A stretch of DNA of 48,901 bases, from IMG/VR virus record IMGVR_UViG_3300045988_155985. One strand, 5' to 3'. Every line of letters starts with the position of its first letter. Position 1 is the stretch's first letter. The notes below the pieces were generated by a model. That model had not been told where the DNA came from. It did not search any database and saw only the letters and a list, made by a program, of their open reading frames with translations. This stretch comes from a virus. Its lineage: Duplodnaviria; Heunggongvirae; Uroviricota; Caudoviricetes. Shown one piece after another: positions 1 to 48,901 of this stretch. The translations under genes were made by a program, and so were the position numbers.

Positions 1-55
1 TTATACCCGAAACCGAGCGATACCCGCCCTGGTTAAACCGGAGATAACCCGATGA
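1..55 (+). promoter_or_regulatory. 3' part (conserved 5' leader and RBS) of the promoter-operator-leader cassette; identical to 48847-48901, so it continues from the window end
   Basis: Exact 55-bp identity between window start and window end; same leader precedes ATGs at 32394 and 41286. Confidence 0.5.
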
Positions 56-273
56 AAGAACAAGACCGTAAAGTAATGCGTATTTCCTTCAAACGTGCGA
101 CTGAGCAGCAACGCAAAGAGTTCCTGGCTGATGATGTAGCGGCCGTTTATGACCTCATGAAAGAGGTTGTGGAATCAGGGAACTACACGGCGGCAAAGAT
201 GCTTAAACTGCAATTCTTGCTGGGCGACCTGAAATACAAATCCGAAGTTGTCGCCGGACGACGCGAGCATTAA
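52..273 (+). CDS. hypothetical protein, 73 aa, first gene downstream of cassette copy A/D
   Basis: ORF track; ATG at 52 preceded by GGAGA RBS in the conserved leader; followed by a terminator. Confidence 0.5.
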   Translation: MKEQDRKVMRISFKRATEQQRKEFLADDVAAVYDLMKEVVESGNYTAAKMLKLQFLLGDLKYKSEVVAGRREH

Positions 274-295
274 ACCGTAACGATAACGAACAACG

Positions 296-322
296 AGCCT
301 CGGCAATTGCCGGGGCTTTTTT
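296..322 (+). terminator. rho-independent terminator
   Basis: GC-rich hairpin AGCCTCGGCAATTGCCGGGGCT followed by TTTTTT. Confidence 0.6.
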
Positions 323-347
323 ACATCCAGACAAAGGAGAACATGGG

Positions 348-803
348 ATGCCTTCGACAAGCACCAAAAAAGAAATGGCGGTTAGTGATGTGCTTTACGC
401 GCTTTCGACTATATGTGACGGAGCAATGATGAGGATGAAAGTCCTCCATGAAGCATACGGAAAAAGTCACGATGAGGCAGCTAAAGAATGCCTGAATGAG
501 ATTGTGGACTTCATTGATAGCCATCGGTCGCTGATAGCTCTCGATAACCAGCCGCAAGCCGAAGAATGCCAGAAGCGCGAGTATAAAACGATATATGGGA
601 ATAAGTTCTCCTGTCTAAGCGAGTTGGCTGCAAAGGTGGCCGACATTCTGGAGAACAACAGCGGTCGAATGCATCAGGTTAGATATCAGTCTGAATATGA
701 AGCTCTAATCATGTTAGTTGATCAGTTAGTTGATACCGGAGCTTTACAGCTCAACTGCGTAAGGCTATCTGGTCATCCGATAAAAATGAATGGAAGGATA
801 TAA
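348..803 (+). CDS. hypothetical protein, 151 aa
   Basis: ORF track; ATG start; no recognisable motif. Confidence 0.5.
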   Translation: MPSTSTKKEMAVSDVLYALSTICDGAMMRMKVLHEAYGKSHDEAAKECLNEIVDFIDSHRSLIALDNQPQAEECQKREYKTIYGNKFSCLSELAAKVADILENNSGRMHQVRYQSEYEALIMLVDQLVDTGALQLNCVRLSGHPIKMNGRI

Positions 804-805
804 CC

Positions 806-1012
806 GTGGACTTGCCGAGTGATTTGTTCTGGTTTCCGCTTCCAATAAGAGATTTGTTGGTATTTCTGGCTGGCGCTTACGTCTGGAGAAAAGCGAAAGA
901 CACCTCGTTATCTTTGAGGTTTGTCTTAGCTATATCGGTAGGAACCGCGCTGGGTACGGCGTATCTCTTGATATTACTGGAGGTATTCATTGAAAAATGG
1001 ATAGTTTCATGA
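806..1012 (+). CDS. small hydrophobic (membrane) protein, 68 aa
   Basis: ORF track; two hydrophobic helices in translation. Confidence 0.45.
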   Translation: MDLPSDLFWFPLPIRDLLVFLAGAYVWRKAKDTSLSLRFVLAISVGTALGTAYLLILLEVFIEKWIVS

Positions 1013-1161
1013 ATGGTCTTGGCATTTTTCTGATGATTGTGGCCGTGTGTTTTTGTATCTCGCTGGTGGTTATTGCTGGTGTCCTGTGGCGCATCTTAGT
1101 GGCGCAGAGAGCTTTTCGGCTTAAGCGGGAGCAAATGCGCCTTGATTTCTATCGAAAGTAA
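1009..1161 (+). CDS. small membrane peptide, 50 aa, not in the ORF track (below 60 aa)
   Basis: Hand translation MNGLGIFLMIVAVCFCISLVVIAGVLWRILVAQRAFRLKREQMRLDFYRK; ATG overlaps upstream stop (ATGA); terminator follows. Confidence 0.4.
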   Translation: MNGLGIFLMIVAVCFCISLVVIAGVLWRILVAQRAFRLKREQMRLDFYRK

Positions 1162-1170
1162 CTCTTACAG

Positions 1171-1198
1171 CCTCGCGGTGTCGCGGGGCTTTTATTTT
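1171..1198 (+). terminator. rho-independent terminator
   Basis: Hairpin CCTCGCG-GTGT-CGCGGGG followed by CTTTTATTTT. Confidence 0.6.
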
Positions 1199-1209
1199 CA
1201 GGTGATGTT

Positions 1210-1620
1210 ATGGAAAAGAAAGAAGATAAACCGATTGCCATTGGTGCAGAGTCTGTTCCGTTTAAGTTTGAATTATCCCAACTGGTAACAATGCGTATCA
1301 GTGAAGAGTGGGGAGAAGTTCAAGCCCGTGCTCAGTATGCAAATGGCGAAAACCAGTATTTGATTCACTATCAGGCGGCTGATGGTCGTGCTACCACAGA
1401 GTGGTTCGGTGAATCGATGTTGATTGCGATGGAAGATGATCGTTATCCAGGCTGCCCTGTTTTTGCCTGTGTTGATTTGCCAGAAGGCGCGGTACTTGAA
1501 GACGACAAAGAAGAATGCTCGTCTGATGGCGAACTTGTCATTACCGGAATCGTTGATGGTAAGCCGGAATACTCTCGTATTGAGGTAAATAACGGCTGCC
1601 TTCGTTTGATCCCTGCGTAA
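1210..1620 (+). CDS. highly acidic hypothetical protein, 136 aa
   Basis: ORF track; by eye roughly 27 D/E against 9 K/R. Confidence 0.55.
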   Translation: MEKKEDKPIAIGAESVPFKFELSQLVTMRISEEWGEVQARAQYANGENQYLIHYQAADGRATTEWFGESMLIAMEDDRYPGCPVFACVDLPEGAVLEDDKEECSSDGELVITGIVDGKPEYSRIEVNNGCLRLIPA

Positions 1621-1854
1621 CGCATTACAGCAGCTCTTGTGCTTATCAGGGGCTGCGATAATGCGCAAACCAAAGCTGCCTCATTAACTCCAGCTCATTG
1701 TGGAGTTAATGCTGGTGGCTTTTTTATTACTGGAAGGTGGGCGACCGCCGTCAGTTGCGACCTGACGACAGTCATTCATACCCACAGGGTGCCGTGGATA
1801 CAAACCGAGGCCCACTTGCTTGCACAAGCGAGGGGATTTTAGCGGATAAACGGC

Positions 1855-2478
1855 ATGACAAAACATCTTAATGTGGTTTCTTTACCACTTTCTGTGTTGA
1901 TTGGTTATGAAAAGAACGCTCGCACACACTCCGTGGAGCAGGTAGATCAGATTGTTGCCAGCATACAGGAGTACGGATGGACTAATCCGATCCTGATAGA
2001 CGAGAACAACGTTGTAATTGCTGGTCATGGTCGAATTGCTGCGGCCACTCAGTTGGGGATGGATGATGTTCCCTGCATTGTTCTGGCTGGGCTAACGGAG
2101 AATCAGAAGAAGGCATATCGTCTGGCCGACAACCGTATTCCGCTGAATGCTGGTTGGGATGAAGAGTTGTTAAGCGCGGAGCTTGCAGATCTTGCGGCCG
2201 ATGATTTTGCTCTGGACTCAATTGGTTTTACTCAGCGCGAACTGGATAACTTATTGAGTGCGGCGGTCTACGATGACACAGAGGGTATGGATATCCCATT
2301 TGAGAAGGATGAGGCCAAATCAGGCGTAAAAGTTCAGTACCTGTCATTTGGAGGTCATAAAATCCCGGCAACGGATGAGGAAGCGGATCGTTTTGACTGC
2401 GCGGTGTCTCGTTATGTTGATGATAATGGCAGCTATATCGGATTTGTATCCGCATTGCTGGCTGGGGAGGTGTGCTGA
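1855..2478 (+). CDS. ParB/Srx (ParB-like nuclease) domain protein, paralog A
   Basis: IAGHGR motif and NAGWD motif typical of ParB N-terminal domain; about 55% identical by eye to the 5145-5735 product. Confidence 0.7.
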   Translation: MTKHLNVVSLPLSVLIGYEKNARTHSVEQVDQIVASIQEYGWTNPILIDENNVVIAGHGRIAAATQLGMDDVPCIVLAGLTENQKKAYRLADNRIPLNAGWDEELLSAELADLAADDFALDSIGFTQRELDNLLSAAVYDDTEGMDIPFEKDEAKSGVKVQYLSFGGHKIPATDEEADRFDCAVSRYVDDNGSYIGFVSALLAGEVC

Positions 2479-3851
2479 TGCTTCACCTGAATTACGACAT
2501 AACGCACCTACGCGGCGCGGAATATAACCCGCGTTTTATCGGTGAGGATGATCTTGCGAGGCTGGCCGAAAGCGTCAGGGAGCTGGGGCTTGTGAAGCCA
2601 TTGATAGTGCGCGGCGATTTGCTGGTGGCGGGACACCAAAGGACGAAGGCGCTACGTAAGTTGGGAATAACGCGTGCTGCGGTGTATGTGTTGCCCTGTG
2701 AAACGACGGTATACGACGAAGTTCGGTTTAACCAACTGCATAACGGAACGGATTTTGATAGCGGAGATGAGCGTTGCAGGGTGTCCGGTCTGGAAGATAA
2801 GCATGGTTTTGTTCAGGTATCGGCAAGCCAGATCTCAGGCAATATGCGCGCGAAAATGGCATATGTTCGAAAGAACATAGCGGAACTGGTTATCAAGTAT
2901 GGTCCGTGGGGTGGTTGTGTTGCTACTCAGTCTGGTGAGGTTATTCACTGTGCTCAGTATGCATTAGCAGCGAAAATGACGCGCACACCGCTAACGGTGT
3001 TTGTGATCCCTGATGTTGAGAAGGAAAAATACCAAAGTTATCTGAATAAAACTTATGGTGTATTTGAGTATTCTCATCTGGAGAAAACAACATACATCCA
3101 GACGTATGCGCAGCTTATGCGGTTGCGTAATGGTGGCAGCCTGAAATCAAACCTGTATGAGTCGTTGATCCTCCCGATCATTGCCAAGACGCCAAGAGGA
3201 ATTGATTTTGGTTCGGGGCAGGGAGACTACGCGCGAATGCTCAGGGCAAAGGGATATAACCTGCATGATCTCGAGCTTTTCCGCCGTAAGGGCGCTGGAA
3301 ACACTCTGGATAGGACCGCAACAAACCGGATGATTGATACGCTGGTGGACGACTTAAAAACGCGAGGGCGTTACGACTACGTGATTTGCGATAGCGTTTT
3401 GAACTCGGTCGATAGTGTCGAGGCTGAATGGTCCGTTCTGACGGTTCTGAAAGGCCTGTGTAAAGCTGGTGGGTCAATATTCTTTTCTGGTCGTAGCCGT
3501 GGAGAGCTGGAAACAGTCCTGAAGCAAACACAAGCGGCGAGTTCCAAAAGCCGGCTTTATTTTATTGATCATAACGGTTTTACCGCGTTGTACCGGAAGG
3601 GGCACTGGTTTTACCAGAAGTTTCACTCTGATGATGAAGTGAAGCAGTTGTGTCGTGTACATGGTTTCAGGATTAAGCGGTCAATATTCAACTGTAAGAG
3701 CTGGTATTTGCACGTCATTAACGATGATTCCCTTAGTTGGGCGAGTCTGGAGAAAGCTGTTCGTTTTGAGTTTGAGTTGCCGTTGCCTGGTGGTTCAACA
3801 ATCGGACGATCTGATGATGTGCTGGCGGCTTTCCGGCCGTTGATTAAGTAG
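2478..3851 (+). CDS. fusion protein: ParB/Srx-like N-terminal domain plus class I SAM-dependent methyltransferase-like C-terminal domain
   Basis: N-terminal VAGHQRTKAL (ParB GxxR-like); C-terminal GIDFGSGQG (motif I-like), acidic post-I, YDYVICDSVL (motif II-like); ATG 2478 overlaps upstream stop (TGATG); no DPPY/NPPY motif seen. Confidence 0.6.
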   Translation: MLHLNYDITHLRGAEYNPRFIGEDDLARLAESVRELGLVKPLIVRGDLLVAGHQRTKALRKLGITRAAVYVLPCETTVYDEVRFNQLHNGTDFDSGDERCRVSGLEDKHGFVQVSASQISGNMRAKMAYVRKNIAELVIKYGPWGGCVATQSGEVIHCAQYALAAKMTRTPLTVFVIPDVEKEKYQSYLNKTYGVFEYSHLEKTTYIQTYAQLMRLRNGGSLKSNLYESLILPIIAKTPRGIDFGSGQGDYARMLRAKGYNLHDLELFRRKGAGNTLDRTATNRMIDTLVDDLKTRGRYDYVICDSVLNSVDSVEAEWSVLTVLKGLCKAGGSIFFSGRSRGELETVLKQTQAASSKSRLYFIDHNGFTALYRKGHWFYQKFHSDDEVKQLCRVHGFRIKRSIFNCKSWYLHVINDDSLSWASLEKAVRFEFELPLPGGSTIGRSDDVLAAFRPLIK

Positions 3852-3867
3852 TCTGTAGGAGGCGCTG

Positions 3868-4587
3868 GTGGCTGACAGAATTGAGATAAAGATGGATTTT
3901 TCTTCTCAGGATATTCAACGACAACTCCAGCGCCTTGAAGAACGCGAATTGCCGTTCGCAATGGCGCTTGCGGCAACCAGAACGGCAAAGGCTTCTCAGG
4001 CTGCGATTAAGAATGAAATTAATCGGGTATTTGACAGGCCCACGCCGTGGATTCAGAACTCTACTTACGTTTTGGCCGCAAAGAAGAGTGATCCTACAGC
4101 CATTGTGTATGCTCGTGAATGGGGAGGAACGCCAGCCCCTGTAACGTTGACTCCGCAAATCGAAGGTGGCCAACGACAGTACAAACGCTCAGAAGGGGCG
4201 CTAAGGGCTGGTGGATATTTGCCTAACGGCTGGCAGCTTGCTCCTGGTCCCGGCGCAAAGCTGGACAAGTACGGGAATATTTCGCGGGGGCAATTACAGC
4301 AGGTCTTATCTGGCCTAAGAGTTCAGCGAGATGCGCATCAAAATCGCCGTCAGGGCAAGCCTACGGAGTTTTTTGTTGTTCGACCTGGTACAAGTAACCC
4401 GCTTCAACCAGGCGTCTGGCAGCGCGTTGGGCGGCGTCCTACGTTGATCCTTACGTTTATCCAGCAACCTAACTATTCGCAGCGTCTTGATTGGCATGGC
4501 GTGGCGCTGCGTGCTGGTGAGGATGCGTTTGCTGATGAAGTCACAAAGGCTATTGATGACATTCTTTCTAAGACCTTCTCTCGTTAA
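3868..4587 (+). CDS. hypothetical protein, 239 aa
   Basis: ORF track; GTG start 6 nt after AGGAGG; no motif recognised. Confidence 0.5.
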   Translation: MADRIEIKMDFSSQDIQRQLQRLEERELPFAMALAATRTAKASQAAIKNEINRVFDRPTPWIQNSTYVLAAKKSDPTAIVYAREWGGTPAPVTLTPQIEGGQRQYKRSEGALRAGGYLPNGWQLAPGPGAKLDKYGNISRGQLQQVLSGLRVQRDAHQNRRQGKPTEFFVVRPGTSNPLQPGVWQRVGRRPTLILTFIQQPNYSQRLDWHGVALRAGEDAFADEVTKAIDDILSKTFSR

Positions 4588-4779
4588 TCATCGTGTGGTT
4601 GATGGTGTTGTTATGCAGAGTGTATTCACTGTGTTCTGTAGCGTCGCTCGCTGGCTGTCTGTGGGGGAGCACGAGCATCGTTTCATCGTCCGGCAGAATT
4701 GGGTCCTTCTGGCCAAAAGCGTTGGATGCGGGTCATTCGAACCCCGATGTTCGGCTAGCTAAACGTGAAAAAAGTTAGG

Positions 4780-5144
4780 TTAAAAGTTGCGGTAAAAGAA
4801 ATTTACTCATCTCATTGAAAAATATCGGGAAAACGTGATTTTTTGCTGTATTTGTGCTGGTAAAAAGAAAGTAGAAAATTTTCTTTTAGATCATCAAGAT
4901 ACGCGCAGATCTTTAACCAATGTGATGTTGTTCTGATAAAAATCGTTATAAATCATGCAAATACATCCAATCTTTTAACCAAAACACCATCGCAAGATCC
5001 TTTTTACTTATAAAAACTTAATAAAATCAGATAATTATGCTGGTTTGTGTGATTTTTTATGAGTAAAAAGATCGTCATTTTTCTCTTTTAGTATCAATAA
5101 GTTAAACAGTTTTCTTTAACCTGTTGTGTTATGGCGGTTAAAAA
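4780..5144. promoter_or_regulatory. AT-rich non-coding region upstream of the packaging genes; candidate cos/pac and/or late promoter region
   Basis: 365 bp without credible ORF; three direct repeats TCTTT(T)AACC at about 4910, 4971 and 5113; four GATC sites. Confidence 0.3.
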
Positions 5145-5735
5145 ATGGCTCTAAAAATCGAATATTTACCAGTCGGTAAGCTGCTCAGATATGCCAAAAA
5201 TTCACGGACTCATTCAGATGAGCAAGTTGAACAGTTGGTGAACAGTATCCGTGAGTTCGGTTTCACTAATCCTGTGCTGATCGATGAAAAGAATGAACTG
5301 ATTGCGGGGCATGGTCGGCTTGCAGCAGCCGAAATTCTGGAAATGGATAAAGTTCCGGCGATTCGGTTGAGTAACCTTTCTGAAAAACAGAAGAAGGCTT
5401 ACAGGATTGCAGATAACAAGCTGGCCTTAAATGCTGGCTGGGATATGCAGCTTCTGGCCGAAGAAGTCAAAGAGTTAATGGATGATGATTTTGATATTGA
5501 TCTGCTTGGGTTTAATGATGCAGAGCTTGACGAAATGTTAAGCGATGAACAGCCGCAGGAAGAAGACGATAATTCTTCCCCTGTTGTTCAAATTAAGTAC
5601 CTGGCTATTGATAAAGAACGTATTCCCGCGACGGATATGGAAATTGCATTGTTGCTGGATGTTTATCGTCAGTACCACGACGCGCATGAAACGCATGAGG
5701 GATTTGTTCAGTATCTTGCTAATGGTTGCAAGTAA
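5145..5735 (+). CDS. ParB/Srx (ParB-like nuclease) domain protein, paralog B
   Basis: IAGHGR and NAGWD motifs; immediately upstream of TerS. Confidence 0.7.
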   Translation: MALKIEYLPVGKLLRYAKNSRTHSDEQVEQLVNSIREFGFTNPVLIDEKNELIAGHGRLAAAEILEMDKVPAIRLSNLSEKQKKAYRIADNKLALNAGWDMQLLAEEVKELMDDDFDIDLLGFNDAELDEMLSDEQPQEEDDNSSPVVQIKYLAIDKERIPATDMEIALLLDVYRQYHDAHETHEGFVQYLANGCK

Positions 5736-6286
5736 TGGCCATCGTCAGTAAGTCAGAGTTTGCCCGCCGGAAAGGTATTTCTCCGGCAATGGTTACGAAG
5801 CTCTGTCGTTCCGGTCGCATTCCAGTGCTGAAAAGCGGCAAGCTGGATTTTGATAAAGCAAGTGCGGCTTATGAAGCGAGCCGACAGGTTGGTCGTGAGG
5901 TATCTGCTGAAAACGGAAAAAGAGGGCATGGGATATCTTCGGAACAACCAGAGTTACCCGCTGATGATGCCGGATTAGCTGGTGGTACTTCCGGTGTTGC
6001 GGTGCAATTCAACAAGGCTAAGACCGCAGAAAAAATTTATCAGGCAAAGCTGAAACGCCTTGAATTTGAAGAAAAGGAAGGCTCTCTCATCGCTAAAGAT
6101 GCGGTCAGGGATGATGCATTTCTGGCAGCTAATGAATTGCGTAGCCGCTTATTTAGTATTGCTCCAAGAGCAGCTCCCCGTTGTGAAGGCAAAACAGCCA
6201 GGGAGATCGAACGCATTATTGAAGACGAGATTAATTTTGCGCTTCAGGCGCTCCAGGAATCCCGATTTATTAAGCAGGAAGAATAA
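5735..6286 (+). CDS. terminase small subunit, Nu1-like HTH type
   Basis: N-terminal HTH-like segment SKSEFARRKGISPAMVTKLCRSGRIPV; position before large terminase; ATG 5735 overlaps upstream stop (track start 5726 is TTG). Confidence 0.6.
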   Translation: MAIVSKSEFARRKGISPAMVTKLCRSGRIPVLKSGKLDFDKASAAYEASRQVGREVSAENGKRGHGISSEQPELPADDAGLAGGTSGVAVQFNKAKTAEKIYQAKLKRLEFEEKEGSLIAKDAVRDDAFLAANELRSRLFSIAPRAAPRCEGKTAREIERIIEDEINFALQALQESRFIKQEE

Positions 6287-6291
6287 ACCTC

Positions 6292-8148
6292 ATGGGCGAA
6301 ACAGTATGGAGCACCGCTTTTTTCCGTGCGCTTCGCCCTAAATCACGGCTAACTGTTTCCGAATGGGCTGATAAGTATCGTCATGTAGCGCCGGGAACGT
6401 CTCCAGAGCCAGGGCCGTGGCGTACAAGCCGAGTGCCATATTTGCGTGAACCAATGGATGTTATTGGTGACGCTGATACAGAAACAGTAGTGATGCAATG
6501 TAGCTCGCAAATTGGTAAATCCGAATTACAGCTAAATGTTATGGGTTACTTTGCAGATCAGGAGCCATCTCCTCAGTTGATGATTTATCCAACGGTAGAG
6601 GCGGCTGAGGCTTTTTCAAAAGAGCGTATTGATCCGACGTTCAAATATTCCCCTGGTTTGAAACACAAGCTGCATGAAGGGAAAGAGGGGCGCGGTGCAG
6701 CCAAAAAGTCCAGCACGACTATACGTATGAAGCATTACGCTGGTGGATATATAGCACTTGTTGGTGCTAATTCCCCAGCAGGTCTTGCATCCAGGCCAAT
6801 TCGAATACTGTTAGCTGATGAGATTGATCGTTACGGTGTGACGCAGGAGGGCGACCCACTAAAACTAGGTATTCAGCGTACTACCAACTTTCATAATCGT
6901 AAGAAAGTTTTTGTTTCTACTCCTGTTTTGGAGGAAACGAGCAAAATCCACAAGTGGTTTAAGCTCTCCGATCAGCGTTACTACCATGTTCCTTGCCCAT
7001 GTTGTGGCACCATGCAGGTGATGAAATGGTCGCAAGTCAGATGGGATAAGAGCGATTCAGGTGAGGCGTTACCGGAAACGGCCAGATATGAGTGCTGTGA
7101 GTGCGGCGGGATTATGCGCGGATCTGGTAAACCAGACGTTGATTGGTTGGCGAAGGGGGTATGGATAGCTGAACATACTGGAGTTAAAGGTATTGTTGGT
7201 TTTCATATTAACAGTCTTTACTCCCCGTGGGTTGCATTGTCAGAGCTGGTTGAAGAATTTACGGAAGCAACCAGAAACCGCGATAAAAATGGATTAATGG
7301 AGTTTATTAACCTTAAGCTGGGTGAGCCATGGAAAGAGGATGCTAAAGACGATATCGATCCTGAATACTTGTTGCAACGCAGAATAAGGTTTGAAGAGTT
7401 TTTACCAGATGATGTTTTATTGTTAAGTGCTGGTGTTGACGTACAGGACACGTATTTAGTTTGTGAATTGGTCGGTTGGGGAAAAGGTAAGGAGTCATGG
7501 GGGATAGAATATAAAATATTCCCAGGTGATCCCGCACAAGATGTTGTCTGGAAACAACTTGATGAATACTTACTCCGTAGCTGGTCATTCCGTGACGGTC
7601 GAAAATTACAGATTTCTTCCGTTTGTATTGACTCTGGTGGGCATTTTACGACAGAGGTATATCGCTTTACTAAGCCGAGAGAATCAAGGCGAATATACTC
7701 TATCAGGGGGCGTGGTGGGGTAGGTTTACCATTTATAGGAAAGCCAAATAATAATAACCGTGTGGGTGCTATGTTGTTTAATTTGGGGGTTGATGATGGT
7801 AAAGGGACCATCATGGCAAGAATTAAACTACATGATCCTGGTCCTGGTTATATGCATTTCCCATTAGATTCTGACAGAGGATATGATACCGAATACTTTA
7901 AAGGATTATTATCAGAGAAAAAAATATTTGAATATAAAAATGGGCAGACAAAAGAAAAGTGGGTGAAAGTCTACGAGCGTAACGAACCTCTTGATTGCCG
8001 TAACTATGCAACTGCCGCGATGGAAATTCTGAACCCTAATTTTAACTGGCTTGCCGAACAGGAAATGCGAGGTAATGTGTATGTGCAGAACTCGTCAGGT
8101 ATACGTAGAAGACGCCGTAGAGTTATAAGTAAAGGCGTAACCATATAG
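6292..8148 (+). CDS. terminase large subunit, lambda gpA-like
   Basis: 618 aa; recalled similarity to gpA (VSEWAD near N-terminus, CPCCG zinc-finger-like segment); gene order TerS-TerL-W-portal. Confidence 0.85.
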   Translation: MGETVWSTAFFRALRPKSRLTVSEWADKYRHVAPGTSPEPGPWRTSRVPYLREPMDVIGDADTETVVMQCSSQIGKSELQLNVMGYFADQEPSPQLMIYPTVEAAEAFSKERIDPTFKYSPGLKHKLHEGKEGRGAAKKSSTTIRMKHYAGGYIALVGANSPAGLASRPIRILLADEIDRYGVTQEGDPLKLGIQRTTNFHNRKKVFVSTPVLEETSKIHKWFKLSDQRYYHVPCPCCGTMQVMKWSQVRWDKSDSGEALPETARYECCECGGIMRGSGKPDVDWLAKGVWIAEHTGVKGIVGFHINSLYSPWVALSELVEEFTEATRNRDKNGLMEFINLKLGEPWKEDAKDDIDPEYLLQRRIRFEEFLPDDVLLLSAGVDVQDTYLVCELVGWGKGKESWGIEYKIFPGDPAQDVVWKQLDEYLLRSWSFRDGRKLQISSVCIDSGGHFTTEVYRFTKPRESRRIYSIRGRGGVGLPFIGKPNNNNRVGAMLFNLGVDDGKGTIMARIKLHDPGPGYMHFPLDSDRGYDTEYFKGLLSEKKIFEYKNGQTKEKWVKVYERNEPLDCRNYATAAMEILNPNFNWLAEQEMRGNVYVQNSSGIRRRRRRVISKGVTI

Positions 8149-8159
8149 AGGAAATATAA

Positions 8160-8399
8160 ATGAACAATGAAGCATTTTCTCTGACTGAAGCCAGAGAGAT
8201 GTTATCTGTCTGGCGGGAAGCATATCGCGCTATTGCTATTGGCGGTCAGTCATATAAATTTGGTACGCGGCAGTTAACTCGTGCGGATTTATCAGAAGTC
8301 AGAAAAGAGATGGATTACTGGCGTAATGAAGTGGAAAGATTATCAGCAGGTATACGCCGAGGCCCACGAATTAAACGAGTGGTGATAAGAGATTTATGA
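8160..8399 (+). CDS. head-tail joining protein, gpW-like
   Basis: 79 aa between terminase and portal; C-terminal RRGPR resembles gpW. Confidence 0.5.
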   Translation: MNNEAFSLTEAREMLSVWREAYRAIAIGGQSYKFGTRQLTRADLSEVRKEMDYWRNEVERLSAGIRRGPRIKRVVIRDL

Positions 8400-9970
8400 A
8401 TATTCTTGATCGAGTTATTGCGCCGTTTTCACCTCAGAGGGCATTAAATCGAGCTTTGGCAAGAAAACGGTTAGAAGCACTTGAAGGTATTAATAACCTT
8501 GGATATTCACGTCATGGTGCAAGCACTCATAAAAAATCATTAAGGGGTTGGTTTAGTAAAGCTGGTTCTCCTGATGATGATATTGTTAAAAATATAGATA
8601 AATTGCGTGAGCGTTCTCGTGATCTCTTCATGGGAAACCCGCTATCTGTTGGCGCAATAAAAACTATCAGGACAAACGTTGTTGGTTCCGGTTTAAAACT
8701 AAATGCGAACATTGATGCCGATTTCTTGGGGATGACGCAGGAAGAAGCGCGAGCATGGGAAAAGCATGTTGAGCGTGAGTTTAGATTATGGGCTGATTCT
8801 CCAAATTGTGATGCATCAAGAATGTGTACTTTTGGACAATTGCAATCATTGGTCCAAATATCTGCGTTAACATCTGGCGATATATTTGCTGCGCTACCAG
8901 TTATTAAGCGTAAGGGTGTTATATATGATTTGTGCGTCTATTTAATTGAAGGTGATCGTGTTTGCAATCCAGAGGATCGTTTTATACCAAATCTTTACGG
9001 TGGCGTAGAGGTTGGTGAATTTAGCGAGCCTGTGGCGTACTGGGTTGCAAAACATCACCCAGCCGGGACTTCTGGTTTTGTAACCCGCAAGTGGGAACGT
9101 ATTCCCGCATATGGGAGTAAAACAGGAAGAAGAAATATTCTGCATGTCATGCAGGATTTTGAAAGGCCTGGGCAACGCCGTGGCGTTCCTGTCCTTGCTC
9201 CTGTAATTGAAGCATTGAAGCAGTTAGGACGATACACCGATGCTGAATTGGTTGCTGCGGTTGTGTCAGGGATGTTTACTGTCTTTATTAAAACAGACGC
9301 TCCTGATGGACCAGTCGGTGAATCGGGTATCCCTCAGTACGAGCAGATCGATAACCATGATGATAACACCCAAGAAATGGGGAATGGCTCCATAGTAAGT
9401 TTGGGTGAAGGTGAGTCGATAGATACAGCAAATCCCGGGCGACCAAATACGGCATTTGATGGTTTTGTTGTCGCCATATGCCGTCAAATTGGGGCTGCTT
9501 TAGAACTCCCTTACGAACTCTTGGTAAAGCATTTTACAGCAAGTTATAGCGCAAGCAGGGCCGCATTACTTGAAGCCTGGAAAATGTTCCGTATGCGACG
9601 TGACTGGATGGTTCAGTCATTTTGCCAACCGATCTATGAGGAATGGTTGGCCGAAGCCGTTGCTAAAGGTCGTGTTATTGCCCCTGGTTTTTTTTATGGG
9701 CCTGAATATCGCGCTGCATGGAGTGGCGCTCAATGGTATGGCCCATCACAAGGCCAATTAGATCCCCTTAAAGAAGTCAAAGCTGCAAAACTGCGTGTTG
9801 AGGAAACATTCTCTACCCGTGAAAAGGAAGCGGCTGAAATGTCAGGTCTTAACTGGGAAGAAACCGCACAAATTTGTGGCAGAGAAGAGAATGCTCGCCG
9901 TGAGTTGGGGCTTATTAATCCTCCTGTTTCTGAGGTAAATGAACAAAATATGGAGACTGATGATGCCTAA
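8396..9970 (+). CDS. portal protein, lambda gpB-like
   Basis: 524 aa; position after TerL/W; overlapping start. Confidence 0.8.
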   Translation: MNILDRVIAPFSPQRALNRALARKRLEALEGINNLGYSRHGASTHKKSLRGWFSKAGSPDDDIVKNIDKLRERSRDLFMGNPLSVGAIKTIRTNVVGSGLKLNANIDADFLGMTQEEARAWEKHVEREFRLWADSPNCDASRMCTFGQLQSLVQISALTSGDIFAALPVIKRKGVIYDLCVYLIEGDRVCNPEDRFIPNLYGGVEVGEFSEPVAYWVAKHHPAGTSGFVTRKWERIPAYGSKTGRRNILHVMQDFERPGQRRGVPVLAPVIEALKQLGRYTDAELVAAVVSGMFTVFIKTDAPDGPVGESGIPQYEQIDNHDDNTQEMGNGSIVSLGEGESIDTANPGRPNTAFDGFVVAICRQIGAALELPYELLVKHFTASYSASRAALLEAWKMFRMRRDWMVQSFCQPIYEEWLAEAVAKGRVIAPGFFYGPEYRAAWSGAQWYGPSQGQLDPLKEVKAAKLRVEETFSTREKEAAEMSGLNWEETAQICGREENARRELGLINPPVSEVNEQNMETDDA

Positions 9971-11027
9971 TTGGTGGGAAATAAAAAATAGCACGGGTGA
10001 AGATGACACTCCGGCTGAGCTTTTAATATACGGGTATATTGGTGAATTTGATGAGGTTTCTTCTTCTGACATAGTTAATAAATTAAAGGATATTTCATCA
10101 AATGCTATCAACGTAAAAATTAATAGTTATGGTGGTTCTGTTTTTACAGCTCAAGCTATTCTTTCTTCATTAAAACGTCATAAGGCTAATATTACAGTTT
10201 ATATTGATGGTATTGCTGCATCGGCTGCAACCATTATTGCAATGGCAGGTGATAAAGTTGTTATCCCATCTAATGCTATGATGATGATCCATAATCCGTG
10301 GACATGGGCAATGGGGGATGCGGATGAATTGCGTGATATTGCTGAGATGATGGATAAGATACGAAATAGTATTTTATCTGCATATAAGGAGAAGACAGGA
10401 CTTTCTGAAGATAAGTTAATTGAACTAATGGATCAGGAAACTTGGCTAAATGCAGAAGAAGCTGTTGAGCTTGGGTTTGCTGACGAAGTTGAAAAACCAA
10501 TGCGTTTATCCGCTTCTATAAAGGAAGGGATGCTTTCGCTCAATGGAATAACTTTTGAAGCATCAAGGTTTTCAAAATTACCTGATTCGCTCGCAAAGTT
10601 GCCACAAAATAAAAATGAATTATCTACTGAATTAAATGAACAAACCGAGGACGATGTTGTGACTCTTGATGAATTAAAAAATAAACATCCAGAATTATAC
10701 AATCAGGTTTTTAATGCTGGTAAAGACGAGGGCGTTAAATCAGAACGCGAGCGCATTGAAACAATCGAGAATAGCGTGATTCCAGGTCATGACGACCTGG
10801 TTAAGAATGCAAAATTCAAAACGGGAGTTTCTGCGGCTGAACTTGCTTTGGAAATTATGAATGCAGAGCGAGCGCGTAACAAAAACTTTCTTAATCAACG
10901 GCAAGAAGACGCAAATGAGGTGAATGATTCAGTTGATGTTAATCAACCAGAAAACAACGGTGATAAACAAGCTGAAGTAGTAAAAAATGTTATTGGGTCA
11001 GTATTTAAAAACCGCGATAAAAATTAA
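9960..11027 (+). CDS. prohead protease (ClpP/S49-like) with C-terminal scaffold-like region
   Basis: NSYGGSV and GIAASAATIIAMAGD motifs typical of ClpP-like serine proteases; likely start ATG 9960 after GGAG (track start 9939). Confidence 0.75.
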   Translation: MMPNWWEIKNSTGEDDTPAELLIYGYIGEFDEVSSSDIVNKLKDISSNAINVKINSYGGSVFTAQAILSSLKRHKANITVYIDGIAASAATIIAMAGDKVVIPSNAMMMIHNPWTWAMGDADELRDIAEMMDKIRNSILSAYKEKTGLSEDKLIELMDQETWLNAEEAVELGFADEVEKPMRLSASIKEGMLSLNGITFEASRFSKLPDSLAKLPQNKNELSTELNEQTEDDVVTLDELKNKHPELYNQVFNAGKDEGVKSERERIETIENSVIPGHDDLVKNAKFKTGVSAAELALEIMNAERARNKNFLNQRQEDANEVNDSVDVNQPENNGDKQAEVVKNVIGSVFKNRDKN

Positions 11028-11036
11028 GGTGAGTTT

Positions 11037-11420
11037 ATGCGAGAGTCTTTTTCATTTGAACCAGATAATCTGATTATTTCTGGTGGTATGCCAGCAATTA
11101 CAACAAGTATTAAACTTGCCAGCGGTAAAGTAAATCGAGGTGAGTTGCTTGCTTTTGTCAGTATTGATCAGACAACAAATGTTGTCACTGTAGCACCAAT
11201 AAATCTCTCTGGTGAGGGGGTGGCAAAAGAACCGTATTGTATCGCTCAACACAGTATTGATGCGACTGATTCAGCGCAAGTTGGAACAGCATGGCTGACC
11301 GGAATGTTCAATGCACATGCGGTTATCCTTCCTGAATCAGCAAAGATTGCCGATGTATATCTGGCTTGCCGGAAGGTTGGGATATTCCTTAACACCGCAC
11401 AACAAAATCCATCTGCATAA
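11037..11420 (+). CDS. head decoration/accessory protein (gpD position)
   Basis: 127 aa between protease and major capsid gene; assignment by synteny only. Confidence 0.4.
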   Translation: MRESFSFEPDNLIISGGMPAITTSIKLASGKVNRGELLAFVSIDQTTNVVTVAPINLSGEGVAKEPYCIAQHSIDATDSAQVGTAWLTGMFNAHAVILPESAKIADVYLACRKVGIFLNTAQQNPSA

Positions 11421-11440
11421 TATAAAGAGGTCGTATTTTT

Positions 11441-12484
11441 ATGCCGAATATTGATATTTTTGAACGACGTACAATGCTTGAGCCTGTTATTCAGAATTTC
11501 AAGGCTCGTCGTTTTCTTCTTCGTACCTTTTTTCCTGGTGTTCAGACCTTTAATACAAAGAAAGTTGATCTGGATTTTGTTCGCGGTGGCCGTACTATGG
11601 CTCCGTTTGTTGGTAAAGGTTTTGGCTCAAAAACCGTTGAGCGACGCGGCTTTGTAACGAGAACTCTGGAGCCACCACTTGTTGCACCTGATTTGGTAAC
11701 AACAGCAGAGCTGCTTTTAAACAGGCTTCCGGGTGAGAATATTTACAACGCAAAATCGCCAGCAGAACGAGCCGCCGAGCAATTAGGTAAAGATTTGCTT
11801 GAGCTTGATGAAATGGTTAACCGCCGTGAAGAATGGATGTGTGCACAAGTCTTGTTTACGGGGCAGGTTGATATTGTTGGTGAAGGTGTGGATGACACAG
11901 TTTATTTTTGGCCTGAAGAGGAAGGAGATAAACCATATCTTGAACTGACAGGTGATGATTTATGGAGTGCAGCAAAATCAGATCCGTTGGTCAATGTTCG
12001 CAACTGGAAACGTCGGGTATCACTAACTTCAGGTTTTACACCTCGTGTTGCCGTAATGGGCGCAAAAGTTGTTGATGCTTTCGTTAAAAATGAAGCAGTA
12101 ACTAAATATCTTGATAATCGCCGAAAAGAGCTTGGGTATATTGAGCCTAAGGAGTTAGAAGAAGGCGTAACTCATTATGGCAATCTTGAAGGTGTCGATT
12201 TTTATGGTTACGACGAACTTATTCGCAATGATAAAACAGGAAAACCAGAACCATTAGTACCGGAAGATAAGATCCTCTTTGGCTCTCCTGGTCGAGGAAC
12301 GATGCTGTATGGTGCTGTAGAGCTTGTAGATGACGCCGAAAAGACTCTAACGATTGTTGAGTCACCACGAGTTCCAGACACCTGGGTAACTCGTAAGCCG
12401 GCTGGCCGTTATGTTGCCATGAAGTCATCTCCACTGCCTAATCCTGGTGTGGCTGATGCCTATCTGGTGGCTAAGGTGGTTTAA
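11441..12484 (+). CDS. major capsid protein, lambda gpE-like
   Basis: 347 aa; N-terminal FLLRTFFPGVQTFNTKKVDLD resembles gpE FLRLFFRESYPFTTEKVYLS. Confidence 0.8.
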   Translation: MPNIDIFERRTMLEPVIQNFKARRFLLRTFFPGVQTFNTKKVDLDFVRGGRTMAPFVGKGFGSKTVERRGFVTRTLEPPLVAPDLVTTAELLLNRLPGENIYNAKSPAERAAEQLGKDLLELDEMVNRREEWMCAQVLFTGQVDIVGEGVDDTVYFWPEEEGDKPYLELTGDDLWSAAKSDPLVNVRNWKRRVSLTSGFTPRVAVMGAKVVDAFVKNEAVTKYLDNRRKELGYIEPKELEEGVTHYGNLEGVDFYGYDELIRNDKTGKPEPLVPEDKILFGSPGRGTMLYGAVELVDDAEKTLTIVESPRVPDTWVTRKPAGRYVAMKSSPLPNPGVADAYLVAKVV

Positions 12485-12877
12485 ATGGCCAGACTGATTA
12501 AAAACATTGATACGATAAGCCACGGCTCGCTAAAAGCGGGCCGTTTGCTTAATGGGCTAATGGATAACTCCAGAATTGCCGAACTGATTGCGTCAGGACA
12601 TGCTATTGCCACCGAAGAGGATGGTGATTTGGCATCGGCCGGGGGCTATGATGCTGCTAAGTTAGCTTTTGAGCATGGATACGCATCTGCTGTTAATGAT
12701 GCTGTGGACGCGGGGTTGATTACGCGAACGGAGGCGGGTAGCTGTGTATTCGAGGTTGAGTTTGAGGATGATGGCGGCAATGAGGAAACGGTTGCTGATG
12801 ATTCATCTGAATCTGTAGCTACTTCTGATACCAGTAATGCGAAAAAATCAACGCAAAAAAAAGGTAATAAGAAGTAA
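12485..12877 (+). CDS. hypothetical head-associated protein with acidic C-terminal tail
   Basis: ORF track; synteny. Confidence 0.4.
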   Translation: MARLIKNIDTISHGSLKAGRLLNGLMDNSRIAELIASGHAIATEEDGDLASAGGYDAAKLAFEHGYASAVNDAVDAGLITRTEAGSCVFEVEFEDDGGNEETVADDSSESVATSDTSNAKKSTQKKGNKK

Positions 12878-13221
12878 TGAACTCCTTCAAAGAGGTTATA
12901 GCGCAAGATATTTCTGCAATATTCCTCAATGAAAAAGAGTTTGCCGATACATATAACATAGACGGCAAGGATATCCTTGCCGTTATTGATACAGACCTTA
13001 TTCATGAGCGGAATAAACGCTCATATGCTGAGTTTGCAGAGGGAATAAATCAGGGGCAAATAATATTATTTGTTTCAAGAAAAGATTTTCCTGTTCTCCC
13101 TGTCAAAGACCAGTCAATGAAAATCAACGGTAAAAATTATATTGTTGATGAAGTATCAGATAATGTTGGTGTATTGGAAATAACTCTCACTGTTAATACT
13201 AACAGAGGAATGCCGATTTGA
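12877..13221 (+). CDS. putative head-tail connector/adaptor protein
   Basis: Size and position between head and tail genes. Confidence 0.4.
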   Translation: MNSFKEVIAQDISAIFLNEKEFADTYNIDGKDILAVIDTDLIHERNKRSYAEFAEGINQGQIILFVSRKDFPVLPVKDQSMKINGKNYIVDEVSDNVGVLEITLTVNTNRGMPI

Positions 13222-13703
13222 TTAATCTTTTGATAGATGCAATAAAAAATCGGTTGGAACATGAGGTTTTCCATGATTTATTAGTGCAGGGGCCTCCTTA
13301 TGATGAAACAGACAGCGATATTAAATTGTTTGTTCCAACAATATTTAAAGGGTACTTGCCTCCTAAATCACAACCATCTCCAGATAAACCGCCAGAATTT
13401 CCTCATGTGATTATCAGGCCCACGGAAGGAGGAATGCAGCCTGAAACGGATGAAGTTAAGGTTAAGTTTCTTCTAGGTGGTTTTTGTGAGGACCATACTG
13501 GATATGAATGGGTAATGGCTCTTCTTGAAAGGATGATGTTTCATTTTCAGGAGAAGCCTTTACTTGAAGAGAAATTTCTCTTTCAGGGCGATATCAGATG
13601 GCGAATGTTTGATGATCAACCGTATCCATATTGGATAACGGAAGCAACTGGAACGTGGCTAGTATTAAAGCCTCAGAATATTCAGTCTCAGGAGTTTATC
13701 TAA
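13218..13703 (+). CDS. putative tail completion/neck protein
   Basis: Synteny; TTG start overlapping upstream stop. Confidence 0.4.
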   Translation: MINLLIDAIKNRLEHEVFHDLLVQGPPYDETDSDIKLFVPTIFKGYLPPKSQPSPDKPPEFPHVIIRPTEGGMQPETDEVKVKFLLGGFCEDHTGYEWVMALLERMMFHFQEKPLLEEKFLFQGDIRWRMFDDQPYPYWITEATGTWLVLKPQNIQSQEFI

Positions 13704-13994
13704 ATGGCTAATAAGAAAAGTAGTAAAGAAGATATAGAAAAGAAGGAAGATGTTGCTCAAACATTTGTATATATAGGACCAACAATCCCTCAACTCTCAA
13801 TTTTGAAGCATAAATTATTTAAGAATGGCTTATCTCCAGAGTGTAAAAAATTAATATCACATATTCCTGGTGCAAAGTGTTTGTTTGTGGCAACCAGTGA
13901 TTTTGCAGATGCAGAGAAAAGACTTTCTGATAAAACCAGTGTCGAGTATGTAATGTACTCTAGAGTTTCTTCTTCTATCATGGAGATTAAATAA
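13704..13994 (+). CDS. hypothetical protein, 96 aa
   Basis: ORF track; ATG start. Confidence 0.4.
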   Translation: MANKKSSKEDIEKKEDVAQTFVYIGPTIPQLSILKHKLFKNGLSPECKKLISHIPGAKCLFVATSDFADAEKRLSDKTSVEYVMYSRVSSSIMEIK

Positions 13995-15457
13995 TGGGAT
14001 ATCGCCACGGTATTTATATATCTGAACTGGCTACATCTATAACTCCTCCAGTGCAAGTTAGTGCTGGGTTGATTGTCGCATTTGGTACGGCTCCTGTTAA
14101 TCAGTTAGAAGATCCAGCCTCAGCGGTAAATAAACCTATCATTGCTTATACATACGCAGAGGCCGTATCTAAAATAGGATATAGCACAAACTTCGAGAAA
14201 TATACTTTAAGCGAAGTAATTAAAGTCGCATTTGGAATATATGGTGTTGCGCCAGTTGTATTTATCAATGTGCTTGATCCAGCAAAGCATAAGAAAGACG
14301 TTACTGATGAGTTAGTAAAACTTTCTGGCGGGAAAGGTACGCTCTCTAACGATGGTGTCTTATATAAATCTGTTGTTGTGAAAAAAGCAGATGGTGATTC
14401 GCCTGGGTTAACGGTTGATACCGATTATGTGCTGGCGCTGGATGATAATGGCTATACGGTCATTACAGCTATTAGCGGAGGAAAAATTACCGAAAAAGAC
14501 GCTACTCTTAAGGTTAGTTATACGCATCTTGATCCCGGTGCCGTAACTAAAAATGACATTATCGGTGGTGTGGATTCCAACACTAAAGCCAATACAGGGC
14601 TTGAGTTACTGTCAGATGTGTATCCCCGCTTCAAGTTAGTTCCTGGACAAGTGATTGCACCTGGATTTAGTTCTGATAGTGAAGTTGGTCAGCTAATGGC
14701 GGCTAAAGCCGCGCTGATTAGTGAATTGTTCAAAGCAGAAGCTATAACGGATGCGCCGACCGATAAATCTACTATCAGTGATTACTCGGCTGTTCCTGAA
14801 TGGAAACAGAACAATAATCACATGGCCGCTAACCAGACAGTGTGCTGGCCGATGGTGAAACTTGGTGACAATATTTACCATCACTCAACCCATTTAGCGG
14901 CCGCAACATGCTTGCTGGATAGTCAGTATGGTGATATTCCATCACGTTCTCCGTCAAATATAAAACTACAGATGGACGGTGCTGTACGTAAAGATGGCAG
15001 TGAAGTATGGCTTAACATTAGCCAGGCAAACTACTTAAATGGACAGGGGATTGTAACAAGCCTTAATTTTGATGGTTGGAAATCATGGGGAAACCGTAAT
15101 GCTATTTATCCAACATCTACAGACCCCAAAGACGCATTTCGTGTTTGCCGACGTATGTTTAACTGGGTGGGTAATACGTTAATTCTTTCGCATTGGTCAA
15201 AAATAGACAATCCTGCAAACCGTCGATTAATTGAATCGATTGTTACAAGTGCGAATATTTGGCTTAACGGCCTCACAGGTAATCAGGATATTGCAGGTGG
15301 TGTTGTTACCTTTGATCAGTCTGAAAACACGATTACGTCATTAATGGACGGGATTGTTAAATTCCATGTAAAAATGACACCATTCTCACCTGCCAGAGAT
15401 ATTGAGTTCGTCATGGAATATAATCCTGATTATCTGCTGAACTTGTTTTCTGAATAA
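13994..15457 (+). CDS. tail sheath protein
   Basis: 487 aa immediately before tube, chaperone and tape measure; myovirus order. Confidence 0.8.
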   Translation: MGYRHGIYISELATSITPPVQVSAGLIVAFGTAPVNQLEDPASAVNKPIIAYTYAEAVSKIGYSTNFEKYTLSEVIKVAFGIYGVAPVVFINVLDPAKHKKDVTDELVKLSGGKGTLSNDGVLYKSVVVKKADGDSPGLTVDTDYVLALDDNGYTVITAISGGKITEKDATLKVSYTHLDPGAVTKNDIIGGVDSNTKANTGLELLSDVYPRFKLVPGQVIAPGFSSDSEVGQLMAAKAALISELFKAEAITDAPTDKSTISDYSAVPEWKQNNNHMAANQTVCWPMVKLGDNIYHHSTHLAAATCLLDSQYGDIPSRSPSNIKLQMDGAVRKDGSEVWLNISQANYLNGQGIVTSLNFDGWKSWGNRNAIYPTSTDPKDAFRVCRRMFNWVGNTLILSHWSKIDNPANRRLIESIVTSANIWLNGLTGNQDIAGGVVTFDQSENTITSLMDGIVKFHVKMTPFSPARDIEFVMEYNPDYLLNLFSE

Positions 15458-15473
15458 ATAATAGGAGGTTGCT

Positions 15474-15995
15474 TTGAGCAATCAAATTCCTGAGAGACTT
15501 ATTAACTTTACAGTATACGGTGAGGGAAACCGTATTATCGGTGTTGCTGACGCAAAGCTGCCATCAATTGAGATGATGACAGAAACTGTTAGTGGTGCAG
15601 GTATCGCTGGAGAGCTTGAGAGCGGAACGCTGGGGCATTTCAAACCAATGACTGTCTCTCTTAAATGGCGAACTCTGACCTCTGCTGGTACAAAATTATT
15701 TCTATCCTCATCGCATCAGGTAGATTTTCGCGGTAGCCAGCAGGTTTATGATGCAGGAACAGGGAAATATAAAACGGTTCCTATTCGGGCTTCAATGAAG
15801 CTAAACCCTAAAAAACTGGATTTAGGTTCGCTACAGGTGGCAAAGGCTACTGATTCAGAGAATGAATTTGAAGTTCTCTATATCAAATTATTTATTGATG
15901 GAAAAGAAGTCCTGGAAATTGATAAGTTGAACTTTATTTGTATCTTTGATGGTGAAGATATATTAAAAAGCGTTCGTGATGATTTAGGTTTATAA
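15474..15995 (+). CDS. tail tube protein
   Basis: 173 aa after sheath; TTG start 5 nt after AGGAGG. Confidence 0.7.
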   Translation: MSNQIPERLINFTVYGEGNRIIGVADAKLPSIEMMTETVSGAGIAGELESGTLGHFKPMTVSLKWRTLTSAGTKLFLSSSHQVDFRGSQQVYDAGTGKYKTVPIRASMKLNPKKLDLGSLQVAKATDSENEFEVLYIKLFIDGKEVLEIDKLNFICIFDGEDILKSVRDDLGL

Positions 15996-16004
15996 GGTGA
16001 CAAA

Positions 16005-16286
16005 ATGGAAACCGTTAAATTAAGTAAAGAATATCGTTTTGAAGACTTTGAGCCGGTGACTGAACTCAACCTTGATTTAGACAACCTAAAAGGCAGTGAT
16101 ATTTTAGAGGTATCGGACTTACTGCAATCTCAAGGGCATGTTTCAGTTCAAACATCACTTGATAATAAAGTCCATGCAGCCTTGGCTGCTCGCTGTATTG
16201 GTCGTCCAATAGAGTATCTGAATGGATTACCAGCGAAAGACTTTGTTAAAGTTTGTCAAAAGGTACAGAATTTTTTGCTCTCGTAG
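16005..16286 (+). CDS. tail assembly chaperone (G-like), 0-frame product
   Basis: Position between tube and tape measure; ends just after slippery heptamer. Confidence 0.65.
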   Translation: METVKLSKEYRFEDFEPVTELNLDLDNLKGSDILEVSDLLQSQGHVSVQTSLDNKVHAALAARCIGRPIEYLNGLPAKDFVKVCQKVQNFLLS

Positions 16287-16435
16287 GTTTTGATGAGCAA
16301 AAACCTATTGATAAGCAAATAATGAGGGCCGCGAGTTCTCTATCTCAATCATCTCAATCAACACCTATATCCTACTGGCTTTCGCTTCGGTTGAGGCGAA
16401 TCGTCGCATGGATTGACGTGTTTAATGAGGATTAA
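16253..16435 (+). CDS. -1 frame extension of the tail chaperone (GT-like product), not an independent gene
   Basis: Overlapping ORF in -1 frame relative to 16005-16286; heptamer T_TTT_TTG at 16271-16277 in X_XXY_YYZ register. Confidence 0.55.
   Translation: MSKGTEFFALVGFDEQKPIDKQIMRAASSLSQSSQSTPISYWLSLRLRRIVAWIDVFNED
16271..16277 (+). other. programmed -1 ribosomal frameshift slippery site TTTTTTG
   Basis: Codons aaT TTT TTG in frame of 16005-16286; -1 frame continues to 16435. Confidence 0.55.
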
Positions 16436-16440
16436 TACTA

Positions 16441-19233
16441 ATGGCCAGCAATAAGAACTTTAAGCTGGCTTTTGAAATTGGCGGCAAAGTTGCCGCCTCT
16501 CTCCCCAAAAGTTTTACTACAGCTAATCAGGCTGTTGCTAAATTAAATGCAGAGCTTGCTGGATTAACGAAAGAACATGGGGAAATTCAAAAGCTACAAT
16601 CTGTAAAAGTAAAGGTTGGACAGACTGCCCTCGAATATCATAAAGCTGCTGCTCGCGTTGAAGAGTTACAGAAGCAAATAAAAAACACGGCCAATCCAAC
16701 CAGAGCGATGCTTCGTGACTTTGAGAAGGCAAAAACACATTCATCAAATTTACGAGCATCACTACGTTCTCAGCGTGAAGAACTGGCCGCTTTAAAGTCT
16801 GCGTATCAGGGAGCTGATACATCTGCCAGAGCTTTAGCCTCAAGAGAGAAAGAGCTTAAAGCAAGCATTGATCGTAATCGTGAGGCTCAGGCCCGTAGCG
16901 TTGAGCAGGTTAACCGCTACAGAACGGCTTTGGCTTTAGCCAGAGCAAATGTTCAGCAAGTGAAAAAACAGCAGGAGGAACTTAACCGGGCATTAGAAAA
17001 ACAACGTATTGATAAAATTAACAGCTATAAAAATGCGTTGGCTGAAGCACGGAAAAATGTTCTTGCAGTAAAACGTGCTCAGGAGGAGTTAAACCGCGCG
17101 TTGGAAAGGCAGCGTGAATTGAAGCGAGAGCATCTTGGTGAGGCAAAGAGTCAACTTGTAAGGTCAGGATTACAAACTGGTGCTGTAGCGGCTGGTGCAT
17201 TTGCTGCTGCTAACAATGCAGCAAATTTCAATCGTGAAAACAAAATGATTGGTCTTACGGCAGATATGAAGCCGGAAGAAGTTCAGGCGATGGGGCAGGC
17301 GATGCTTGTTACCGGAACGGCCACCAACCAGTTTGCATCTGATATTCAGGCCGCTCAGGGTTTTCTTGTCGCTGCTGGGCAGGATTATAAAGAGGCTCAG
17401 GCGAATCTACTAACTATTGGGCGAACAGCTACAGCTACTGGCTCTGATATCCTCGATGTCTCGAAAGCATCATTTACATTAAGTGACTCATTGAAGATTG
17501 ATCCATCTCAAATGAAGTCTGCAATGGGGATTCTGGTTCAGGCAGGGAAAGAGGGGAACTTTGAATTTAAAGATATGGCCAAAAATCTTCCTGTGCTTGG
17601 TGCTCAGTTCCAGGCATTAAAAATGGGAGGTAAAGAAGCCGCCGCGACGATGGGGGCAGCTTTGCAGATAGCTCGCAAAGGTGCTGCAACTTCGGATGAG
17701 GCTGCTAATAACATGAACAACTTTTTGGCGAAAATACTTTCCCCTGAAACACTAAAAAAAGCAAAGAAAAATTTCGGTGTAGATTTATATAAAATTGTCA
17801 CAACAGCGCAGAAAAAAGGGAAGAATCCATTCGAAGCTGCAATGCATTCTGTCATGAAAATGACTAAGAACGGAGATCAGAAGTTACTTGGTGAACTATT
17901 TGGCGATATGCAGGTTCAGAACTTTGTTCGTCCGATGATTCAAAACTGGAAGGAATACCAGAGAATCAAAGCAACATCTCTTGGGGCTGGAAGTGCTGTT
18001 ATTGACCGCGATTTTGCCAACATAACGAAAGACAATGCGGAGCGATTGAAACAATTACGTATTCAGGCTAGCAATGCATCATTAAGTTTTGGTCAGGCCT
18101 TGCAACCAGCTTTGAATGCCGCGCTTAGTGTTTTGGTTCCGCTGATTACAAAAATTAGTGAATTTGTAGCTAACAACCCCAATTTTGTGTCTCAGATTGT
18201 GATGGCGGCAGGTGCGTTTCTAACCATGAAAAGTGTGGTTATAGCGTGTAGGGTAGCTATGCTGGCTTTATCTGTAGCGACAAAGCTAACACCCTTCGGG
18301 TGGATTCAGATGGCTATATCTGCGCTGGTTGCCGCAGGAATATTGCTCTATCAGAATTGGGATAAGATCAGAGATTATGCTGTCAGAGTTTGGCCTTCTG
18401 TTAAGGAATATACAGTTAAATCATTTGAGGCTATAAAAAACTTTATCTTAAACTTTGACCTCAATGGATGGATTATATCTATGTTTGGTAAAGCATGGGA
18501 TTATCTTTCCAACATAAACTGGAGTTCGGCAGGAGTAAGAATTTACAGTACATTAATTAGTGCTTTTAAATGGATGTCTCCGCTTCCGTTCTTAATTAAA
18601 GCATTTAAACTTACAACAAATTACCTTTCTGGCATTAACTGGAGCGAAACAGGAAAGAAAATCATAGATACACTGGTATCTGTTTTTATGCGTTTTTCAC
18701 CAGTTGGATTCATTATAAGAGCATTCCAATCTGTAACGGCTTATTTATCTGGGATAAACTGGAGTGAGTCAGGTGCAAAAATAATTGAGACGTTAATCGC
18801 TGGGATAAAATCAAAAGCAAATGCTTTAATTAATGAAGTGAAAGGCGTTTTTTCTTCTGTACGTGAGTATTTACCGTTCTCTGACGCGAAAAAAGGTCCA
18901 TTCTCACAGCTAACAAAGTCAGGTGGTGCAATAATGACTACTCTGGCATCAGGTGTTAGCAGAAATAACAGCTTACAGAATGCAATAGCAACCAAGTTCG
19001 GGCAATCAAATTTATCACCTCACGGGATATCTGCCGCCGGGACTTCTGGACCTCGCCAGAACGTTAACGCTGTGACTGGTGGAATAACCTATTCACCTGT
19101 AATCAATCTTCCGGCTGGTTCACCAAAGGAAACTGAGGCGGCAGCTAAAAGAGCATTAGATGCGGGATATTCTGATTTTGAGAAGAAATTGAGTGCTCAT
19201 ATGTTCCAACAACGGAGATTAAGTTTTGGATGA
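16441..19233 (+). CDS. tail tape measure protein
   Basis: 930 aa; N-terminal coiled-coil-like repeats, central Ala/Gly-rich and hydrophobic segments. Confidence 0.85.
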   Translation: MASNKNFKLAFEIGGKVAASLPKSFTTANQAVAKLNAELAGLTKEHGEIQKLQSVKVKVGQTALEYHKAAARVEELQKQIKNTANPTRAMLRDFEKAKTHSSNLRASLRSQREELAALKSAYQGADTSARALASREKELKASIDRNREAQARSVEQVNRYRTALALARANVQQVKKQQEELNRALEKQRIDKINSYKNALAEARKNVLAVKRAQEELNRALERQRELKREHLGEAKSQLVRSGLQTGAVAAGAFAAANNAANFNRENKMIGLTADMKPEEVQAMGQAMLVTGTATNQFASDIQAAQGFLVAAGQDYKEAQANLLTIGRTATATGSDILDVSKASFTLSDSLKIDPSQMKSAMGILVQAGKEGNFEFKDMAKNLPVLGAQFQALKMGGKEAAATMGAALQIARKGAATSDEAANNMNNFLAKILSPETLKKAKKNFGVDLYKIVTTAQKKGKNPFEAAMHSVMKMTKNGDQKLLGELFGDMQVQNFVRPMIQNWKEYQRIKATSLGAGSAVIDRDFANITKDNAERLKQLRIQASNASLSFGQALQPALNAALSVLVPLITKISEFVANNPNFVSQIVMAAGAFLTMKSVVIACRVAMLALSVATKLTPFGWIQMAISALVAAGILLYQNWDKIRDYAVRVWPSVKEYTVKSFEAIKNFILNFDLNGWIISMFGKAWDYLSNINWSSAGVRIYSTLISAFKWMSPLPFLIKAFKLTTNYLSGINWSETGKKIIDTLVSVFMRFSPVGFIIRAFQSVTAYLSGINWSESGAKIIETLIAGIKSKANALINEVKGVFSSVREYLPFSDAKKGPFSQLTKSGGAIMTTLASGVSRNNSLQNAIATKFGQSNLSPHGISAAGTSGPRQNVNAVTGGITYSPVINLPAGSPKETEAAAKRALDAGYSDFEKKLSAHMFQQRRLSFG
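18511..18810 (+). repeat. tandem 120-bp repeats (about 2.5 copies) inside the tape measure gene
   Basis: AACTGGAG recurs at 18517, 18637 and 18757; protein motif INWSxxG repeated. Confidence 0.6.
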
Positions 19234-19444
19234 TTATAGAACGGTTCAAGGGGACTCATGGGATAGTATCGCGTTAAAGTTGTATGGTAATGAGTACCTG
19301 TCTTATCTTCTTATTGATGCTAATACTGAGCACCGATTCACGGTGCTTTTTTCTGCGGGAATTATTCTTAAAGTTCCTGATGCTCCGGTTATGCCAATAT
19401 CAGTAAACAATTTGCCTCCGTGGAGACGCAATAGTGTTACGTAA
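19226..19444 (+). CDS. small tail protein, P2 gpX-like (LysM-like)
   Basis: 72 aa directly after tape measure; TTG start. Confidence 0.5.
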   Translation: MDDYRTVQGDSWDSIALKLYGNEYLSYLLIDANTEHRFTVLFSAGIILKVPDAPVMPISVNNLPPWRRNSVT

Positions 19445-20435
19445 AACGCTTTTTGATGTTATATATCAGAATGTAAATATTACCGCTCATATGTCACCTG
19501 ATGTTTTGTCAATGTCTTATACAGATAATGAAGATGGTCAGGTCGATGATATTTCTATTATATTAAAAAATGATGATGGGAAATGGTCTGGAGACTGGAC
19601 ACCTAAAAAGGGTGATTTTATTGATTTGAGCTTTAAGCCTATAAATCAAATCGTCCTTGAGTGCGGGAAATTCCAGGTAGATGGCATAACTTGCTCTGGA
19701 CCACCTTCTGTTGTTGAGGTAACTGCTGTTTCTGTTCCTGTTTCATCAGGCATTAGACGTGATTTAAAAAGTAATGCATGGGAAAAAACAACTCTTAAAG
19801 ATATAGCAACTTCTATAGCTAAATTAGCTAACCTTGAACTGTTGTTTCTTATTGATGGTGATAGTAATCCATATTATGCGCGTGAAGATCAAATGGAGGA
19901 AAGCGATTTAAAATTTCTCCATCGACTTTGCCAGGATGAAGGGTTGTCGTTAAAGGTCACTGATAGCCAATTAATAATATTTGCTCAAGAGATGTTTGAG
20001 CAAAAAGATCCTATTGCTACGCTTACGTTAGGTATTGATGAGATAATCAGATATAGCTTTAGCACACAATCTACAGATTTGTATAAAAGTTGCACGTGCA
20101 AATATCGCGTACCTAAAAAAAGAAAGTCGCTTTCGTATACTTGGGTAGATCCATCCGTAGAAGAAGGGTCGAATCTTAAGATAAGAAAACTGGTAGCTAA
20201 TTTAGATGAAGCAAAACGTAAGGCAAAGGCTGCTTTGCGGCTTAAAAATAGATATCAAAATACAGGATCTTTAGTATTGGTTGGAGACACCAGATTGGTT
20301 GCTGGTGTAACTATAAATCTGGACGGATTCGGTTCATTTTCTGGAAAATATCTTATATCGAAAGCTGTGCATTCAATTGGGGCTAGTGGTTATACCACCT
20401 CGATTGATGTCCGAAGAGTAATTAATGGGTATTAA
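19434..20435 (+). CDS. tail protein, P2 gpD-like
   Basis: 333 aa; synteny X-D-V-W-J-I-H-G. Confidence 0.65.
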   Translation: MLRKTLFDVIYQNVNITAHMSPDVLSMSYTDNEDGQVDDISIILKNDDGKWSGDWTPKKGDFIDLSFKPINQIVLECGKFQVDGITCSGPPSVVEVTAVSVPVSSGIRRDLKSNAWEKTTLKDIATSIAKLANLELLFLIDGDSNPYYAREDQMEESDLKFLHRLCQDEGLSLKVTDSQLIIFAQEMFEQKDPIATLTLGIDEIIRYSFSTQSTDLYKSCTCKYRVPKKRKSLSYTWVDPSVEEGSNLKIRKLVANLDEAKRKAKAALRLKNRYQNTGSLVLVGDTRLVAGVTINLDGFGSFSGKYLISKAVHSIGASGYTTSIDVRRVINGY

Positions 20436-20437
20436 TT

Positions 20438-21058
20438 ATGAATGATTTAGAAACATTATTACGTCAGACAATAAGAGTTGGCGTTGTTTCTGATATTGAT
20501 GATGGTGATGTTACAGCAAGAGTTACTTTCGATGATCAGGATAACGTCACTTCGGCAAAGTTATCAGTTATTGTGAAAAATACGGATAAGAATGCTGATT
20601 ACTGGATGCCAGATATTGGTGAGCAAGTTTTGTGTATCTTTCATCCCGCAGGGCCGCAACAAGGTTTTATTCTTGGTAGTTTTTATGATGAAACACAGAA
20701 GCCGCCATCTAATACGGTTAATAAACGCGTCATTAGATTTAATAACGGAACTCGTATTGAGGTAGACAGAGAATCTAATTTACTCCTTGTTGATGCTGTC
20801 GGAGATGTAACCGTTAAGGCTACAGGAACTGTAACTATTGATGCTCCAGAAACCATCATTACCGGAAATGCTACAGTTGAAGGATTACTAACCTTCAAAG
20901 GTGGAATGAAAGGATCTTCTGCTGGAGGTGTTGCAGCTACAATTTCTGGGGATGTTAAGGTTGTTGGTGGTGATATAGATGTTGATGGGATTAAATCTAA
21001 AGGCCACCATCACACAGCTCAGGGGGAATACGCTCCGACAACGGAGGCTCAGGCATGA
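20438..21058 (+). CDS. baseplate spike/hub protein, gpV-like
   Basis: 206 aa; C-terminal Gly-rich beta-helix-like segment. Confidence 0.65.
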   Translation: MNDLETLLRQTIRVGVVSDIDDGDVTARVTFDDQDNVTSAKLSVIVKNTDKNADYWMPDIGEQVLCIFHPAGPQQGFILGSFYDETQKPPSNTVNKRVIRFNNGTRIEVDRESNLLLVDAVGDVTVKATGTVTIDAPETIITGNATVEGLLTFKGGMKGSSAGGVAATISGDVKVVGGDIDVDGIKSKGHHHTAQGEYAPTTEAQA

Positions 21059-21522
21059 TTGTGGGTATGCTTGGTACAATGCCTTTTGTTGCCTCATCAA
21101 TAGTGGTGAATACGTTCAACAATTTTAAAAGGACGTCAAAGCGTCGTGTAGCGCGTCATGATGTTATTGGGCTTAAACCTGTTCTGGAGGATATAGGTCC
21201 AGATCTGGATGAAGTTAGTTTTAATATGCGGTTGGATACAACACTTGGCATTGTTCCATTGGCTGCGCTTTCATTACTTAGGACAATGCAATCAATTCAG
21301 GAAGTAAATCCTGTTGTAATTGGTATTCAGTATTTTGGTAATTTTATAATTACAGATATAGAGGAATCATGGACTTATTTCGGTCCAACTGGGAATCCAC
21401 GAGTGATAATCGTCGGCATTAAATTACAGGAAGTCGGACAGACCTCTCTGAAAGAAGCATTAGTTGATATTGCTGGCAATATAGAGTCAAAAACTAGAAG
21501 TGCGTTAGGTAAATTATTATGA
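21055..21522 (+). CDS. tail/baseplate protein, unassigned
   Basis: 155 aa within baseplate operon; overlapping start. Confidence 0.4.
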   Translation: MIVGMLGTMPFVASSIVVNTFNNFKRTSKRRVARHDVIGLKPVLEDIGPDLDEVSFNMRLDTTLGIVPLAALSLLRTMQSIQEVNPVVIGIQYFGNFIITDIEESWTYFGPTGNPRVIIVGIKLQEVGQTSLKEALVDIAGNIESKTRSALGKLL

Positions 21523-21839
21523 ATAATACGTTTACCATATCATCACCTTCTTACTCGATTGATTGGTCGCCCAAAACAGTTGTAGAAGAAGTTTTGCAAA
21601 ATGTCTCTACTATTATTAATACTCAGATTGGCACTGTACCATATGCCAGAAAATTAGGAGTTAATTCAAGTCTTGTTGATAGCCCCAGCCCAATTTTTAT
21701 TGCTACAGCAACACGAGAAATAATTCAAAAAATTAGTGAGTTTGAGCCTAGAGCGATTATCCATTCTGTTACTTTTGAAAGAACGGACGTTTCTGATGGT
21801 TTTATTAGGCCAAAACTTGTGATAGGAGTTAGAGAATGA
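21519..21839 (+). CDS. baseplate wedge protein, gpW/gp25-like
   Basis: 106 aa directly before gpJ-like gene. Confidence 0.65.
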   Translation: MNNTFTISSPSYSIDWSPKTVVEEVLQNVSTIINTQIGTVPYARKLGVNSSLVDSPSPIFIATATREIIQKISEFEPRAIIHSVTFERTDVSDGFIRPKLVIGVRE

Positions 21840-22960
21840 CGTTGCCGCGCGGTGGTTTGCCAGATATTACTTTCGCAGATTCTAACCCGACTGATATAAC
21901 AACTCGTTCAATCAGGGCTTTTGAGAGTATAACAGGTGAAACATTAGCACCTGCTGATCCACGTAGATTATTCATCTTATCATTGTGTGAGATTATTATA
22001 CAGCAAAGAAAAGCTATCGATTTTTCTGCAAAACAAAACCTTCTTACATATGGTGAAGGTGAATATCTCGACCATATAGGCTATCTGACGGATACGCCTA
22101 GGCTGGAAGCTCAATCTGCCTTGACTACATTTGAGTTTAATCTGTCAACAAAATTATCGGGGATATATACAATACCTGCTGGCACTCAAATTTCAACTGG
22201 AAATAGTGTTATTTTCCAAACAGATGTTTTGTTGGAAATACCAGCTGGGAAAACAGTTGGTACAGTCTCAGGATATGCTGTTATACCTGGTTTATCGGGG
22301 AATGGCTTTTTACCAGGGCAAATAAATGAGTTGGTGACTCCATTGCCGTATGTTTCCAGCGTAAGGAATCTAACAACATCTAATTCTGGTGCTGATACAG
22401 AGTCAGATGATAATTATGCTGAAAGAATAAAACTTTCGCCGGAAAAACTATCTACAGCAGGGCCGGAGGATTCTTATAAATATTGGACAAGAACAGCCAA
22501 TCAGAATATAAAAGATGTGAATGTATATACACCATCGCCCGGAACTGTAGAAATCCGTTCTTTGTTAGAGAACGGAGATATACCTTCTGATGAATTATTA
22601 GAGCAGATAAATAGCGTTCTCTCTGCAACTAATATTCGACCATTCACAGATAAAGTTCTTGTTAAGAAACCAGAGAGCATTGAATACGATATAATAATTA
22701 AATACTGGATTAACTCATCGGACAAAAACAGAACAACTTTAATTCAAAGTGAGGTTGAGAAAGCTATTGATGAGTATAAACAATGGCAACGTTCGGTTAT
22801 GGGAAGAGATATAAATCCAGATGAAATTATTCAACGTTTAAAAAATGCTGGGGCTAAAAGATTAGAAATATCAAGTCCTGTATTTACTGTGGTTGGAGAG
22901 ACGCAGGTCGCCAGAGAGAGAAATATAAATTGCCAGTATGCGGGGTTAGAAGATGGCTGA
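21836..22960 (+). CDS. baseplate protein J-like
   Basis: 374 aa; synteny. Confidence 0.75.
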   Translation: MTLPRGGLPDITFADSNPTDITTRSIRAFESITGETLAPADPRRLFILSLCEIIIQQRKAIDFSAKQNLLTYGEGEYLDHIGYLTDTPRLEAQSALTTFEFNLSTKLSGIYTIPAGTQISTGNSVIFQTDVLLEIPAGKTVGTVSGYAVIPGLSGNGFLPGQINELVTPLPYVSSVRNLTTSNSGADTESDDNYAERIKLSPEKLSTAGPEDSYKYWTRTANQNIKDVNVYTPSPGTVEIRSLLENGDIPSDELLEQINSVLSATNIRPFTDKVLVKKPESIEYDIIIKYWINSSDKNRTTLIQSEVEKAIDEYKQWQRSVMGRDINPDEIIQRLKNAGAKRLEISSPVFTVVGETQVARERNINCQYAGLEDG

Positions 22961-23534
22961 TATCTTTAATGTTAGCTTGTTGGATGTTTTACCTCCTAAC
23001 TTAGCTAGAGATCCCAACGTGATAGCTATGTCGAAAGCTATCGATGATGAACTACAAGCAATTAACAATTTAATATATAAGACAGAAATATATAGCGTTG
23101 TTGATAACCTGGATTCAGTTGTTCTCGATCATTTAGCTTGGCAATGGAATGCTGATACATGGAGGGATAGTTGGCCTGTATCGTTAAAGCGTTCTGTTTT
23201 TAAATCAATAATACGAACAAAGCGAATAAAGGGTACAAGGGCAGCGGTTGAAGATGTAGTAAATAGCTTGGGTGGAGAGGTAAACATAACAGAATGGTTT
23301 GAAACATCACCACCTGGCGAACCATATACAGCCTCAATTGTTGCTTCGATTAACTCTTTTGATGGTGCCGTTCCTTCGAAAGAGATGTTGGAAGATACGT
23401 TAAGAAGTATCAAGAGCGCAAAGTCGGCAAGAACATTATTTACATTTTCGCAAGCAGCCAATGTTTCTGGTGGTGTCGGTATTGTTGGTGCTTGTCAGCC
23501 TGTGTCTTATGTACGATTAATTGGCGAGTGCTAA
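22953..23534 (+). CDS. tail protein I-like
   Basis: 193 aa between J and tail fibre. Confidence 0.6.
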   Translation: MADIFNVSLLDVLPPNLARDPNVIAMSKAIDDELQAINNLIYKTEIYSVVDNLDSVVLDHLAWQWNADTWRDSWPVSLKRSVFKSIIRTKRIKGTRAAVEDVVNSLGGEVNITEWFETSPPGEPYTASIVASINSFDGAVPSKEMLEDTLRSIKSAKSARTLFTFSQAANVSGGVGIVGACQPVSYVRLIGEC

Positions 23535-23564
23535 TTCGCAATTTGTTAATTCAAGGAATTAAAC

Positions 23565-25799
23565 GTGAGTAAATTATTATTTACGATGACTGACGCCGGG
23601 CGTCAGGAGCTGGTTAATGCCAACAAAACAGGAACAAATAAAGTTGAGATTGTTTCTGTTGGTTTAGGTAGTAGATATTATGTCACGTCAACTTCACAAA
23701 CAAATATAACAAACGAAATAAAACGACTTACCACAATAGGTGGCAAAGTTGTTTCCCCTGATACAATTCATGTAACAGCGAAGGATGATAGTAAAGATGA
23801 GTATGTTGTCCATACAATAGGATTGTATACGAATAAGGGTACGTTGTTTGCTGTATACTCACAAGAACAAGCAATAATAAATAAAGCATCATCTACTATC
23901 GCTTTAATATCAAGTGATATAGCAATTAAAACTCTTGATACTAAAAATATTACATTTGGTGATATTGAGTTTATTAATCCTCCCGCGACCGAAACTGTTG
24001 TTGGGGTGGCAAGATTTGCTAATGAACAAGAAATTGATGCAGGTACAGATGATTCCCTTGCTGTTTCAGCAAAGCGGCTTAAGCAAGCCATTGTGAAACA
24101 TGAGCAATCACGTAATCATCCTGATGCAACTTTAACCTCAAAAGGCTTTGTTCAACTTAGCAGCGCCACCAATAGCACGTCTGAAACGCTTGCTGCGACG
24201 CCTAAGGCTGTTAAGGCAGCATATGACCTTGCTAACGCTAAATACACCGCACAGGACGCTACCACAGCGCGAAAAGGGATTGTTCAGCTCAGTAGTGCCA
24301 CCAACAGCACGTCTGAAACGCTAGCAGCAACACCAAAGGCTGTTAAGGCAGCGTATGATCTTGCGGTCGGAAAGGCTCCGTCCAATCACACGCATTCGTG
24401 GGAGCAGATAACAAATGTGCCTGTAGCTTCACTGACTGTAAGGGGAATAACTCAGCTCAGTAGTGCCACTAACAGCACGTCTGAAACGCTGGCTGCGACA
24501 CCAAAAGCTGTTAAGGCGGTAATGGATGAAACGAACAAGAAAGCGCCCTTAAACAGTCCTGCGCTGACCGGAACACCAACAACACCAACTGCGCCAAAAG
24601 GTACTAACAATACTCAGATCGCAAGCACGGCTTATGTTATGGCTGCGATCGCTGCCCTCGTGGACTCGTCGCCTGACGCACTGAATACGCTGAACGAGCT
24701 GGCTGCGGCGTTGGGCAACGACCCGAATTTTGCGACCACCATGACTAACGCGCTTGCGGGTAAGCAACCGAAAGATGCCACCCTGACGGCGCTGGCCGGG
24801 CTTGCTACTGCGGCAGACAGGTTTCCGTATTTTACGGGGAATGATGTTGCCAGTCTGGCAACCCTGACAAAAGTTGGGCGGGATATTCTTGCGAAATCGA
24901 CCGTTGCCGCCGTTATCGAATACCTCGGTTTGCAGGAAACGGTAAACAGGGCTGGTAACGCCGTGCAAAAAAATGGCGATACCTTGTCCGGTGGGCTTAC
25001 TTTTGAAAATGACTCAATCCTTGCTTGGATTCGAAATACTGACTGGGCGAAGATTGGATTTAAAAATGATGCCGATGGTGACACTGATTCATACATGTGG
25101 TTTGAAACAGGCGACAACGGCAATGAATATTTCAAATGGAGAAGCAAACAAAGCACCACAACAAAAGACCTGATGACGCTGAAATGGGATGCACTAAATA
25201 TTCTTGTTAATGCCGTCATTAATGGCAGCCTTGGAGTTGGTACGACGAATGCGTTAGGTGGTAGCTCTATTGTTCTTGGTGATAATGATACCGGATTTAA
25301 ACAGAATGGAGACGGTATTCTTGATGTTTACGCTAATAGTCAGCGAGTATTCCGCTTTCAGAATGGAGTTGCTATTGCTTTTAAAAACATTCAGGCAGGT
25401 GATAGTAAAAAATTCTCGCTATCCAGCTCCAACACCTCCACAAAGAATGTAACGTTTAATTTATGGGGTGCTTCAACCCGTCCAGTAGTTGCAGAGTTAG
25501 GCGATGAGGCAGGATGGCATTTCTATAGCCAGCGAAATACAGATAACTCGGTAATATTTTCTGTTAACGGTCAGATACAGCCCAGCAACTGGGGGAATTT
25601 TGATTCACGCTATGTAAAAGATGTTCGCCTGGGTACGCGAGTTGTTCAATTGATGGCGCGTGGTGGTCGTTATGAAAAAGCCGGACACGCAATTACCGGA
25701 TTAAGAATCATTGGTGAAGTAGATGGCGATGATGAAGCCATCTTCAGACCAATACAAAAATACATCAATGGCACATGGTATAACGTCGCACAGGTGTAA
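23565..25799 (+). CDS. tail fibre protein: constant N-terminal part plus variable C-terminal part in the currently expressed orientation
   Basis: 744 aa; GTG start after AAGGAA; internal fibre repeats; crossover site at 24923-24946 lies inside the gene. Confidence 0.8.
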   Translation: MSKLLFTMTDAGRQELVNANKTGTNKVEIVSVGLGSRYYVTSTSQTNITNEIKRLTTIGGKVVSPDTIHVTAKDDSKDEYVVHTIGLYTNKGTLFAVYSQEQAIINKASSTIALISSDIAIKTLDTKNITFGDIEFINPPATETVVGVARFANEQEIDAGTDDSLAVSAKRLKQAIVKHEQSRNHPDATLTSKGFVQLSSATNSTSETLAATPKAVKAAYDLANAKYTAQDATTARKGIVQLSSATNSTSETLAATPKAVKAAYDLAVGKAPSNHTHSWEQITNVPVASLTVRGITQLSSATNSTSETLAATPKAVKAVMDETNKKAPLNSPALTGTPTTPTAPKGTNNTQIASTAYVMAAIAALVDSSPDALNTLNELAAALGNDPNFATTMTNALAGKQPKDATLTALAGLATAADRFPYFTGNDVASLATLTKVGRDILAKSTVAAVIEYLGLQETVNRAGNAVQKNGDTLSGGLTFENDSILAWIRNTDWAKIGFKNDADGDTDSYMWFETGDNGNEYFKWRSKQSTTTKDLMTLKWDALNILVNAVINGSLGVGTTNALGGSSIVLGDNDTGFKQNGDGILDVYANSQRVFRFQNGVAIAFKNIQAGDSKKFSLSSSNTSTKNVTFNLWGASTRPVVAELGDEAGWHFYSQRNTDNSVIFSVNGQIQPSNWGNFDSRYVKDVRLGTRVVQLMARGGRYEKAGHAITGLRIIGEVDGDDEAIFRPIQKYINGTWYNVAQV
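24145..24530 (+). repeat. three imperfect direct repeats of about 78 bp inside the tail fibre gene
   Basis: Repeated peptide QLSSATNSTSETLAATPKAVKA; copies at about 24151, 24283 and 24451. Confidence 0.6.
24923..24946. repeat. left inverted repeat / recombination site of the invertible segment
   Basis: CCTCGGTTTGCAGGAAACGGTAAA; exact reverse complement at 27888-27911; core resembles gix/cix sites as recalled. Confidence 0.7.
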
Positions 25800-25802
25800 A
25801 TT

Positions 25803-26336
25803 ATGCAGCATTTAAAAAATATTAAGTCAGGAAATCCAAAAACAAAAGAGCAATATCAGCTAACAAAGAATTTTGATGTTATCTGGTTATGGTCCGAAGA
25901 CGGTAAAAACTGGTATGAAGAACAAAAGAACTTTCAGGAAAACACAATAAAGCTAGCTTACACAGCAGAGGGAATTATTGTTGCTATTGATAAGGATGTA
26001 TCGGCAATTAATCCAGAAGGTTTAAGCGTTGTTGAGTTGCCTGATATAACGGCCAATAGACGGGCTGATATTTCGGGTAACTGGATGTTCAAAGATGGCG
26101 CGGTGATAAAGCGAACTTATACCGAGGAGGAACAGAGGCAGCAGGCAGAGAATGAAAAGCAAAGCCTGTTGCAACTTGTCAGGGATAAAACCCAGCTATG
26201 GGACTCACAGCTACGGCTGGGTATCATTTCCGACGAGAATAAACTAAAATTAACCGAGTGGATGCTCTATGCGCAGAAAGTCGAATCTACAGACACCTCC
26301 AGCCTGCCAGTAACGTTTCCCGAACAACCAGAATGA
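25803..26336 (+). CDS. tail fibre assembly protein (expressed orientation)
   Basis: 177 aa; N-terminus [14 protein letters not shown] shared with the minus-strand paralog. Confidence 0.75.
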
Positions 26337-26364
26337 GACAAGGCCCGCTATCGGGCCTTAATTT

Positions 26365-26892
26365 TTATTCAGGCTTTTGTGGCCATTCAGGATTTGCCGT
26401 ATCCACACGGCTGACCAGAACACTGTAGCGTTCCCATGATTCCAGTCGTGCGCGTTCCTCATCCGTCGCCATATTCAGCCTGACAGCGCGCTCCAGTGGC
26501 TGAATAACGCTTTCTGCTTCGGAAAGTAACGCGGCCTTTTGTGATTCGGCCTGTTGTTGCTGTTCGTCAGCCGTATAAATCCGTTTAACCACAGCTCCGT
26601 CCTTAAACATCCACTTACCGGAATCATCGGCCCGACGATTGGTTGTTATATCGGGAACCTCAACGACGCTAAAACCTTCAGGGTTAAGCGTGGATGCATC
26701 TTTGGTGATGGCGACAATAATATTATTTTCATCGTAAACAATCTTTATGGTGTCTGGCTGAAAGTTTTTCACTTCCTCATACCAGTTTTTTCCGTCCTCA
26801 GAGTAAAGCCAGATAACTCCGTGTTTCTTTGTTAACTCATACTGTTCCAGTGTTTTAGCGTTACCCGCTTTTATGTTCTTTAAGTGCATCAT
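26365..26892 (-). CDS. alternative tail fibre assembly protein (silent orientation)
   Basis: 175 aa; paralogous N-terminus [14 protein letters not shown]; convergent to 25803-26336. Confidence 0.75.
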
Positions 26893-26893
26893 A

Positions 26894-27904
26894 TTAAACG
26901 CTCGCTACATTATACCAGGTGCCATTTATATACTTTTGAACGGGTCTGTAATAAACGCCCGCTATATTATCGGCAGAATTGGACCCTGTATCCTGAACAT
27001 TAATACCAGTCAATACATGACCTGACGGGCACTGGAAATTCCATGTTTGCCAGTTGTTCACGCCATAATATTGCTGTGAACCAAGTCGAACATCTTTCAC
27101 ATAACGGGAATCAAAGTTACCGTAATCTGAGGGATTAACACGCCCTGTAATATTTATGGTTTTATTACTTTGAATACTGCCGGAGACAAAGCGCATAACA
27201 TGGACGTTATTAGCATAAACATCCAGATACCCGTCGCCATTTTGTTTAAATCCCGTGTCATTATCACCCAAAACAATCGAGTTACCGCCAAGAGCACTGG
27301 ATGTACCGATGCCCAGTGCACCATTCAATTGACCTCCAGATAATGACAACGCCCCAACATCAGCAGCAGTCGGTTTAATGTGCGAACTGTAAATTACATA
27401 TACAGTTCCATCTGTCAGACCTGTTGGTTTATTCGCTGTATAAGTTGGTGATGTATGAATCGTTACGCTGGCGTTACTGGTATAATCCCACTGAATATTA
27501 ACACCTGTGGCGTAATTACCTATTTCAACATAAACATCATAGGTATCACCTGATGTATTCACCCATGCAAAATTAGTAAATCCAACCGATGTCCGTCGCC
27601 ATAACGCACCAGTAAGACCTTTTGGATTTCCATTTCCCGCACGAAGAACAAGTTCAGATATACCAGCCTGCATAGGGGAGTTAACATTATATCCAGCACC
27701 ACCAATCAGGCTTATGTAAACCACGGAACTGGCTTGTGGCATTGTTACAGTTGCCAGTTTGAACCATCCAGCACCACCACTAAAAGACATGGTTGTTGAA
27801 TTTGTTGTGCCGATATTACGCAGGAATAGTTTTTTATCGGGAATATCTGCGCCGTTCTGGTTTTTCTGTAATGCGCCAGAAGCCTGATTTACCGTTTCCT
27901 GCAA
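26894..27904 (-). CDS. alternative tail fibre C-terminal variable region (promoterless until inversion)
   Basis: Track start is TTG; encodes LQETVNQ which continues the fibre frame across the crossover site; shares [17 protein letters not shown] and C-terminal [11 protein letters not shown] with the plus-strand fibre. Confidence 0.7.
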
Positions 27905-27911
27905 ACCGAGG
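27888..27911. repeat. right inverted repeat / recombination site of the invertible segment
   Basis: TTTACCGTTTCCTGCAAACCGAGG, reverse complement of 24923-24946. Confidence 0.7.
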
Positions 27912-27985
27912 TTTTTGCGAATTGCCTCTGTGTCGTCTGAACGATATTTTTTCCCGCTTTTAGCAACAATCGCGGTTTAGAAAGT

Positions 27986-28540
27986 ATGCAATATGGTTAT
28001 GCGAGGGTGTCAACTTTTGACCAGAATTTGGAATTACAACTGGAGGCGCTCAGGAGTTTAGGATGTGACCGGATTTTTGAAGATAAAATATCCGGTGCTA
28101 AATCAAAACGACCAGGACTTGATAAGCTACTTAAGGTGTTACGGCCGGGCGATACGGTTATTGTCTGGAAGCTGGACCGAATGGGGCGTTCTCTGATTCA
28201 TCTTGTTGATTTACTTAACCATTTTTTATCAAACAACATTGAGTTTATTTCGATTACGGAAGGGATAAAAATTAGCACTTCAATTGGCCGCTTTGCCTAC
28301 ACGATGCTGAGTGCAGTCGCAGAGATGGAGCGGGAAAATATGATTGAAAGAACGCGTGCAGGATTGGCGGTGGCAAGGGCTAACGGCAGGATAGGAGGAC
28401 GCCGCTCAAAGCTGGCACCAGAGCAATGGGAACAGATCGGAAGGCTTATTGCGAATGGTGTTTCACGTAAGCGGATAGCGATTATCTTCGATGTTACCTT
28501 ATCCACGCTTTACCGCAGGTTTCCGGCTGGGAATCATTGA
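27986..28540 (+). CDS. serine-recombinase DNA invertase (Hin/Gin/Cin family)
   Basis: N-terminal GYARVSTFDQ with catalytic Ser, central resolvase motifs, C-terminal HTH; adjacent to the invertible segment. Confidence 0.9.
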   Translation: MQYGYARVSTFDQNLELQLEALRSLGCDRIFEDKISGAKSKRPGLDKLLKVLRPGDTVIVWKLDRMGRSLIHLVDLLNHFLSNNIEFISITEGIKISTSIGRFAYTMLSAVAEMERENMIERTRAGLAVARANGRIGGRRSKLAPEQWEQIGRLIANGVSRKRIAIIFDVTLSTLYRRFPAGNH

Positions 28541-28670
28541 CTGGAGTTAGGCCAGTAGTATGATGCTCGCAAAACGAGATCCAATTTAGATCCTTTTACT
28601 GGTGGATTATCGTTCGATCAGTGAGAGACTTCGTGCATGACCGAAAGTGTTGTGGTAGAGTTCTCTTAAA

Positions 28671-28685
28671 ACCACGTAACGTGGT
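28671..28685. promoter_or_regulatory. 15-bp palindrome ACCACGTAACGTGGT upstream of repA; same half-sites as the cI/cro operators
   Basis: Perfect ACCAC-N5-GTGGT palindrome. Confidence 0.4.
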
Positions 28686-28729
28686 TATGATTGTGGGTGT
28701 CTGGTTGGAAAGTGACCAGATATGGAAAC

Positions 28730-28850
28730 AAAAAGCCCGCAGATAAATCTGCGGGCTTCTTGCGACATCCACGGAAAACCAACAATTAACCATGGGCGCC
28801 TCGACAACTCCCATTATACGTTGGTTTTCCGTGGACGCAAGAGCGAACAT
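28730..28850 (-). ncRNA. candidate CopA-like antisense RNA against the repA leader
   Basis: Minus-strand terminator (hairpin 28735-28756 followed by T-run on the minus strand) and a 15-bp-stem hairpin at 28769-28834 just upstream of the repA ATG. Confidence 0.3.
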
Positions 28851-29699
28851 ATGGATAGACCAATGCCGTCTCTACGTTCAGCTTACGTTTGTAATTTGTC
28901 GCCGGAGTTCCAGCCTCCAAAGCACCATACGCACAAGCTGCCGCTGGTGTTATCTGATGCTTTACAGCGCATTAATGGGCGTGATCTTACGTGTGAGGTT
29001 GCGTTCTACGTTAATCAACCGTCAGAGCGGAAGCGCCGGATAAACGAGCATCGTCGTCGGGCGATTAATGCTGTGATCGCTGCGATTTTGCACCATGTAA
29101 ACATCATTTCTAAGCGGGTTCTGGCTAGTGCTGAGGCGTTGGCTGATTTTTGCGGCCTGTCTACCGTATCCGAAGCTGGGAACAAGTCTATAACGCGCTG
29201 TACAAGGGCGTTGTCGCAACTGAAAGCGTTAGGTTTTATTGATTATGAACGTCGCTGGGATCGGGTGAATAAACAGTATTGGCCAGCGAAAATAGAGATT
29301 CGTGATCAACTGCTGGAAACCGTTGGTATTACTGAACAAGCATGGAGACGTGCGGTTAGCCAGAAACTTAATTACTTCAATGCGAAGAATAGCGAACGGC
29401 TTAAAAAAGCGATAACGGAGGCTGATTATAAGCGTATTGTTATTCAGGAGCAGATGGAGAATGTATGGCGTCAGAGGAAGACGGCCAGAGAGATAAAGGC
29501 AAAACAGAAAGCAGCGGAGAGAGCTGCGCGTCTTGTTCGGGAAAAGGGAGAGGCCGAACTTCGTCATCAAATCACTAGAGAGGTTAGCCAGGAATTTGCT
29601 GATGGCATGTATCCTGGAGCTGACCTTGCATATTTACGATCCCTCGTTGAGCAGCGTTATAACAGGTTAAGAAAGACCTGGAAATCACTCCAACATTAA
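28851..29699 (+). CDS. repA: plasmid replication initiator RepA, IncFII RepA1-like
   Basis: Segment GNKSITRCTRALSQLKALGFIDY matches recalled RepA1 GKLSITRATRALTFLSELGLITY; basic C-terminal half; ATG 28851 preferred over track start 28722 because the leader is structured. Confidence 0.7.
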   Translation: MDRPMPSLRSAYVCNLSPEFQPPKHHTHKLPLVLSDALQRINGRDLTCEVAFYVNQPSERKRRINEHRRRAINAVIAAILHHVNIISKRVLASAEALADFCGLSTVSEAGNKSITRCTRALSQLKALGFIDYERRWDRVNKQYWPAKIEIRDQLLETVGITEQAWRRAVSQKLNYFNAKNSERLKKAITEADYKRIVIQEQMENVWRQRKTAREIKAKQKAAERAARLVREKGEAELRHQITREVSQEFADGMYPGADLAYLRSLVEQRYNRLRKTWKSLQH

Positions 29700-30330
29700 C
29701 CCACCTGAATGATGAATCCGGTTTTACCGGAGGATTATCTACGTCGCAATAAAATATCTGTTCAAAAAACAATCTAAATTAATTTTCTCTAAACCTGAAC
29801 ACAGCGTAAATATCGCCTTTACAGGCATCAGCTAATCAAGTTATCCACAGTTTTGATATGTATATGCAAATGGTTTTTTATAATAGATGCACTAAACAAA
29901 TAAATGCAAAATCACTTTCTTTTATTAAAACTTTCTTTATTTAACTTACGCAGGCTTTGCCTGTGAATATGTTCGCCCTTGCAGCGAGCTAAAGCTCGCG
30001 CCGGTTCGAATCGCTACGCTCAAATATACCTCCTCCGGCACTTGCCGGAGGCATGGAGCAGCCTGATCATCCTTTTCGAAACGGCACGTTTCGAACTATA
30101 CAAAATCAATTTATATAAGGCCGAAACAAGGCCTACGGCCGGGCTTTGCAGGAGGAAGGGGCGAGCCTTATCAATAAACGTCGATAAATACGCACACAGT
30201 AGCCATCAGAACGCGATAAAACGTAAGAAACATCATTTCCTATTAGACATAGAAAACTTGTCTTATACGCAATGTAGTAAATTTCTATTGCCACATAGGA
30301 AAAGATTTCCTACCATCGTAGATATAATAA
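29700..30330. promoter_or_regulatory. candidate vegetative origin region downstream of repA
   Basis: Perfect DnaA box TTATCCACA at 29841-29849; AT-rich stretch; perfect palindromes at 29985-29998, 30032-30051 and 30075-30095. Confidence 0.4.
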
Positions 30331-30342
30331 ATGGAGATGGTT

Positions 30343-30630
30343 ATGGATAAAGATACTGTTTTAAAAATGTTGAATCCGGCTTGTTTAAAAAAAGCGGATG
30401 AATGGGAATCTCCTACATGTGGAGAAGTTCGGGCAGTCATTGGCCTGACCGGAATGAGCGGCTCGCAGTTGGCCAAAAAACTTGGCTTAAAAGATAGTCG
30501 CAATGTTCGCAACTGGCAGATGTTAAAGGAGTCCACATCCAGATCCAGCATTCCGTATGCAGCCTGGGCGCTGCTGTGTTACTTCGCTGGGTTAGGGTTA
30601 ATCTTCATTGATAACAAAACAGATGTTTGA
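30343..30630 (+). CDS. HTH (Xre-like) protein with C-terminal hydrophobic helix
   Basis: Segment MSGSQLAKKLGLKDSRNVRNWQ HTH-like; C-terminal IPYAAWALLCYFAGLGLIF. Confidence 0.4.
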   Translation: MDKDTVLKMLNPACLKKADEWESPTCGEVRAVIGLTGMSGSQLAKKLGLKDSRNVRNWQMLKESTSRSSIPYAAWALLCYFAGLGLIFIDNKTDV

Positions 30631-30653
30631 AACATGCAAATATGAGGTTTGTT

Positions 30654-30917
30654 ATGGAACTTGTACGCAAAACACGCAAAGAGTTCTTGGACCTGTATCG
30701 CATGGGAGCTTTCACTTGTGTTGTGGCTACCCAGGACGAAGTGACAAAAAGCTGGCGGCTTTTTGCTCTCAATAAAAAAGGGATTGCCGTTTTCATTGAA
30801 AAAGCCCGTGGTGGTATCCGCGAATGGGCGGGATTGAATTATGTGGCTGATTTTTGCGCAGCTATGGGGATTCGTCGCTGGGAAGTCCATATGCCAGGAG
30901 TAAAGTCACAAAAATAG
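30654..30917 (+). CDS. hypothetical protein, about 87 aa
   Basis: ORF track (TTG 30627); ATG 30654 has GAGG 7 nt upstream. Confidence 0.4.
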   Translation: MELVRKTRKEFLDLYRMGAFTCVVATQDEVTKSWRLFALNKKGIAVFIEKARGGIREWAGLNYVADFCAAMGIRRWEVHMPGVKSQK

Positions 30918-31106
30918 GGATTTCGCGTCGAAAATGAGGCGAAACTGAAAACGAGATTTCATTAACAAATAAGCAACATAAAAAACGGTGGAAAACGCCC
31001 AGGAAAACATGATCTTTTGAGCGGATTTTTTAGATCCGACAATGAACGGTGATCCGGTGGTGCCGATAACGTCCATTATGTTAAATAGCCCCGTTTTTCT
31101 TGAAAT

Positions 31107-31152
31107 TATAACTCACAGGTTATATAGTTAGTGATATAAACTACAGGTTATA
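31107..31152. promoter_or_regulatory. two operator-like palindromes upstream of the toxin-antitoxin pair
   Basis: TATAAC-N6-GTTATA at 31107-31124 and TATAAA-N6-GTTATA at 31135-31152. Confidence 0.4.
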
Positions 31153-31161
31153 GGATTGAGC

Positions 31162-31509
31162 ATGTGGACGGTACTTTTTAGCCAGCGATTTGACGACTGG
31201 CTAAATGAGCAAGAAGACGCTCTTCAGGAAAAGGTTTTGGCTGATTTGAAAAAGCTACAGGTTTACGGACCTGAGTTACCCAGGCCATATGCCGATACCG
31301 TAAAAGGTTCTCGGTACAAAAATATGAAAGAGCTTCGCGTTCAGTTTTCTGGCCGTCCGATAAGAGCCTTTTATGCGTTCGATCCGATTCGCCGGGCCAT
31401 CGTTCTTTGTGCAGGAGACAAAAGTAACGATAAACGGTTTTATGAAAAACTGGTGCGTATAGCTGAGGATGAGTTTGCAGCACATCTGAACACACTGGAG
31501 AGCAAGTAA
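31162..31509 (+). CDS. RelE/ParE-superfamily toxin, HigB-like
   Basis: About 115 aa; toxin-first order followed by HTH antitoxin; ATG 31162 after AGGA (track start 31156 is TTG). Confidence 0.6.
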   Translation: MWTVLFSQRFDDWLNEQEDALQEKVLADLKKLQVYGPELPRPYADTVKGSRYKNMKELRVQFSGRPIRAFYAFDPIRRAIVLCAGDKSNDKRFYEKLVRIAEDEFAAHLNTLESK

Positions 31510-31808
31510 TGAGAACATTAGATGAGGTGATTGCCAGCCGTTCACCTGAAAGCCAGGCGCGAATTAAAGAAATGGCAGATGAGATGATTCTTGAGGTCGG
31601 CTTGCAGATGATGCGTGAAGAACTCCAGTTATCACAAAAACAGGTTGCTGAGGCGATGGGTATAAGCCAGCCAGCAGTAACAAAGCTGGAGCAGCGCGGA
31701 AATGATTTAAAGCTGGCGACATTAAAGCGTTACGTTGAAGCTATGGGAGGCAAATTAAGCCTGGATGTTGAGCTTCCTACAGGAAAGCGAGTAGCGTTCC
31801 ATGTCTAA
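31509..31808 (+). CDS. HTH Xre-family antitoxin, HigA-like
   Basis: HTH LSQKQVAEAMGISQPAVTKLE; start overlaps toxin stop. Confidence 0.65.
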   Translation: MRTLDEVIASRSPESQARIKEMADEMILEVGLQMMREELQLSQKQVAEAMGISQPAVTKLEQRGNDLKLATLKRYVEAMGGKLSLDVELPTGKRVAFHV

Positions 31809-31816
31809 CATAATGT

Positions 31817-31835
31817 AAGGCCCCATTGGGGCCTT
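31817..31835. terminator. hairpin between convergent genes
   Basis: AAGGCCCC-ATT-GGGGCCTT between higA-like stop and the minus-strand gene stop. Confidence 0.4.
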
Positions 31836-31841
31836 ACTTAT

Positions 31842-32126
31842 TTACTTACCATTTTTGCGGTTTTTTTCGGACTTCATAAGCTGGCTAACGCGCCCTGGTG
31901 TGATATTTAACATGCGGCTTACTTCAGCTTGTGATCCTACTTCCTCTACTAGCGATGCAACATAGCGAGATTTTCCTGAGGAGGTTAATCCATTATATGT
32001 TGCTCGTACGACTTTTCCCTGAGCTTCTCTCATATCAACTAATGCCTGAGCAACCTGCTCAAAACCTTTAATTGTTACTTCTGTTAATGCTCGAATAGCA
32101 TCAATTTCAGATTTTTGTTTAGCCAT
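31842..32126 (-). CDS. putative HTH DNA-binding regulator
   Basis: HTH-like segment QAEVSRMLNITPGRVSQLM; ATG 32126 after GAGGTG. Confidence 0.45.
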   Translation of the reverse strand: MAKQKSEIDAIRALTEVTIKGFEQVAQALVDMREAQGKVVRATYNGLTSSGKSRYVASLVEEVGSQAEVSRMLNITPGRVSQLMKSEKNRKNGK

Positions 32127-32280
32127 TTGGCACCTCAAATTGTTTAAAATGTGTTAATTACAAAATTCAGCCGATACCATGTTCAATGGTATAGCATTGC
32201 TGAAATGTCTTTTTCAAGACCTTGCCAATAAGCTAAACAAAAATGTTTAATGCTTCGCCTAAAAAAACACCAGTTACTAT

Positions 32281-32393
32281 TATTTATATAATTATAGATT
32301 TATATAAAAAGTGCTTTACAGGTGGGAAAAAATTTCCTAAGGTTATACCCGAAACCGAGCGATACCCGCCCTGGTTAAACCGGAGATAACCCG
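32281..32393 (+). promoter_or_regulatory. promoter-operator-leader cassette, copy B
   Basis: AT-rich repeat 32281-32310; -35-like TTTACA 32315-32320; 17-bp spacer with inverted repeat GGAAA-AAA-TTTCC; -10-like TAAGGT 32338-32343; conserved 50-nt leader. Confidence 0.5.
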
Positions 32394-32774
32394 ATGAGCA
32401 TGATTAAAATCCGCAAAAACGCTTTCCTTAAAATTCAAACTATCCTGGCTGGTTCTGTTGGCGTGATTTGCCGTTCTTCCTCAAGCCGCATCGATGACGG
32501 CTACGATGATGAGTATCGTGTGTCCTCATGCGATGAGGCTTTAACCTGGCTGAAGGAGAATCAGGAACGTGCCCAGGTATATCTGGAAACAGAGAACGGC
32601 AATCAGATGCTGCGTATTAGCGGTCGTTATGGATTTGAAACTACATTCATGGCCTATTTTAATCAGGCTTACTTTGACAAGGAGTTGGCTTGGTACACTG
32701 ATCGCATGAGCAAAAGCGAGCCAGCCCCGATTACACCGCCGAACAATAAACCATTTTTATTCCTCGTTAAGTAA
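32394..32774 (+). CDS. hypothetical protein, 126 aa, first gene of cassette B
   Basis: ORF track; ATG within conserved leader context. Confidence 0.5.
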   Translation: MSMIKIRKNAFLKIQTILAGSVGVICRSSSSRIDDGYDDEYRVSSCDEALTWLKENQERAQVYLETENGNQMLRISGRYGFETTFMAYFNQAYFDKELAWYTDRMSKSEPAPITPPNNKPFLFLVK

Positions 32775-32782
32775 ACACAATG

Positions 32783-32809
32783 CGCAAAGTGTCATTTTGA
32801 CACTTTGCG
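32783..32809. promoter_or_regulatory. perfect 27-bp palindrome (12-bp arms), candidate operator
   Basis: CGCAAAGTGTCA-TTT-TGACACTTTGCG; half-site AAAGTGTCATTTTGA recurs at 41116-41130. Confidence 0.35.
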
Positions 32810-32837
32810 AGTGTTAATATTGTGCGAGGAGGGTGCT

Positions 32838-33110
32838 ATGACGGGTTATGAATTGAAATTATGGCGTCGTGGGATGAACTGGACGCAGGAGCGAGCCGCC
32901 GAAGAATTTGGGATATCGTTGGCTACATATAAGCGATATGAGAAGGGGGAGCCGCCGAGGGTCATTGAGATGGCCATTCGCGTTCTGTCGTTTGACGATA
33001 TGGTGAAGGATCTTTCACACCTTGATAAAGACGCGATTCTGTTAAGGCTGCAAACCCTTGTATGGGAAAAGGTTAAAGTGTCGTCAGAATTGGAACAAGG
33101 GATCAAATGA
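32838..33110 (+). CDS. HTH (Xre-like) transcriptional regulator
   Basis: HTH WTQERAAEEFGISLATYKRYE; ATG 32838 after GAGGAGGG (track start 32805 is TTG inside the palindrome). Confidence 0.55.
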   Translation: MTGYELKLWRRGMNWTQERAAEEFGISLATYKRYEKGEPPRVIEMAIRVLSFDDMVKDLSHLDKDAILLRLQTLVWEKVKVSSELEQGIK

Positions 33111-33155
33111 TCCTTTACGGATCGTTTTATGGTGGTGTAATGTAAGCGCCAGAAA

Positions 33156-33186
33156 GACAAAAACCGCCTTGCCGGGCGGTTTTCAG
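33156..33186. terminator. bidirectional rho-independent terminator
   Basis: Hairpin AACCGCC-TTGCCG-GGCGGTT flanked by A-run and T-run. Confidence 0.55.
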
Positions 33187-33919
33187 TCTGAAATTTAAAT
33201 CTTGCTTGGTAGGCTGGATTTAAAAAGACACCTCTTGATTGGGGCGGCTTTCTTGCGTCTAAAGATAATCAAATCTTTTTGCGCCTGCAACCCCTTTTTT
33301 ACTGGTGCCCATTTCAGACTCACGCTCGCGTCGTTGTCTTTGCCACTTCGTTGGGTTCGGTGTTTTTGGGCGAAGTGGCGCGCGGGTATGCGTACAAGGG
33401 GAAAGTGTGCTGACGCAAGCCAGGAACAGCGATCTAAACTAAGTCGAGTCTGAGAAAGGCAGGAGTGCGACAACTCGCCTGTGCTCTATGAGCAGAAGAA
33501 GGTATATCAGACGACCAATGGCATGATTGTGGGCCACAGGGCGCACACGGCGGCGAAGCATTGGAAACGATGTGGAGCTATCTGGTGGCATGAGTTCCGG
33601 TACTCGATCTCGAGCTTTTTTTGATGCTTTTGAGAAGGGGCCGGAACTCCGGTAAAGGGCACCCTGTATGGGGGGAGGGGGGGTTGTGTCTGAAGGGTGG
33701 TTATCGGTTATGGTGGAATTATGATGCGTAGAAAAGCGAGTTTGCTGCAAGCTATTGGGTCCATTATTTCTTTGTTTCCGGCAGTTGATCATTTTCGTCA
33801 TATGGCGACACGTTCCAGTATGGGCTTGGCGCGTGACGCTGACGCTATTCGAAAGGATTTTCAGAAAGTCTCTGGTGTTGATAAGAGAGAAAAGAGTAAG
33901 GGGCCGTAGCCCCTTGTAG

Positions 33920-35065
33920 TTATGGTCTGCTTTTCTGTGCCAGCTTATCAGCACATGTTTTTATCAGATCCTGTAGTGTCCTGGCTGGCAGGTTTGCATC
34001 CAGAACGCTGAGTATGCTGTTGTGATCAGCCTGGTCGACTACTTTGCCTGTCGGTGGTAGTAGCTTGAGCTGAGGATTCAGGTTTTCGTCAAAGCTGATA
34101 AGTGCTCTGGCGTTTCTGAGCAGATCAAGAAGTAAGGCTGATATCACATTTTCCTGAGTCATTGCTGGCAGATTTAGCGCCGCTTTAGTTTTCCCTGTTG
34201 CCTTGTCAAACTCCTTGATTAGTTCCTTCCTGTAGTTCGGTTCCGTTAATAGCCGATTATGCTCTGTTGCCGCGCGGATAATCGTTTTTTCCTGGTATAG
34301 TCGTTTAGCCAGATCACGCTCGTACTGTGTTTTTAACACGCTGCTGATAGCGTTAAAGGCTTCAATGTAGGCCAGCTTGATATCTTTCACGCCTGGACCG
34401 TCGATGCTCTCCATGAGCAAGGTAAATCCGTCTTTTGTCATGCGATAGATTGTTATTTCGCGGTCGCTTCCTTCCAGCGGTCGTTGTTCTTTAAAAAAGT
34501 GACGCGCCGCAGCTGTGCGAGGAATGCGTAACGCATCGATGGCCATAACGATGGAATTGTTTGTGGTGCTGAATGCCTGGGCAACATCGGCTGAGGTTGT
34601 GAGTGGCTCGTTATTGCACACCTTAATGTAAAACATCGGTTTGGCGTTGAGCGTATCGACAACCTCACGAGCATTGTTTGGCGAGACGGTTACGGTCGCG
34701 GCCGTTTGCGCGTTCTGGTTGAAATAGCAGTCTTCCAGTTTTTCGAACACATCCCAAGCCTGATCGGTTTCAAGCATTTTGGCGTGACGTGCAGCCCCGC
34801 GTTCTGTCCAGAGGATGAGGGAGCGGACTTTAGGTGAAACTGGATTTTGTGAGTAGTTTAAAGCTACCCGCAATTCTTTAAGGTCATTACCAACAACTTT
34901 GAAAAAGTGTTTCCCTTCAACGAAACGTACTTTGTTCTCATGATGATTCTGGCGAATACGCACCGGCTCAGTGCCGTAAAGCTGTGCCAGTAACTCGGTA
35001 GTAATGACAGGGATTTGGTTATGCAGGATAGGCTGTAGGGTGTTAACGGTCGGAAGCGTTTTCAT
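33920..35065 (-). CDS. antirepressor (Ant-like) with ORF6N/Rha-like domains
   Basis: 381 aa; N-terminal VITTELLAQLYG and central ADVAQAFS segments resemble antirepressor/Rha-family domains. Confidence 0.7.
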   Translation of the reverse strand: MKTLPTVNTLQPILHNQIPVITTELLAQLYGTEPVRIRQNHHENKVRFVEGKHFFKVVGNDLKELRVALNYSQNPVSPKVRSLILWTERGAARHAKMLETDQAWDVFEKLEDCYFNQNAQTAATVTVSPNNAREVVDTLNAKPMFYIKVCNNEPLTTSADVAQAFSTTNNSIVMAIDALRIPRTAAARHFFKEQRPLEGSDREITIYRMTKDGFTLLMESIDGPGVKDIKLAYIEAFNAISSVLKTQYERDLAKRLYQEKTIIRAATEHNRLLTEPNYRKELIKEFDKATGKTKAALNLPAMTQENVISALLLDLLRNARALISFDENLNPQLKLLPPTGKVVDQADHNSILSVLDANLPARTLQDLIKTCADKLAQKSRP

Positions 35066-35253
35066 TTTGTACCTCCCATAACTACTTTGGTTACGAGGGC
35101 GATTTTTGCGTCAGAAACAGCGTTATCGTTGCTGGCGATGCGCATAGCTTCTCGCTCAATGATTTCAGCCAGGCGGAATTTATCGGCGTATGAGGCTTTC
35201 TTGAGAAGGATCTTTACGAGGTTGACGTAATAGTCATGGGGTAGGTTTGTCAT
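35062..35253 (-). CDS. small protein translationally coupled to ant (icd-like position)
   Basis: 63 aa; stop TGA overlaps ant ATG (ATGA). Confidence 0.45.
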   Translation of the reverse strand: MTNLPHDYYVNLVKILLKKASYADKFRLAEIIEREAMRIASNDNAVSDAKIALVTKVVMGGTK

Positions 35254-35418
35254 TGTGATGATTCCCTTAAAGGTTAAGGATACTCACCACCGTCAGGTTC
35301 CAATCATTGGGTGGTGAGACGTGCAGGGTTGGAACTACCGGACACAATGACGAACCGGCGAGTCTTACGACTCCCCCGCACGCCCCACCATAATTTGGGT
35401 GTAGCAGTGCTTTACGCA

Positions 35419-35440
35419 TAAAAAAACCGCTAACGCGGTA
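35419..35440 (-). terminator. minus-strand rho-independent terminator
   Basis: On the minus strand: hairpin ACCGCGTTAGCGGT followed by TTTTTTT. Confidence 0.5.
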
Positions 35441-35585
35441 TGCGCCATTGTGTCTACGGGGTTCCAATCCCGACCGTAGATTTTGCTACGGCTCGGAAAG
35501 TGTCCACCAATGGCGCATTCATGTCAATACGGCGGGATTTTAACAGAGACAACCACATAGCGTGGGTTTATTGGTAGGCAGAAAC

Positions 35586-35613
35586 AAAAAAACCGCCCTA
35601 TTGAGGACGGTTC
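35586..35613 (-). terminator. minus-strand rho-independent terminator
   Basis: On the minus strand: hairpin AACCGTCC-TCAATA-GGGCGGTT followed by TTTTTTTG. Confidence 0.55.
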
Positions 35614-35760
35614 TTTCGTGCTGATCGGATTCGCGGTCCTTTCAGCATAACGTCGTTGTATAAACAACCACGCAAGCACAAGCGGCGTATCTATTCTTAC
35701 TCAACTGAGGTGAATAGTCCACTATTCATATAAAGAAATTTAGTTCCTTAGTTCATGCAG
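35586..35760 (-). ncRNA. candidate small regulatory RNA upstream of the ant operon (c4-like position)
   Basis: ORF-free leader on the minus strand ending at terminators; self-complementary motifs GGTTCCAA and TTGGAAC nearby; no promoter defined. Confidence 0.25.
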
Positions 35761-35999
35761 AATGAAGTTTTTTAACTTCTTCGGATGTAATTACATGTAA
35801 TAAAAGCATTTGTTATTCCTTCATTATGAAGGCGAGGACGTGTAATATGGCTTGGGGCCTTTTCGCCGATTCGCACCCGGGCACCGACTTTAAGGAAAGG
35901 ATCATCCACTTGCCGTACACGCAAGCACAAGCGGTGTGCTTGCTCTCGCGTCATTTTCGTCGGTGGAGATGCCGTGAAACGGCCTGTAAGGGCCACACA

Positions 36000-36122
36000 A
36001 TGAAAAAATACTACATGTGTATTTTTATCGTTGTTACTGGAGCTTTGTTTACGCCACATGGGGAGGGTTGGAAGATTACTGATAACGCTCTGAATGTGAC
36101 GATAAACATTAGCAGCAAGTAG
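36000..36122 (+). CDS. small hydrophobic peptide, 40 aa
   Basis: MKKYYMCIFIVVTGALF N-terminus; ATG 36000; strong terminator immediately downstream. Confidence 0.3.
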   Translation: MKKYYMCIFIVVTGALFTPHGEGWKITDNALNVTINISSK

Positions 36123-36128
36123 CGATTA

Positions 36129-36150
36129 GGCCCCTTCGGGGGCCTTTTTT
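36129..36150 (+). terminator. rho-independent terminator
   Basis: Hairpin GGCCCC-TTCG-GGGGCC followed by TTTTTT. Confidence 0.6.
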
Positions 36151-36372
36151 ATGGTTGAATTTAAACGCTGGAGCGCATTAAGCCTTTCAGAACTGCTTCA
36201 CGTACCCATTCTGGCCTGGTAGATAGCAGGGCAAATAAGCAACCAGCTTGCAGCCGTTTGAGGTCGGTTAGACGAGTTTTCAGTAACCGTGTATATTGTT
36301 GTTCGGACATAACAAATTCCCCTTGTTGTGTCGCGACGGCCAACAGTTGGCGCTGGAGGCCGTCACCTTCTC

Positions 36373-36627
36373 TTACTTCTGGTTGTATTGAGCCTTGAGT
36401 AACTCAAAAGACTTTGTCAGCACTTCTTTCAATGACATATCCATTGAGCTGGCGAACGTTTTGTACTCGCGTTTAAATTCAGGGTCGACGTTAAACGCCA
36501 TTTGTGCCCCACCTGATTTGGTTCTGGCTGGCGTTTCAGTCGGGTCGAAAACCTGCGGTTGTTCGATCGATGGCGGTACGCCTTTGCTGTTCTTCTTTGG
36601 TGGTTTTGATGGTGCGGCCATGTGCAT
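36373..36627 (-). CDS. small partition/centromere-binding protein, ParG-like (ribbon-helix-helix)
   Basis: 84 aa downstream of parA; basic flexible N-terminus and C-terminal RHH-like segment. Confidence 0.55.
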   Translation of the reverse strand: MHMAAPSKPPKKNSKGVPPSIEQPQVFDPTETPARTKSGGAQMAFNVDPEFKREYKTFASSMDMSLKEVLTKSFELLKAQYNQK

Positions 36628-36664
36628 CCCCTCTTATATAAATCTATAAAACTATAATTATATA

Positions 36665-37318
36665 TTACGCGGCAGTAGTCAGAGCCTCAAGCTGGTTGAT
36701 AATCCCCTGAATAACGTCGTCTGCCTTTTTGCGTGGCGCAACGTATGAGCACTCAATGAGGCTTAAGCCCTTATCCTGAGCTTTGCTCAGAGCTGGCTTG
36801 TGGGGAATGTACTTATCGACAACAAAGTATGGCGTATTAGCCAGGTACTCTTGGGCTTCAATATAGTCAGCTTCGTTTTCAGCCGCGCCGGAAAACACCA
36901 TGCAAATTTTCTTGATTGGTACACCCTTTTTAACGATGCCGTGAGCTGTGTTAACGGTGGTTTCCAGGTCATCGGTAGAGAATCTGGTTGGTAAAATAAC
37001 CATATCCAGAAATTCAGAGAGCTTCGGTACTGATTCAGATGCGTAGGCACCGCCATCGACGATAACCAGGTCGTATACTTCTGATTCGATGATTTTCTGG
37101 ACTTGTGATGGTGTGCCGCACGGCTGCGCCGCGATTGCTGGTTCGATATTGTTGGCCATTCTGCGTTGTACCCAACGCGTTACCGTTCCGTTAAGCACAT
37201 CCATATCGATCAGGCATACATTCCAGCCGGCCTTTGCATAAGCAACTGCTAAAGCACGGGCAATTGTTGATTTGGTTACGCCGCCTTTTCCGTTGAAAAT
37301 ACCTACAGAGATAGTCAT
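36665..37318 (-). CDS. parA: partition ATPase, small ParA (ParF-like, type Ib)
   Basis: Deviant Walker A GKGGVTKST; about 217 aa; ATG 37318 (track start 37333). Confidence 0.85.
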   Translation of the reverse strand: MTISVGIFNGKGGVTKSTIARALAVAYAKAGWNVCLIDMDVLNGTVTRWVQRRMANNIEPAIAAQPCGTPSQVQKIIESEVYDLVIVDGGAYASESVPKLSEFLDMVILPTRFSTDDLETTVNTAHGIVKKGVPIKKICMVFSGAAENEADYIEAQEYLANTPYFVVDKYIPHKPALSKAQDKGLSLIECSYVAPRKKADDVIQGIINQLEALTTAA

Positions 37319-37341
37319 TTGTCGAGACTCCATGTGTTTGG

Positions 37342-37446
37342 TTATATAATTCTATAAATCTATATTTATAGAACGAGGTAAGCATAACCAACTTTTTGGC
37401 GGATGAAAAGCGTTTTATATAATTATATAAAACTATAATCATATAA
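37342..37446. repeat. AT-rich TATAATTATA-type repeat cluster upstream of parA; candidate centromere/operator
   Basis: Two blocks (37342-37373, 37412-37446); a related block at 36632-36667 between parA and parG. Confidence 0.4.
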
Positions 37447-37464
37447 GCGGGCGTTAGCCCGCTT
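37446..37464 (-). terminator. hairpin downstream of the minus-strand gene 37469-37843
   Basis: GCGGGC-GTTA-GCCCGC followed on the minus strand by AT-rich sequence. Confidence 0.35.
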
Positions 37465-37468
37465 GCAG

Positions 37469-37843
37469 TCAGAGGTCAGCTATCGTTGATATCAGTTGAT
37501 TTGCTAGCTGTCGCTGTTTACGTGAGAGGGTTAGAGCTGCTTCTGAGCGGTCGCTAAGAGGGGTATTCTCATCGAGAATCATGAGGCATACAGAAATGAT
37601 AGCTCTGTTATATGCCATCAATGACTGGCACAGCTTTGATACAGAAGGCACATCGTATTGTAAGGCTGTTTTGAGGCAGGCTTTTTGCTCGTAAGCAAGA
37701 TGAAGGGTAGATGATATCCAGTCGATATCTTTCTCATTATCAATGATTTGGCATAACATACACTCAATCGCTATGTTCAACGCTTGGATTTCGATTCCAG
37801 CAGTGATCAGAGTTTCGTTTTTATTGGCTGTATGTAATTCCAT
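37469..37843 (-). CDS. hypothetical protein, 124 aa, downstream of the repressor gene
   Basis: ORF track; ATG 37843; operator palindrome 37879-37893 just upstream. Confidence 0.45.
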   Translation of the reverse strand: MELHTANKNETLITAGIEIQALNIAIECMLCQIIDNEKDIDWISSTLHLAYEQKACLKTALQYDVPSVSKLCQSLMAYNRAIISVCLMILDENTPLSDRSEAALTLSRKQRQLANQLISTIADL

Positions 37844-37878
37844 GCGTAGCCTCTTTTATACTTTCACATGTTGTCAAA

Positions 37879-37893
37879 ACCACAAAATGTGGT
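37879..37893. promoter_or_regulatory. operator palindrome ACCACAAAATGTGGT
   Basis: Perfect ACCAC-N5-GTGGT between the cI-like stop and the next minus-strand gene. Confidence 0.45.
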
Positions 37894-37935
37894 TTTTTTG
37901 AGCGTAGAAATGCACGGCTTTCGCCGTGCTGTGTA

Positions 37936-38592
37936 TCATAACCAGTTGACAACACTAACTACGCGGCCCAGAACTTTATAACGCTTAAATTCCTCGTTAT
38001 TCAGATGCTTAGTGTTCATTTCAGCATCCCTTTCGGTTGACAGCATAACAGCATTGTCACCCGGTATGACTCTACAGTGCCTCAAAACAACCAGGCCATT
38101 TCTGTCTTCAAGGGCATAGATCCCCTCATGAATCTCTGTATCGTCTGTATTAATCAGGACTTGGGAGCCAGGGGATATTGTTGGTGACATTAACTCATCG
38201 TTGCTCTGGAGAACTGACAGAGACGATGAGTTGATGTTCTTGCTTCGTAGAATCTCCTGTTCTATCGCCAGCACTGGCTTTTCTCCGGCGTGCGATGCTA
38301 TGTCATTTTTTATAGCTACAAGCCCAGGAATAACAGGAGCGTTAGTATTCTGGGGTGGGAACGGGTTATCTGTTAAGCACGCGATATAAGGCGCTGATGC
38401 TTTCAGGGCGTGCGCGATTTTCTTGATGGCAGGTATAGATGGTTGTCTTAATCCGGCCTCATAGTTCTGCAAGGTGCTTAAGCCTATTCCAGTGACTTGC
38501 TGGAGATCTCCGGCAGTCATGCCGGATTGTTTCCGTAGAGTCTGAATGCGCAGACCTATTTCTTTCTTGATGTTCTCGTCGTTGCTTTTCAT
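37936..38592 (-). CDS. prophage repressor, cI/LexA-like (N-terminal HTH, C-terminal S24 peptidase-like)
   Basis: HTH GMTAGDLQQVTGIGLSTLQNYE; C-terminal segment with Ser and Lys candidates; divergent from cro-like gene. Confidence 0.8.
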   Translation of the reverse strand: MKSNDENIKKEIGLRIQTLRKQSGMTAGDLQQVTGIGLSTLQNYEAGLRQPSIPAIKKIAHALKASAPYIACLTDNPFPPQNTNAPVIPGLVAIKNDIASHAGEKPVLAIEQEILRSKNINSSSLSVLQSNDELMSPTISPGSQVLINTDDTEIHEGIYALEDRNGLVVLRHCRVIPGDNAVMLSTERDAEMNTKHLNNEEFKRYKVLGRVVSVVNWL

Positions 38593-38629
38593 GTCTCATC
38601 AATCGTGAATGGTGGGTTATTTATACATT

Positions 38630-38747
38630 ACCACATTTAGTGGTTTTCACATGGTAAGACGAGAGGTGGACCACAAATAGAAGGTTATTTTTTGTTTCGC
38701 CCATTGAAAAACTCACGATATGTGGTTTTAATACCACATATCGTGGT
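38630..38747. promoter_or_regulatory. operator cluster in the cI-cro intergenic region
   Basis: ACCACATTTAGTGGT at 38630-38644, imperfect CTCACGATATGTGGT at 38712-38726, ACCACATATCGTGGT at 38733-38747, half-site at 38670. Confidence 0.5.
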
Positions 38748-38765
38748 TTAACTGGAGTTCGTTAA

Positions 38766-39260
38766 ATGACCTTTCAGGAGTGGGTTGACGAGAATGGAGG
38801 CCAAATTGGTGTTGCCAGAAAGTTTGGCTTTACGTCATCACTGATTGGTGCCTGGTATCGCTTCGAGAGATTCCCTCGTGCGGATAACCTGACGCTGCTG
38901 GTGGCGTGTTCGGAAGGCCGGATTAACGTCCAGCAATGGGCGGCAGATTTTGCCGAACGTCAGCGCCAGCGTAGCGATGGCACATCGGTTCGGCAGAACA
39001 AGATCAAAGGGAATCTCCCTGTTAACTGCTTATCAAGGCTGAAAGCGGTTTTCTCTGAGCTGGGGATGCCTGCGGAGCGTTGCAATCTACGCGGTCCGCG
39101 ATTCATTGCTCGCTGGAAACACTCACACGTAACCGTTTCAGAGGTTCGTGATGCGATTGCCGTGCTGGAGCTTAAGAATAAAGATTCCAGCGATATCGAG
39201 CTGATTCATAAGGAGATTAGCAACGCCCGGCGTTCAGCACTTGGGAGGCTTGAGGAATGA
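38766..39260 (+). CDS. Cro-like early regulator with C-terminal extension
   Basis: Divergent from repressor across the operator cluster; N-terminal HTH-like segment. Confidence 0.5.
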   Translation: MTFQEWVDENGGQIGVARKFGFTSSLIGAWYRFERFPRADNLTLLVACSEGRINVQQWAADFAERQRQRSDGTSVRQNKIKGNLPVNCLSRLKAVFSELGMPAERCNLRGPRFIARWKHSHVTVSEVRDAIAVLELKNKDSSDIELIHKEISNARRSALGRLEE

Positions 39261-39772
39261 TGATTCTGGCCTTCTTTGGTGATAATCACCAGATTCAATC
39301 GCAGGTGGTGCACTACCTTGATCAAACGATTAAAGGATTTGTTATCGATCATATTGATAACGATAGTAAACGTCTATCTGTAGAGCAGAAAATTGGACGT
39401 GTGCAGCGACTGGTTGCCAGCCGTAACAGACGTGACACCGTAACAGTCGTCACGGGGATAACGGAGGTCATGGAGTACCAGATGTTGCTGCATCGTGGAG
39501 CTGTTTTCTGCGTTCTTCCTGGCATTCTGCCAGCAATTCTTGCTCGTGGTTTTGTCCCTATTGATGAGTCGTTTTTATATGTAACCCCAAGCCGTTCTCT
39601 TCTGGATACGGAGGCGAAGCGTCGCATTTATATACTGCCGGACGAGGCATTTTCTGAATGTTACCGCCGTGAAATGAGGTTGGGTAAACGAGAAGTGTCT
39701 GTTGTTCGTGATGGCAGGTTTTTAAGAAGCCGCACGGTGAAAAGCACCAGAAATGACGGGGGCCATCAATGA
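39257..39772 (+). CDS. hypothetical protein, 171 aa
   Basis: ORF track; start overlaps upstream stop. Confidence 0.4.
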   Translation: MMILAFFGDNHQIQSQVVHYLDQTIKGFVIDHIDNDSKRLSVEQKIGRVQRLVASRNRRDTVTVVTGITEVMEYQMLLHRGAVFCVLPGILPAILARGFVPIDESFLYVTPSRSLLDTEAKRRIYILPDEAFSECYRREMRLGKREVSVVRDGRFLRSRTVKSTRNDGGHQ

Positions 39773-40002
39773 GTAGTTATGTTCGCGGTGCTGCGATGCA
39801 TTGCCAGAATCCCCAATTCTGGCGCTTTCTGACCAGTAAAACAGGGAAGAACGTTTCAAACAGTTCTGAGGCCTCTGTGATTCTGCGTGAGTTTTGCGGG
39901 ATCTCATCCCGTAAAGAGCTGGCAAAGAACTACGCGGCCAGAAGCATGTATGTCCAGTTAATCAACGAGTTCAACCTCTTTATCAATGGTAAGGGGCGCT
40001 GA
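39769..40002 (+). CDS. hypothetical protein, 77 aa
   Basis: ORF track; ATGA overlap. Confidence 0.4.
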   Translation: MSSYVRGAAMHCQNPQFWRFLTSKTGKNVSNSSEASVILREFCGISSRKELAKNYAARSMYVQLINEFNLFINGKGR

Positions 40003-40406
40003 TGAACGGACGTACACCAACGAAGAAAGAGAAACTTTATATACAAGCGGTGCTCACTCACGTGGGTTGCATAGCTTGCATTATTGATGGCCGTGAAATT
40101 GATAATCCAGAGCTGTGGACGGAGCTACATCACGATCCTGATTACGGCAGCGTTGATGAGAATTGCCACTTCCATAGCTTTGGGTTGTGCGCACCACATC
40201 ATCGCGGTGTTGTGCCTGGTGGTGGGCGCGTGCCTCCGCATATTGCCGTTCGTCACCCTCCCCTGAGTAATTGTGCTCGCTTTGTTGAGCGTTATGGCAC
40301 CGATGAATTTTTGTGTGCGCAGACGTGGGAGCTGTTGCCGCAGTCAGTTAAAGACGAAATTGGGTTTGATCTTAGTCTTGGTGAAGTACCAGGGGATACC
40401 AAATGA
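40002..40406 (+). CDS. HNH-type nuclease, P1 Ref-like
   Basis: GRTPTKKEK...CIAC...HH...C..HH pattern matches recalled P1 Ref. Confidence 0.55.
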   Translation: MNGRTPTKKEKLYIQAVLTHVGCIACIIDGREIDNPELWTELHHDPDYGSVDENCHFHSFGLCAPHHRGVVPGGGRVPPHIAVRHPPLSNCARFVERYGTDEFLCAQTWELLPQSVKDEIGFDLSLGEVPGDTK

Positions 40407-40735
40407 GATATACCGGCTTTCGCAAACCAGCGACCAGGAAAAGCAAATACGGCAATAAAAAAACTGTTGTCGATGATATCTCTTTTGATAGCAAAAAAGA
40501 GGCTGATTACTACTGCGAACTGAAGCTACTGAGAAAAGCTGGCCGCGTTGTGACGTTTCTTATGCAGGTGCCTTTTCATCTGCCAGGTGGTGTCGTTTAT
40601 AAACTTGATTTCATGGTGTTTTATGACGATGGGACGATTGATTGTGTCGACACTAAAGGTGTGCGAACAGACGTCTACATCATGAAGAAAAAGCAGGTAG
40701 AGGCGCTTTATCCCGTCACGATACGGGAGATCTGA
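40403..40735 (+). CDS. DUF1064-family phage protein
   Basis: KYGNKKTVVDDISFDSKKEADYYCELKLLRKAG matches recalled DUF1064 signature. Confidence 0.55.
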   Translation: MRYTGFRKPATRKSKYGNKKTVVDDISFDSKKEADYYCELKLLRKAGRVVTFLMQVPFHLPGGVVYKLDFMVFYDDGTIDCVDTKGVRTDVYIMKKKQVEALYPVTIREI

Positions 40736-40738
40736 ACA

Positions 40739-41116
40739 GTGAGACGCGATCTGGATAGCTTGTTTGAGCTATGGGCGCTGTGGGTGCGCAATGGCTGCAA
40801 CGCCCGTAGCGGTTTCGCGTCGATGTTAGAAATGATGATGGTTACGCGCTGCCAGTTTACCGGAGGGGGCGGCGCACCAAATGACTCACTGGAAACCAGT
40901 ATCGAGGGAGCGGTGACGGCCCTCACGGTAGTTGATGAGACTGCGGCGCTGGTTGTCCGAATTGAATACGGGGCGTGGGAGATTCGGGGCCTCGACATAA
41001 ATGCACCGCATATTGATAAAGCCCACGCCCTTTCTCTTAGTCTCAGACAGTATCGCCGGAAGCTGGCAAAAGCCAGGGCGTATGTTGTCGACTATTTGAA
41101 AAAGCGAAGAGAGTAA
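40739..41116 (+). CDS. putative late-gene antiterminator, Q-like
   Basis: 125 aa; pattern LWALWVRNG...GFASM...LRQYRRKLAKARAYV resembles Q-family; sits before a promoter cassette. Confidence 0.4.
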   Translation: MRRDLDSLFELWALWVRNGCNARSGFASMLEMMMVTRCQFTGGGGAPNDSLETSIEGAVTALTVVDETAALVVRIEYGAWEIRGLDINAPHIDKAHALSLSLRQYRRKLAKARAYVVDYLKKRRE

Positions 41117-41166
41117 AAGTGTCATTTTGAGCTGTTTTGATGGTGTGTAGACATCGGTAACATCGA

Positions 41167-41285
41167 AAATCTATAAATATATAATTATAGATTTATATAA
41201 AAAGTGCTTTACAGGTGGGAAAAAATTTCCTAAGGTTATACCCGAAACCGAGCGATACCCGCCCTGGTTAAACCGGAGAAATCTG
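41167..41285 (+). promoter_or_regulatory. promoter-operator-leader cassette, copy C
   Basis: AT-rich repeat 41167-41203; TTTACA 41208-41213; spacer with GGAAA-AAA-TTTCC; TAAGGT 41231-41236; conserved leader. Confidence 0.5.
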
Positions 41286-42353
41286 ATGAATAAACAAGAA
41301 ATTATTTCTGACTGGATCAACAACCCTAACAGCCTGTTAAGCACTGATACTGGCTACCTATTACGCCATGTTAATGGTCGTATGGTCAAAAGCGATGAGC
41401 ACGAAACCTTTTTCTTTGTTGAAGACGATGGGCGCATCTATGAGGATGGTTACTCTTATGAAGCCCAAACTGGTTGTATCCCTGCGGAGCTGGTGGACGT
41501 AACAGAAGATCTGCGCAAAGCATGGCTTGAACAGCAGCAGCGCGGAGATGATTACGTAAACACCTATCAGGAACGCCAGAACGCGCGTCTTGCCCGATAT
41601 ATTGCTCGTGCAGAAAAAGCCAGAAAAGAAGGTGCGGTAGCGCATAAGCGAGCGCATGACCTGTTGGATGTGATCCCGTTAGGCCAGCCGATTTTAGTTG
41701 ACCATTATAGCGCGAAAGGCCATCGCCGCCGTTTGTCTAAAGCTGATGCGTTATTAAGAAAAGCGTTTGTTGAATGCGAAAGTAAAGCATCACACTACGA
41801 GAGCAAAGCCGCAGGTGTTGGTCGTAATGGAATTTCGTCTGATGATCCTGATGCGCTATTTAAGTTGCTTCGTAAGCTGCAAGGCTGCATGAAGTCACAC
41901 GTCAAAATGAAGGCCGCAAATAAGGCCATTCGCAAATACAAAAAAGACCAATTACAGCAGCTTTCTGCATTAATCGATCTCAGGTTTACAGAAAGCGAAG
42001 CCAAAGAGTTACTGGCCGGAGATTTCTGTGGGCGCATCGGATTCCCTTCATACGCACTGAGCAACAATAACGCCGAAATCAAACGACTACAGAGCCGTAT
42101 TAAGGAGCTTGAATCGGTCAAGTCTGTAACAGGAGCACAGCGCGAAGAATACGACGGCTTTTCTATGGAGATAGATCCAGAGGATAACCGCATCCTGTTT
42201 TATTTCCCTGGCAAACCAGAGGCAAACATTCGTTCGCTGCTTAAATCACGCGCCTTTAAGTGGAGTCCAACCCGTAATGCATGGGTTCGCAAGATTACTC
42301 CAAACGCCCTGGCTGATGCCCGATATCTAAAAGAATCGCTATTGAAAGCCTGA
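41286..42353 (+). CDS. hypothetical protein, 355 aa, first gene of cassette C
   Basis: ORF track; basic helical C-terminal half; no catalytic motif recognised. Confidence 0.5.
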   Translation: MNKQEIISDWINNPNSLLSTDTGYLLRHVNGRMVKSDEHETFFFVEDDGRIYEDGYSYEAQTGCIPAELVDVTEDLRKAWLEQQQRGDDYVNTYQERQNARLARYIARAEKARKEGAVAHKRAHDLLDVIPLGQPILVDHYSAKGHRRRLSKADALLRKAFVECESKASHYESKAAGVGRNGISSDDPDALFKLLRKLQGCMKSHVKMKAANKAIRKYKKDQLQQLSALIDLRFTESEAKELLAGDFCGRIGFPSYALSNNNAEIKRLQSRIKELESVKSVTGAQREEYDGFSMEIDPEDNRILFYFPGKPEANIRSLLKSRAFKWSPTRNAWVRKITPNALADARYLKESLLKA

Positions 42354-42363
42354 CAGTAAGCCT

Positions 42364-42390
42364 ACGGCGGGACGTCTCCCGCCGTATATA
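42364..42390 (+). terminator. hairpin/terminator after the 355-aa gene
   Basis: Perfect 9-bp stem ACGGCGGGA-CGTC-TCCCGCCGT followed by AT-rich tract. Confidence 0.4.
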
Positions 42391-42430
42391 GAATTATATA
42401 TTTATATAAATGTATAAGGACGCCTCGACA

Positions 42431-42712
42431 ATGAAACGCAAAATTATTAACCCCCAAGATGTGATTAATTTCCTGACCGATCACCCATGTTCAAAAGTGG
42501 ACGTAATCGCGGAGCACATTGGTGTGTCGCAGAACTCTATGCGTTGCAGACTGAGAAGCATGGTTGCCGAAGGACAGATAACAACCAGGAAAATAAATGG
42601 TTGCCTGTACTACTCCGCTAAACCGGAATTGCCATTTGGCATGAATCCTAACTCCATGTTGTTTAACACCTTATTAGCCAAAGTTAAGCCGTTGAGAGGG
42701 GCTGTGGCATGA
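42431..42712 (+). CDS. winged-helix DNA-binding protein
   Basis: HTH-like DVIAEHIGVSQNSMRCRLRSMVAEGQI; ATG 42431 after AAGGA (track start 42410). Confidence 0.45.
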   Translation: MKRKIINPQDVINFLTDHPCSKVDVIAEHIGVSQNSMRCRLRSMVAEGQITTRKINGCLYYSAKPELPFGMNPNSMLFNTLLAKVKPLRGAVA

Positions 42713-43074
42713 GCATCAAAACCCATACCGGAATAATCATCACCATTGATGGTGAGAAAAAAGTGAAGTTACGCGAAACGCCGACAACCTGGTGTGTTGG
42801 TCTGAAAGAAACATATCGCAAGGAAGATGGGCGCCGTTGTGGGTCGCCACTTTCCAGCCGTCGCCTCCTTTTGAGCACGATAAAACCTATCGGGCAGGTT
42901 GAGCAACCAACGACTCCGGTAACGAAGATTTCAGACAAGAGTCTGGCAAACCTGATCGCTGATGCGGACAAGGTGCTGGAGCGAAACACCCCCGTTGCAG
43001 ATGAGGAATGGTGGCAGGATTTCCGAGCCGCAATGCTAGAGCTTCAGGAACGTCGTCGGGAGGAGTTGAAGTGA
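42709..43074 (+). CDS. hypothetical protein, 121 aa
   Basis: ORF track; RBS GAGAGGGG. Confidence 0.45.
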   Translation: MSIKTHTGIIITIDGEKKVKLRETPTTWCVGLKETYRKEDGRRCGSPLSSRRLLLSTIKPIGQVEQPTTPVTKISDKSLANLIADADKVLERNTPVADEEWWQDFRAAMLELQERRREELK

Positions 43075-43262
43075 GCAAGAAAAATGCCGGATGGGTCAGG
43101 CCAATGAAGGCGAATAAACATCATTATTTTAATGAAGGTGAAGTAACCAGCATTTGCGGCCGTTGGATGTATTTTGGTGATTACCGTGAGCCAGACACTT
43201 TTGAGAGTCCTGATGATTGCGTGTCTTGTCGCCGGAAATTGAACAAGGTGGCTTCTAAATGA
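43071..43262 (+). CDS. small Cys-containing (zinc-ribbon-like) protein
   Basis: GTG 43071 after GGGAGGAG overlapping upstream stop; ICGRW...CVSC. Confidence 0.4.
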   Translation: MSKKNAGWVRPMKANKHHYFNEGEVTSICGRWMYFGDYREPDTFESPDDCVSCRRKLNKVASK

Positions 43263-43957
43263 AAGAACGTGGTGTTGTTTTTAATGACGATATGGTTAGG
43301 GCCATCCTCGAAGGAAGGAAGACGCAGACTCGCCGACCTGTAAAAAATGTCAGGGCCGATAACTGCCTGGTTATCCGTAAACCGACAAAGAAACGCAATG
43401 GTGTCTATACCCACGTTATGGATGCACCGGAACATGGTTTATGCCCGTTCGGTAACGTTGGTGATCGCATATGGGTCCGTGAAGCGTGGGCGATATTAGG
43501 CAATGAGGATGGTTGCAGTGTGGACTGGAACGACAACCTTTGTCATGGCGATGAGAAGAACGCAGCAAGGATTTATCGGGCCAGTTGCGAGCAAAAGCCT
43601 GGTGATTACGGCCTGTGGTCGATCCCCGATGATGCCGACTGGAAACCTCACACTGTGAATGAAAAGTTTGATGGCGGGTGGTGTCCATCAATTCACATGC
43701 CGCGCTGGGCTTCGCGTATTTTGCTGGAAATTACCGACGTGCGTGTGGAACGGCTGCATGACATGAGCGAGGCAGATGCTAAAGCGGAAGGCGCATCTCC
43801 GGCGACGTACAAGATTACACCGCCGGAAGCTGTTTATCGCGTTGGCTTTGGTGATATCTGGCGCGGTATTTACGGGCAAGAGAACTGGCTATCTAACCCG
43901 TGGGTATGGGTAATTGAGTTTAAGCGTATTCAGGAGGCAACCAGTGAGCAAGATTGA
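43259..43957 (+). CDS. hypothetical protein, possibly ASCH-like
   Basis: N-terminal MVRAILEGRKTQTRRP and GDRIWVREAW segments; low-confidence recall. Confidence 0.4.
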   Translation: MKERGVVFNDDMVRAILEGRKTQTRRPVKNVRADNCLVIRKPTKKRNGVYTHVMDAPEHGLCPFGNVGDRIWVREAWAILGNEDGCSVDWNDNLCHGDEKNAARIYRASCEQKPGDYGLWSIPDDADWKPHTVNEKFDGGWCPSIHMPRWASRILLEITDVRVERLHDMSEADAKAEGASPATYKITPPEAVYRVGFGDIWRGIYGQENWLSNPWVWVIEFKRIQEATSEQD

Positions 43958-44372
43958 CTATCAGGTACTGCGTGAGGCAGCAGTAGCAATTGAAACAGTA
44001 GCAACGCCTCAAAAATTGCTGGCATTTCGTATGAAAGTCACACCTCAGGTTGTGCTGGCACTACTGGATGAACGGGAAGCAGACAAAAAGCGCATTGCAG
44101 AACTGGAAGCTCGGGAAATAAAACCAGCCAAAGGTGAAGTTCTTGTCGTTGTTTCTGGTTTTACTGGTTGCGGAAAAAGCGCCATTGCCGGGGAAATAGA
44201 AATCGCGATGAAGGCTATTGGTGTACCGGTTCAGTGGACTAATGGCGATGCGGAAAAGCGCATGACAGGAGCTGACTGGCTGACAGAGATTGAGATGTAC
44301 AAACCAACAGTGCGCATCGTGGAAGTTAATGTGCCACGCGCCGCTGGCATTCGCATCAAAGGAGGTGAGTAA
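43944..44372 (+). CDS. hypothetical protein, about 142 aa
   Basis: GTG 43944 after CAGGAGG (track start 43914 is TTG). Confidence 0.4.
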   Translation: MSKIDYQVLREAAVAIETVATPQKLLAFRMKVTPQVVLALLDEREADKKRIAELEAREIKPAKGEVLVVVSGFTGCGKSAIAGEIEIAMKAIGVPVQWTNGDAEKRMTGADWLTEIEMYKPTVRIVEVNVPRAAGIRIKGGE

Positions 44373-44548
44373 TGCGTGTGGCATGTATCGGCTTGTTACC
44401 GTACCCGACTCGTTTTTGGGCTTCTGCGCTAATTGCAAAGCCACATGTCCTGATGGCTGACAACATCATCCCGGCACCAAAGCGCCGCCATACCGGTATT
44501 GCATCGGCACGACGAGCAGCAAAGAGACGCAGGAGAGCAAAACGATGA
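44372..44548 (+). CDS. small protein with very basic C-terminus, 58 aa, not in the ORF track
   Basis: ATG after AAGGAGGTGA; C-terminus RRAAKRRRRAKR; coupled to flanking genes. Confidence 0.35.
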   Translation: MRVACIGLLPYPTRFWASALIAKPHVLMADNIIPAPKRRHTGIASARRAAKRRRRAKR

Positions 44549-44733
44549 AAAACCGTAAAGCAAAGATTCTGTTAGTTCGTAGAAACGCTCCTGGCGTCTG
44601 GCAGTGGGTGAGACTCAGCAACCGACGGATGGGGTTAATGAAACATTACGGGATGATGGATTGTGGTTTTTGCAAAAAGCCCAGCGCGGCGCAAAACCGC
44701 TGGAAAAACCATTTGCGCACTAAAGGAGAGTGA
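44545..44733 (+). CDS. hypothetical protein, 62 aa
   Basis: ORF track; ATGA overlap. Confidence 0.35.
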   Translation: MKNRKAKILLVRRNAPGVWQWVRLSNRRMGLMKHYGMMDCGFCKKPSAAQNRWKNHLRTKGE

Positions 44734-44734
44734 T

Positions 44735-45250
44735 ATGGCGTTAACACACCGCGAACTCTGTCAGATTGCGTACAAGTTCCTTAAGCGCAACGGGTTCAAG
44801 GTTTGTTTTCATGACCGCTTTATAGCTGTAACCAGTACCGGAGAACAGCCAGATGCTATGGGATTCAGAAATTCAGCATCATGCCTGATAGAGGCGAAGT
44901 GTTCTCGTGCTGATTTGTTGGCAGATAGAAAAAAGCGTTTCCGTAAAAATCCCTCACTTGGCATGGGCGACTGGCGATTCTTTATTAGTGAGCCGGGAAT
45001 TATTTCAATTGAGGATTTACCACCTGGCTGGGGATTACTTCACGTTGTTAACGGAAGAGTACGGAAAGTACATGGGTGGCCCAAGGGTAATTGCTGTTGG
45101 GGTAATCCTGACGATAAGCCATTTACTGGAAATAAGCAGGTTGAATGCGATTACATGTTATCTGCATTAAGGCGCATGGAGTTGAGAGGGCACCTTAATG
45201 AAATATATGACGGTGTAATCCTTAATAAGCAAGAAGGAAACGCGGCATGA
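44735..45250 (+). CDS. putative PD-(D/E)xK-type nuclease
   Basis: ATG 44735 after AAAGGAGAG; candidate motif PDAMG ... IEAKCS. Confidence 0.4.
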   Translation: MALTHRELCQIAYKFLKRNGFKVCFHDRFIAVTSTGEQPDAMGFRNSASCLIEAKCSRADLLADRKKRFRKNPSLGMGDWRFFISEPGIISIEDLPPGWGLLHVVNGRVRKVHGWPKGNCCWGNPDDKPFTGNKQVECDYMLSALRRMELRGHLNEIYDGVILNKQEGNAA

Positions 45251-45651
45251 CCACTGTAACCGACAAAGAACTGATTAAAGAAATCAAAGAGCGCATAGGC
45301 AGCCTGGACGTGAGAGACAATATTGAGCGCCGTGCTTATGAAATTGCTCTGGCGTCGCTGGAAGCAGAGCCAGTGCTTTATATGAACCGATTTACCGGAA
45401 AGACATTCTCACTGGAAGGGCAACCAGGAGCAGATAAGGAGCCGGAAATATACGTGCCGCTATACACTGCTCCGCCAGCGCCGGTAGTGCCTGATGATGG
45501 TCGCGAACAGTTCGAAGCACTTGTCAGGTTTCATGCGGATGATAAAAACCATGAAACATTATTGCTTCGTGCTAACGAAGGGATGAATTACCAGGACCCG
45601 AATGTTGATCTGGCGTGGATATTCTGGAAGTCCAGTCGTGAACATATATAA
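45247..45651 (+). CDS. hypothetical protein, 134 aa
   Basis: ORF track; ATGA overlap. Confidence 0.45.
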   Translation: MTTVTDKELIKEIKERIGSLDVRDNIERRAYEIALASLEAEPVLYMNRFTGKTFSLEGQPGADKEPEIYVPLYTAPPAPVVPDDGREQFEALVRFHADDKNHETLLLRANEGMNYQDPNVDLAWIFWKSSREHI

Positions 45652-45993
45652 GCTGTAGTGAGAAGCCATGCGATTACGAGCAGTATTCAGATATTCAGAG
45701 CGGGTAATGAAGCACATACAACCGAAAACATGGCAGAAACTGGACTCTATGGGAGCTAAGTTGGAGAAGATTACTCAACTTAAGCAGTGGCATATCGGCG
45801 AATATTATGGAAGTCCTGGTCGGGATGTTCGGTTGGTAAAAAGTTGAACATTGATTTTTTATTGATCGATTAACCACGATGTGAAGGTTTTTTTATGGGA
45901 AAACCTTGTTTTAGGTGGTAACTGGGTGTAGTGTTTCATTTAACGTAGTAAAACTGCGTTAAGCGATTACCGCGTAATTTGTTGCTTTATGAA

Positions 45994-46024
45994 GCCCTGC
46001 CTTTTTCGGCGGGGCTTTTTTTTT
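45994..46024 (+). terminator. rho-independent terminator immediately upstream of the lysis genes
   Basis: 8-bp stem GCCCTGCC-TTTTTC-GGCGGGGC followed by T9. Confidence 0.6.
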
Positions 46025-46037
46025 AACGAGGATTTCA

Positions 46038-46433
46038 ATGTCAGCAGAACCAATTTCCGGTACGGCCGTTGCTGCTGGTGGCCTGATGGGTGCCAGCGTT
46101 TTTGGTATTGCAACTGGTATTGATTACGGCGTTGTATTCGGGGCATTTGCTGGCGCTGTTTTCTATGTTGCTACAGCGGTGAATATTAGCCGTCTCAAGC
46201 TGATTGGCTATTTCTTTACATCGTTCATTGTTGGAGTGATTGGAGCGCCGTTAGTTGGCTCATTTCTTGCCAAATGGACCAGCTACAACGATCGTCCTCT
46301 TGATGCACTTGGTGCGGTTATTGTGGCTGCATTGACAATTAAAATCCTCACGTTCGTAAACAGCCAGGATCTCGGTAGCATCTTTGGAATGCTTTCCCGC
46401 TTACGTGGAGGGGGTTCAAATGGTAAGCAGTGA
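46038..46433 (+). CDS. holin-like membrane protein
   Basis: 131 aa with several hydrophobic helices; first gene of the lysis cassette. Confidence 0.6.
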   Translation: MSAEPISGTAVAAGGLMGASVFGIATGIDYGVVFGAFAGAVFYVATAVNISRLKLIGYFFTSFIVGVIGAPLVGSFLAKWTSYNDRPLDALGAVIVAALTIKILTFVNSQDLGSIFGMLSRLRGGGSNGKQ

Positions 46434-46716
46434 CCCGTCAGCACTGATTAATGCGGTGCTTTGCACAGTAATAGTAATGGCGCTGATGCTTTATCGACGG
46501 AAAGACTCCAGGCATCGTCCATTTGTTTCCTTTCTGGCTTATATCTACGTCATTGTATACGCCAATGTTCCCTTCCGTTATGTGTTCGGTCTTTATCAAG
46601 AATCCCACTGGCTGGTGGTTATTGGAAATCTGATTATCTGCATCGTTGTTCTGTATTTCAGGGGCAATCTGGCGCGGATAGTTGACGCATTAGGGTTTAA
46701 TCATGACCAAAGATGA
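46420..46716 (+). CDS. second membrane protein of the lysis cassette
   Basis: Three hydrophobic helices; ATG 46420 after GGAGGGGG overlaps holin 3' end (track start 46384 is TTG). Confidence 0.45.
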   Translation: MVSSDPSALINAVLCTVIVMALMLYRRKDSRHRPFVSFLAYIYVIVYANVPFRYVFGLYQESHWLVVIGNLIICIVVLYFRGNLARIVDALGFNHDQR

Positions 46717-47245
46717 GATTTTTAACAGCGTTCTTGGAAAAGAGGGCGGCTATGTGGATCACCCTGACGACAAGGGAGGCCCAACAAAGTGGGGCATTAC
46801 TCAGAACACTGCCCGTGCTCATGGATATCGTGGCGATATGCGCGATTTAACCCGCGAACAGGCACTGGAAATCCTTGAGGCTGATTACTGGTACGGACCA
46901 CGCTTTGATCAGGTGGCCGCATTATCCTCTGATATTGCCGCAGAGCTGTGTGACACGGGGGTGAACATGGGGCCAACAGTGGCGTCAAAAATGCTTCAAC
47001 GCTGGCTGAATGTGTTCAACCTGCGCGGGAAGCTGTATCCCGATTTGGATGCAGACGGACGAATCGGTCCACGTACCATTAATGCGCTACGTGCTTATCT
47101 TGGGAATCGGGGAAAAGACGGCGAACGGGTGATGCTGACGTCGCTGAACTGTACGCAGGGCGAACGCTATCTGGAGCTGGCGGAGAAGCGCGAGGCTAAT
47201 GAGTCGTTTGTCTACGGCTGGATGAAAGAGCGAGTGGTGGTATGA
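46703..47245 (+). CDS. endolysin, GH108-like N-terminal domain with peptidoglycan-binding C-terminal domain
   Basis: N-terminal GKEGGYVDHPDDKGGPTKWGIT resembles GH108 signature. Confidence 0.75.
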   Translation: MTKDEIFNSVLGKEGGYVDHPDDKGGPTKWGITQNTARAHGYRGDMRDLTREQALEILEADYWYGPRFDQVAALSSDIAAELCDTGVNMGPTVASKMLQRWLNVFNLRGKLYPDLDADGRIGPRTINALRAYLGNRGKDGERVMLTSLNCTQGERYLELAEKREANESFVYGWMKERVVV

Positions 47246-47520
47246 CTGGTTTGAAAGCCGTTTTGTCATTTATCGGCACCGTTATATTGGTTGCATTCGG
47301 TGCGTTTGGTTTTGGTCGTATGAAGGGGCGAGAAAAGGCCGAAGATGAAGCTGAAAAGCAGCGCATTAATGAGAATGCAGCCGCTGTAAAAGCCACTGCG
47401 GAGCGGCGTATAGAAGTGACAAAAGAGGTGGGGAATGTACAGCAGAGTGTTAACCATATGGCTGATGACGATGTTGATCGCGAGCTGCGGGAGTCGTGGA
47501 AGCGTCCCGGTGGTGGTTGA
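47242..47520 (+). CDS. i-spanin (Rz-like)
   Basis: N-terminal TM helix then charged helical region; overlaps endolysin stop. Confidence 0.55.
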   Translation: MTGLKAVLSFIGTVILVAFGAFGFGRMKGREKAEDEAEKQRINENAAAVKATAERRIEVTKEVGNVQQSVNHMADDDVDRELRESWKRPGGG

Positions 47521-47644
47521 TACCGCCTGTGATTGGGTAAAGCCCATCTACCTGACTGATCACGACATCGATGTTATGGACCGCCAGACAAAGAAAGATA
47601 TTCTGGCTCATAACAGGGCATGGGAAATCAACTGCCCAAAGTAA
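47435..47644 (+). CDS. o-spanin (Rz1-like lipoprotein), overlapping the i-spanin in another frame
   Basis: Lipobox-like LIASC with Cys at residue 18; starts inside 47242-47520. Confidence 0.6.
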   Translation: MYSRVLTIWLMTMLIASCGSRGSVPVVVDTACDWVKPIYLTDHDIDVMDRQTKKDILAHNRAWEINCPK

Positions 47645-47813
47645 TATATATTTCTGTAATTATATAAATATATAGTTACAACATTCTATGCGCTTTTCTC
47701 ATGAGCGCACGCATCAACCATGTTTGTCTGATATGCCGCCGCGCCCAAAAATCCTGAATTTATTGGCTGGGATTTTCGTGCGCGGCGCCACACCAGACAA
47801 ACAGATCAAATAT

Positions 47814-47889
47814 GGCCCCTTAGCTCAGTGGTTAGAGCAGGCGACTCATAATCGCACGGTCATCGGTTCAAATCCGGTAGGGGCCACCA
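47814..47889 (+). tRNA. tRNA with CAU anticodon (Met or lysidine-dependent Ile2; resembles ileX-type)
   Basis: Perfect 7-bp acceptor stem GGCCCCT/AGGGGCC; D-arm GCTC/GAGC; anticodon loop CTCATAA; T-arm with TTCAAAT; encoded 3' CCA. Confidence 0.85.
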
Positions 47890-48102
47890 ATTCACTCTCA
47901 CACATAAAGATGAGCACGAAGGAAGTAACTCCACCGCGCTTATCTTTATGCGTGCCTGGTGCGCATTTCGGGCGAACGTGGGGCTAAGTTACAGGCAGGG
48001 CCTGTTATCCGCAAAGGGGTAAAAGCTGGAGCGGCACGGAACTGTAGCCGTGTTACCAAAACAGCGTTGTCGGGCGATATCCGGCACACAACAGGCAAGG
48101 GC

Positions 48103-48135
48103 ATTAATCAGTCTGGTTAGTGCCCTTTTCGTTGT
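48103..48135 (+). terminator. hairpin/terminator downstream of the tRNA
   Basis: GGGCATTAATCAGTCTGGTTAGTGCCC followed by TTTTCGTT. Confidence 0.4.
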
Positions 48136-48197
48136 GTTTGCTGTAGAGCTGGCCAGCGTTATGACTGCCGGAGATAAGCGCCGGAGACACAACTAAC

Positions 48198-48785
48198 ATG
48201 GAGGCAATTGCATTGTTTAATCTGATTTATGCAGATCCCCCCTGGGAATACAAAGACAAGTGTAAGGATGGGAATCGTGGCGCTGGTTTTAAGTATCCAA
48301 CGATGAAAGCTGAGGATATTGCTCGTATTCCTGTCTGGCAGCTTGCTAATCCTGAATCGTGTTTGTTGGCCATGTGGTGGGTTCCGACTCAGCCAGAAGA
48401 AGCGTTGCTGGTGGTGAAAGCATGGGGATTCAGGCTGATGACCATGAAGGGCTTCACATGGAACAAATGTGGTAGCCGACAGCCAGACAAGCTGGTGATG
48501 GGGATGGGGCATATGACTCGTGCAAACAGTGAAGATTGCTTGTTTGCGGTAAAAGGCAAACTGCCGACCCGCCTTGATGCGGGGATTATTCAGTCGTTTA
48601 CATCGCCTCGTCTGGAGCATTCTCGGAAGCCTGATGTGGTCCGTGACAAGCTGGTAAAGCTGTTAGGCGATGTTCCTCGTATTGAGCTGTTTGCTCGCGG
48701 TGATTTACCTGATGGCTGGCATGGCTGGGGCAACCAGTGCAACGGAGGTATCCAGTTGCATGATGCTCTCTGGCAAATGTCATAG
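48198..48785 (+). CDS. DNA N6-adenine methyltransferase, MT-A70 family
   Basis: LIYADPPWEY (DPPW motif); 195 aa. Confidence 0.75.
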   Translation: MEAIALFNLIYADPPWEYKDKCKDGNRGAGFKYPTMKAEDIARIPVWQLANPESCLLAMWWVPTQPEEALLVVKAWGFRLMTMKGFTWNKCGSRQPDKLVMGMGHMTRANSEDCLFAVKGKLPTRLDAGIIQSFTSPRLEHSRKPDVVRDKLVKLLGDVPRIELFARGDLPDGWHGWGNQCNGGIQLHDALWQMS

Positions 48786-48901
48786 AATTATATAATTATA
48801 GATTTATATAAAAAATGCTTTACAGGTGGGAAAAAATTTCCTAAGGTTATACCCGAAACCGAGCGATACCCGCCCTGGTTAAACCGGAGATAACCCGATG
48901 A
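48786..48901 (+). promoter_or_regulatory. promoter-operator-leader cassette, copy D (same physical copy as window start on the circle)
   Basis: AT-rich repeat 48786-48815; TTTACA 48819-48824; spacer with GGAAA-AAA-TTTCC; TAAGGT 48842-48847; leader continues as 1-55. Confidence 0.5.

Follow-up and report, generated by a model that had tools for sequence, protein, structure and literature searches.

An intergenic regulatory region of the DNA analyzed here, a stretch of 48,901 nucleotides referred to as the window, contains two identical 17-mers at a distance of 249 bp, and the question raised by this locus is whether they are binding sites of one regulator or the DNA trace of an antisense RNA pair. 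An exact search of the window located CACGCAAGCACAAGCGG at 35669-35685 and 35918-35934, on the plus strand in both cases, and thereby confirmed the direct repeat reported in the first-pass annotation. The exact repeat is 17 nt long because the flanking bases differ between the copies; the sequence is non-palindromic and the two copies are direct repeats. According to hand arithmetic, the expectation for an exact direct recurrence of a 17-mer within 300 nt is about 1e-3 in a 48.9-kb sequence. When up to three mismatches were allowed, the only other match in the window was found at 3521-3537, and none of 100 dinucleotide shuffles contained three or more matches to CACGCAAGCACAAGCGG (shuffle mean of 0.17). 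This third partial copy (3521-3540, 16 of 20 positions matched), inside a ParB-like CDS, was rejected as a chance match because it is identical in a class-B plasmid with a different sRNA recognition sequence and shows no covariation.

Copy 2 comprises 3 nt before the stem, followed by the 5' arm and the loop of the hairpin GCAAGCACA-AGCGG-TGTGCTTGC (35921-35943), which shows 9 bp in both the MFE and the centroid folds. The folds thus agree with the earlier description, in which this copy supplies the 5' arm and loop of a hairpin with a 9-bp stem that precedes the gene of a 40-amino acid peptide. The RNA duplex between the reverse complement of copy 1 and copy 2 has 21 bp including two G.U pairs, with 17 Watson-Crick pairs, and on the side of copy 1 the pairing reaches 35689 with these two G.U pairs.

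We consider it very likely that the repeat marks a timPR (ryfA/ryfB) type I toxin-antitoxin module carried by an E. coli phage-plasmid, with one copy in each half of the module. In Salmonella, TimP is a 38-amino acid toxic inner-membrane protein whose translation and toxicity have been demonstrated, and TimR is a divergently encoded sRNA shown to repress TimP (PMC7667032). The 5' end of Salmonella TimR pairs over 18 nt with the stem-loop SL2 of the timP 5'UTR, according to compensatory mutations, in vitro translation and structure probing (PMC7667032, PMC11228461). The Salmonella timP leader contains four stem-loops, with a 7-bp SL1-SL3 pseudoknot that is essential for translation and the Shine-Dalgarno sequence sequestered in SL4 (PMC11228461). 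In the window, both RNAs are homologous to those of timPR, the peptide is TimP-like, the structures are conserved and the two copies of the repeat covary. The locus is a divergent, unannotated and mobile member of the known timPR family, and not a new kind of system. By analogy with the Salmonella and E. coli system, we infer that both units would be transcribed, that the peptide would be toxic and that the translational mechanism would be shared. The coordinates of the features are collected in Table 1.

Table 1. Features of the timPR-like module and of the neighboring isrK-C4-ant unit in the window.
Feature	Position	Strand	Description
Repeat copy 1	35669..35685	-	Sense-strand image of the TimR-like 5' recognition tract (RNA CCGCUUGUGCUUGCGUG); covaries with copy 2
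Repeat copy 2, predicted TimR-binding site	35918..35934	+	In SL2 (35921-35943); UTR position 66
Predicted TimR-like antitoxin sRNA gene	~35688-35586	-	About 100 nt; approximate, predicted ends
Putative sigma-70 sRNA promoter	35693..35721	-	TGGACT (35721-35716), 17 nt, AAGAAT (35698-35693)
sRNA intrinsic terminator	35586..35611	-	ACCGUCCU-CAAU-AGGGCGGU then U7; 8-bp GC-rich stem
Putative timP-like -10	35843..35848	+	TAATAT; TAATAT, TAACAT or TAAAAT in all allele classes, with the rest of the spacer replaced
timP-like toxin mRNA (ryfA RNA)	35853..36150	+	147-nt structured 5'UTR, 40-codon ORF and terminator; RF00126
Pseudoknot site, upper SL1	35882..35888	+	CACCGAC; pairs with 35959-35965
Pseudoknot partner, SL3 loop	35959..35965	+	GUCGGUG; also paired with the SL1 tract in the centroid fold
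SL4	35981..35994	+	GGCCU-GUAA-GGGCC; sequesters the Shine-Dalgarno AAGGG (35988-35992); two pairs with both-side changes
TimP-like toxin ORF	36000..36122	+	40 amino acids, MKKYYMCIFIVVTGALFTPHGEGWKITDNALNVTINISSK; MKK, hydrophobic segment, polar tail
timP-like mRNA intrinsic terminator	36128..36150	+	AGGCCCC-TTCG-GGGGCCT and T-run; terminal hairpin of the Rfam model
isrK	35492-35420	-	Rfam match; own promoter TTGACA-17-GACACT
C4	35395-35307	-	Rfam match; followed by a 63-amino acid ORF and a 381-amino acid antirepressor

An Rfam scan of the whole window matched the plus-strand RNA to RF00126 (ryfA) at 35853-36150 over the entire model (positions 1-296 of 296), with 138.4 bits and an E-value of 1.7e-35, the gathering score being 80. 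The score is less than half of that obtained by the chromosomal ryfA of E. coli and Shigella (138 vs 301-326 bits); other chromosomal matches range between 228 and 257 bits, and the plasmid and phage relatives between 142 and 144 bits. The chromosomal genes matched by the same query carry the timP annotation. The mRNA has a predicted length of about 300 nt (fold z = -4.4), and its transcription start is predicted near 35853-35856, the Rfam model beginning at 35853. Within this model copy 2 is aligned to the 5' arm and loop of SL2, and the complementary tract, at UTR position 66 here, is found at positions 62-67, in SL2, in every chromosomal homolog. The location of copy 2 also agrees with the TimR site probed in Salmonella (PMC11228461).

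Alignment of 15 leaders shows that SL1, SL2, SL3, SL4 and the pseudoknot are kept with compensatory changes. In the six leader helices (41 pairs), 93% of the cells are paired, compared with 38-45% in slid controls, and SL1 and SL4 show double (compensatory) changes. The seven pairs of the SL1-SL3 pseudoknot form in all 15 sequences, and in three of them both bases are exchanged in a compensatory manner between the plasmid clade and the chromosomal one.

The 40-amino acid hydrophobic peptide gene described at 36000-36122 in the first-pass annotation was confirmed, and it is followed by a terminator (36128-36145) and a T-run. The NCBIfam model NF040796 (toxic_TimP) aligns with the peptide from end to end (1-40 of 40) with 22.2 bits and an E-value of 1.2e-4. 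The curated cutoff of this model is 45, and the locus was left unannotated by PGAP because the protein model scores under it. BLASTP against E. coli TimP gave a sequence identity of 36% with an E-value of 2e-7, and both proteins have in common the position, the length and the motif MK-x4-C-I-x-x-I/V-V-S/T-G-A-L. The ORF is intact in the 10 aligned plasmid and phage relatives, its sole indel is of 3 nt and in frame, and two independent substitutions within it are synonymous Gly changes. A longer ORF of 98 amino acids (35826-36122), of which the 40-codon ORF is the 3' part, was also considered. Its start precedes the predicted transcription start and its frame is not conserved, and this extension was rejected because the 1- and 2-nt indels tolerated in the 5'UTR of the relatives break the frame. 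In a collection of 5.8 billion proteins, the peptide corresponds to a single unnamed cluster.

These data also bear on a reading in which the plus-strand RNA would be mainly the non-coding sRNA RyfA, the minus-strand RNA its sponge or regulator, and the 40-codon ORF incidental. RyfA has been described as an sRNA that affects stress resistance and virulence in UPEC, APEC and Shigella, and RyfB1 lowers the levels of RyfA1 (PMC5333039, PMC8205139, PMC13188913). Furthermore, the 3' two-thirds of the ORF are nucleotide-invariant among the plasmid classes, and for this reason constraint at the protein level is not demonstrated. However, the ORF, the SL4 that sequesters the Shine-Dalgarno sequence and the pseudoknot that enables translation are all conserved, and the peptide aligns end to end with TimP. 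The in-frame ORF indel, set against the 1- and 2-nt indels of the UTR, and the synonymous Gly changes also speak for a translated ORF, and translation and toxicity of TimP were demonstrated in Salmonella (PMC7667032). We regard a mainly non-coding role as unlikely, and the plus-strand RNA is treated below as a toxin mRNA.

On the minus strand, the predicted TimR-like sRNA shows, in this order, the 5' recognition tract CCGCUUGUGCUUGCGUG, hairpin 1 (GUUGU-UUAU-ACAAC, 35668-35655), hairpin 2 (GCUGA...UCAGC, 35646-35620) and the terminator. The fold of the ~103-nt sRNA has a predicted energy of -43.8 kcal/mol with z = -4.8, and its first ~15 nt are largely unpaired; the last 4 nt of the recognition tract lie in a hairpin stem, the 5' end being otherwise mostly single-stranded. 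In Shigella, RyfB1 transcripts are of about 100 nt (PMC5333039). A search of Rfam with a permissive E-value assigned no family to the sRNA, the best match being RNAI with 26 bits, mostly in the terminator. The central hairpin of the sRNA fits the pattern TGCTGNAANGNCCGCGAANCNGANCAGCA, which is common to the chromosomal TimR genes upstream of timP and was matched in the chromosomes of E. coli, Shigella, Salmonella arizonae, Citrobacter, E. ruysiae and Kluyvera. In addition, alignment with chromosomal TimR shows the same four-part architecture and compensatory changes in both hairpins.

The sRNA terminator is invariant or compensated in the relatives and is absent from the list given by a simple terminator scan. 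The putative sRNA promoter can alternatively be read with a 16-nt spacer and TAAGAA. Its -10 ends 7-8 nt before the complementary tract, and 5-6 nt before it in the one chromosomal promoter counted; the layout is that of the chromosomal TimR promoters, and in the alignment with chromosomal TimR a -10 element ends 5-8 nt ahead of this tract in every lineage. Both promoters of the module are weak consensus matches that were not called by the promoter scan, and the sRNA promoter was missed because it matches the consensus only at 8/12 positions.

Covariation between the two copies was followed in eight chromosomal sequences and in the three allele classes of the plasmids. Allele class A, to which the window belongs, has CACGCAAGCACAAGCGG in both copies, and the recognition sequences of classes B and C are CCACGCA[A/G]GCACAAACAGC and CA[C/T]GCAAGCACAAGCAGC, respectively. 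Within each plasmid class, both copies share identical loop changes. The chromosomal recognition tracts (GCAGGCACCCCACAGTG, GCAGGTG[C/T]TTCACAGC, GCAAGCGCGTCTCAGCG, and GCAGGCACACCATAG) are found at the same UTR position, also with matched copies. In the intermolecular helix, counted over 12 sequences, 14 of the 20 pairs are altered on both sides. The proportion of paired cells is 95.4%, compared with 71.6% in shuffles, and none of 500 shuffles reaches the observed value, although these statistics overstate independence because the register is the best match per locus and the lineages are related. Slid registers of the same helix gave 24-51% of paired cells.

Seven independent internal differences between the copies were scored, and six of them are A-to-G or C-to-T, oriented such that a duplex of the minus-strand sRNA with the plus-strand mRNA would have a G.U pair at these positions. 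This supports both an RNA-level interaction and the strand assignment. In the lineage of Escherichia sp. E1V33, an internal C.A mismatch between the copies was found. The first-pass annotation had proposed that minus-strand RNA from copy 1 might pair in trans with the leader of the peptide gene, and this proposal gains support because the copies covary, the plus-strand RNA matches ryfA and the sRNA body is homologous to TimR, together with the similarity of the peptide to TimP.

Its alternative, that both copies are DNA sites for one regulator coordinating the peptide gene with the neighboring unit, is disfavored. The spacing of the identical 17-mers within an intergenic regulatory region would suit such sites, and a concerted change of the copies is also expected with one co-evolving protein. 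However, copy 2 lies 66 nt past the predicted timP start, inside a conserved RNA hairpin and not in a promoter, copy 1 would occupy approximately positions +1 to +20 of the sRNA, and neither copy overlaps a -35 or a -10. The sequence is also non-palindromic, with its copies in direct orientation. A DNA-binding model does not predict that six of seven internal differences are G.U-compatible transitions, and the eight chromosomal sequences have quite different tracts with no linked regulator gene. Finally, the homologous interaction of Salmonella is proven to be between RNAs (PMC7667032). Taken with these data, a shared protein-binding site is highly improbable, and the antisense RNA pair is the reading retained. 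Two palindromes of the spacer, CCTTCATTATGAAGG (35818-35832, over the timP -35) and ATGTAATTACAT (35785-35796), were considered as shared operators and rejected, as no significant second copy of either was found in the window.

The specificity of the RNA pair was compared by local duplex energies (27 nt by 40 nt). The cognate duplex of the window sRNA on the window SL2 has -42.1 kcal/mol. For chromosomal TimR of E. coli against the plasmid SL2 the values are -20.7 to -25.5 kcal/mol, and for cross-pairing among plasmid classes they are -32 to -36 kcal/mol. The recognition sequence of the plasmids is predicted to be orthogonal to the host chromosomal timPR. In the full-length sRNA-mRNA duplex fold, which ignores intramolecular structure, shuffled sRNAs score equally, and the comparison is therefore based on the local duplexes. 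Shigella RyfB1 tells RyfA1 from RyfA2 via a 5-nt variable region (PMC5333039), so small differences in the loop can matter.

In the mechanism with the best support, which is the one published for timPR, the plus-strand gene (35853-36150) would produce an mRNA of about 300 nt whose 147-nt leader would fold into four stem-loops. The Shine-Dalgarno sequence would be trapped in SL4, and translation of the 40-amino acid membrane peptide would need the SL1-SL3 pseudoknot. The divergent minus-strand gene (~35688-35586) would produce the sRNA of about 100 nt, and its 5' end would pair with the 5' arm and loop of SL2 through 17 Watson-Crick pairs, or 21 with G.U included. This pairing would open SL2 and destabilize the pseudoknot, SL4 would then keep the ribosome-binding site closed, and in the presence of the sRNA the toxin would not be made.

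The first-pass annotation had also placed copy 1 in the leader of the antirepressor gene (ant), and this was found to be wrong. The sRNA terminator (35611-35586) separates both units and isrK-C4-ant starts at 35492; copy 1 is outside the ant leader because isrK-C4-ant has its own promoter downstream of that terminator. A location within this leader would link expression of the antirepressor with the peptide gene, through transcription past the sRNA terminator or through pairing between the ant and timP leaders, and copy 1 is indeed only 177 nt upstream of isrK and on the same strand. However, the terminator between them is strong (8-bp GC-rich stem and U7), and isrK is preceded by a consensus -35 of its own and is predicted to start exactly where the Rfam model does, at position 1. 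Furthermore, the sRNA gene is separated from the ant operon by a 573-nt HTH gene on the opposite strand in the class-B plasmids and the Yersinia phages, and the Salmonella relatives keep isrK-C4-ant without the timPR module. Coupling through the ant leader is therefore very unlikely, and the sRNA gene is considered as part of a separate timPR module.

Between allele classes, identity amounts to 93-100% in the sRNA body and in the CDS. It is 96-99% in the backbone around the module, and only 48-59% in the ~180-nt spacer with the divergent promoters. The only conserved islands of this spacer are the predicted -35 and -10 of the sRNA (TGGAC[T/A] and TAAGAAT/TAAAAT) and the predicted -10 of timP.

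The module was compared with known systems. As in chromosomal timPR (TimP with TimR/RyfB1/STnc2070, in Salmonella, E. coli and Shigella), it shows an RF00126 mRNA of ~300 nt, a predicted peptide in the range of 38-41 amino acids with a putative N-terminal signal-like hydrophobic segment, and a predicted divergent, non-overlapping sRNA of ~100 nt with a terminator and body hairpins. The sRNA 5' end is likewise complementary to the 5' arm and loop of SL2 (17-21 nt), at a distance of more than 50 nt from the downstream ribosome-binding site, and the SL1-SL3 pseudoknot and the sequestration of the Shine-Dalgarno sequence in SL4 are shared. They differ in their location, which is a phage-plasmid, between the immunity and partition modules, instead of the chromosomal position between sseA and sseB. 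The sequence identity of the window RNA to E. coli timP is ~70% and is confined to a part of the RNA; the peptide is 36% identical to E. coli TimP, and its model score is under the NCBIfam cutoff. The intergene spacer is of ~165 nt, which puts the start of copy 1 at 176-195 nt upstream of that of the mRNA, compared with 91-100 nt in most chromosomal loci. In addition, the recognition sequence differs, and is predicted to be orthogonal, SL4 is shorter here than in E. coli, and the promoter spacer is replaced between classes.

The E. coli pairs tisB/istR-1, zorO/orzO, shoB/ohsC, and dinQ/agrB also show a divergent layout, a direct repeat of ~18-20 nt and a small membrane peptide toxin. Since the antitoxin gene of these pairs lies upstream of the toxin gene and is read from the other strand, the short tract shows up in the DNA as a direct repeat. 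However, they show no sequence or structure homology with the locus, the sole trace being OrzO-P, with 15 bits in the terminator. These systems depend on mRNA processing or on standby sites; timP, in contrast, relies on a pseudoknot switch that involves no processing (PMC11228461).

The hok/sok system of plasmid R1 (parB locus) is also an extrachromosomal type I toxin-antitoxin system located beside partition functions, and it is the model for the maintenance role proposed below. It differs in that Sok overlaps hok/mok in cis-antisense, with mok coupling and 3' processing; no Rfam match to hok/sok was found in the window, and here the toxin and antitoxin genes lie ~165 nt apart without overlap. 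The immI c4 of P1/P7 and the isrK-orf45-anrP of Gifsy-1 are represented by the neighboring unit, which is also based on antisense RNA with short repeated tracts that define specificity. However, C4 acts on its own operon, and the 17-nt repeat is found outside the C4 and isrK matches, in a separate module. Assignment of the 17-mer to the a and b sites of c4 was rejected, as it lies outside C4/isrK and upstream of the terminator, and relatives keep c4/isrK without the repeat.

The window corresponds to a ~48.7-kb myovirus-type E. coli phage-plasmid that encodes RepA, ParA, a contractile tail, an HK97-type head and an invertible tail-fiber segment, with the module located between the immunity (isrK-C4-ant) and partition (ParA) modules. 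The module was found in the 58 Escherichia/Klebsiella plasmids of the family in PLSDB (58/58), as well as in three phages isolated on Yersinia pestis. It is missing from three Salmonella relatives, which keep isrK-C4-ant and have another small ORF in the slot, and the module is therefore accessory. A 14-base pattern searched in viral contigs gave 120 matches, of which two were real and the rest chance, and a gapped SL2 pattern gave no matches in genome contigs, though it fits the E. coli locus L008 locally. Within an incomplete coverage of the literature, no paper was found on phage- or plasmid-borne timPR or on the phages vB_YpM_39/41/44.

The position between immunity and partition, the universal presence in the Escherichia clade and the predicted orthogonality to the host pair suggest, from context, that the module may act in maintenance of the element, by post-segregational killing, or in competition between elements. 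A more specific version, to which we give tentative and rather doubtful credit, is that the timPR of the phage-plasmids serves in addiction or competition, its recognition loop having diversified into AAGCGG, AAACAG and AAGCAG classes, orthogonal to the host timPR and in part to each other. If so, host TimR could not rescue a cell that loses the element, related phage-plasmids might discriminate against each other, and the swapped promoter spacers could make the classes differ in their induction logic. A mobile timPR would thereby receive its first functional role, and the pseudoknot switch could be studied with natural specificity variants.

timPR has previously been studied as a chromosomal enterobacterial locus, and a copy on a phage-plasmid makes its role testable through plasmid loss or phage competition. 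The natural allele classes, in each of which both partners carry matched changes, can serve directly as compensatory mutants in studies of the pairing between TimR and SL2. The RefSeq record NZ_AP022818.1 contains an identical module (100% over 581 bases), and its 1.1 kb with timP, TimR, isrK and C4 carries no annotated feature, which exposes an annotation gap. The divergent copy is conserved on a widespread family of ~48-kb E. coli phage-plasmids that includes the Yersinia pestis phages and the plasmid of E. coli ATCC 25922, a reference strain that has both chromosomal timP and a class-B plasmid copy.

Across allele classes A, B and C of the timPR module, the spacer between the divergent promoters (window 35687-35852) shows 48-59% identity, against 93-100% in the flanking RNAs. 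The spacer is effectively swapped out from one allele class to another. It contains two palindromes, CCTTCATTATGAAGG and, farther upstream, ATGTAATTACAT, neither of which has further copies elsewhere in the window. In the near-perfect CCTTCATTATGAAGG, which is kept in classes A and B, not in class C, a central T separates arms of 7 bp each; this palindrome shares bases with the predicted -35 of the timP-like promoter. Both palindromes may be regulator sites. In class-B plasmids and the Yersinia phages vB_YpM_39/41/44, an inserted HTH regulator gene of 540-573 nt separates the isrK promoter from the TimR terminator.

The isrK (67.7 bits) and C4 antisense RNA (77.8 bits) families of Rfam are both found on the minus strand at 35307-35492, followed downstream by a 63-aa ORF and an ORF6N/Rha antirepressor. 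This is an immunity operon resembling P1 immI and Gifsy-1 isrK-orf45-anrP, and it has its own promoter, TTGACA-17-GACACT. Neither isrK nor C4 is annotated in NZ_AP022818.1, the RefSeq record whose timPR module is identical. A type II RelE/ParE module is present on the element as well, which gives it two unrelated toxin-antitoxin modules. The timPR module is missing from Salmonella relatives of the phage-plasmid, whose par region is 81% identical; they have an unannotated ORF in its place, located here on the Salmonella Weltevreden plasmid LN890526 (locus L147). The slot between c4/isrK and par behaves as a cargo site.

Features of the window and of related loci (coordinates refer to the window unless a record or locus is named)
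Feature	Coordinates	Strand	Remarks
63-aa ORF	35062-35253	-	downstream of isrK/C4
381-aa ORF6N/Rha antirepressor	33920-35065	-	downstream of isrK/C4
Palindrome CCTTCATTATGAAGG, 15 bp	35818-35832		
Palindrome ATGTAATTACAT, 12 bp	35785-35796		
Inserted HTH regulator gene	L002 953-1525; L001 4455-4994		
RelE/ParE (HigB2-like) toxin and HTH antitoxin	NZ_AP022818.1 43609-44255; cf. L001 338-984		window equivalent upstream of ant
ORF, ~90 aa	region L147 2950-3300	-	timPR slot, between c4/isrK and par
AT-rich ~30-nt boxes	36634-36664, 37342-37372, 37415-37445, 41161-41199, 42388-42417, 47644-47674, 48780-48810		TTATATAAATCTATAAAACTATAATTATATA family
Inverted repeat, 348 nt	25802-26149 / 26546-26893		71% complementary
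Inverted repeat, 55 nt	24919-24973 / 27861-27915		78% complementary
tRNA gene, anticodon CAT	47814-47889		tRNA-Met (ARAGORN)

Rfam family IS128 (RF00125) adjoins and overlaps the TimR-body pattern, taken from the central hairpin of the TimR-like sRNA, in some chromosomes of E. coli, Shigella and E. ruysiae (loci L138, L139, L141 and L145). In Shigella flexneri the TimR-body pattern occurs twice, at a distance of 326 nt, which fits the siblings RyfB1/RyfB2. The gapped pattern CCGTANANGCANGCACN{3,10}GTGCNTGCTNTCNCG gave no matches in 185,579 species genomes, yet it is present in the E. coli chromosomal locus L008; either the representative genomes are all divergent there or the scan treats variable gaps differently.

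A 114-nt direct repeat is present in three copies with 92-100% identity (32284-32397, 41177-41290 and 48788-48901, also 1-55), each formed by an AT-rich TATATAATTATAGATTTATATAA box and a conserved leader ending in GGAGATAACCCGATGA, and looks like a recurrent promoter/operator and leader before three operons. Because positions 1-55 equal 48847-48901, the window ends overlap, as expected of a circular element. The seven AT-rich boxes, TTATATAAATCTATAAAACTATAATTATATA and its variants, are found in direct and inverted orientations, three of them flanking the ParA operon, and may serve as operators, late promoters or centromere-like sites.

Two inverted repeats, together with a recombinase gene annotated in NZ_AP022818.1, indicate that a tail-fibre segment at 24919-27915 is invertible, like those of the Mu G / P1 C type. 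The tRNA gene assigned by ARAGORN to tRNA-Met is labelled by PGAP, in its NZ_AP022818.1 equivalent, as a lysidine-type tRNA-Ile.

What the first reader, a model, noticed from the sequence alone, without database searches (positions are those of the whole stretch)
36632..37446. AT-rich repeat family shared between the partition locus and the promoter cassettes
Blocks of the same AT-rich repeat family (cores like TATAATTATA, CTATAAA, TTATATAA) lie upstream of parA (37342-37373, 37412-37446) and between parA and parG (36632-36667). The same family forms the upstream part of all three promoter cassettes and occurs at 42384-42419 and 47642-47682. Dispersed centromere-like sites that double as promoter-proximal elements are known for linear prophage plasmids such as N15; here they would couple segregation to expression of accessory operons.
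Basis: partly seen in the sequence, partly recalled or inferred. Interest (0 to 1): 0.65.

Follow-up and report, generated by a model that had tools for sequence, protein, structure and literature searches.

The report
Partition-protein binding arrays scattered over a phage-plasmid
Eight short arrays of a repeated 8-base unit (TTATATAA) mark the plasmid-partition genes and five other gene starts of this E. coli phage-plasmid; related elements carry a different repeat at the same places that changes together with their small partition protein, so these are most likely that protein's binding sites, used for both segregation and gene control.

Summary
The window is a ~48.8-kb circular phage-plasmid. 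It holds exactly eight arrays, seven of four contiguous 8-bp units and one of three, with a palindromic consensus TTATATAA. Three flank or lie inside the parA/parG-like operon. Three lie just upstream of the -35 of the three repeated promoter cassettes. Two lie at 42386 and 47644. They are not generic AT-rich DNA: TATA-N4 x4 gives 14 hits against 0.01 expected, a motif-free lag-8 scan recovers only these sites, and 12 other AT-rich blocks lack the pattern.

The 82-aa gene after the ParF-like ParA is an unannotated ribbon-helix-helix protein with a disordered basic tail, ParG-like in architecture but not in sequence. In seven divergent lineages of this protein family the par promoter carries arrays with 8-bp periodicity (8/16 bp in the weakest case, L011) and a lineage-specific unit. 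In four lineages the same unit is also dispersed. Serratia has homologous promoter cassettes but with its own repeat type.

Best reading: these are ParG-like binding sites acting as par operator/centromere plus dispersed operator or centromere sites. The closest analogues are TP228 ParG-parH/OF and pSM19035 omega; N15 resembles it only in the dispersal of sites. Binding, direction of regulation and centromere activity are untested. I rate it a new variant of a known kind.

The parts
36634..36665 (.). Array A: 4 x 8 bp (TTATATAA ATCTATAA AACTATAA TTATATAT). It fills the parA-parG intergenic gap and abuts the parG ribosome-binding site.
   Evidence: The Salmonella orthologue keeps the TATA cores while other unit positions change. 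Salinicola also has an own-type array between parA and parG.
37342..37373 (.). Array B: 4 x 8 bp (TTATATAA TTCTATAA ATCTATAT TTATAGAA), directly upstream of the parA ribosome-binding site. It overlaps the best candidate -10 and the 5'UTR, so it is the putative par operator.
   Evidence: Arrays sit in the same position in Serratia, the Vibrio phage, Salinicola, L009 and L010.
37415..37446 (.). Array C: 4 x 8 bp (TTATATAA TTATATAA AACTATAA TCATATAA), upstream of the par promoter and just after the hairpin that ends the upstream gene.
36665..37318 (-). parA: a short Walker-type (ParF-like, type Ib) partition ATPase. The likely start is ATG 37318 (MTISVG...), as in homologues; the ORF lister extends it to 37333.
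   Evidence: Pfam CbiA/ParA/MipZ hits. NCBIfam ParA_partition E=4.7e-22 but below its cut-off. PDB ParF 4dzz E=3e-4. Alignment A2.
36373..36621 (-). ParG-like centromere-binding protein, 82 aa from ATG 36621. It has a disordered basic N-terminal tail (KPPKKNSKGVPP) and a C-terminal ribbon-helix-helix.
   Evidence: No Pfam/NCBIfam/PDB sequence hit for this protein itself. The family of about 45 clusters has a conserved LNFxV strand plus two helices. 11/45 members hit Pfam RHH_10. AF2 gives residues 41-80 pLDDT above 90 with two helices. Top Foldseek hits are dominated by RHH proteins, TM to target 0.66-0.87 among the top dozen, but none is significant. hhalign to TP228 ParG aligns the RHH domain in register, E=2.8e-4, prob 41%.
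32284..32307 (.). Cassette-1 array: 3 x 8 bp (TTATATAA TTATAGAT TTATATAA), ending 7 bp upstream of the -35.
   Evidence: Also 3 units in Salmonella.
32315..32343 (+). Cassette-1 promoter-like site TTTACA-N17-TAAGGT. The same site recurs at 41208-41236 and 48819-48847. The spacer holds the palindrome GGAAAAAATTTCC.
   Evidence: This is a consensus reading only.
41169..41200 (.). Cassette-2 array: 4 x 8 bp (ATCTATAA ATATATAA TTATAGAT TTATATAA), upstream of the DUF3560 operon.
48780..48811 (.). Cassette-3 array: 4 x 8 bp (TCATAGAA TTATATAA TTATAGAT TTATATAA), upstream of the operon that crosses the window start (gene at 52-273 and onward).
   Evidence: Window 1-55 equals 48847-48901.
42386..42417 (.). 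Array G: 4 x 8 bp. It lies after the hairpin that ends the DUF3560 gene and abuts the ribosome-binding site of the gene at 42431. It shares the 'array + AGGAnCCTCGACAATG' layout with the parA leader.
   Evidence: A homologous layout with the Serratia-type array sits before a Lar-family gene.
47644..47675 (.). Array H: 4 x 8 bp (ATATATAT TTCTGTAA TTATATAA ATATATAG), about 140 bp upstream of a tRNA-Met gene (47814-47889), in a stretch with no annotated CDS in relatives.

Best explanation
The arrays are cooperative binding sites for the 82-aa ribbon-helix-helix protein encoded after parA. This protein is a ParG-like, type Ib centromere-binding protein. I infer that one dimer sits on each palindromic 8-bp unit, so a 4-unit array would hold about four dimers side by side. 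The three par-proximal arrays (12 units in 815 bp) would act as operator and centromere of the parA-parG operon. The five distal arrays bring the same protein to the upstream edge of three identical promoters, roughly -74 to -43 (the UP-element zone), and to two further gene starts. There it most likely modulates transcription, probably repressing it when fully occupied. The distal arrays may also serve as extra attachment points for the ParA-driven segregation machinery.

Shown here: the array family, its 8-bp architecture, its statistical distinctness, its conservation, the RHH nature of the protein, and the co-variation of repeat unit with protein across lineages.

Inferred: physical binding, one dimer per unit, the sign of regulation, and centromere activity of any array.
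For: 1. Architecture. Tandem 8-bp units (4-bp invariant core plus 4-bp spacer) flank or overlap the par promoter. This is the layout of the TP228 ParG sites OF and parH, where ACTC boxes are separated by 4-bp AT-rich spacers and each box takes one dimer (PMC3130281).

2. Protein. A short ParF-like ParA is followed by a small RHH protein with a disordered basic tail.

3. Co-variation at the par promoter. Seven lineages of the protein family each have their own unit; six show clear 8-bp periodicity and L011 shows a less regular 8/16-bp pattern.
- E. coli/Salmonella: TTATATAA.
- L009: AWWTAYRT.
- Serratia: TAAATAWW.
- Vibrio phage/Paraglaciecola: AGCACGAA.
- Salinicola: AAGCTATA.
- L010: TAGCGAWW.
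- L011: CATG-type, in a non-phage context.

4. Co-variation at dispersed sites. Each lineage's own unit also occurs away from par. Serratia has 4 extra arrays (32 hits against 0.03 expected). The Vibrio phage has 6 extra (19 against 0.54). Salinicola has 3 extra (8 against 0.01). Cross-scans find no clean foreign-type arrays: there are none of the E. coli or Vibrio type outside their own lineages, and the only cross hits are high-mismatch matches, nearly all inside each element's own AT-rich arrays.

5. Natural swap. Serratia has three promoter cassettes homologous to those here in -35, spacer palindrome, -10 and leader, but with Serratia-type arrays upstream.

6. Conservation. The window, two further E. 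coli plasmids and a Salmonella plasmid each have exactly 8 arrays at orthologous sites, even where the flanks have diverged.

7. Unit number. In pSM19035, at least four contiguous repeats are the minimum for omega-dependent ParA ATPase activation (PMC9499535). Seven of the eight arrays here have exactly four units.
Against: - There are no binding data of any kind.
- A clear sigma-70 promoter for parA is not evident in the E. coli version. The best candidate is TTGGTT-N15-TATAAA, and the scan tool lists none.
- TP228 needs about 8 boxes for efficient centromere activity, and 4 boxes give about half, so single 4-unit arrays may be weak centromeres.
- AT-rich DNA upstream of a -35 can work as an UP element without any dedicated protein.
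- In L009 and L011 only par-local arrays were seen in the 15-20 kb available, so dispersal is not universal in the family.
Confidence: 0.72

Rival explanations
1. ParG-like regulon without dispersed centromeres. The protein binds all arrays, but only the par-proximal cluster (arrays A-C) acts as centromere. The distal arrays are pure operators of a global repressor, as for omega or KorB-type regulators.
For: Distal arrays sit at fixed positions relative to promoters or ribosome-binding sites. 12 of the 31 units are clustered at par. TP228 data suggest 4 boxes make a weak centromere.
Against: In the Vibrio phage the dispersed arrays sit in tiny gaps inside the late operon with no promoter-like context, which fits attachment or roadblock sites better than classical operators. 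For omega, 4 contiguous repeats suffice to activate ParA.
Confidence: 0.35
2. The blocks are generic AT-rich promoter-proximal DNA: UP elements, intrinsically bent DNA, or sites for host nucleoid proteins such as H-NS, Fis or IHF. Any link to ParG is coincidental.
For: The arrays are 92% A+T. In the cassettes they occupy the UP-element zone upstream of the -35. They are rich in TpA steps.
Against: They have strict 8-bp periodicity, invariant positions and a fixed 4-unit length. 12 other AT-rich blocks lack the pattern. Composition-matched random sequence never scores like them. In relatives the equivalent positions carry G+C-containing units (AGCACGAA, AAGCTATA, TAGCGA) that cannot be UP elements or H-NS sites. 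A dual role as UP element in the E. coli lineage is not excluded.
Confidence: 0.07
3. The arrays are bound by a different co-inherited protein. Candidates are the small conserved ORF after parG (MSEQQY..., 36161-36310), the 124-aa ORF upstream of parA (37469-37843), or the CI-like repressor (37936-38592).
For: These genes are syntenic with par in E. coli, Salmonella and Serratia, so co-variation there does not separate them from ParG.
Against: The arrays with 8-bp periodicity travel with parA-parG in contexts that lack those genes: Salinicola, L009 and L011 (non-phage). L010 ends too soon after parG to tell. The CI-like repressor has its own, different inverted-repeat candidates (ACCACAT..GTGGT) in its divergent promoter region. 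Neither small ORF has a recognisable DNA-binding fold. Tandem sub-helical-turn repeats are typical of RHH proteins, not HTH dimers (general knowledge: MetJ, omega, ParG).
Confidence: 0.08
4. The arrays and cassettes are module-boundary repeats that promote recombinational shuffling of accessory operons, like promoter-stem-loop boundaries in other phages. The repeat family reflects duplication rather than protein binding.
For: The three cassettes are 92-99% identical over 114 nt, so they are duplicates. Gene content between the arrays differs among relatives.
Against: Duplication does not explain the non-cassette arrays (A, B, C, G, H), whose flanks are unrelated. It does not explain the 8-bp unit structure, or the replacement of the array type in otherwise homologous Serratia cassettes. 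It may be an additional consequence rather than an alternative.
Confidence: 0.05

Closest known systems
TP228 ParF-ParG with parH centromere and OF operator (type Ib partition)
   Same: A short Walker ParA is followed by a small dimeric RHH protein with a flexible N-terminal tail. The binding sites are tandem 4-bp boxes plus 4-bp AT-rich spacers, so the period is 8 bp, in mixed orientation upstream of and overlapping the operon promoter. The operator doubles as centromere (PMC3130281).
   Different: The protein has no significant sequence similarity to ParG (marginal hhalign). The box is TATA within the palindromic TTATATAA, not ACTC. The sites are split into 4-unit arrays, one of them between parA and parG, and are dispersed to five other loci, whereas TP228 has one contiguous 20-box region.
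pSM19035 omega (RHH ParB) with parS heptad arrays at the PcopS, Pdelta and Pomega promoters
   Same: An RHH centromere-binding protein has contiguous short repeats overlapping several promoters, so the partition protein also acts as a global regulator. At least 4 contiguous repeats are the functional minimum. The regulator can activate or repress depending on occupancy (PMC9499535; PMC4627068).
   Different: The unit is a 7-bp non-palindromic WATCACW in arrays of 7-10, against an 8-bp palindromic unit in arrays of 3-4 here. The host is a Firmicute plasmid, not a phage-plasmid. Omega targets copy control, par and a toxin-antitoxin system. Here the targets are three identical promoter cassettes plus other phage-plasmid genes.
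N15 SopAB with four separate centromere inverted repeats (IR1-4)
   Same: It is a phage-plasmid whose centromere sites are several separate sites rather than one block (four IRs, PMC7205306). That they are dispersed around the genome is from my own knowledge. The partition system is reported to affect late gene expression (Ravin, Rech and Lane 2008, title only, via the reference list of PMC11652158).
   Different: N15 is type Ia: a large HTH ParB-family SopB that spreads, and single palindromic sites. Here the system is type Ib with an RHH protein and tandem 8-bp arrays.
MetJ repressor and met-box arrays (own knowledge, not tested here)
   Same: An RHH dimer binds each 8-bp palindromic box. 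There are 2-5 boxes in tandem, with cooperative contacts between neighbouring dimers. This gives the geometric precedent for one dimer per 8 bp.
   Different: MetJ is a chromosomal metabolic repressor that needs a co-repressor. It has no partition role and no ParA partner.

Membership tests
Type Ib ParA/RHH partition system (ParF-ParG-like) | Short Walker-type ParA (about 200-225 aa) without an N-terminal HTH domain | tested here: met
   217-222 aa. Pfam CbiA/ParA/MipZ hits. Nearest solved partition ATPases are TP228 ParF/ParA 4dzz and 5u1g, E about 3e-4. The NCBIfam ParA_partition hit is below its cut-off, 78.5 against 180 bits.
Type Ib ParA/RHH partition system (ParF-ParG-like) | A small centromere-binding protein gene immediately downstream, with a ribbon-helix-helix fold and a flexible N-terminal tail | tested here: met
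   AF2: residues 1-40 low confidence; strand region plus H48-60 and H65-81 with pLDDT above 90. Foldseek top hits are dominated by RHH proteins (PutA, CdbA, AmrZ, CopG, Arc, ParD), but none is significant. 11/45 family members hit Pfam RHH_10.
Type Ib ParA/RHH partition system (ParF-ParG-like) | Tandem short repeats upstream of or overlapping the operon promoter | tested here: met
   Arrays B and C here. The same layout occurs in six other lineages, each with its own unit.
Type Ib ParA/RHH partition system (ParF-ParG-like) | The protein binds the repeats, autoregulates the operon and supports plasmid stability | not testable with these tools
   Needs EMSA or footprinting, reporter fusions and stability assays.
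ParG protein family in the sequence sense (TP228 ParG, Pfam ParG) | Significant sequence similarity to ParG | tested here: not met
   No Pfam hit for the protein and none to ParG for any of 45 family members. phmmer and profile searches against PDB do not retrieve 1p94. hhalign of the family profile against ParG gives E=2.8e-4, prob 41%, restricted to the RHH domain.
pSM19035 omega-type global regulator/centromere system | An RHH centromere-binding protein whose repeat arrays lie in several promoter regions of the replicon | tested here: met
   Arrays lie at three cassette promoter-like sites, at the par promoter and at two further gene starts. The same holds in Serratia.
pSM19035 omega-type global regulator/centromere system | 7-bp WATCACW heptads and sequence homology to omega | tested here: not met
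   The unit is 8 bp, TTATATAA. No omega chain appears among the PDB sequence or fold hits.
N15/F Sop-type (type Ia) system with dispersed centromeres | A large HTH ParB/SopB protein and a ParA with an N-terminal DNA-binding domain | tested here: not met
   The centromere-binding protein is an 82-aa RHH and ParA is about 217 aa. The ParB/Srx-domain proteins elsewhere in the element are fused to or next to methyltransferases, not to par.
N15/F Sop-type (type Ia) system with dispersed centromeres | Several centromere-like sites dispersed over the replicon | tested here: inconclusive
   Dispersal of the sites is shown. Their centromere activity is not testable here.

The most novel reading that the evidence does not exclude
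The partition protein acts as a second, copy- or segregation-sensing master regulator of the phage-plasmid. It would sit on lineage-specific arrays placed in front of a conserved, thrice-repeated promoter cassette, and in Vibrio relatives inside the late operon. It would thereby tie expression of anti-restriction, methylase and late functions, and perhaps the lysis-lysogeny balance, to the state of the segregation complex. Every 4-unit array would also be a working mini-centromere. The array type can be exchanged as a module when the protein's specificity changes.
Probability: 0.2. Interest if true: 0.8.

Novelty: new variant of a known kind. Interest (0 to 1): 0.55.

Why it matters
Phage-plasmids are common carriers of accessory genes in Enterobacteria, and this family alone has more than 60 sequenced members, including the plasmid of the reference strain E. 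coli ATCC 25922. Their par protein is annotated only as "hypothetical protein" and has no Pfam family.

If the reading is right, it gives this protein family a function and a predictable binding code: an 8-bp unit that changes with the beta-strand residues. It also shows that a type Ib partition protein has been wired into a conserved promoter cassette in a phage-plasmid, extending the omega/KorB idea of partition proteins as global regulators.

The E. coli and Serratia cassettes, homologous but carrying different arrays, are a ready-made specificity-swap experiment. The arrays would also predict incompatibility between co-resident phage-plasmids.

Tried and rejected
- Sequence searches of the 82-aa protein against Pfam, NCBIfam and PDB found nothing.
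- A profile of 45 homologues against PDB gave only a weak RHH hit, SvtR 2kel, E=0.69.
- The search for homologous proteins returned only relatives of at least 80% identity. The exhaustive representative search was needed to reach divergent members.
With the ParA alignment it gave only 2 genome loci.
- The promoter scan did not identify a convincing sigma-70 promoter for parA on the minus strand, so operator-promoter overlap in the E. coli version rests on a weak manual candidate.
- Erwinia phage LS-2018a has a homologous parA-parG pair, but I could not define a clear repeat unit upstream, so I left it out.
- The palindrome GGAAAnnnTTTCC in the cassette spacer is not clearly enriched (6 hits against 2.3 expected). 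I did not pursue it as an operator.
- I considered and rejected iterons of the RepA origin, because no array lies near the repA region around 28.7-30 kb. This rests on position only; I did not search for iterons.
- I considered and rejected CI operators, because the CI-like repressor's divergent promoter region holds different inverted repeats.
- No paper on this phage-plasmid family or on the Yersinia phages vB_YpM_39/41/44 was found. The N15 primary papers are not held.
Full report
**What the window is**

The first 55 bases repeat at 48847-48901, so the window is a circle of about 48.85 kb read slightly past its start. It is 95-99% identical over the par region to 57 of the 62 matching non-mobilizable plasmids of 46-52 kb from Escherichia, Salmonella and Klebsiella, including the 48.5-kb plasmid of E. 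coli ATCC 25922. It also matches three Yersinia phages, vB_YpM_39/41/44. Relatives are annotated with a RepA replicon, a RelE/ParE toxin-antitoxin pair, a CI-like repressor, an antirepressor, terminase, portal, capsid, contractile-tail genes and an invertible tail-fibre segment. It is a phage-plasmid.

**Checking the observation**

In register they are:
- 36634-36665, between parA and the next gene.
- 37342-37373 and 37415-37446, upstream of parA.
- 32284-32307, 41169-41200 and 48780-48811, the upstream parts of the three repeated promoter cassettes.
- 42386-42417 and 47644-47675.

Each block is a head-to-tail array of 8-bp units: four per array, three in cassette 1, 31 units in all. The unit is the palindrome TTATATAA. 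T4 is invariant (31/31), A7 is invariant (31/31), A5 is 30/31, and an A/C choice at position 3 is mirrored by a T/G choice at position 6. C- or G-containing units occur in both orientations within one array.

**Is it more than AT-richness?**

- The pattern TATA-N4 repeated four times, with up to 2 mismatches, gives 14 matches at seven loci. Dinucleotide-preserving shuffles give 0.01.
- A scan that assumes no motif counts self-matches at lag 8 in a 32-bp window. It returns seven regions, all of them these arrays. The same scan finds none at periods 7 or 9-12.
- The window has 20 blocks with at least 26/30 A+T. The other 12 are A- or T-run sequences, mostly inside genes, without the lag-8 signal seen in seven of the eight arrays.
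- A position matrix built from the units is partly circular. It scores the seven 4-unit arrays at 36-43 bits, cassette 1 at 22.7 and the next best site in the circle at 6.3. 200 kb of random sequence with the arrays' own 92% A+T composition never reaches 30 bits.

All eight arrays are intergenic and lie in the 32.3-48.8 kb non-structural arc.

**The par genes**

parA (36665-37318, minus strand) is a short Walker ATPase. It has Pfam CbiA/ParA/MipZ hits. Its nearest solved partition ATPases are TP228 ParF/ParA, E about 3e-4. The NCBIfam ParA_partition hit is below its cut-off.

The next gene (36373-36621; 82 aa from the second ATG, as in homologues) has no Pfam, NCBIfam or PDB sequence match. 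An exhaustive search found about 45 clusters of 74-92-aa relatives. They share a basic N-terminal motif (MAxxxKPPKKxxKGxPP), a variable linker, and then LNFxV-xxEFxRExKxFA-xxDMSMxELLxxxFELYK.

- Eleven of the 45 hit Pfam RHH_10, others hit Antitox_RHH or 56B_RHH, and none hits ParG.
- AlphaFold2 with this alignment gives a low-confidence residues 1-40 and a confident residues 41-80 with two helices.
- A profile-sequence comparison with TP228 ParG (sequence verified as 1p94) aligns the whole RHH domain in register, but only at E=2.8e-4 and 41% probability.

So this is a type Ib, ParF/ParG-like module in architecture. The protein is ParG-like in fold and layout but is not a demonstrable member of the ParG sequence family.

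**Anatomy at the par locus**

Read on the minus strand, the order is as follows:
- The hairpin that ends the upstream gene.
- Array C.
- About 40 bp that hold the only candidate promoter, TTGGTT-N15-TATAAA. It is weak, and the scan tool lists none.
- Array B, which overlaps that -10 and runs up to the parA ribosome-binding site.
- parA.
- Array A, which fills the whole parA-parG gap up to the parG ribosome-binding site.

In Salmonella and Serratia a better promoter lies between the two upstream arrays: TTCCAA-N17-TATCAT and TTTACA-N17-TAATCT respectively. The layout is a promoter sandwiched by arrays. This matches TP228, where the OF operator and parH centromere are ACTC boxes separated by 4-bp AT-rich spacers, each box takes one ParG dimer, and both regions have centromere activity (PMC3130281).

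**Comparative test: does the repeat follow the protein?**

I collected seven lineages of the protein family together with their DNA. In each, arrays sit at the par promoter, but the unit differs. Six show clear 8-bp periodicity; L011 is less regular.

| Lineage | Unit |
|---|---|
| E. coli/Salmonella | TTATATAA |
| Metagenomic phage-plasmid L009 (48% identical protein) | AWWTAYRT |
| Serratia pJSRIV006_2 (40% identical) | TAAATAWW |
| Vibrio phage PE002A and a Paraglaciecola contig | AGCACGAA |
| Salinicola corii | AAGCTATA, again with an array between parA and parG |
| L010 | TAGCGAWW/TCGCTAAW |
| L011, a non-phage context with conjugation genes | CATG-type, 8/16-bp spacing |

Cross-scans find no clean foreign-type arrays. 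The window, the Salmonella plasmid and the ATCC 25922 plasmid each have eight E. coli-type loci and no Vibrio-type loci. Serratia has six own-type loci and no E. coli-type loci. All but two of them fall inside each element's own AT-rich arrays, and the two exceptions are isolated single hits.

The residues expected to face DNA on the beta-strand also differ: Q-A-N in E. coli, P-N-N in Serratia, P-N-K in Vibrio and L-N-R in Salinicola. Lys or Arg appears where the unit contains G/C. I derived this by eye, by alignment to Arc Q9/N11/R13; it is an inference, not a test.

**Are dispersed arrays a shared trait?**

In four lineages the own-type unit also occurs away from par.
- Serratia has four further arrays (32 hits against 0.03 expected).
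- The Vibrio phage has six, mostly in the few bases between late genes (19 against 0.54).
- Salinicola has three in the 18 kb available (8 against 0.01).
- In L009 and L011 only par-local arrays were seen in the 15-20 kb available.

The most telling case is Serratia. It has three promoter cassettes homologous to those of this window. They share the -35 (CTTTACA against CTTGCA), the palindrome-bearing spacer, the -10, and a leader ending AACCGGAGATAA..GATGA. Their upstream arrays, however, are of the Serratia type, the same as at the Serratia par promoter. A second shared layout is 'array + AGGAnCCTCGACAATG'. It occurs at the parA leader and before a second gene in both elements, again with each element's own array type. 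Within the close family, the window, two further E. coli plasmids and a Salmonella plasmid each keep exactly eight arrays at orthologous sites, although the Salmonella flanks and the unit positions outside the TATA core have changed.

**Mechanism proposed**

The RHH protein binds the arrays, probably one dimer per 8-bp unit and cooperatively. The precedents are ParG on 8-bp-spaced boxes and, from my own knowledge, MetJ on tandem 8-bp palindromic met boxes.

At par the arrays would serve as operator and centromere. In the cassettes the array spans roughly -74 to -43, given TTTACA-N17-TAAGGT, which is the UP-element zone. A bound array could block RNA polymerase alpha-subunit contacts and repress, or recruit polymerase at partial occupancy. 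Both behaviours are documented for omega at its own promoter (PMC4627068).

Seven of the eight arrays have four units. Four contiguous repeats are the minimum that lets omega activate its ParA (PMC9499535), so each array could be a minimal partition site. Against this, TP228 data indicate that four boxes give only about half the centromere activity. Binding, the sign of regulation and centromere activity are all inferred.

**Rivals**

- Generic AT-rich promoter DNA or host nucleoid-protein sites cannot explain the periodicity, the invariant positions, or the G+C-containing equivalents in relatives. An additional UP-element role in E. coli remains possible.
- A different co-inherited binder is possible in principle: the small MSEQQY ORF after parG, the 124-aa ORF before parA, or the CI-like repressor. 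It is unlikely, because the arrays travel with parA-parG where those genes are absent, and the repressor region has its own, different inverted repeats.
- Module-boundary recombination repeats may be a side effect of the duplicated cassettes. They do not explain the unit structure or the array swap.
- The main open alternative is internal to the model: the distal arrays may be operators only, with the centromere confined to the par-proximal cluster.

**Comparison with known systems and novelty**

In function this resembles TP228 ParFG-parH/OF in geometry and pSM19035 omega in having a partition RHH protein with repeat arrays in several promoters. N15 is similar only in being a phage-plasmid with several separate centromere sites. 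Its system is type Ia with an HTH SopB.

The following appear to be undescribed in the literature I could search:
- The protein family itself, annotated only as hypothetical protein and with no Pfam family of its own.
- Its lineage-specific repeat units.
- The placement of these arrays in front of a conserved, repeated promoter cassette, and inside late operons in Vibrio relatives.

I rate it a new variant of a known kind, with interest 0.55.

Noticed in passing
window 32308-32397, 41201-41290, 48812-48901 (=1-55); L002 16935-17027, 19275-19367, 26235-26324: The promoter-plus-leader part of the three cassettes is conserved between E. coli, Salmonella and Serratia. The -35/-10 spacer holds a palindrome: GGAAAAAATTTCC in E. 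coli, TAGGAAAATATTTCCTA in Salmonella, TAGGA-N7-TCCTA in Serratia. The leader shows a possible compensatory stem, AACC...GGTT in E. coli against GGCC...GGCC in Serratia, just before the ribosome-binding site. This suggests a second regulator site and a structured leader RNA.
   Followed up: partly
window 35307-35395 (-), 35420-35492 (-), 35853-36150 (+): Rfam finds a C4 antisense RNA and an isrK RNA upstream of the antirepressor gene (33920-35065, minus strand), which resembles P1/P7 immI-type control. It also finds a ryfA RNA (type I toxin-like locus) just downstream of the par operon.
   Followed up: no
window 47644-47889: Array H lies about 140 bp upstream of a tRNA-Met gene (47814-47889). 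A 34-nt-arm inverted repeat (47721-47754 / 47770-47803) lies in between. Relatives annotate no CDS here, so the 99-aa ORF at 47688-47987 is probably not real.
   Followed up: partly
window 36161-36310 (-); L002 20987-21133 (-): A small conserved ORF (MSEQQYTRLLK... / MSEQQYKQILK..., about 48 aa) follows the ParG-like gene in E. coli and Serratia, and a similar start (MSQEQY) follows it in the Vibrio phage. It could be a third par-operon gene of unknown role.
   Followed up: partly
window 24919-27915 and 27986-28540: There is an invertible tail-fibre segment. Long inverted repeats (348-nt arms 25802-26149 / 26546-26893 and outer 55-nt arms) hold alternative tail-fibre and assembly genes, next to a 184-aa serine recombinase (Cin/Hin-like).
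   Followed up: no
window 24140-24532 and 18498-18782: In-frame tandem repeats lie inside structural genes: three copies of a 93-nt repeat in the tail-fibre gene and three copies of a 45-nt repeat at 120-nt spacing in the tape-measure gene.
   Followed up: no
window 38600-38750: The divergent region between the CI-like repressor (37936-38592, minus) and the early operon (38766 onward) contains inverted repeats of the ACCACAT...GTGGT type, including a 13-bp-stem hairpin at 38714-38745. These are probable repressor operators and are unrelated to the 8-bp arrays.
   Followed up: no
L003 5209-5232, 19250-19281, 20693-20716, 26386-26409, 29737-29760, 36536-36559: In the Vibrio phage the dispersed arrays all have the same orientation, purine-rich on the sense strand. 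They fill the few bases between a stop codon and the next start inside the late operon, so they would also be part of the mRNA's translation-initiation regions.
   Followed up: partly
window 35669-35688 and 35918-35937: A 20-nt direct repeat, CACGCAAGCACAAGCGG(C/T)GT, occurs twice 249 bp apart, flanking the start of the ryfA-like region.
   Followed up: no

Follow-up and report, generated by a model that had tools for sequence, protein, structure and literature searches.

A putative O_L-type operator beside an orphan gene in the immunity region of an Escherichia/Yersinia phage-plasmid

A palindrome located between a cI-like prophage repressor gene and a 124-aa orphan gene (gene X) was analyzed in a DNA stretch of 48,901 nt, which is referred to as the window and whose numbering is used throughout. 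With a probability of about 50%, we propose that the palindrome is the O_L of the cI-like repressor of a phage-plasmid and that X forms an insulated one-gene unit under O_L. The regulatory arrangement is a known one, found here in a new variant that bears an orphan protein. The features of the locus and the distant operators are listed in Table 1.

Table 1. Positions of genes, operators, terminators and repeats in the window
Feature	Position	Strand	Remarks
Distant operator AACCACGTAACGTGGTT	28670-28686 (core 28671..28685)	.	perfect 17-bp; abuts TATGAT -10; upstream of IncFII-type repA
Distant operator, 1 mismatch	35552..35566	.	between minus-strand terminator and isrK / C4 RNA / icd-like / ant module
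84-aa ORF after parA	36373-36627		
Small ParA partition ATPase gene	36665..37333	-	CbiA 1.7e-12; phrog_164 2e-39; start probably 37318 per relatives' annotation
AT-rich TTATATAA-type repeats	about 37334-37453	.	upstream of parA; kept in relatives; probable par centromere/promoter
Post-X terminator hairpin	37445..37464	-	AAGCGGGC-TAAC-GCCCGCTT, T-rich tail; -14.9 kcal/mol, z -3.09
Gene X	37469..37843	-	124 aa; predicted soluble acidic four-helix bundle; orphan family phrog_7632
Ribosome-binding site AAGAGG	37850..37855	-	6 nt before X ATG; GAGAGG/AAGAGG in all close relatives
Conserved operator-RBS block	37857..37870	.	forward: weak candidate extended -10 TGaAAGTAT 37858-37866
Putative O_L-type operator	37876..37896	.	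core ACCACAAAATGTGGT 37879-37893; symmetric A4/T4 flanks
cI intrinsic terminator	37905..37929	-	hairpin GCACGGC-GAAA-GCCGTGC 37912-37929, -15 kcal/mol, z -4.17; then ATTTCTA 37905-37911
cI-like prophage repressor gene	37936..38592	-	218 aa; N-terminal HTH; HTH_3 4.6e-11; phrog_4 repressor 1.6e-26
O_R operators, cI/cro-like intergenic	38630-38644, half-site 38670-38684, 38712-38726, 38733-38747 (within 38630..38747)	.	

The window encodes an IncFII-type repA (NF040977, 1.4e-68), a small ParA, tail genes and a hin invertase, and the region showed 98.5% identity to the Yersinia phages vB_YpM_39, 41 and 44. This gene content, together with the plasmid and phage relatives, identifies the window by sequence as a circular phage-plasmid of 49 kb from E. 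coli/Yersinia. The plasmid carriers of gene X were 61 non-mobilizable plasmids of 46-52 kb and one 94-kb record, with Escherichia predominating. Among complete E. coli genomes, the X locus was detected in 71 out of 5426, and 72 of its 73 places were plasmid-borne; the carriers include the E. coli reference strain ATCC 25922 as well as infectious Yersinia phages. Two candidate relatives were rejected, namely the pSLy3 group, which belongs to the SSU5 supergroup of ~100 kb, and vB_YpM_HQ103, a phage of 32 kb with no relation to the element. No paper on this phage-plasmid group turned up in literature searches, the papers on ETEC and clinical phage-plasmids did not cover the present element, and the cI query gave no match in genome contigs. 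Eight gentamicin-induced plasmid genes are listed in the supplement to an RNA-seq paper on ATCC 25922, which provides no baseline values, and X was not found among those of the eight that were covered. The window also carries a HigB/HigA-like toxin-antitoxin pair and a Hin-type invertase beside oppositely oriented tail-fibre genes, a host-range switch (31156-31808 and 27986-28540). A full-length ryfA-family RNA (138 bits; gathering score, 80) is located on the plus strand at 35853-36150, between the antirepressor module and the par genes, and may represent a small-toxin locus.

The sequence-only reading had placed an operator palindrome between the stop of the cI-like gene and a 124-aa gene on the same strand, and this held: the palindrome is a perfect inverted repeat of 6+3+6 with arms ACCACA/TGTGGT around a 3-bp centre, it matches the O_R operators, and the repeat extends to 9+3+9 (AAAACCACAAAATGTGGTTTT). 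The cI stop lies on one side of it and the X ATG (37843) on the other. Over 22 nt, the site is 91% complementary to the P_RM-side operator at 38630-38651. Four exact copies of ACCACN5GTGGT are present in the window (28671, 37879, 38630 and 38733); with one mismatch or less there are eight sites compared to 0.81 expected, a number reached in none of 100 shuffles. The longer 17-bp form, AACCACN5GTGGTT, is exact solely at 28670 and 37878 in the window. Between cI and the divergent cro-like gene (38766-39260, 164 aa), two exact operator sites and one with two mismatches bracket P_R, a strong promoter (TTGAAA-17-TTTAAT, score 9.4 in a weight-matrix scan), with one operator in the spacer and another just downstream.

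Nine related loci from E. coli, Citrobacter, Yokenella, Serratia and metagenomes were aligned over the terminator and operator, and the operator was present at X in all nine. In the enterobacterial relatives, CCAC-N5-GTGG was kept at both O_R and O_L with variable centres. In locus L008 and in Serratia, O_R and O_L had both shifted to AACCACA-type half-sites, and the hairpin was no longer formed at O_L. By these comparisons, the palindrome at 37879 is a genuine member of the repressor operator set, and the repressor would be expected to bind there. That the palindrome instead forms an RNA hairpin that terminates transcription between cI and X, either as a second terminator or in both directions, and binds no protein, is highly improbable in our estimate. 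The plus strand folds with a 9-bp stem and a T7 tail (-11.3 kcal/mol), the minus strand has U4 after the stem, and RNAalifold retains the stem in the alignment; but shuffled sequences are only marginally less stable (plus strand z -2.0, minus strand z -1.4), and the O_R, repA and isrK sites have the very same half-sites. The half-site kept in L008 and Serratia, where the ability to form a hairpin was lost, speaks for DNA binding rather than an RNA structure. Only one operator is present at X and there is no cooperative set, which counts against our proposal.

The C-terminal domain of the cI-like repressor is weakly S24-like (Peptidase_S24, 17.6 bits, below the cut-off of 23.3). When residues ~130-175 were aligned by eye, DELM(S/A)PTIxPGxQV corresponded to GDSMxPTIxxGDxV, with an invariant Leu at the position of the nucleophile Ser. 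Because of this Leu, the repressor may be unable to self-cleave and may depend on an antirepressor; the missing catalytic Ser was judged from the motif by eye, BLASTP and hhalign against LexA being uninformative.

Operators of the same type were found at distant units (Table 1). In the repA region (28670-28691 and 28722-29699), hairpins typical of antisense-RNA copy control lie between the operator and repA; by analogy with CB in N15/phiKO2, the prophage repressor probably throttles plasmid replication through this operator. A P1 immI-like module on the minus strand (33920-35610) consists of a terminator, an operator, isrK (35420-35492), a C4 antisense RNA (35307-35395), a 63-aa ORF and a 381-aa ORF6N/pRha antirepressor. 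Within this module, an extended -10 (TGtTAAAAT) lies just past the operator, and a TTGACA-17-GACACT promoter fits the isrK start. The layout of a terminator followed by an operator is common to the isrK/C4/ant module and X. With one operator type at all of these units, the repressor appears to control the lytic genes, repA, the antirepressor module and X.

Transcription from cI toward X would have to pass a hairpin at 37912-37929, between the cI stop and the operator, which was absent from the sequence-only reading. On comparative grounds, this hairpin is the intrinsic terminator of cI: its stem was kept in the nine aligned loci, with one compensatory A-U to G-C change, and T6-7 followed the stem in eight of the nine relatives, whereas the window has the interrupted ATTTCTA. 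The hairpin noted earlier after X was confirmed (z -3.1), and it was kept in six out of seven relatives with sequence covering it, being degenerate in L007; the sequence of L008 ends short of it.

The interrupted T-tract bears on a different reading, which we consider possible but doubtful, that X is a lysogenic-conversion gene. A small amount of X would then be made in lysogens, either because cI transcripts run past their terminator or because a weak promoter is constitutively active, and would protect the host through exclusion, defence or immunity against related elements, the operator serving mainly for long-range cooperation with O_R (~750 bp) or for fine-tuning. X adjoins cI on the same strand, and the E. 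coli/Yersinia clade has a weak T-tract at the end of the cI terminator, so that read-through from cI in lysogens is possible in the window. Against this, the terminator is strong in all but one of the nine relatives, and a perfect consensus operator lies across the route of any read-through. The earlier suggestion of a repressor-linked gene of the immunity region with its own operator stands, but the step from there to a gene usually expressed in lysogens does not, since X is located beyond a conserved terminator and an operator. The same two elements intervene where a rexAB-type arrangement would have cotranscription with cI. Low-level expression of X in lysogens, together with an exclusion role, is possible on the sequence.

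No promoter for X was found on the minus strand by the promoter scan tool, and a weight-matrix scan from the terminator to the RBS gave no convincing sigma-70 promoter; this is the weak point of our proposal, and both results are in keeping with X as a conversion gene. Weak forward candidates, such as TTGTGG-16-AAGTAT with an upstream TG, were present at a conserved position with scores of 2.6-6.1 compared to a background mean of 4.7, and their mRNA start would fall inside the RBS. The TTGACA at 37872-37877 was rejected as a -35 because it is not conserved and has no -10 at 16-18 bp. A search of Rfam with 37300-38000 yielded no family, with isrP alone at E=0.6, below threshold.

The distances within the spacer bear on the proposal that X is repressor-controlled. 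The T-tract of the terminator is ~60 nt from the X RBS, and 43-48 bp lie between the operator centre and the ATG. Given the short spacer and the conserved RBS, the start site would lie no more than ~31 bp from the operator centre, or upstream of it, so that the operator would fall within the core promoter or directly after it, in the early transcribed region. Since the operator is thus in the path of either a promoter or cI read-through, bound repressor should reduce X expression, and from this geometry we infer that the sign of X regulation is most likely negative. The repA and isrK/C4/ant operators are located at promoters of separate units, which favours the proposal. Activation of X in the style of lambda P_RM was rejected, as it needs a leaderless mRNA and a -10 at the conserved RBS.

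The same spacer was read in the opposite direction, where the conserved block between the operator and the RBS contains a -35-like TTCACA (37863-37868), with AAATGT (37885-37890) within the operator as its partner. The operator might mainly govern a repressor-sensitive promoter on the opposite strand, producing RNA antisense to the cI 3' end and reinforcing the loss of repressor once induced, with control of X being secondary; we regard this as distinctly unlikely. The opposite strand does have the best-conserved promoter-like arrangement of the spacer: a -35 of TTTACA, TTCACA or GTCACA (4-5/6 matches) was found in seven relatives, and the -10, (T/A)AA(C/T)GT, lies in the operator centre at 16-18 bp and retains A2 and T6, the two most critical positions of the hexamer. 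The score reached 8.6 in L002, above the 95th percentile of background, and the cI terminator has no T-tract in that direction. However, the scores were at or below background in most relatives, the window included, the -35 block varies in close relatives (TTTTTC in L015), and the block is equally readable as the 5' untranslated region of X. The good promoter of a distant Vibrio relative, described below, also points forward.

That the 124-aa gene is real was supported by its match to phrog_7632 (4.5e-79, residues 1-124 of 124), a family of no assigned function, by dN/dS of 0.14-0.27, indicating purifying selection, and by an AlphaFold2 model with a pLDDT of 90.7. The model has helices at residues 2-36, 40-61, 66-90 and 96-123. 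The protein has a pI of 4.9, with 10 Lys+Arg and 15 Asp+Glu, and the GC content of the gene is ordinary. Conserved positions are found in helix 1 (IxIEC), in the acidic loop IDNExDIDW and in helix 4 (EAxxTLxxKQ). A HMMER search of 1.84 billion proteins recovered seven clusters, every one of the X family. No match to Pfam was obtained with 12 members of the family even at E<=10, PADLOC gave 0 matches at E<=1 with four members, and NCBIfam and PDB sequence profiles showed nothing specific for X. When the X model was searched with Foldseek in PDB and BFVD, all matches were to generic or designed four-helix bundles (E>=0.017). Action through protein binding is the most economical reading of the predicted fold. 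A DNA mimic was rejected on the net charge of about -5, and the fold search gave no support for a single-chain Rop-like RNA binder. An N-like antiterminator was also rejected, as the protein is not arginine-rich and the unit is closed by its own terminator.

No direct support was found for the exclusion or defence function suggested by the sequence-only reading, and the results speak on both sides of X as a conversion gene. X has a higher evolutionary rate than its neighbours cI, the cro-like gene and parA. When the window was compared to vB_YpM_41, 21 mismatches were located within 37538-37747 of X while the flanks differed by <1%, and the protein identity was 99.5% for cI and 100% for ParA; the patch suggests either allele exchange or conflict-driven evolution of a protein surface. 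Both the faster evolution and a patch that fits evolutionary conflict favour a conversion gene. The missing PADLOC, Pfam and NCBIfam matches count against it, as does the lack of a transmembrane segment (top 19-residue hydropathy of 1.5), unlike membrane-type exclusion proteins; with a soluble predicted fold, a membrane exclusion protein was rejected. X is also invariant core content rather than part of a variable island, as set out next.

The order of the locus is the divergent cro-like operon, cI, terminator, operator, ~35 nt, RBS, X, terminator, AT-rich repeats, ParA and a small ORF. The order cI-terminator-operator-X-ParA was identical in all loci with sequence reaching that far, from Escherichia to Serratia and down to 28% identity. 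X was found by tblastn in 61 of the 67 plasmids bearing a cI homologue, the remainder being two Serratia and four Vibrio plasmids. For one of the two Serratia plasmids in the cI list, p2 (CP083756; cI 32% identical), a remote X homologue of 128 aa was detected in the same slot (hhalign E=1.7e-4). X was not found as variable cargo of the moron or defence-island kind; it is fixed, with a constant slot, and by this distribution it is a core gene of the element. In pE300082_50 (L015, NZ_JBRERL010000006.1, 3944-4790), IS26 is inserted at the X RBS with an 8-bp duplication (GCCTCTTT) and parts X from the operator and cI, while X is intact; therefore, native control of X is dispensable for plasmid carriage, a point against our proposal.

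The four Vibrio plasmids gave no X match by tblastn, and one of them, the 37-kb plasmid p114-2 of Vibrio parahaemolyticus (L014; cI 26.5% identical), has other genes in the slot. Its operators are of the ACCAC/GTGAT type. At 4140-4248 of p114-2, the cI terminator is followed by three ACCAC-type repeats that overlap a forward promoter, TTGTGA-18-TAAATT, with a score of 8.9 compared to a background 95th percentile of 8.4. Downstream of this promoter come four genes followed by parA; the 96-aa gene that follows cI is not a homologue of X. Because an operator-overlapped promoter occupies the same slot in p114-2, the X slot looks like an ancestral early-left (P_L-type) position. The layout of cI, terminator, operator and parA reaches, by this comparison, beyond Enterobacterales. 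In the window, TTATATAA/TCTATAAA-type repeats flank parA, with a further copy at 36634-36664 between parA and the 84-aa ORF. Judged from their placement, these repeats are probably the two-part centromere/promoter of a small ParA system.

In phage lambda, O_L/P_L belongs to the early-left unit of lambdoid phages, with N as the first gene, and rexAB is co-transcribed with cI, ahead of the terminator and O_L. By analogy, the X locus is an O_L-type unit, placed like lambda P_L or like the O_L-repA unit of N15. Like lambda O_L, the operator here is of the O_R type, downstream of cI on the same strand and past the cI terminator, and X is at the position of the first P_L gene. It differs in that there is one operator instead of three, no strong promoter is recognizable, and a single gene has its own terminator. 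X differs from N in being acidic, and there is no downstream operon to antiterminate. X resembles rexAB in lying immediately downstream of cI on the same strand; however, rexAB precedes the terminator and O_L while X follows both, the genes share no homology, and X does not encode a membrane protein.

In N15/phiKO2, CB represses repA at an O_L located between cB and repA, and CB has been reported without self-cleavage residues (PMC4997575). The present element is also a phage-plasmid with operators left of the repressor gene in addition to O_R, with an operator at repA (28671) and with a repressor that seems to lack self-cleavage residues. Unlike in N15, where the O_L gene is repA, repA here has an operator of its own at a distance of 9 kb, and the orphan X, next to parA, occupies the O_L slot. 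N15 is a linear telomere plasmid, whereas the window has a circular IncFII-type replicon.

The C1 regulon of P1 comprises dispersed operators, the antirepressor Coi, the corepressor Lxc and the immI c4-icd-ant module, and small proteins encoded under or beside the repressor can modulate it (PMC8546580). As in P1, one repressor would serve operators scattered over small units, one of them an ant module that has a C4 antisense RNA. The P1 site is asymmetric and 17 bp long, while the repressor here is of the lambda cI/HTH_3 type with palindromic operators, and no sequence similarity links X to Coi or Lxc. That X modulates the repressor is speculation by analogy with P1.

Under the proposed control of X by O_L, cI transcripts would be halted at the terminator after cI, and the terminator past X would separate X from the par operon. 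Any transcription reaching X would start at or cross the operator, so that the repressor would keep X low in the lysogen, and X would be produced when active repressor is missing, early after infection or after induction. The protein, predicted to be a mildly acidic four-helix bundle of the cytoplasm and showing neither a catalytic nor a DNA-binding signature, would most likely bind a phage, plasmid or host protein during the switch between plasmid maintenance and lytic growth. A more specific version, which we think unlikely, is that X is a novel repressor-controlled switch protein particular to phage-plasmids, which on loss of repressor might disable ParA, the 84-aa ParG-like protein, RepA control or the non-cleavable repressor and so commit the element to lytic growth, or, alternatively, that O_L drives a repressor-sensitive antisense promoter against cI.

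For annotation, a neighbour of cI that is parted from it by a terminator and an operator should not be labelled an exclusion gene. As far as the literature searches show, this phage-plasmid family is common yet unstudied, and learning the function of X would reveal how plasmid maintenance is handed over to lytic growth.

Follow-up and report, generated by a model that had tools for sequence, protein, structure and literature searches.

The window analysed here, a stretch of 48,901 nucleotides, is a temperate phage-plasmid of about 49 kb, in which a 134-aa Ref-family protein and a 110-aa DUF1064 protein are encoded by genes 4 and 5 of a six-gene rightward early operon that is predicted to be co-transcribed. 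Both proteins are ordinary members of known families whose names are already public, and the neighbourhood that their genes form is recurrent but facultative. The reading that we favour, and regard as somewhat probable, is that two distinct small nucleases, encoded towards the end of this operon (38766-41116), would act on recombination or replication intermediates. The features to which we refer are the following.

5726-8148: terminase genes, late region
36665-37333, minus strand: ParA-like gene
37936-38592, minus strand: cI-like repressor gene
38766-39772, plus strand: operon genes 1 and 2, encoding proteins of 164 aa (weakly Cro/repressor-like N-terminus) and 171 aa (no function assigned)
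39769-40002, plus strand: gene for a 77-aa protein of unassigned function (PHROG match, phrog_5358)
40002-40406, plus strand: Ref-family gene, 134 aa (ORF and Pfam)
40403-40406, plus strand: 4-nt ATGA stop/start overlap of the Ref-like and DUF1064 genes, read from the sequence
40403-40735, plus strand: DUF1064 gene, 110 aa (ORF and Pfam)
40739-41116, plus strand: last operon gene, encoding a 125-aa protein (phrog_5285; weak match to the PA0613 family)
41157-41185, plus strand: sigma-70-like promoter, 10 of 12 matches
41177-41290: 114-nt promoter/leader repeat, recurring at 32284-32397 and 48788-48901, each copy just before a plus-strand gene

The assignment to the phage-plasmids follows from the ParA-like gene, the repressor, the phage structural and lysis genes and the plasmid relatives of about 48-49 kb, together with the finding of no integrase among the window ORFs scanned. 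The window also carries an anti-repressor gene, a lysis cassette, genes for terminase, portal and tail, and three genes whose products contain ParB-like nuclease domains; no further recognisable recombinase or resolvase was found among the scanned ORFs of this phage. Compared with the window, the Yersinia phages vB_YpM_39, 41 and 44 are 99.5-99.7% identical over the region; their records are circular, about 49 kb long and label every CDS 'hypothetical', and our literature search found vB_YpM_39 mentioned in no paper. The best-matching plasmid records (99.2-99.6% DNA identity, about 48-49 kb) come from E. coli, E. albertii and E. fergusonii. Of 5426 complete E. coli genomes, 74 contain the element, and in that genome search 222 of the 225 places matched lie on plasmids. 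In near-identical copies, RefSeq/PGAP names the two proteins 'Ref family recombination enhancement nuclease' and 'DUF1064 domain-containing protein'; our NCBIfam search returned no match for either, though PGAP names both.

The two plus-strand ORFs of the preliminary description, overlapping by ATGA, are confirmed by the sequence. All genes between 38766 and 41116 follow one another on the plus strand, each stop overlapping or almost touching the next start, and no convincing internal promoter or terminator was found in this interval, the next promoter-like site being that at 41157; the genes therefore constitute a single operon. Its boundary is marked by this promoter, which lies within or adjoins a copy of the 114-nt repeat. 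The 164- and 171-aa genes at the other end diverge from the cI-like repressor gene, an arrangement whose synteny is conserved in relatives. Shine-Dalgarno-like hexamers stand 5-6 nt before the starts of the Ref-like gene (AAGGGG, 39991-39996) and the DUF1064 gene (AGGGGA, 40391-40396), and the ATGA overlap implies that translation of the two is coupled, as a prediction. Upstream, the stop of the 77-aa gene shares 1 nt with the Ref-like start (TGATG). No gene accompanies the short Ref gene more constantly than this one: it lies directly upstream, with an overlap of 1-4 nt, in nearly all members of the close subfamily and also in L031 and the distant L054, while in one close-subfamily locus, L132, it was not found. 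We considered whether its product could be a NinB-like domain, split from the Ref protein relative to PhiNM1 Gp16, and rejected this on an hhalign probability of 0.1; a Pfam scan of longer proteins containing the 77-aa-type domain gave no match. A gene of the 125-aa type follows Ref directly in relatives that have no DUF1064 gene; the window's 125-aa protein, which has no Pfam match, is possibly a late-gene regulator.

The preliminary description had likened the HNH protein to P1 Ref, and family profile, sequence and fold searches all bear out the resemblance. The HMM search proposed there as a check places the protein in the Ref family, PF16786 (RecA_dep_nuc), with 44.9 bits (gathering score 26.9; E 1.4e-11) over positions 1-102 of the 103 in the profile. 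In PHROGs, the best match is to phrog_1588, which has no function, and a weaker one is to phrog_2321, 'Ref-like RecA filament endonuclease'. Searched by sequence, the PDB yielded P1 Ref (3PLW, E 0.0027, Ref residues 76-143), BLASTP against P1 Ref (NC_005856) gave 36% identity over 76 residues from Ref residue 75 onwards, and a profile of the window protein's own subfamily retrieved P1 Ref with an E of 5e-13. The window protein corresponds to P1 Ref residues 75-186 only. Its AlphaFold2 model (mean pLDDT 87, pTM 0.82, 36 homologues) has the predicted His-Me finger (beta-beta-alpha metal) fold of the Ref crystal structure, and 3PLW was the sole Foldseek match in the PDB at E<=0.001 (E 3.1e-5, target-normalised TM 0.73, 112 aligned columns over the 110-residue crystal chain).

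Residue equivalences come from 56 sequences, P1 Ref and 55 dereplicated family members, aligned with L-INS-i. The structural zinc residues C23, C26 and C63 (Ref C96, C99 and C130) are each identical in 56 of 56 sequences and H66 (Ref H133) in 55; by their motif, these four can be read as a CxxC...CxxH zinc knuckle. The conserved histidines H44 and H67 (Ref H113 and H134) are identical throughout, H43 (Ref H112) in 55/56 and H56 (Ref H123) in 54/56; of these, H43/H44 and H67 belong, with H85, to the catalytic histidines. The Ref active-site metal ligand H153 (PMC3973344) corresponds to H85, identical in 51 of the 56 sequences, an equivalence that depends on this alignment, the pairwise, 11-sequence and profile alignments having left Ref H153 unaligned. 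All the zinc and active-site residues of Ref are conserved, and the catalytic apparatus of the window protein is therefore complete, judged by alignment. In the 56-sequence alignment, the window protein also shows a DPDYGS insertion specific to its subfamily and is extended at its C-terminus by about 20 aa. Homologues of both the Ref-like and the DUF1064 genes are conserved coding genes down to about 33% identity, with their catalytic residues conserved, well outside what chance would give.

What sets the window protein apart from P1 Ref is its N-terminus. The 76-residue basic disordered segment of P1 Ref is absent, the protein beginning MNGRTPT where the Ref domain begins KGRTPT, and the computed pI is 5.6, versus 10.0 for P1 Ref. 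That segment provides P1 Ref with DNA binding and efficient cleavage, and an N-terminally truncated P1 Ref keeps its RecA-dependent nuclease activity when 10-100 times more protein is supplied (PMC4330346). A long basic N-terminal segment (about 76 residues) is a feature of P1 and phiW39 Ref, and these two proteins are also the only ones for which cleavage restricted to RecA-filament-bound DNA has been demonstrated (PMC4330346, PMC3973344). Most of the family members that we surveyed have 0-8 residues before the domain in the 56-sequence alignment. An exhaustive profile search of 1.84 billion representative proteins yielded 632 clusters at E<=0.001, and about 9 of the best 150 of these 632 have more than 40 residues ahead of the domain. 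By this comparison of sequences, the short tail-less form is the family norm, with or without DUF1064, and P1 Ref an atypical long form; the family PF16786 had previously been split into two groups by Jablonska et al. (PMC5714182). For the 134-aa protein, RecA dependence would be an extrapolation from this homologue, at 36% identity over 76 residues, which speaks against the favoured reading and leaves RecA dependence unsupported as a plain statement. The literature that we searched yielded no biochemical data on short Ref-family or DUF1064 proteins.

The call of a DUF1064 gene next to it is likewise borne out: the 110-aa protein matches PF06356 at 68.5 bits against a gathering score of 24.7 (E 8.4e-19). 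It also matches phrog_190, annotated 'Holliday junction resolvase', at E 7e-38. D69, D83 and K85 do not vary across 45 homologues, and conservation of E33 reaches at least 90%, giving an E...D...DxK signature; the AlphaFold2 model (pLDDT 88) runs through an alpha helix, three beta strands, a second helix and a further strand. The protein is basic (pI 9.4), with a basic low-confidence N-terminal tail at residues 1-20. Foldseek related the model to generic PD-(D/E)XK domains (Bax1, the R2 retrotransposon endonuclease (RLE), TnsA, VRR_NUC and Cas4-like; probability 0.9-1.0, E>=2.8e-3), with no fold match at E<=0.001 and no specific subfamily indicated; by sequence, nothing above noise came from the PDB (carbapenem synthase, E 0.14). 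As far as sequence can tell, then, the protein is a minimal PD-(D/E)XK nuclease of the DUF1064 family with an intact catalytic motif. The fold of this family, which is confined to phages and prophages, was predicted by Feder and Bujnicki (PMC1189080), whose DUF1064/phiH ORF25 family, with its AD...DxK-type motif, includes the window protein as a clear member. Functional labels should be read with care. We found no experimental anchor for the resolvase label of phrog_190, and labels of staphylococcal-phage DUF1064 proteins such as 'RusA-like' are based on position (PMC12323379). SPP1 G44P, which we considered as a DUF1064 resolvase, was rejected, since the characterised G44P is RusA-like (PMC3485210). 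Because, moreover, the window's DUF1064 protein has no sequence match to a characterised resolvase, and no characterised Holliday-junction resolvase is among the 50 fold matches listed for its model, 'Holliday junction resolvase' is a hypothesis for DUF1064.

The preliminary description had presented the two genes as a pair. To place them among their relatives, we drew both kinds of locus from IMG/VR, and Ref-like ones from GTDB genomes as well, searched their ORFs with both family profiles and dereplicated the loci at 90% identity into 57 Ref-like and 61 DUF1064 clusters. A DUF1064 gene was adjacent to the Ref-like gene, directly downstream (gap -68 to +98 nt), in 9 of the 57 Ref-like lineages, lay within 5 kb without being adjacent in 6 and was lacking in 42; for the 12 lineages of the closest subfamily, the corresponding figures are 7, 0 and 5. 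Starting from DUF1064, a Ref-like gene was adjacent, always directly upstream, in 6 lineages, non-adjacent in none and missing from 55, in a sample of 61 that comprises the lineages most similar to the query and is biased towards its relatives. With 5 of 12 close lineages lacking DUF1064 and 55 of 61 DUF1064 lineages lacking a Ref-like gene, the pairing is therefore facultative, and a fixed pair is at odds with these counts: DUF1064 occurs in 7 of the 12 closest Ref-like lineages, is adjacent in 9 of 57 overall, and most DUF1064 genes have no Ref neighbour. In the five close-subfamily lineages without DUF1064, the operon is otherwise the same (genes for 164, about 150 and about 77 aa, Ref, then about 130 aa), so that DUF1064 is a clean presence/absence between Ref and the gene of about 130 aa.

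Recurrence is nonetheless apparent. RecA_dep_nuc is the commonest Pfam family of the ORF immediately upstream of DUF1064, at 6 of 58 loci, most of these 6 belonging to one phage lineage, whereas Feder and Bujnicki (2005) described DUF1064 as having 'no strongly conserved neighbours'. DUF968, another prophage His-Me nuclease family, is directly upstream at 2 of the 58 loci. Two of the adjacent pairs, L037 and L144, are both Pfam-confirmed and have Ref-like proteins distant from that of the window; the Ref-like protein of L037 also has a weak DUF968 match. By a rough reckoning, about 8 independent lineages have both genes within 5 kb, about 3 of them adjacent and about 5 not, and the chance of such adjacency under random placement over about 20 slots is roughly estimated at p ~0.005. 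Adjacency thus exceeds random placement on this rough reckoning; clustering of recombination genes would also yield it, and it is far from obligate. In some relatives without DUF1064, a RusA or VRR-NUC gene lies within 5 kb downstream, though not systematically, which is compatible with non-orthologous replacement of a junction nuclease.

Several characterised systems resemble parts of this arrangement. P1 Ref belongs to the same Pfam family and shares the globular His-Me (HNH) domain, the CxxC...CxxH knuckle and the HH/H/H histidines, including the H153 equivalent, and both proteins are encoded on plasmid prophages (P1 and this ParA-bearing element). The differences are that the window protein is acidic (pI 5.6), tail-less, 36% identical over 76 residues and carries the DPDYGS insertion, and that ref in P1 is a separate C1-repressed gene, whereas here it is gene 4 of the early right operon. 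The physiological role demonstrated for P1 Ref is to amplify the lytic cycle and to damage the host's genome under SOS rather than to recombine phage DNA as such (PMC4713147), which counts against the favoured reading. PhiNM1 Gp16, an early-expressed HNH protein with CxxC/CxxH motifs, is a nickase that host RecA stimulates and that the phage requires for its replication (PMC12817073, 2026). Its likeness to the window protein is one of motif and timing (CxxC and CxxH zinc motifs, early expression), but in Gp16 the HNH domain is joined to a NinB-like domain at the N-terminus, while the window shows no such fusion and its upstream 77-aa protein is not NinB-like. In staphylococcal phietaviruses, a DUF1064 gene belongs to the replication/recombination module (PMC12323379).

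By layout, the closest counterpart is ybcO-rusA-Q, which we take to be the gene order in lambdoid prophages (DLP12/82). In both cases, a small zinc His-Me nuclease comes directly before a small candidate junction nuclease, the two lying late in the early operon and before a late promoter; DUF1064 sits in the slot that RusA holds after YbcO in lambdoid prophages. The proteins themselves differ: YbcO is a DUF1364/DUF968 protein of His-Me finger group 7, whereas the window His-Me protein is PF16786; the window's second nuclease is of the PD-(D/E)XK type, not RusA, and its 125-aa protein is not demonstrably Q. RusA and Q are the typical neighbours of the YbcO-type DUF1364/DUF968 His-Me family according to Jablonska et al. 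(PMC5714182).

The competing explanations differ mainly in the target that they assign to the nucleases and in how tightly they bind the two together. The first possibility to be weighed is that one or both enzymes serve host takeover or attack on competitors, degrading the DNA of the host, or of phages or plasmids residing with it, while the phage grows lytically. In support, P1 Ref increases breakdown of the host genome and is toxic if expressed by itself (PMC4713147), PhiNM1 Gp16 represses replication of the host (PMC12817073), and Feder and Bujnicki speculated that DUF1064 degrades host DNA (PMC1189080). However, PADLOC-DB v2 gave no match at E<=0.01 for the two proteins and five neighbours, no immunity, inhibitor or DNA-modification gene is linked to them, and the genes lie where an early operon has its nin-like recombination slot. 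A plasmid prophage would have to keep a non-specific nuclease under tight control, of which there is no sign. We regard this explanation as unlikely, and targeting of competing DNA, as the preliminary description had it, is unsupported in that form, being drawn from P1 Ref and finding no PADLOC match.

An obligate two-nuclease machine, in which the basic DUF1064 protein would bring the acidic Ref core to DNA and each enzyme would cut one strand of a D-loop, draws on the translational coupling predicted from the ATGA overlap, on the complementary charge of the partners (pI 5.6 versus 9.4, with a basic disordered DUF1064 N-terminus) alongside the missing Ref tail, and on the fact that the genes, when near each other, are mostly adjacent and in the same order, two distant lineages included (p ~0.005, roughly). 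It is distinctly unlikely, because the operon is otherwise unchanged in the 5 of the 12 closest Ref-like lineages that lack DUF1064, because DUF1064 is missing within 5 kb in 42 of the 57 Ref-like lineages and a Ref-like gene in 55 of the 61 DUF1064 lineages, and because the tail-less form is the family norm irrespective of DUF1064. Slightly less probable still, in our judgement, is a more general version in which tail-less Ref proteins would need a neighbour, either DUF1064 or the upstream 77-aa protein, for DNA targeting, and HNH and PD-(D/E)XK enzymes would cooperate on a RecA D-loop to give a double-strand break or a resolved product; if true, the two-step cutting that a single protein carries out in P1 Ref would here be divided between two polypeptides. 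That one or both genes are inactive relics is very improbable: the DUF1064 gene is dispensable in relatives, and nothing else speaks specifically for decay, while the zinc ligands and catalytic residues are conserved and the ORFs are intact in 74 E. coli genomes as well as in relatives from metagenomes whose identity falls to about 33-50%. We give least credence of all to a terminase-associated packaging nuclease of the kind found in many cos phages. Such a role is common among small phage HNH proteins, as general knowledge has it and as mentioned in PMC4330346, but the terminase genes (5726-8148) lie in the late region, about 14.5 kb away around the circle, the HNH gene is in the early operon beside the repressor, and the Ref family has no homology to terminase-associated HNH proteins (PMC4330346); we rejected this candidate on position and family.

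Under the favoured reading of two separate small nucleases, the Ref-like enzyme would nick DNA in RecA filaments or D-loops, as P1 Ref does, giving recombinogenic breaks during lytic growth or SOS. Because the protein has no DNA-binding tail of its own, it would probably rely on the RecA filament or on a partner for targeting. The DUF1064 protein would cleave branched DNA, be it D-loops, forks or junctions. Both enzymes, each separately, may serve recombination-dependent replication or the resolution of plasmid or concatemer multimers, and their adjacency would reflect a shared recombination module, not an obligate complex. Alternatively, the two separate enzymes would serve SOS-linked amplification of lytic growth, which has been demonstrated for P1 Ref (PMC4713147).

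As it stands, the locus itself is of little significance: the family names are already in RefSeq, and the layout is that of the familiar nin-like end of a temperate-phage early operon. Its wider interest lies in the two families. Most Ref-family proteins do not have the tail on which the mechanism of P1 Ref was built, which makes substrate recognition by the common short form a matter of interest. Many phages carry DUF1064, and its recurrent place after small His-Me nucleases, in the RusA slot, provides a concrete hypothesis. Finally, because P1 Ref sensitises lysogens to ciprofloxacin, a Ref homologue on a common E. coli phage-plasmid might act likewise.

In the early right operon, the more constant partner of Ref, the short P1 Ref-family HNH nuclease gene, is a gene for a 77-aa protein rather than the PD-(D/E)XK nuclease gene DUF1064. 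Two genes flank the pair:

39769-40002, + strand: 77-aa protein, phrog_5358
40739-41116, + strand: 125-aa protein, phrog_5285

Almost throughout the close subfamily (the 12 Ref-like lineages nearest the Ref of the window), the gene for the 77-aa protein immediately precedes the short Ref and overlaps it by 1-4 nt; the lineage in which it was not found is L132. The protein carries the conserved motif C..P.FW.FL...LR..CGI.SR.EL..N..A, and the same domain forms the C-terminal part of longer proteins encoded upstream of more distant Ref-like genes (lineages L031 and L054). A NinB-like identity was considered for the 77-aa protein and rejected.

The gene following Ref or DUF1064 is always that for the 125-aa protein, which has no Pfam match and, in NCBIfam, only a weak match to the PA0613 family, which scores 21 bits where the cut-off is 100. 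This protein may be a putative late-gene regulator, Q-like by its position, and one copy of a 114-nt repeat begins immediately past its gene. For the Ref and DUF1064 proteins themselves (40002-40735), NCBIfam release 20 contains no matching HMM, although PGAP gives both of them specific names in RefSeq; these names must come from another type of rule.

The 114-nt element is present in three copies in the window, with 92-100% identity:

32284-32397: ahead of a + strand gene for 126 aa at 32394
41177-41290: ahead of the DUF3560 protein gene (+ strand) at 41286
48788-48901 (and 1-55): leading into the sequence across the window junction

Every copy comprises an AT-rich, promoter-like part and then a conserved leader of ~55 nt, which terminates in the GGAG...ATG of the following + strand gene. 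The element looks like a single promoter/leader reused for three operons, on which a dedicated activator or antiterminator possibly acts. Positions 1-55 of the window are identical to its last 55 nt (48847-48901): the window is either a circular genome cut within the third copy or a molecule with short terminal redundancy. The window also contains seven copies of an AT-rich motif of 31 nt, TTATATAAATCTATAAAACTATAATTATATA (36634-36664, 37342-37372, 37415-37445, 41161-41199, 47644-47674 and 48780-48810), with clusters near the parA-like gene and at the 114-nt repeats; these could be operator or centromere-like sites.

Repeats also mark the tail-fibre region, which is flanked by two long inverted repeats:

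25802-26149 and 26546-26893: inverted repeat, 348 nt, 71%
24919-24973 and 27861-27915: inverted repeat, 55 nt, 78%

Together with tail-fibre-like ORFs in opposite orientations (26894-27904 on the - strand), this arrangement suggests that a host-range cassette here is invertible or has been duplicated. Three 93-nt direct repeats (24140-24532; 71-100% identity) within the ORF at 23565-25799 (744 aa) presumably encode a repeated tail-fibre domain.

The early region of the window yielded no recognisable replication initiator or helicase of a conventional kind, and no integrase was found among the window ORFs scanned. Genes with primase-, ParA- or ParB-like matches are the following:

41286-42353, + strand: 355-aa protein, Pfam DUF3560 (residues 94-216) with a PHROG match
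36665-37333, - strand: ParA-like gene
1855-2478, 2472-3851 and 5145-5735, + strand: three proteins with ParB-like nuclease domains

The C-terminal half of the DUF3560 protein matches phrog_19458, annotated in PHROG as 'primase', and two of the three ParB-like proteins are encoded just upstream of the terminase. The whole element is a phage-plasmid: of 5426 complete E. coli genomes, 74 carry a near-identical copy as a plasmid of 48-49 kb, and isolated Yersinia pestis phages are the same element.

Follow-up and report, generated by a model that had tools for sequence, protein, structure and literature searches.

The block of ten genes at positions 41286-45651 of the window, by which we mean the whole 48,901-nt stretch of viral DNA analysed, consists of a conserved head (ORF1-ORF3) and a hypervariable tail (ORF4-ORF10). 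We consider it an accessory block in which a head led by a DUF3560 gene is combined with a swappable tail of the 'ea' type, and which provides nucleic-acid-directed functions at entry or induction, and we put the probability of this reading at roughly 0.6. The window as a whole is a complete circular phage-plasmid of ~49 kb. Its ends overlap by 55 nt, it carries genes for an IncFII-type RepA, a ParA, a lambda-like head and a P2-like tail, and it is most closely matched by circular E. coli plasmids of ~48 kb and the Yersinia phages vB_YpM_39, 41 and 44.

Layout and predicted transcription

All ten ORFs lie on the + strand, and those already listed in the original prediction were found at or near the positions it gave. 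Each has a PHROG match that covers most of the protein or all of it, at E values from 1e-30 to 1e-232, and the families matched are conserved phage families of unknown function; eight of the ten products have a pI of 9-12. Searches of Pfam, NCBIfam and PHROG returned no characterised housekeeping phage function for any gene of the block, so its description as accessory stands. The block is placed after the early operon, the end of which encodes a Ref nuclease, a DUF1064 protein and a 125-aa protein directly upstream, and before the holin/lysis genes.

As originally described, the block stands directly behind copy C (41177-41290, + strand) of a repeated 114-nt promoter/leader cassette, the other two copies of which lie at 32284-32397 and 48788-48901 of the window. 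Copy C runs from AT-rich 8-bp repeats through a conserved leader of ~85 nt to a GGAG and the ATG of ORF1, and the repeats overlap the -10 element TATAAT (41180-41185) of a promoter-like GTAACA-17-TATAAT at 41157-41185. The cassette is ~90% conserved in a diverged relative (L088) in which the adjoining proteins are only ~70% identical; the fold of the leader has no significance (z = -0.9). At the far end, a strong intrinsic terminator (45991-46018, + strand), with an 11-bp stem of which 7 pairs are GC followed by a T run, precedes the holin ATG (46038) by 20 nt. A GcvB-like RNA match that stays below threshold (45864-46023; Rfam, 34.7 bits against a gathering score of 42 bits; E = 1.7e-4 for the 19 kb searched) has this terminator as its 3' end. 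Promoter and terminator calls in this element are purely consensus matches, and from them the block is predicted to be transcribed rightward from copy C, stopping before the terminator ahead of the lysis genes.

The overlap of start and stop codons that had been proposed for the entire block holds for ORF2 to ORF10, where the junctions are ATGA (ORF2/3, ORF4/5, ORF7/8 and ORF9/10), GTGA (ORF3/4), a 14-nt overlap (ORF5/6), TAATG (ORF6/7) and TGAtATG (ORF8/9), but it fails between ORF1 and ORF2, which are separated by 77 nt. Since this gap contains a conserved GC-rich hairpin (42363-42386, + strand) directly 3' of ORF1 and an AT-rich repeat array, the 'operon' may be two transcription units rather than one. 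The region 42350-42432 folds with an MFE of -23.8 kcal/mol (z = -3.1), and L088 keeps the hairpin stem with a different loop; the hairpin could act as a weak terminator or have a part in processing or stability. The array (42394-42417, + strand) contains the palindrome TTATATAtTTATATAA and precedes the ORF2 ATG by 14 nt; its repeats are of the family seen in the cassette, and its sequence is identical in L088. With up to two mismatches tolerated, the pattern TTATATANNTATATAA gave 15 matches against 0.22 expected, which cluster at eight sites in an 8-bp phase.

A position between the early-operon end and the holins, with a promoter-like site on one side and a strong terminator on the other, is the classic layout of a moron. 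The block could accordingly be likened to stx and the rest of the cargo that Stx phages carry between Q and their lysis genes. It would then be transcribed late, along with the genes for lysis and morphogenesis, or be expressed constitutively from the resident plasmid, and would serve lysogenic conversion, superinfection exclusion or host defence against other phages. Late expression would fit, because the long operon leading into the terminase and structural genes is headed by an identical cassette and because the block adjoins the lysis genes; moreover, the nuclease and the P-loop-like protein discussed below could be exclusion effectors. The Stx-phage cargo is likewise accessory, sits just upstream of the holin and has a terminator before or after it and a tRNA nearby. 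However, we regard this explanation as unlikely: none of the ten proteins matches a known defence family among the PADLOC models, the relatives of ORF1 belong to plasmid establishment regions, and no homologue of the antiterminator Q was detected, the upstream 125-aa protein having no detectable similarity to it. Further, the block has no toxin or virulence genes, and its gene content resembles that of early regions rather than of late-promoter cargo.

The conserved head and its plasmid relatives

ORF1 (41286-42353, + strand; 355 aa) had been listed as an unknown protein; its presence is borne out, whereas its family can now be assigned, as it matches Pfam DUF3560 (PF12083) at 7.7e-31 (107 bits against a cut-off of 27.2 bits) and phrog_6744 at 1e-232. 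Residues 1-90 form a family-specific beta domain at the N terminus. This is followed by a helical core, in which the two loops GQPILVxHxS and ISSDDPDA are invariant, and by an alpha/beta domain at the C terminus with the motif F.F.GKP...LK..AFKWSP..W. Among the aligned homologues, the beta domain occurs only in Enterobacterales proteins of ~350-360 aa. A structure search with the AF2 model (pLDDT 90) returned no solved relative and no informative fold match.

Some of the 681 ORF1 homologues are fused to the ssDNA-binding ArdC-N (PF08401) or to the 'polyvalent protein' domains LPD29/LPD30 (PF18850/PF18847), and in Dickeya an LPD29 gene adjoins the DUF3560 gene; LPD domains have been proposed as aids to early invasion (PMC5512222). 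Matches to the family were found in 432 PLSDB plasmids, 232 of them conjugative. On the IncW plasmid R7K, the DUF3560 gene has the ArdC metalloprotease gene on one side and ssb on the other, in the order ArdC, two small genes, DUF3560 and SSB, and a gene list for the F-like pO157 groups DUF3560 with antirestriction, methylase and SSB genes (PMC11125564). The promoters of ardC, orf7 and ssb on R388, also IncW, are repressed by ArdK and StbA (PMC3937220), and from its position we infer that orf7 is the DUF3560 gene. ORF1 is of a gene type that otherwise occurs in the establishment regions of conjugative plasmids, beside ardC and ssb, the tie to ArdC and SSB being one of gene position only. The conjugative-plasmid leading region and the present block have accessory genes, a plasmid replicon and tight repression in common. 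In contrast to that region, ORF1 adds the N-terminal beta domain, no ArdC, SSB, PsiB or ArdA/KlcA gene lies beside it, and the element enters as double-stranded DNA by phage injection and not as the single strand of conjugation.

ORF2 (42431-42712, + strand; 93 aa; alternative start 42410), a candidate regulator, was correctly called a winged-helix protein. It matches phrog_1687 ('MarR family') at 5e-32 and, weakly, the Pfam families FaeA, HTH_24 and TrmB and, over the recognition helix, the PDB structures of NolR and GntR. In the relatives L002-L005, the annotation includes an identical protein (WP_000823235.1). The last gene of the head, ORF3 (42709-43074, + strand; 121 aa, basic), matches phrog_7520 at 8e-82, and different PHROGs are matched by its N-terminal half and its C-terminal half. 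ORF1-ORF3 are ~99% identical in L001-L005, ORF1 is kept in all relatives examined, and the DNA identity with relatives extends through ORF3 to 43075-43079.

A tail traded gene by gene

Beyond the head, identity with relatives breaks at 43079, 43260, 43951, 44523 and 45261 and resumes between 45475 and 45675. Relatives differ in the tail one gene at a time, the junctions falling at gene borders, and ORF4-ORF10 are missing or replaced in close relatives that are 98-99% identical elsewhere, one of which has none of them. On the right, the variable tail is bounded by a 59-aa ORF just beyond the block (45668-45847, + strand; phrog_9594, 3e-45), which is kept across the phage-plasmid family. Among the 624 matching plasmids, none has 80% or more of the tail, and its exact gene combination recurs in none of these records. 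L088 keeps the order DUF3560, winged-helix gene, small ORFs, Ea22 genes and lysis. The DNA of ORF5-ORF10 is 95-98% identical to Stx/lambdoid prophage genes, and their homologues in TL-2011c are flanked by exo/ssb and xis/int. The tail genes are traded singly with the exo-xis ('ea') region of lambdoid/Stx prophages and P1-like phage-plasmids.

This location overturns the likeness to a nin region that was originally drawn. In lambda, the nin region separates the replication genes from Q. Like the block, it is a run of small genes that overlap and are non-essential, with recombination-type functions among them, represented here by Ref and DUF1064 directly upstream, but the lambdoid homologues of the block genes map to the other arm, and none of the ten ORFs matches a Nin-family Pfam. 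The exo-xis region (ea22, ea8.5, orf60a/61/63/73), on the other hand, has the Pfam Ead/Ea22 domain in common with ORF6, and like the block consists of small, tightly packed, highly mosaic genes, mostly of unknown function. The setting is nevertheless different, as the block does not belong to a pL operon beside int/xis, the element being a plasmid that has no integrase; it follows the early rightward operon directly ahead of the lysis genes, and at its head stand a DUF3560 gene and the repeated promoter cassette, both missing from lambdoid phages.

The individual tail genes are characterised to varying degrees. ORF4 (43071-43262, + strand; 63 aa; phrog_2358, 6e-30) most likely starts at GTG 43071, ATG 43104 giving 52 aa, and its homologues begin with MSKK.GW.RP. 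If the zinc-ribbon-like peptide that had been mentioned with no ORF named is ORF4, the call is plausible, as HH, C and CxxC (HH...C...CxxC) are kept in 11 homologous loci, and zinc binding by this small Cys/His protein is possible, though weakly assigned; if it is ORF8, the call does not hold, as the CxxC there is not conserved. ORF5 (43259-43957, + strand; 232 aa; phrog_874, 2e-88) is a putative ASCH-like (PUA-type) protein with a large insertion. This weak assignment draws on a Pfam ASCH score of 15 bits, below the 21.2-bit cut-off, a phmmer match to the human ASC-1 ASCH domain (E = 0.0075) and the PGAP name 'ASCH domain-containing' of some homologues; its family profile found no match in the PDB. 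ORF6 (43944-44372, + strand; ~142 aa; phrog_250 and phrog_11761), which most likely starts at GTG 43944 behind AGGAGG and is absent in L001-L005, has an N-terminal Ead_Ea22 module (Pfam, 8e-10; 39.8 bits against a 27-bit cut-off). Its short C-terminal domain carries a Walker-A-like GFTGCGKS, with weak P-loop matches to FtsY and Cdc6 over this motif, and is unlike that of lambda Ea22 (PMC10834534).

The previously untracked 58-aa ORF7 (44372-44548, + strand; pI 12, Arg-rich C-terminal tail) represents a real family: it matches phrog_13831 at 2e-41, a 58%-identical homologue keeps the reading frame, diverged homologues retain both the frame and the motif IPAPKRRHTGI, and TL-2011c annotates a homologue as F366_gp07. 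ORF8 (44545-44733, + strand; 62 aa, basic; phrog_1380, 5e-40) has conserved ends, MKNRKAK... and ...SAAQNRWKNHLRTKGE, around a variable middle; its homologues are 37-71% identical with in-frame indels, and some prophages have tandem copies. ORF10 (45247-45651, + strand; 134 aa, acidic; phrog_660, 3e-30) has an N-terminal stretch of ~45 aa in common with other ea-region proteins, several further PHROGs matching residues 1-43 only, and has no match in Pfam or the PDB.

For ORF9 (44735-45250, + strand; 171 aa), the original assignment to the PD-(D/E)xK nucleases is confirmed by motif and predicted fold. The family is large and outside Pfam coverage, its catalytic residues are invariant, leaving the predicted active site of ORF9 intact, and the neighbouring genes differ across 80 viral loci. 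The nearest solved structure is SPO1766 (3DNX), presumably a representative of the MmcB-like/DUF1052 Pfam family, which has the motif D..G...IE.K.SR.DF.AD in common with ORF9. ORF9 has no match to Pfam MmcB-like at E <= 1, nor have ten distant members of its family at E <= 0.01. MmcB has been described as a PD-(D/E)xK endonuclease that shields Caulobacter from mitomycin C (PMC9578287). The ORF9 family differs from this chromosomal SOS gene in being carried by phages and in a conserved C-terminal extension, GWGLL...NKQ.ECDY..SALRRM.

Such a nuclease, similar to a DNA-repair fold, could also suggest that the block is a replication/recombination module for lytic growth, complementing the plasmid-state replication by RepA. 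DUF3560 would then assist replication or a primase, the nuclease would serve recombination or resolution, and the winged-helix protein would bind the origin. The C-terminal half of ORF1 matches phrog_19458, labelled 'primase' (2e-37), recombination-type genes (Ref and DUF1064) adjoin the block, and the early operon shows no other apparent module for lytic replication. Yet we regard this idea, too, as unlikely. Pfam and NCBIfam detect no primase, helicase or polymerase domain in ORF1, whose model shows no such fold either, and because ORF4-ORF10, including the nuclease, are missing or replaced in near-identical relatives, they cannot be essential for replication.

The same turnover might indicate largely neutral or selfish cargo, in which most tail genes give the element no measurable benefit and persist through easy recombination at conserved gene borders. 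The complete lack of the tail in one relative, the absence of its exact gene combination from the 624 plasmid records and the frameshifted copies annotated in the close relative L002 (features at 14033-14775) are in keeping with this view. It is the least probable of the alternatives, given that the gene families are large and keep frame and motifs at 37-70% identity, the ORF9 catalytic residues are invariant and ORF1-ORF3 and the regulatory elements are strongly conserved.

A proposed role at entry or induction

The preferred reading remains that of an accessory block directed at nucleic acids. Of the original suggestion that anti-defence or recombination functions are hidden here, the context is favourable (DUF3560 beside ardC/ssb, an intact active site in ORF9), but none of the ten proteins matches an anti-restriction or anti-defence family in Pfam or NCBIfam. 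From this context, we infer an establishment or anti-defence role. Transcription of the exo-xis genes is among the earliest, and Ea22 favours lysogeny (PMC10834534, PMC7093339).

In the mechanism that we propose, the repeat arrays would allow one DNA-binding protein, with ORF2 and the RHH-like partner of ParA as candidates, to switch the block together with the two other cassette-headed blocks. The target of ORF1 would be the incoming DNA, or a host factor threatening it, ORF9 would cut DNA, and the Ea22-type ORF6 would bias the lysis-lysogeny decision. Overall, the block would be dispensable for virion production and plasmid maintenance, and would supply the phage-plasmid, at entry or induction, with nucleic-acid-directed functions for establishment and host takeover.

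Anatomy of the block and of the element that carries it

The block at 41286-45651 on the plus strand is real and correctly placed, and all ten of its reading frames (ORF1 to ORF10) are present, each matching over most or all of its length a PHROG family labelled as of unknown function (E-values from 1e-30 to 1e-232). The overlapping start and stop codons described in the original prediction are borne out from ORF2 to ORF10, where genes overlap or abut at every junction; these read in order ATGA, GTGA, ATGA, a 14-nt overlap, TAATG, ATGA, TGAtATG and ATGA, but not between ORF1 and ORF2, which a gap of 77 nt separates. Homologues of ORF4 (43071-43262) begin with MSKK.GW.RP, which fits a start at the GTG at 43071, overlapping the stop codon of ORF3 (42709-43074), and the start of ORF6 (43944-44372) has been corrected to what is most likely the GTG at 43944, preceded by AGGAGG. 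The 58-aa ORF7 (44372-44548), singled out earlier for its arginine-rich tail, represents a true family whose homologues keep the frame at 58% identity, as does the 62-aa ORF8 (44545-44733) at 37-71% identity; homologues of both vary by in-frame indels. The products are mostly basic, with a pI of 9-12 in eight of the ten.

Upstream of the block lies a rightward early operon that ends in genes for a Ref-family nuclease, a DUF1064 protein and a 125-aa protein; the proposal that the latter is a Q antiterminator is unsupported, as Pfam gives no match and its sole PHROG match has an unassigned function. Downstream, a conserved 59-aa ORF is followed by a strong terminator, which the holin start codon follows at a distance of 20 nt.

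The first 55 bases of the window recur as its last 55 (1-55 and 48847-48901), and the genome is therefore circular with an assembly overlap, so that the promoter cassette termed B and its downstream gene span the window ends. The 48,901 bases are thus a complete, circularly permuted genome. Its nearest relatives are circular, non-mobilizable plasmids of about 48 kb in E. coli (ATCC 25922 harbours one), E. albertii, E. fergusonii and Klebsiella aerogenes, and three Yersinia phages (vB_YpM_39, 41 and 44) are close to it as well. The annotated relative NZ_AP022814.1 encodes RepA, a ParA family protein, a lambda-type head module and a P2-type contractile tail, together with an invertase, a RelE/ParE toxin-antitoxin pair and an MT-A70 methyltransferase. 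Given this combination of plasmid and phage relatives, replication and partition genes, and head and tail modules, the element is a phage-plasmid. A literature search returned no paper describing this family and nothing on vB_YpM_39; the pSLy3 phage-plasmid group, considered as a published counterpart, belongs to another supergroup, SSU5.

The RepA of the window is of the IncFII family, and its repressor is an HTH/S24 protein (37936-38592). Within 35307-35505 (minus strand) and 35853-36150 (plus strand), Rfam models for the P1-type C4 antisense RNA and isrK (77.8 and 67.7 bits) and for ryfA (138 bits) score above their gathering thresholds, adjoining a gene for an ORF6N-domain antirepressor (33920-35065, minus strand). 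This arrangement indicates a P1-type immI control in addition to the CI-like HTH/S24 repressor. The element also carries a second accessory block with a DNA-modification flavour (1855-5735 and 48198-48785), in which cassette B and an MT-A70 methyltransferase gene precede three ParB/Srx-domain genes and several uncharacterised genes, before the terminase.

A conserved head led by a DUF3560 protein

The head of the block, ORF1 to ORF3, is shared with five close relatives at about 99% DNA identity, in an alignment that runs from 40001 to 43075-43079, that is, to the end of ORF3; a diverged relative from K. aerogenes (L088) retains the DUF3560 gene followed by that for the 93-aa protein of ORF2. 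ORF1 (41286-42353) is a member of DUF3560 (Pfam PF12083; 107.2 bits against a cut-off of 27.2), with a match that takes in residues 94-216 and positions 2-124 of the 124 in the profile, and its orthologues are named 'DUF3560 domain-containing protein' by PGAP. The common form of the family, about 265 aa long, corresponds to ORF1 residues ~90-355, while the N-terminal beta domain occurs, within the alignment made, only in Enterobacterales homologues of ~350-360 aa.

In a literature search DUF3560 was named in five papers, none of them functional. In some homologues it is joined to ArdC-N, a domain that binds ssDNA (PF08401), one of these proteins being labelled 'Antirestriction protein', and in one homologue it is joined to LPD29/LPD30. 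In Dickeya, the gene next to DUF3560 encodes an LPD29 protein beside ParA, KorB and KorA genes, and on the IncW plasmid R7K the DUF3560 gene lies between ssb and a separate gene for an ArdC metalloprotease. On pO157, DUF3560 is listed with antirestriction, methylase and SSB genes (PMC11125564). The domain has been reported on about 1,000 plasmids and as a target of Klebsiella chromosomal CRISPR spacers (PMC6965323); our tblastn search found it on 432 PLSDB plasmids, 232 of them conjugative. LPD domains, even solo, have been proposed by Iyer and colleagues to aid the early phase of invasion (PMC5512222). From this gene context we infer a role for ORF1 in the establishment of incoming DNA. ORF1 is not itself an ArdC anti-restriction protein, having neither PF08401 nor the C-terminal zincin metalloprotease.

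ORF2 (42431-42712), identical in sequence across the relatives, had been described as a winged-helix protein, and a small protein of this kind is what its sequence makes it a candidate for. It matches phrog_1687 'MarR family' at 5e-32; its Pfam winged-helix matches all fall below cut-off (FaeA 16.9, HTH_24 15.1 and TrmB 13.9 bits), and a weak match to NolR in the PDB (E = 0.21) spans the recognition helix and the wing.

An exchangeable tail shared with the lambdoid exo-xis region

Beyond the head, the relatives diverge between 43079 and about 45475-45675, and the breakpoints within the tail (43260, 43951, 44523 and 45261) all coincide with gene borders. One relative is without any tail genes, others carry different ASCH-like, Ea22-like or DUF7446 genes, and none of 624 matching plasmid records holds at least 80% of the present combination. 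Stx and other lambdoid prophages, and P1-like elements too, carry the same tail genes at 95-98% DNA identity. The block had been called nin-like. The lambda nin region, however, lies between the replication genes and Q and carries Nin-family genes, whereas no Nin-family match was found in the block and the homologues of its tail genes in phage TL-2011c sit between exo/ssb and xis/int, in the exo-xis region; the label is therefore wrong. The general idea behind it, a pool of small early accessory genes, holds. Exo-xis genes are among the earliest transcribed, and the Ea22 of that region favours lysogeny (PMC10834534, PMC7093339).

The nuclease candidate of the tail is ORF9 (44735-45250), for which the call of a PD-(D/E)xK nuclease is upheld. 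Its predicted structure has the core alpha-beta-beta-beta-alpha-beta arrangement of the restriction-endonuclease-like fold, and E37 and D40 (GEQPD) and E53 and K55 (IExK) of the catalytic motif are invariant in 31 homologues at 59-87% identity. All of its 323 homologues are unnamed and lack a Pfam domain, except for N-terminal fusions in a few, and the family extends to 3,323 cluster representatives at E <= 0.001. The sequence profile finds the PDB entry 3DNX (SPO1766) as its top match, a weak one (E = 0.18). Membership of the MmcB-like family (PF06319/DUF1052) was considered and set aside: Pfam gives no match at E <= 1, phrog_5429 'DNA repair protein' reaches only E = 0.0032, and ten distant family members show no PF06319 match at E <= 0.01. 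As the likeness to MmcB is thus structural only and the Pfam link failed, ORF9 is not filed as an MmcB family member; it is better placed in an undescribed family of PD-(D/E)xK proteins, with a probable MmcB-like fold and a predicted nuclease activity.

The neighbours of ORF9 vary across 80 viral loci, with ORF7, ORF8 and ORF9 often together. phrog_9263 (230 aa) joins ORF8 and ORF9 end to end in one protein; in the window the two lie in different frames, separated by TGAtATG. In some prophages ORF8 is present as two diverged copies in tandem. These comparisons cover L009, L021 and L016 among other viral loci. Other fusions, in some Salmonella proteins (P0091, P0093 and P0102), place an Ead/Ea22 module N-terminal to ORF9-type nuclease domains. 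ORF6 belongs to the same Ead/Ea22 family (PF13935; 39.8 bits against a cut-off of 27, over residues 12-67 of the 152-aa reading), and its C-terminal part, of only ~80 aa, bears a Walker-A-like GFTGCGKS with weak, below-cut-off matches to FtsY, Cdc6 and APS kinase. The module looks like a portable N-terminal adaptor on varied effector domains, ORF9-type in some proteins and Walker-A-containing in ORF6.

The original prediction included a zinc-ribbon-like peptide; in ORF4 a single CxxC, another Cys and an HH pair are conserved across 11 homologues, without a second CxxC or a Pfam zinc-ribbon match. ORF8 was considered as a zinc-binding peptide and rejected, its CxxC not being conserved among homologues. 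ORF5 (43259-43957) belongs to a very large family whose members are named variously 'morphogenetic protein' or 'ASCH domain-containing', the latter in some cases by PGAP. Its match to Pfam ASCH (PF04266) reaches 15 bits, under the cut-off of 21.2, phmmer aligns 33 residues with the human ASC-1 ASCH domain (E = 0.0075), and its family profile found no match in the PDB. PDB sequence searches with ORF1, ORF2, ORF5, ORF6 and ORF10 (45247-45651) gave marginal matches, and NCBIfam gave nothing above cut-off for the ten proteins.

Two of the main rival explanations for the block, both unlikely, are a module for lytic replication or recombination and neutral cargo. In the close relative NZ_AP022814.1 (L002), the equivalents of ORF9 and ORF10 (14033-14775) are annotated as frameshifted or partial pseudogenes, so the plasmid can evidently persist while tail genes degenerate. 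Against neutral cargo are to be set the near-identical head, the kept frames of ORF7 and ORF8 homologues and the invariant active-site residues of ORF9.

Cassette promoters, repeat arrays and a proposed role of the block

A promoter/leader cassette of 114 nt occurs in three genomic copies (32284-32397, 41177-41290 and 48788-48901, the last continuing into 1-55), and in each copy the final element is the start codon of the gene that opens a block; the copy termed cassette C ends in the ATG of ORF1. AT-rich 8-bp repeats overlapping a TATAAT are followed by a leader of ~85 nt and then by GGAG and the ATG. A put- or nut-like structured RNA in the leader was considered and rejected, as the fold is no better than that of shuffles (z = -0.9) and Rfam has no match there. 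In L088, the cassette is ~90% identical although the DUF3560 protein is only 70% identical; its two copies (7900-8003 and 16700-16813) occupy the same two positions within the compared stretch and carry common variants, which suggests strong constraint, concerted evolution or a trans-acting factor that co-evolves with the cassette. In a search of 50,697 phage records, the cassette was found in the three Yersinia phages alone. A small plasmid of 32 kb that matches it arose from the same element by deletion and is uninformative.

The repeat motif TTATATANNTATATAA occurs 15 times with up to two mismatches, against 0.22 expected, and its matches are grouped in 8-bp phase at eight sites. These AT-rich arrays of the TTATATAA type lie at the three cassettes (32284-32307, 41169-41200 and 48780-48811), at three places near ParA (36634-36649, 37342-37357 and 37415-37438), before a tRNA (47652-47675) and in the ORF1/ORF2 gap (42394-42417). 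Downstream of the ParA gene, an 84-aa gene (36373-36627, minus strand) encodes a protein without a Pfam match, whose C-terminus by our own reading resembles a ribbon-helix-helix as in ParG. Given the arrays at ParA and at all three cassettes, and this neighbour, the partition protein might have a second role, that of repressing the cassette promoters globally. The ORF1/ORF2 gap also contains a GC hairpin (z = -3.1) whose stem is retained in L088 with an altered loop; with hairpin and array together, ORF1 may be a transcription unit separate from ORF2 to ORF10.

A promoter-like site (41157-41185) and a strong terminator (45991-46018), both consensus matches, flank the block, as would suit a third main rival, also unlikely, a moron block expressed late or in the lysogen. 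Rfam also reports a sub-threshold GcvB match at 45864-46023 (plus strand; full model covered, 34.7 bits against a gathering score of 42, E = 1.7e-4 in 19 kb). The segment is ~98% conserved in relatives. A G/U-rich stretch in it aligns with the seed region of GcvB, and the match closes with the strong terminator just before the holin gene; as several other sRNA models match the same terminator, much of the score may derive from it.

Known defence and anti-restriction families offer little guidance. PADLOC-DB gave no match for nine of the ten proteins and a marginal one to SoFic for ORF2 (E = 0.006, 13.9 bits), and none of the ten matched the Pfam anti-restriction families. Overall, the best-supported reading is of an accessory block whose head is fixed and whose tail is exchangeable, regulated together with the two other blocks that a cassette heads, which would provide DNA-directed functions in establishment or host takeover. 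What is shown is the layout, the pattern of conservation, that ORF1 belongs to DUF3560 and ORF6 to Ead/Ea22, and the PD-(D/E)xK fold and motif of ORF9; when the block is expressed, which protein binds the repeats and what each gene product does are inferred. A more ambitious joint reading would make DUF3560 an establishment or anti-defence factor common to conjugative plasmids and phage-plasmids, fixed as the first gene; a single repeat-binder, either ORF2 or the ribbon-helix-helix partner of ParA, would switch the block with the two other cassette operons, so that the plasmid state would use its partition or regulatory machinery to silence directly the accessory and lytic operons of the phage; and the tail would be a rotating counter-defence arsenal from the lambdoid exo-xis pool, including the new Pfam-less PD-(D/E)xK family. 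As a whole this is unlikely, at perhaps one chance in five.

The block is in itself a mosaic accessory region of the kind typical of temperate phages, with component families already catalogued though uncharacterised, and should none of its genes affect infection or establishment, it would be simply one more example of phage mosaicism. It is in such hypervariable regions of temperate phages that anti-defence and host-takeover genes have been found time and again. Since near-identical relatives differ only in the tail genes they carry, they form a natural experiment from which phenotypes could be read directly, gene by gene, and ORF9 represents a large family of predicted nuclease fold, without a Pfam model and with an intact active site. 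The most useful new point is that DUF3560 links phage-plasmids with the establishment regions of conjugative plasmids: given that hundreds of conjugative plasmids have it beside ardC and ssb, and that it also occurs in a widespread family of ~48-kb phage-plasmids of E. coli, one protein may serve the establishment of DNA in both routes of transfer.
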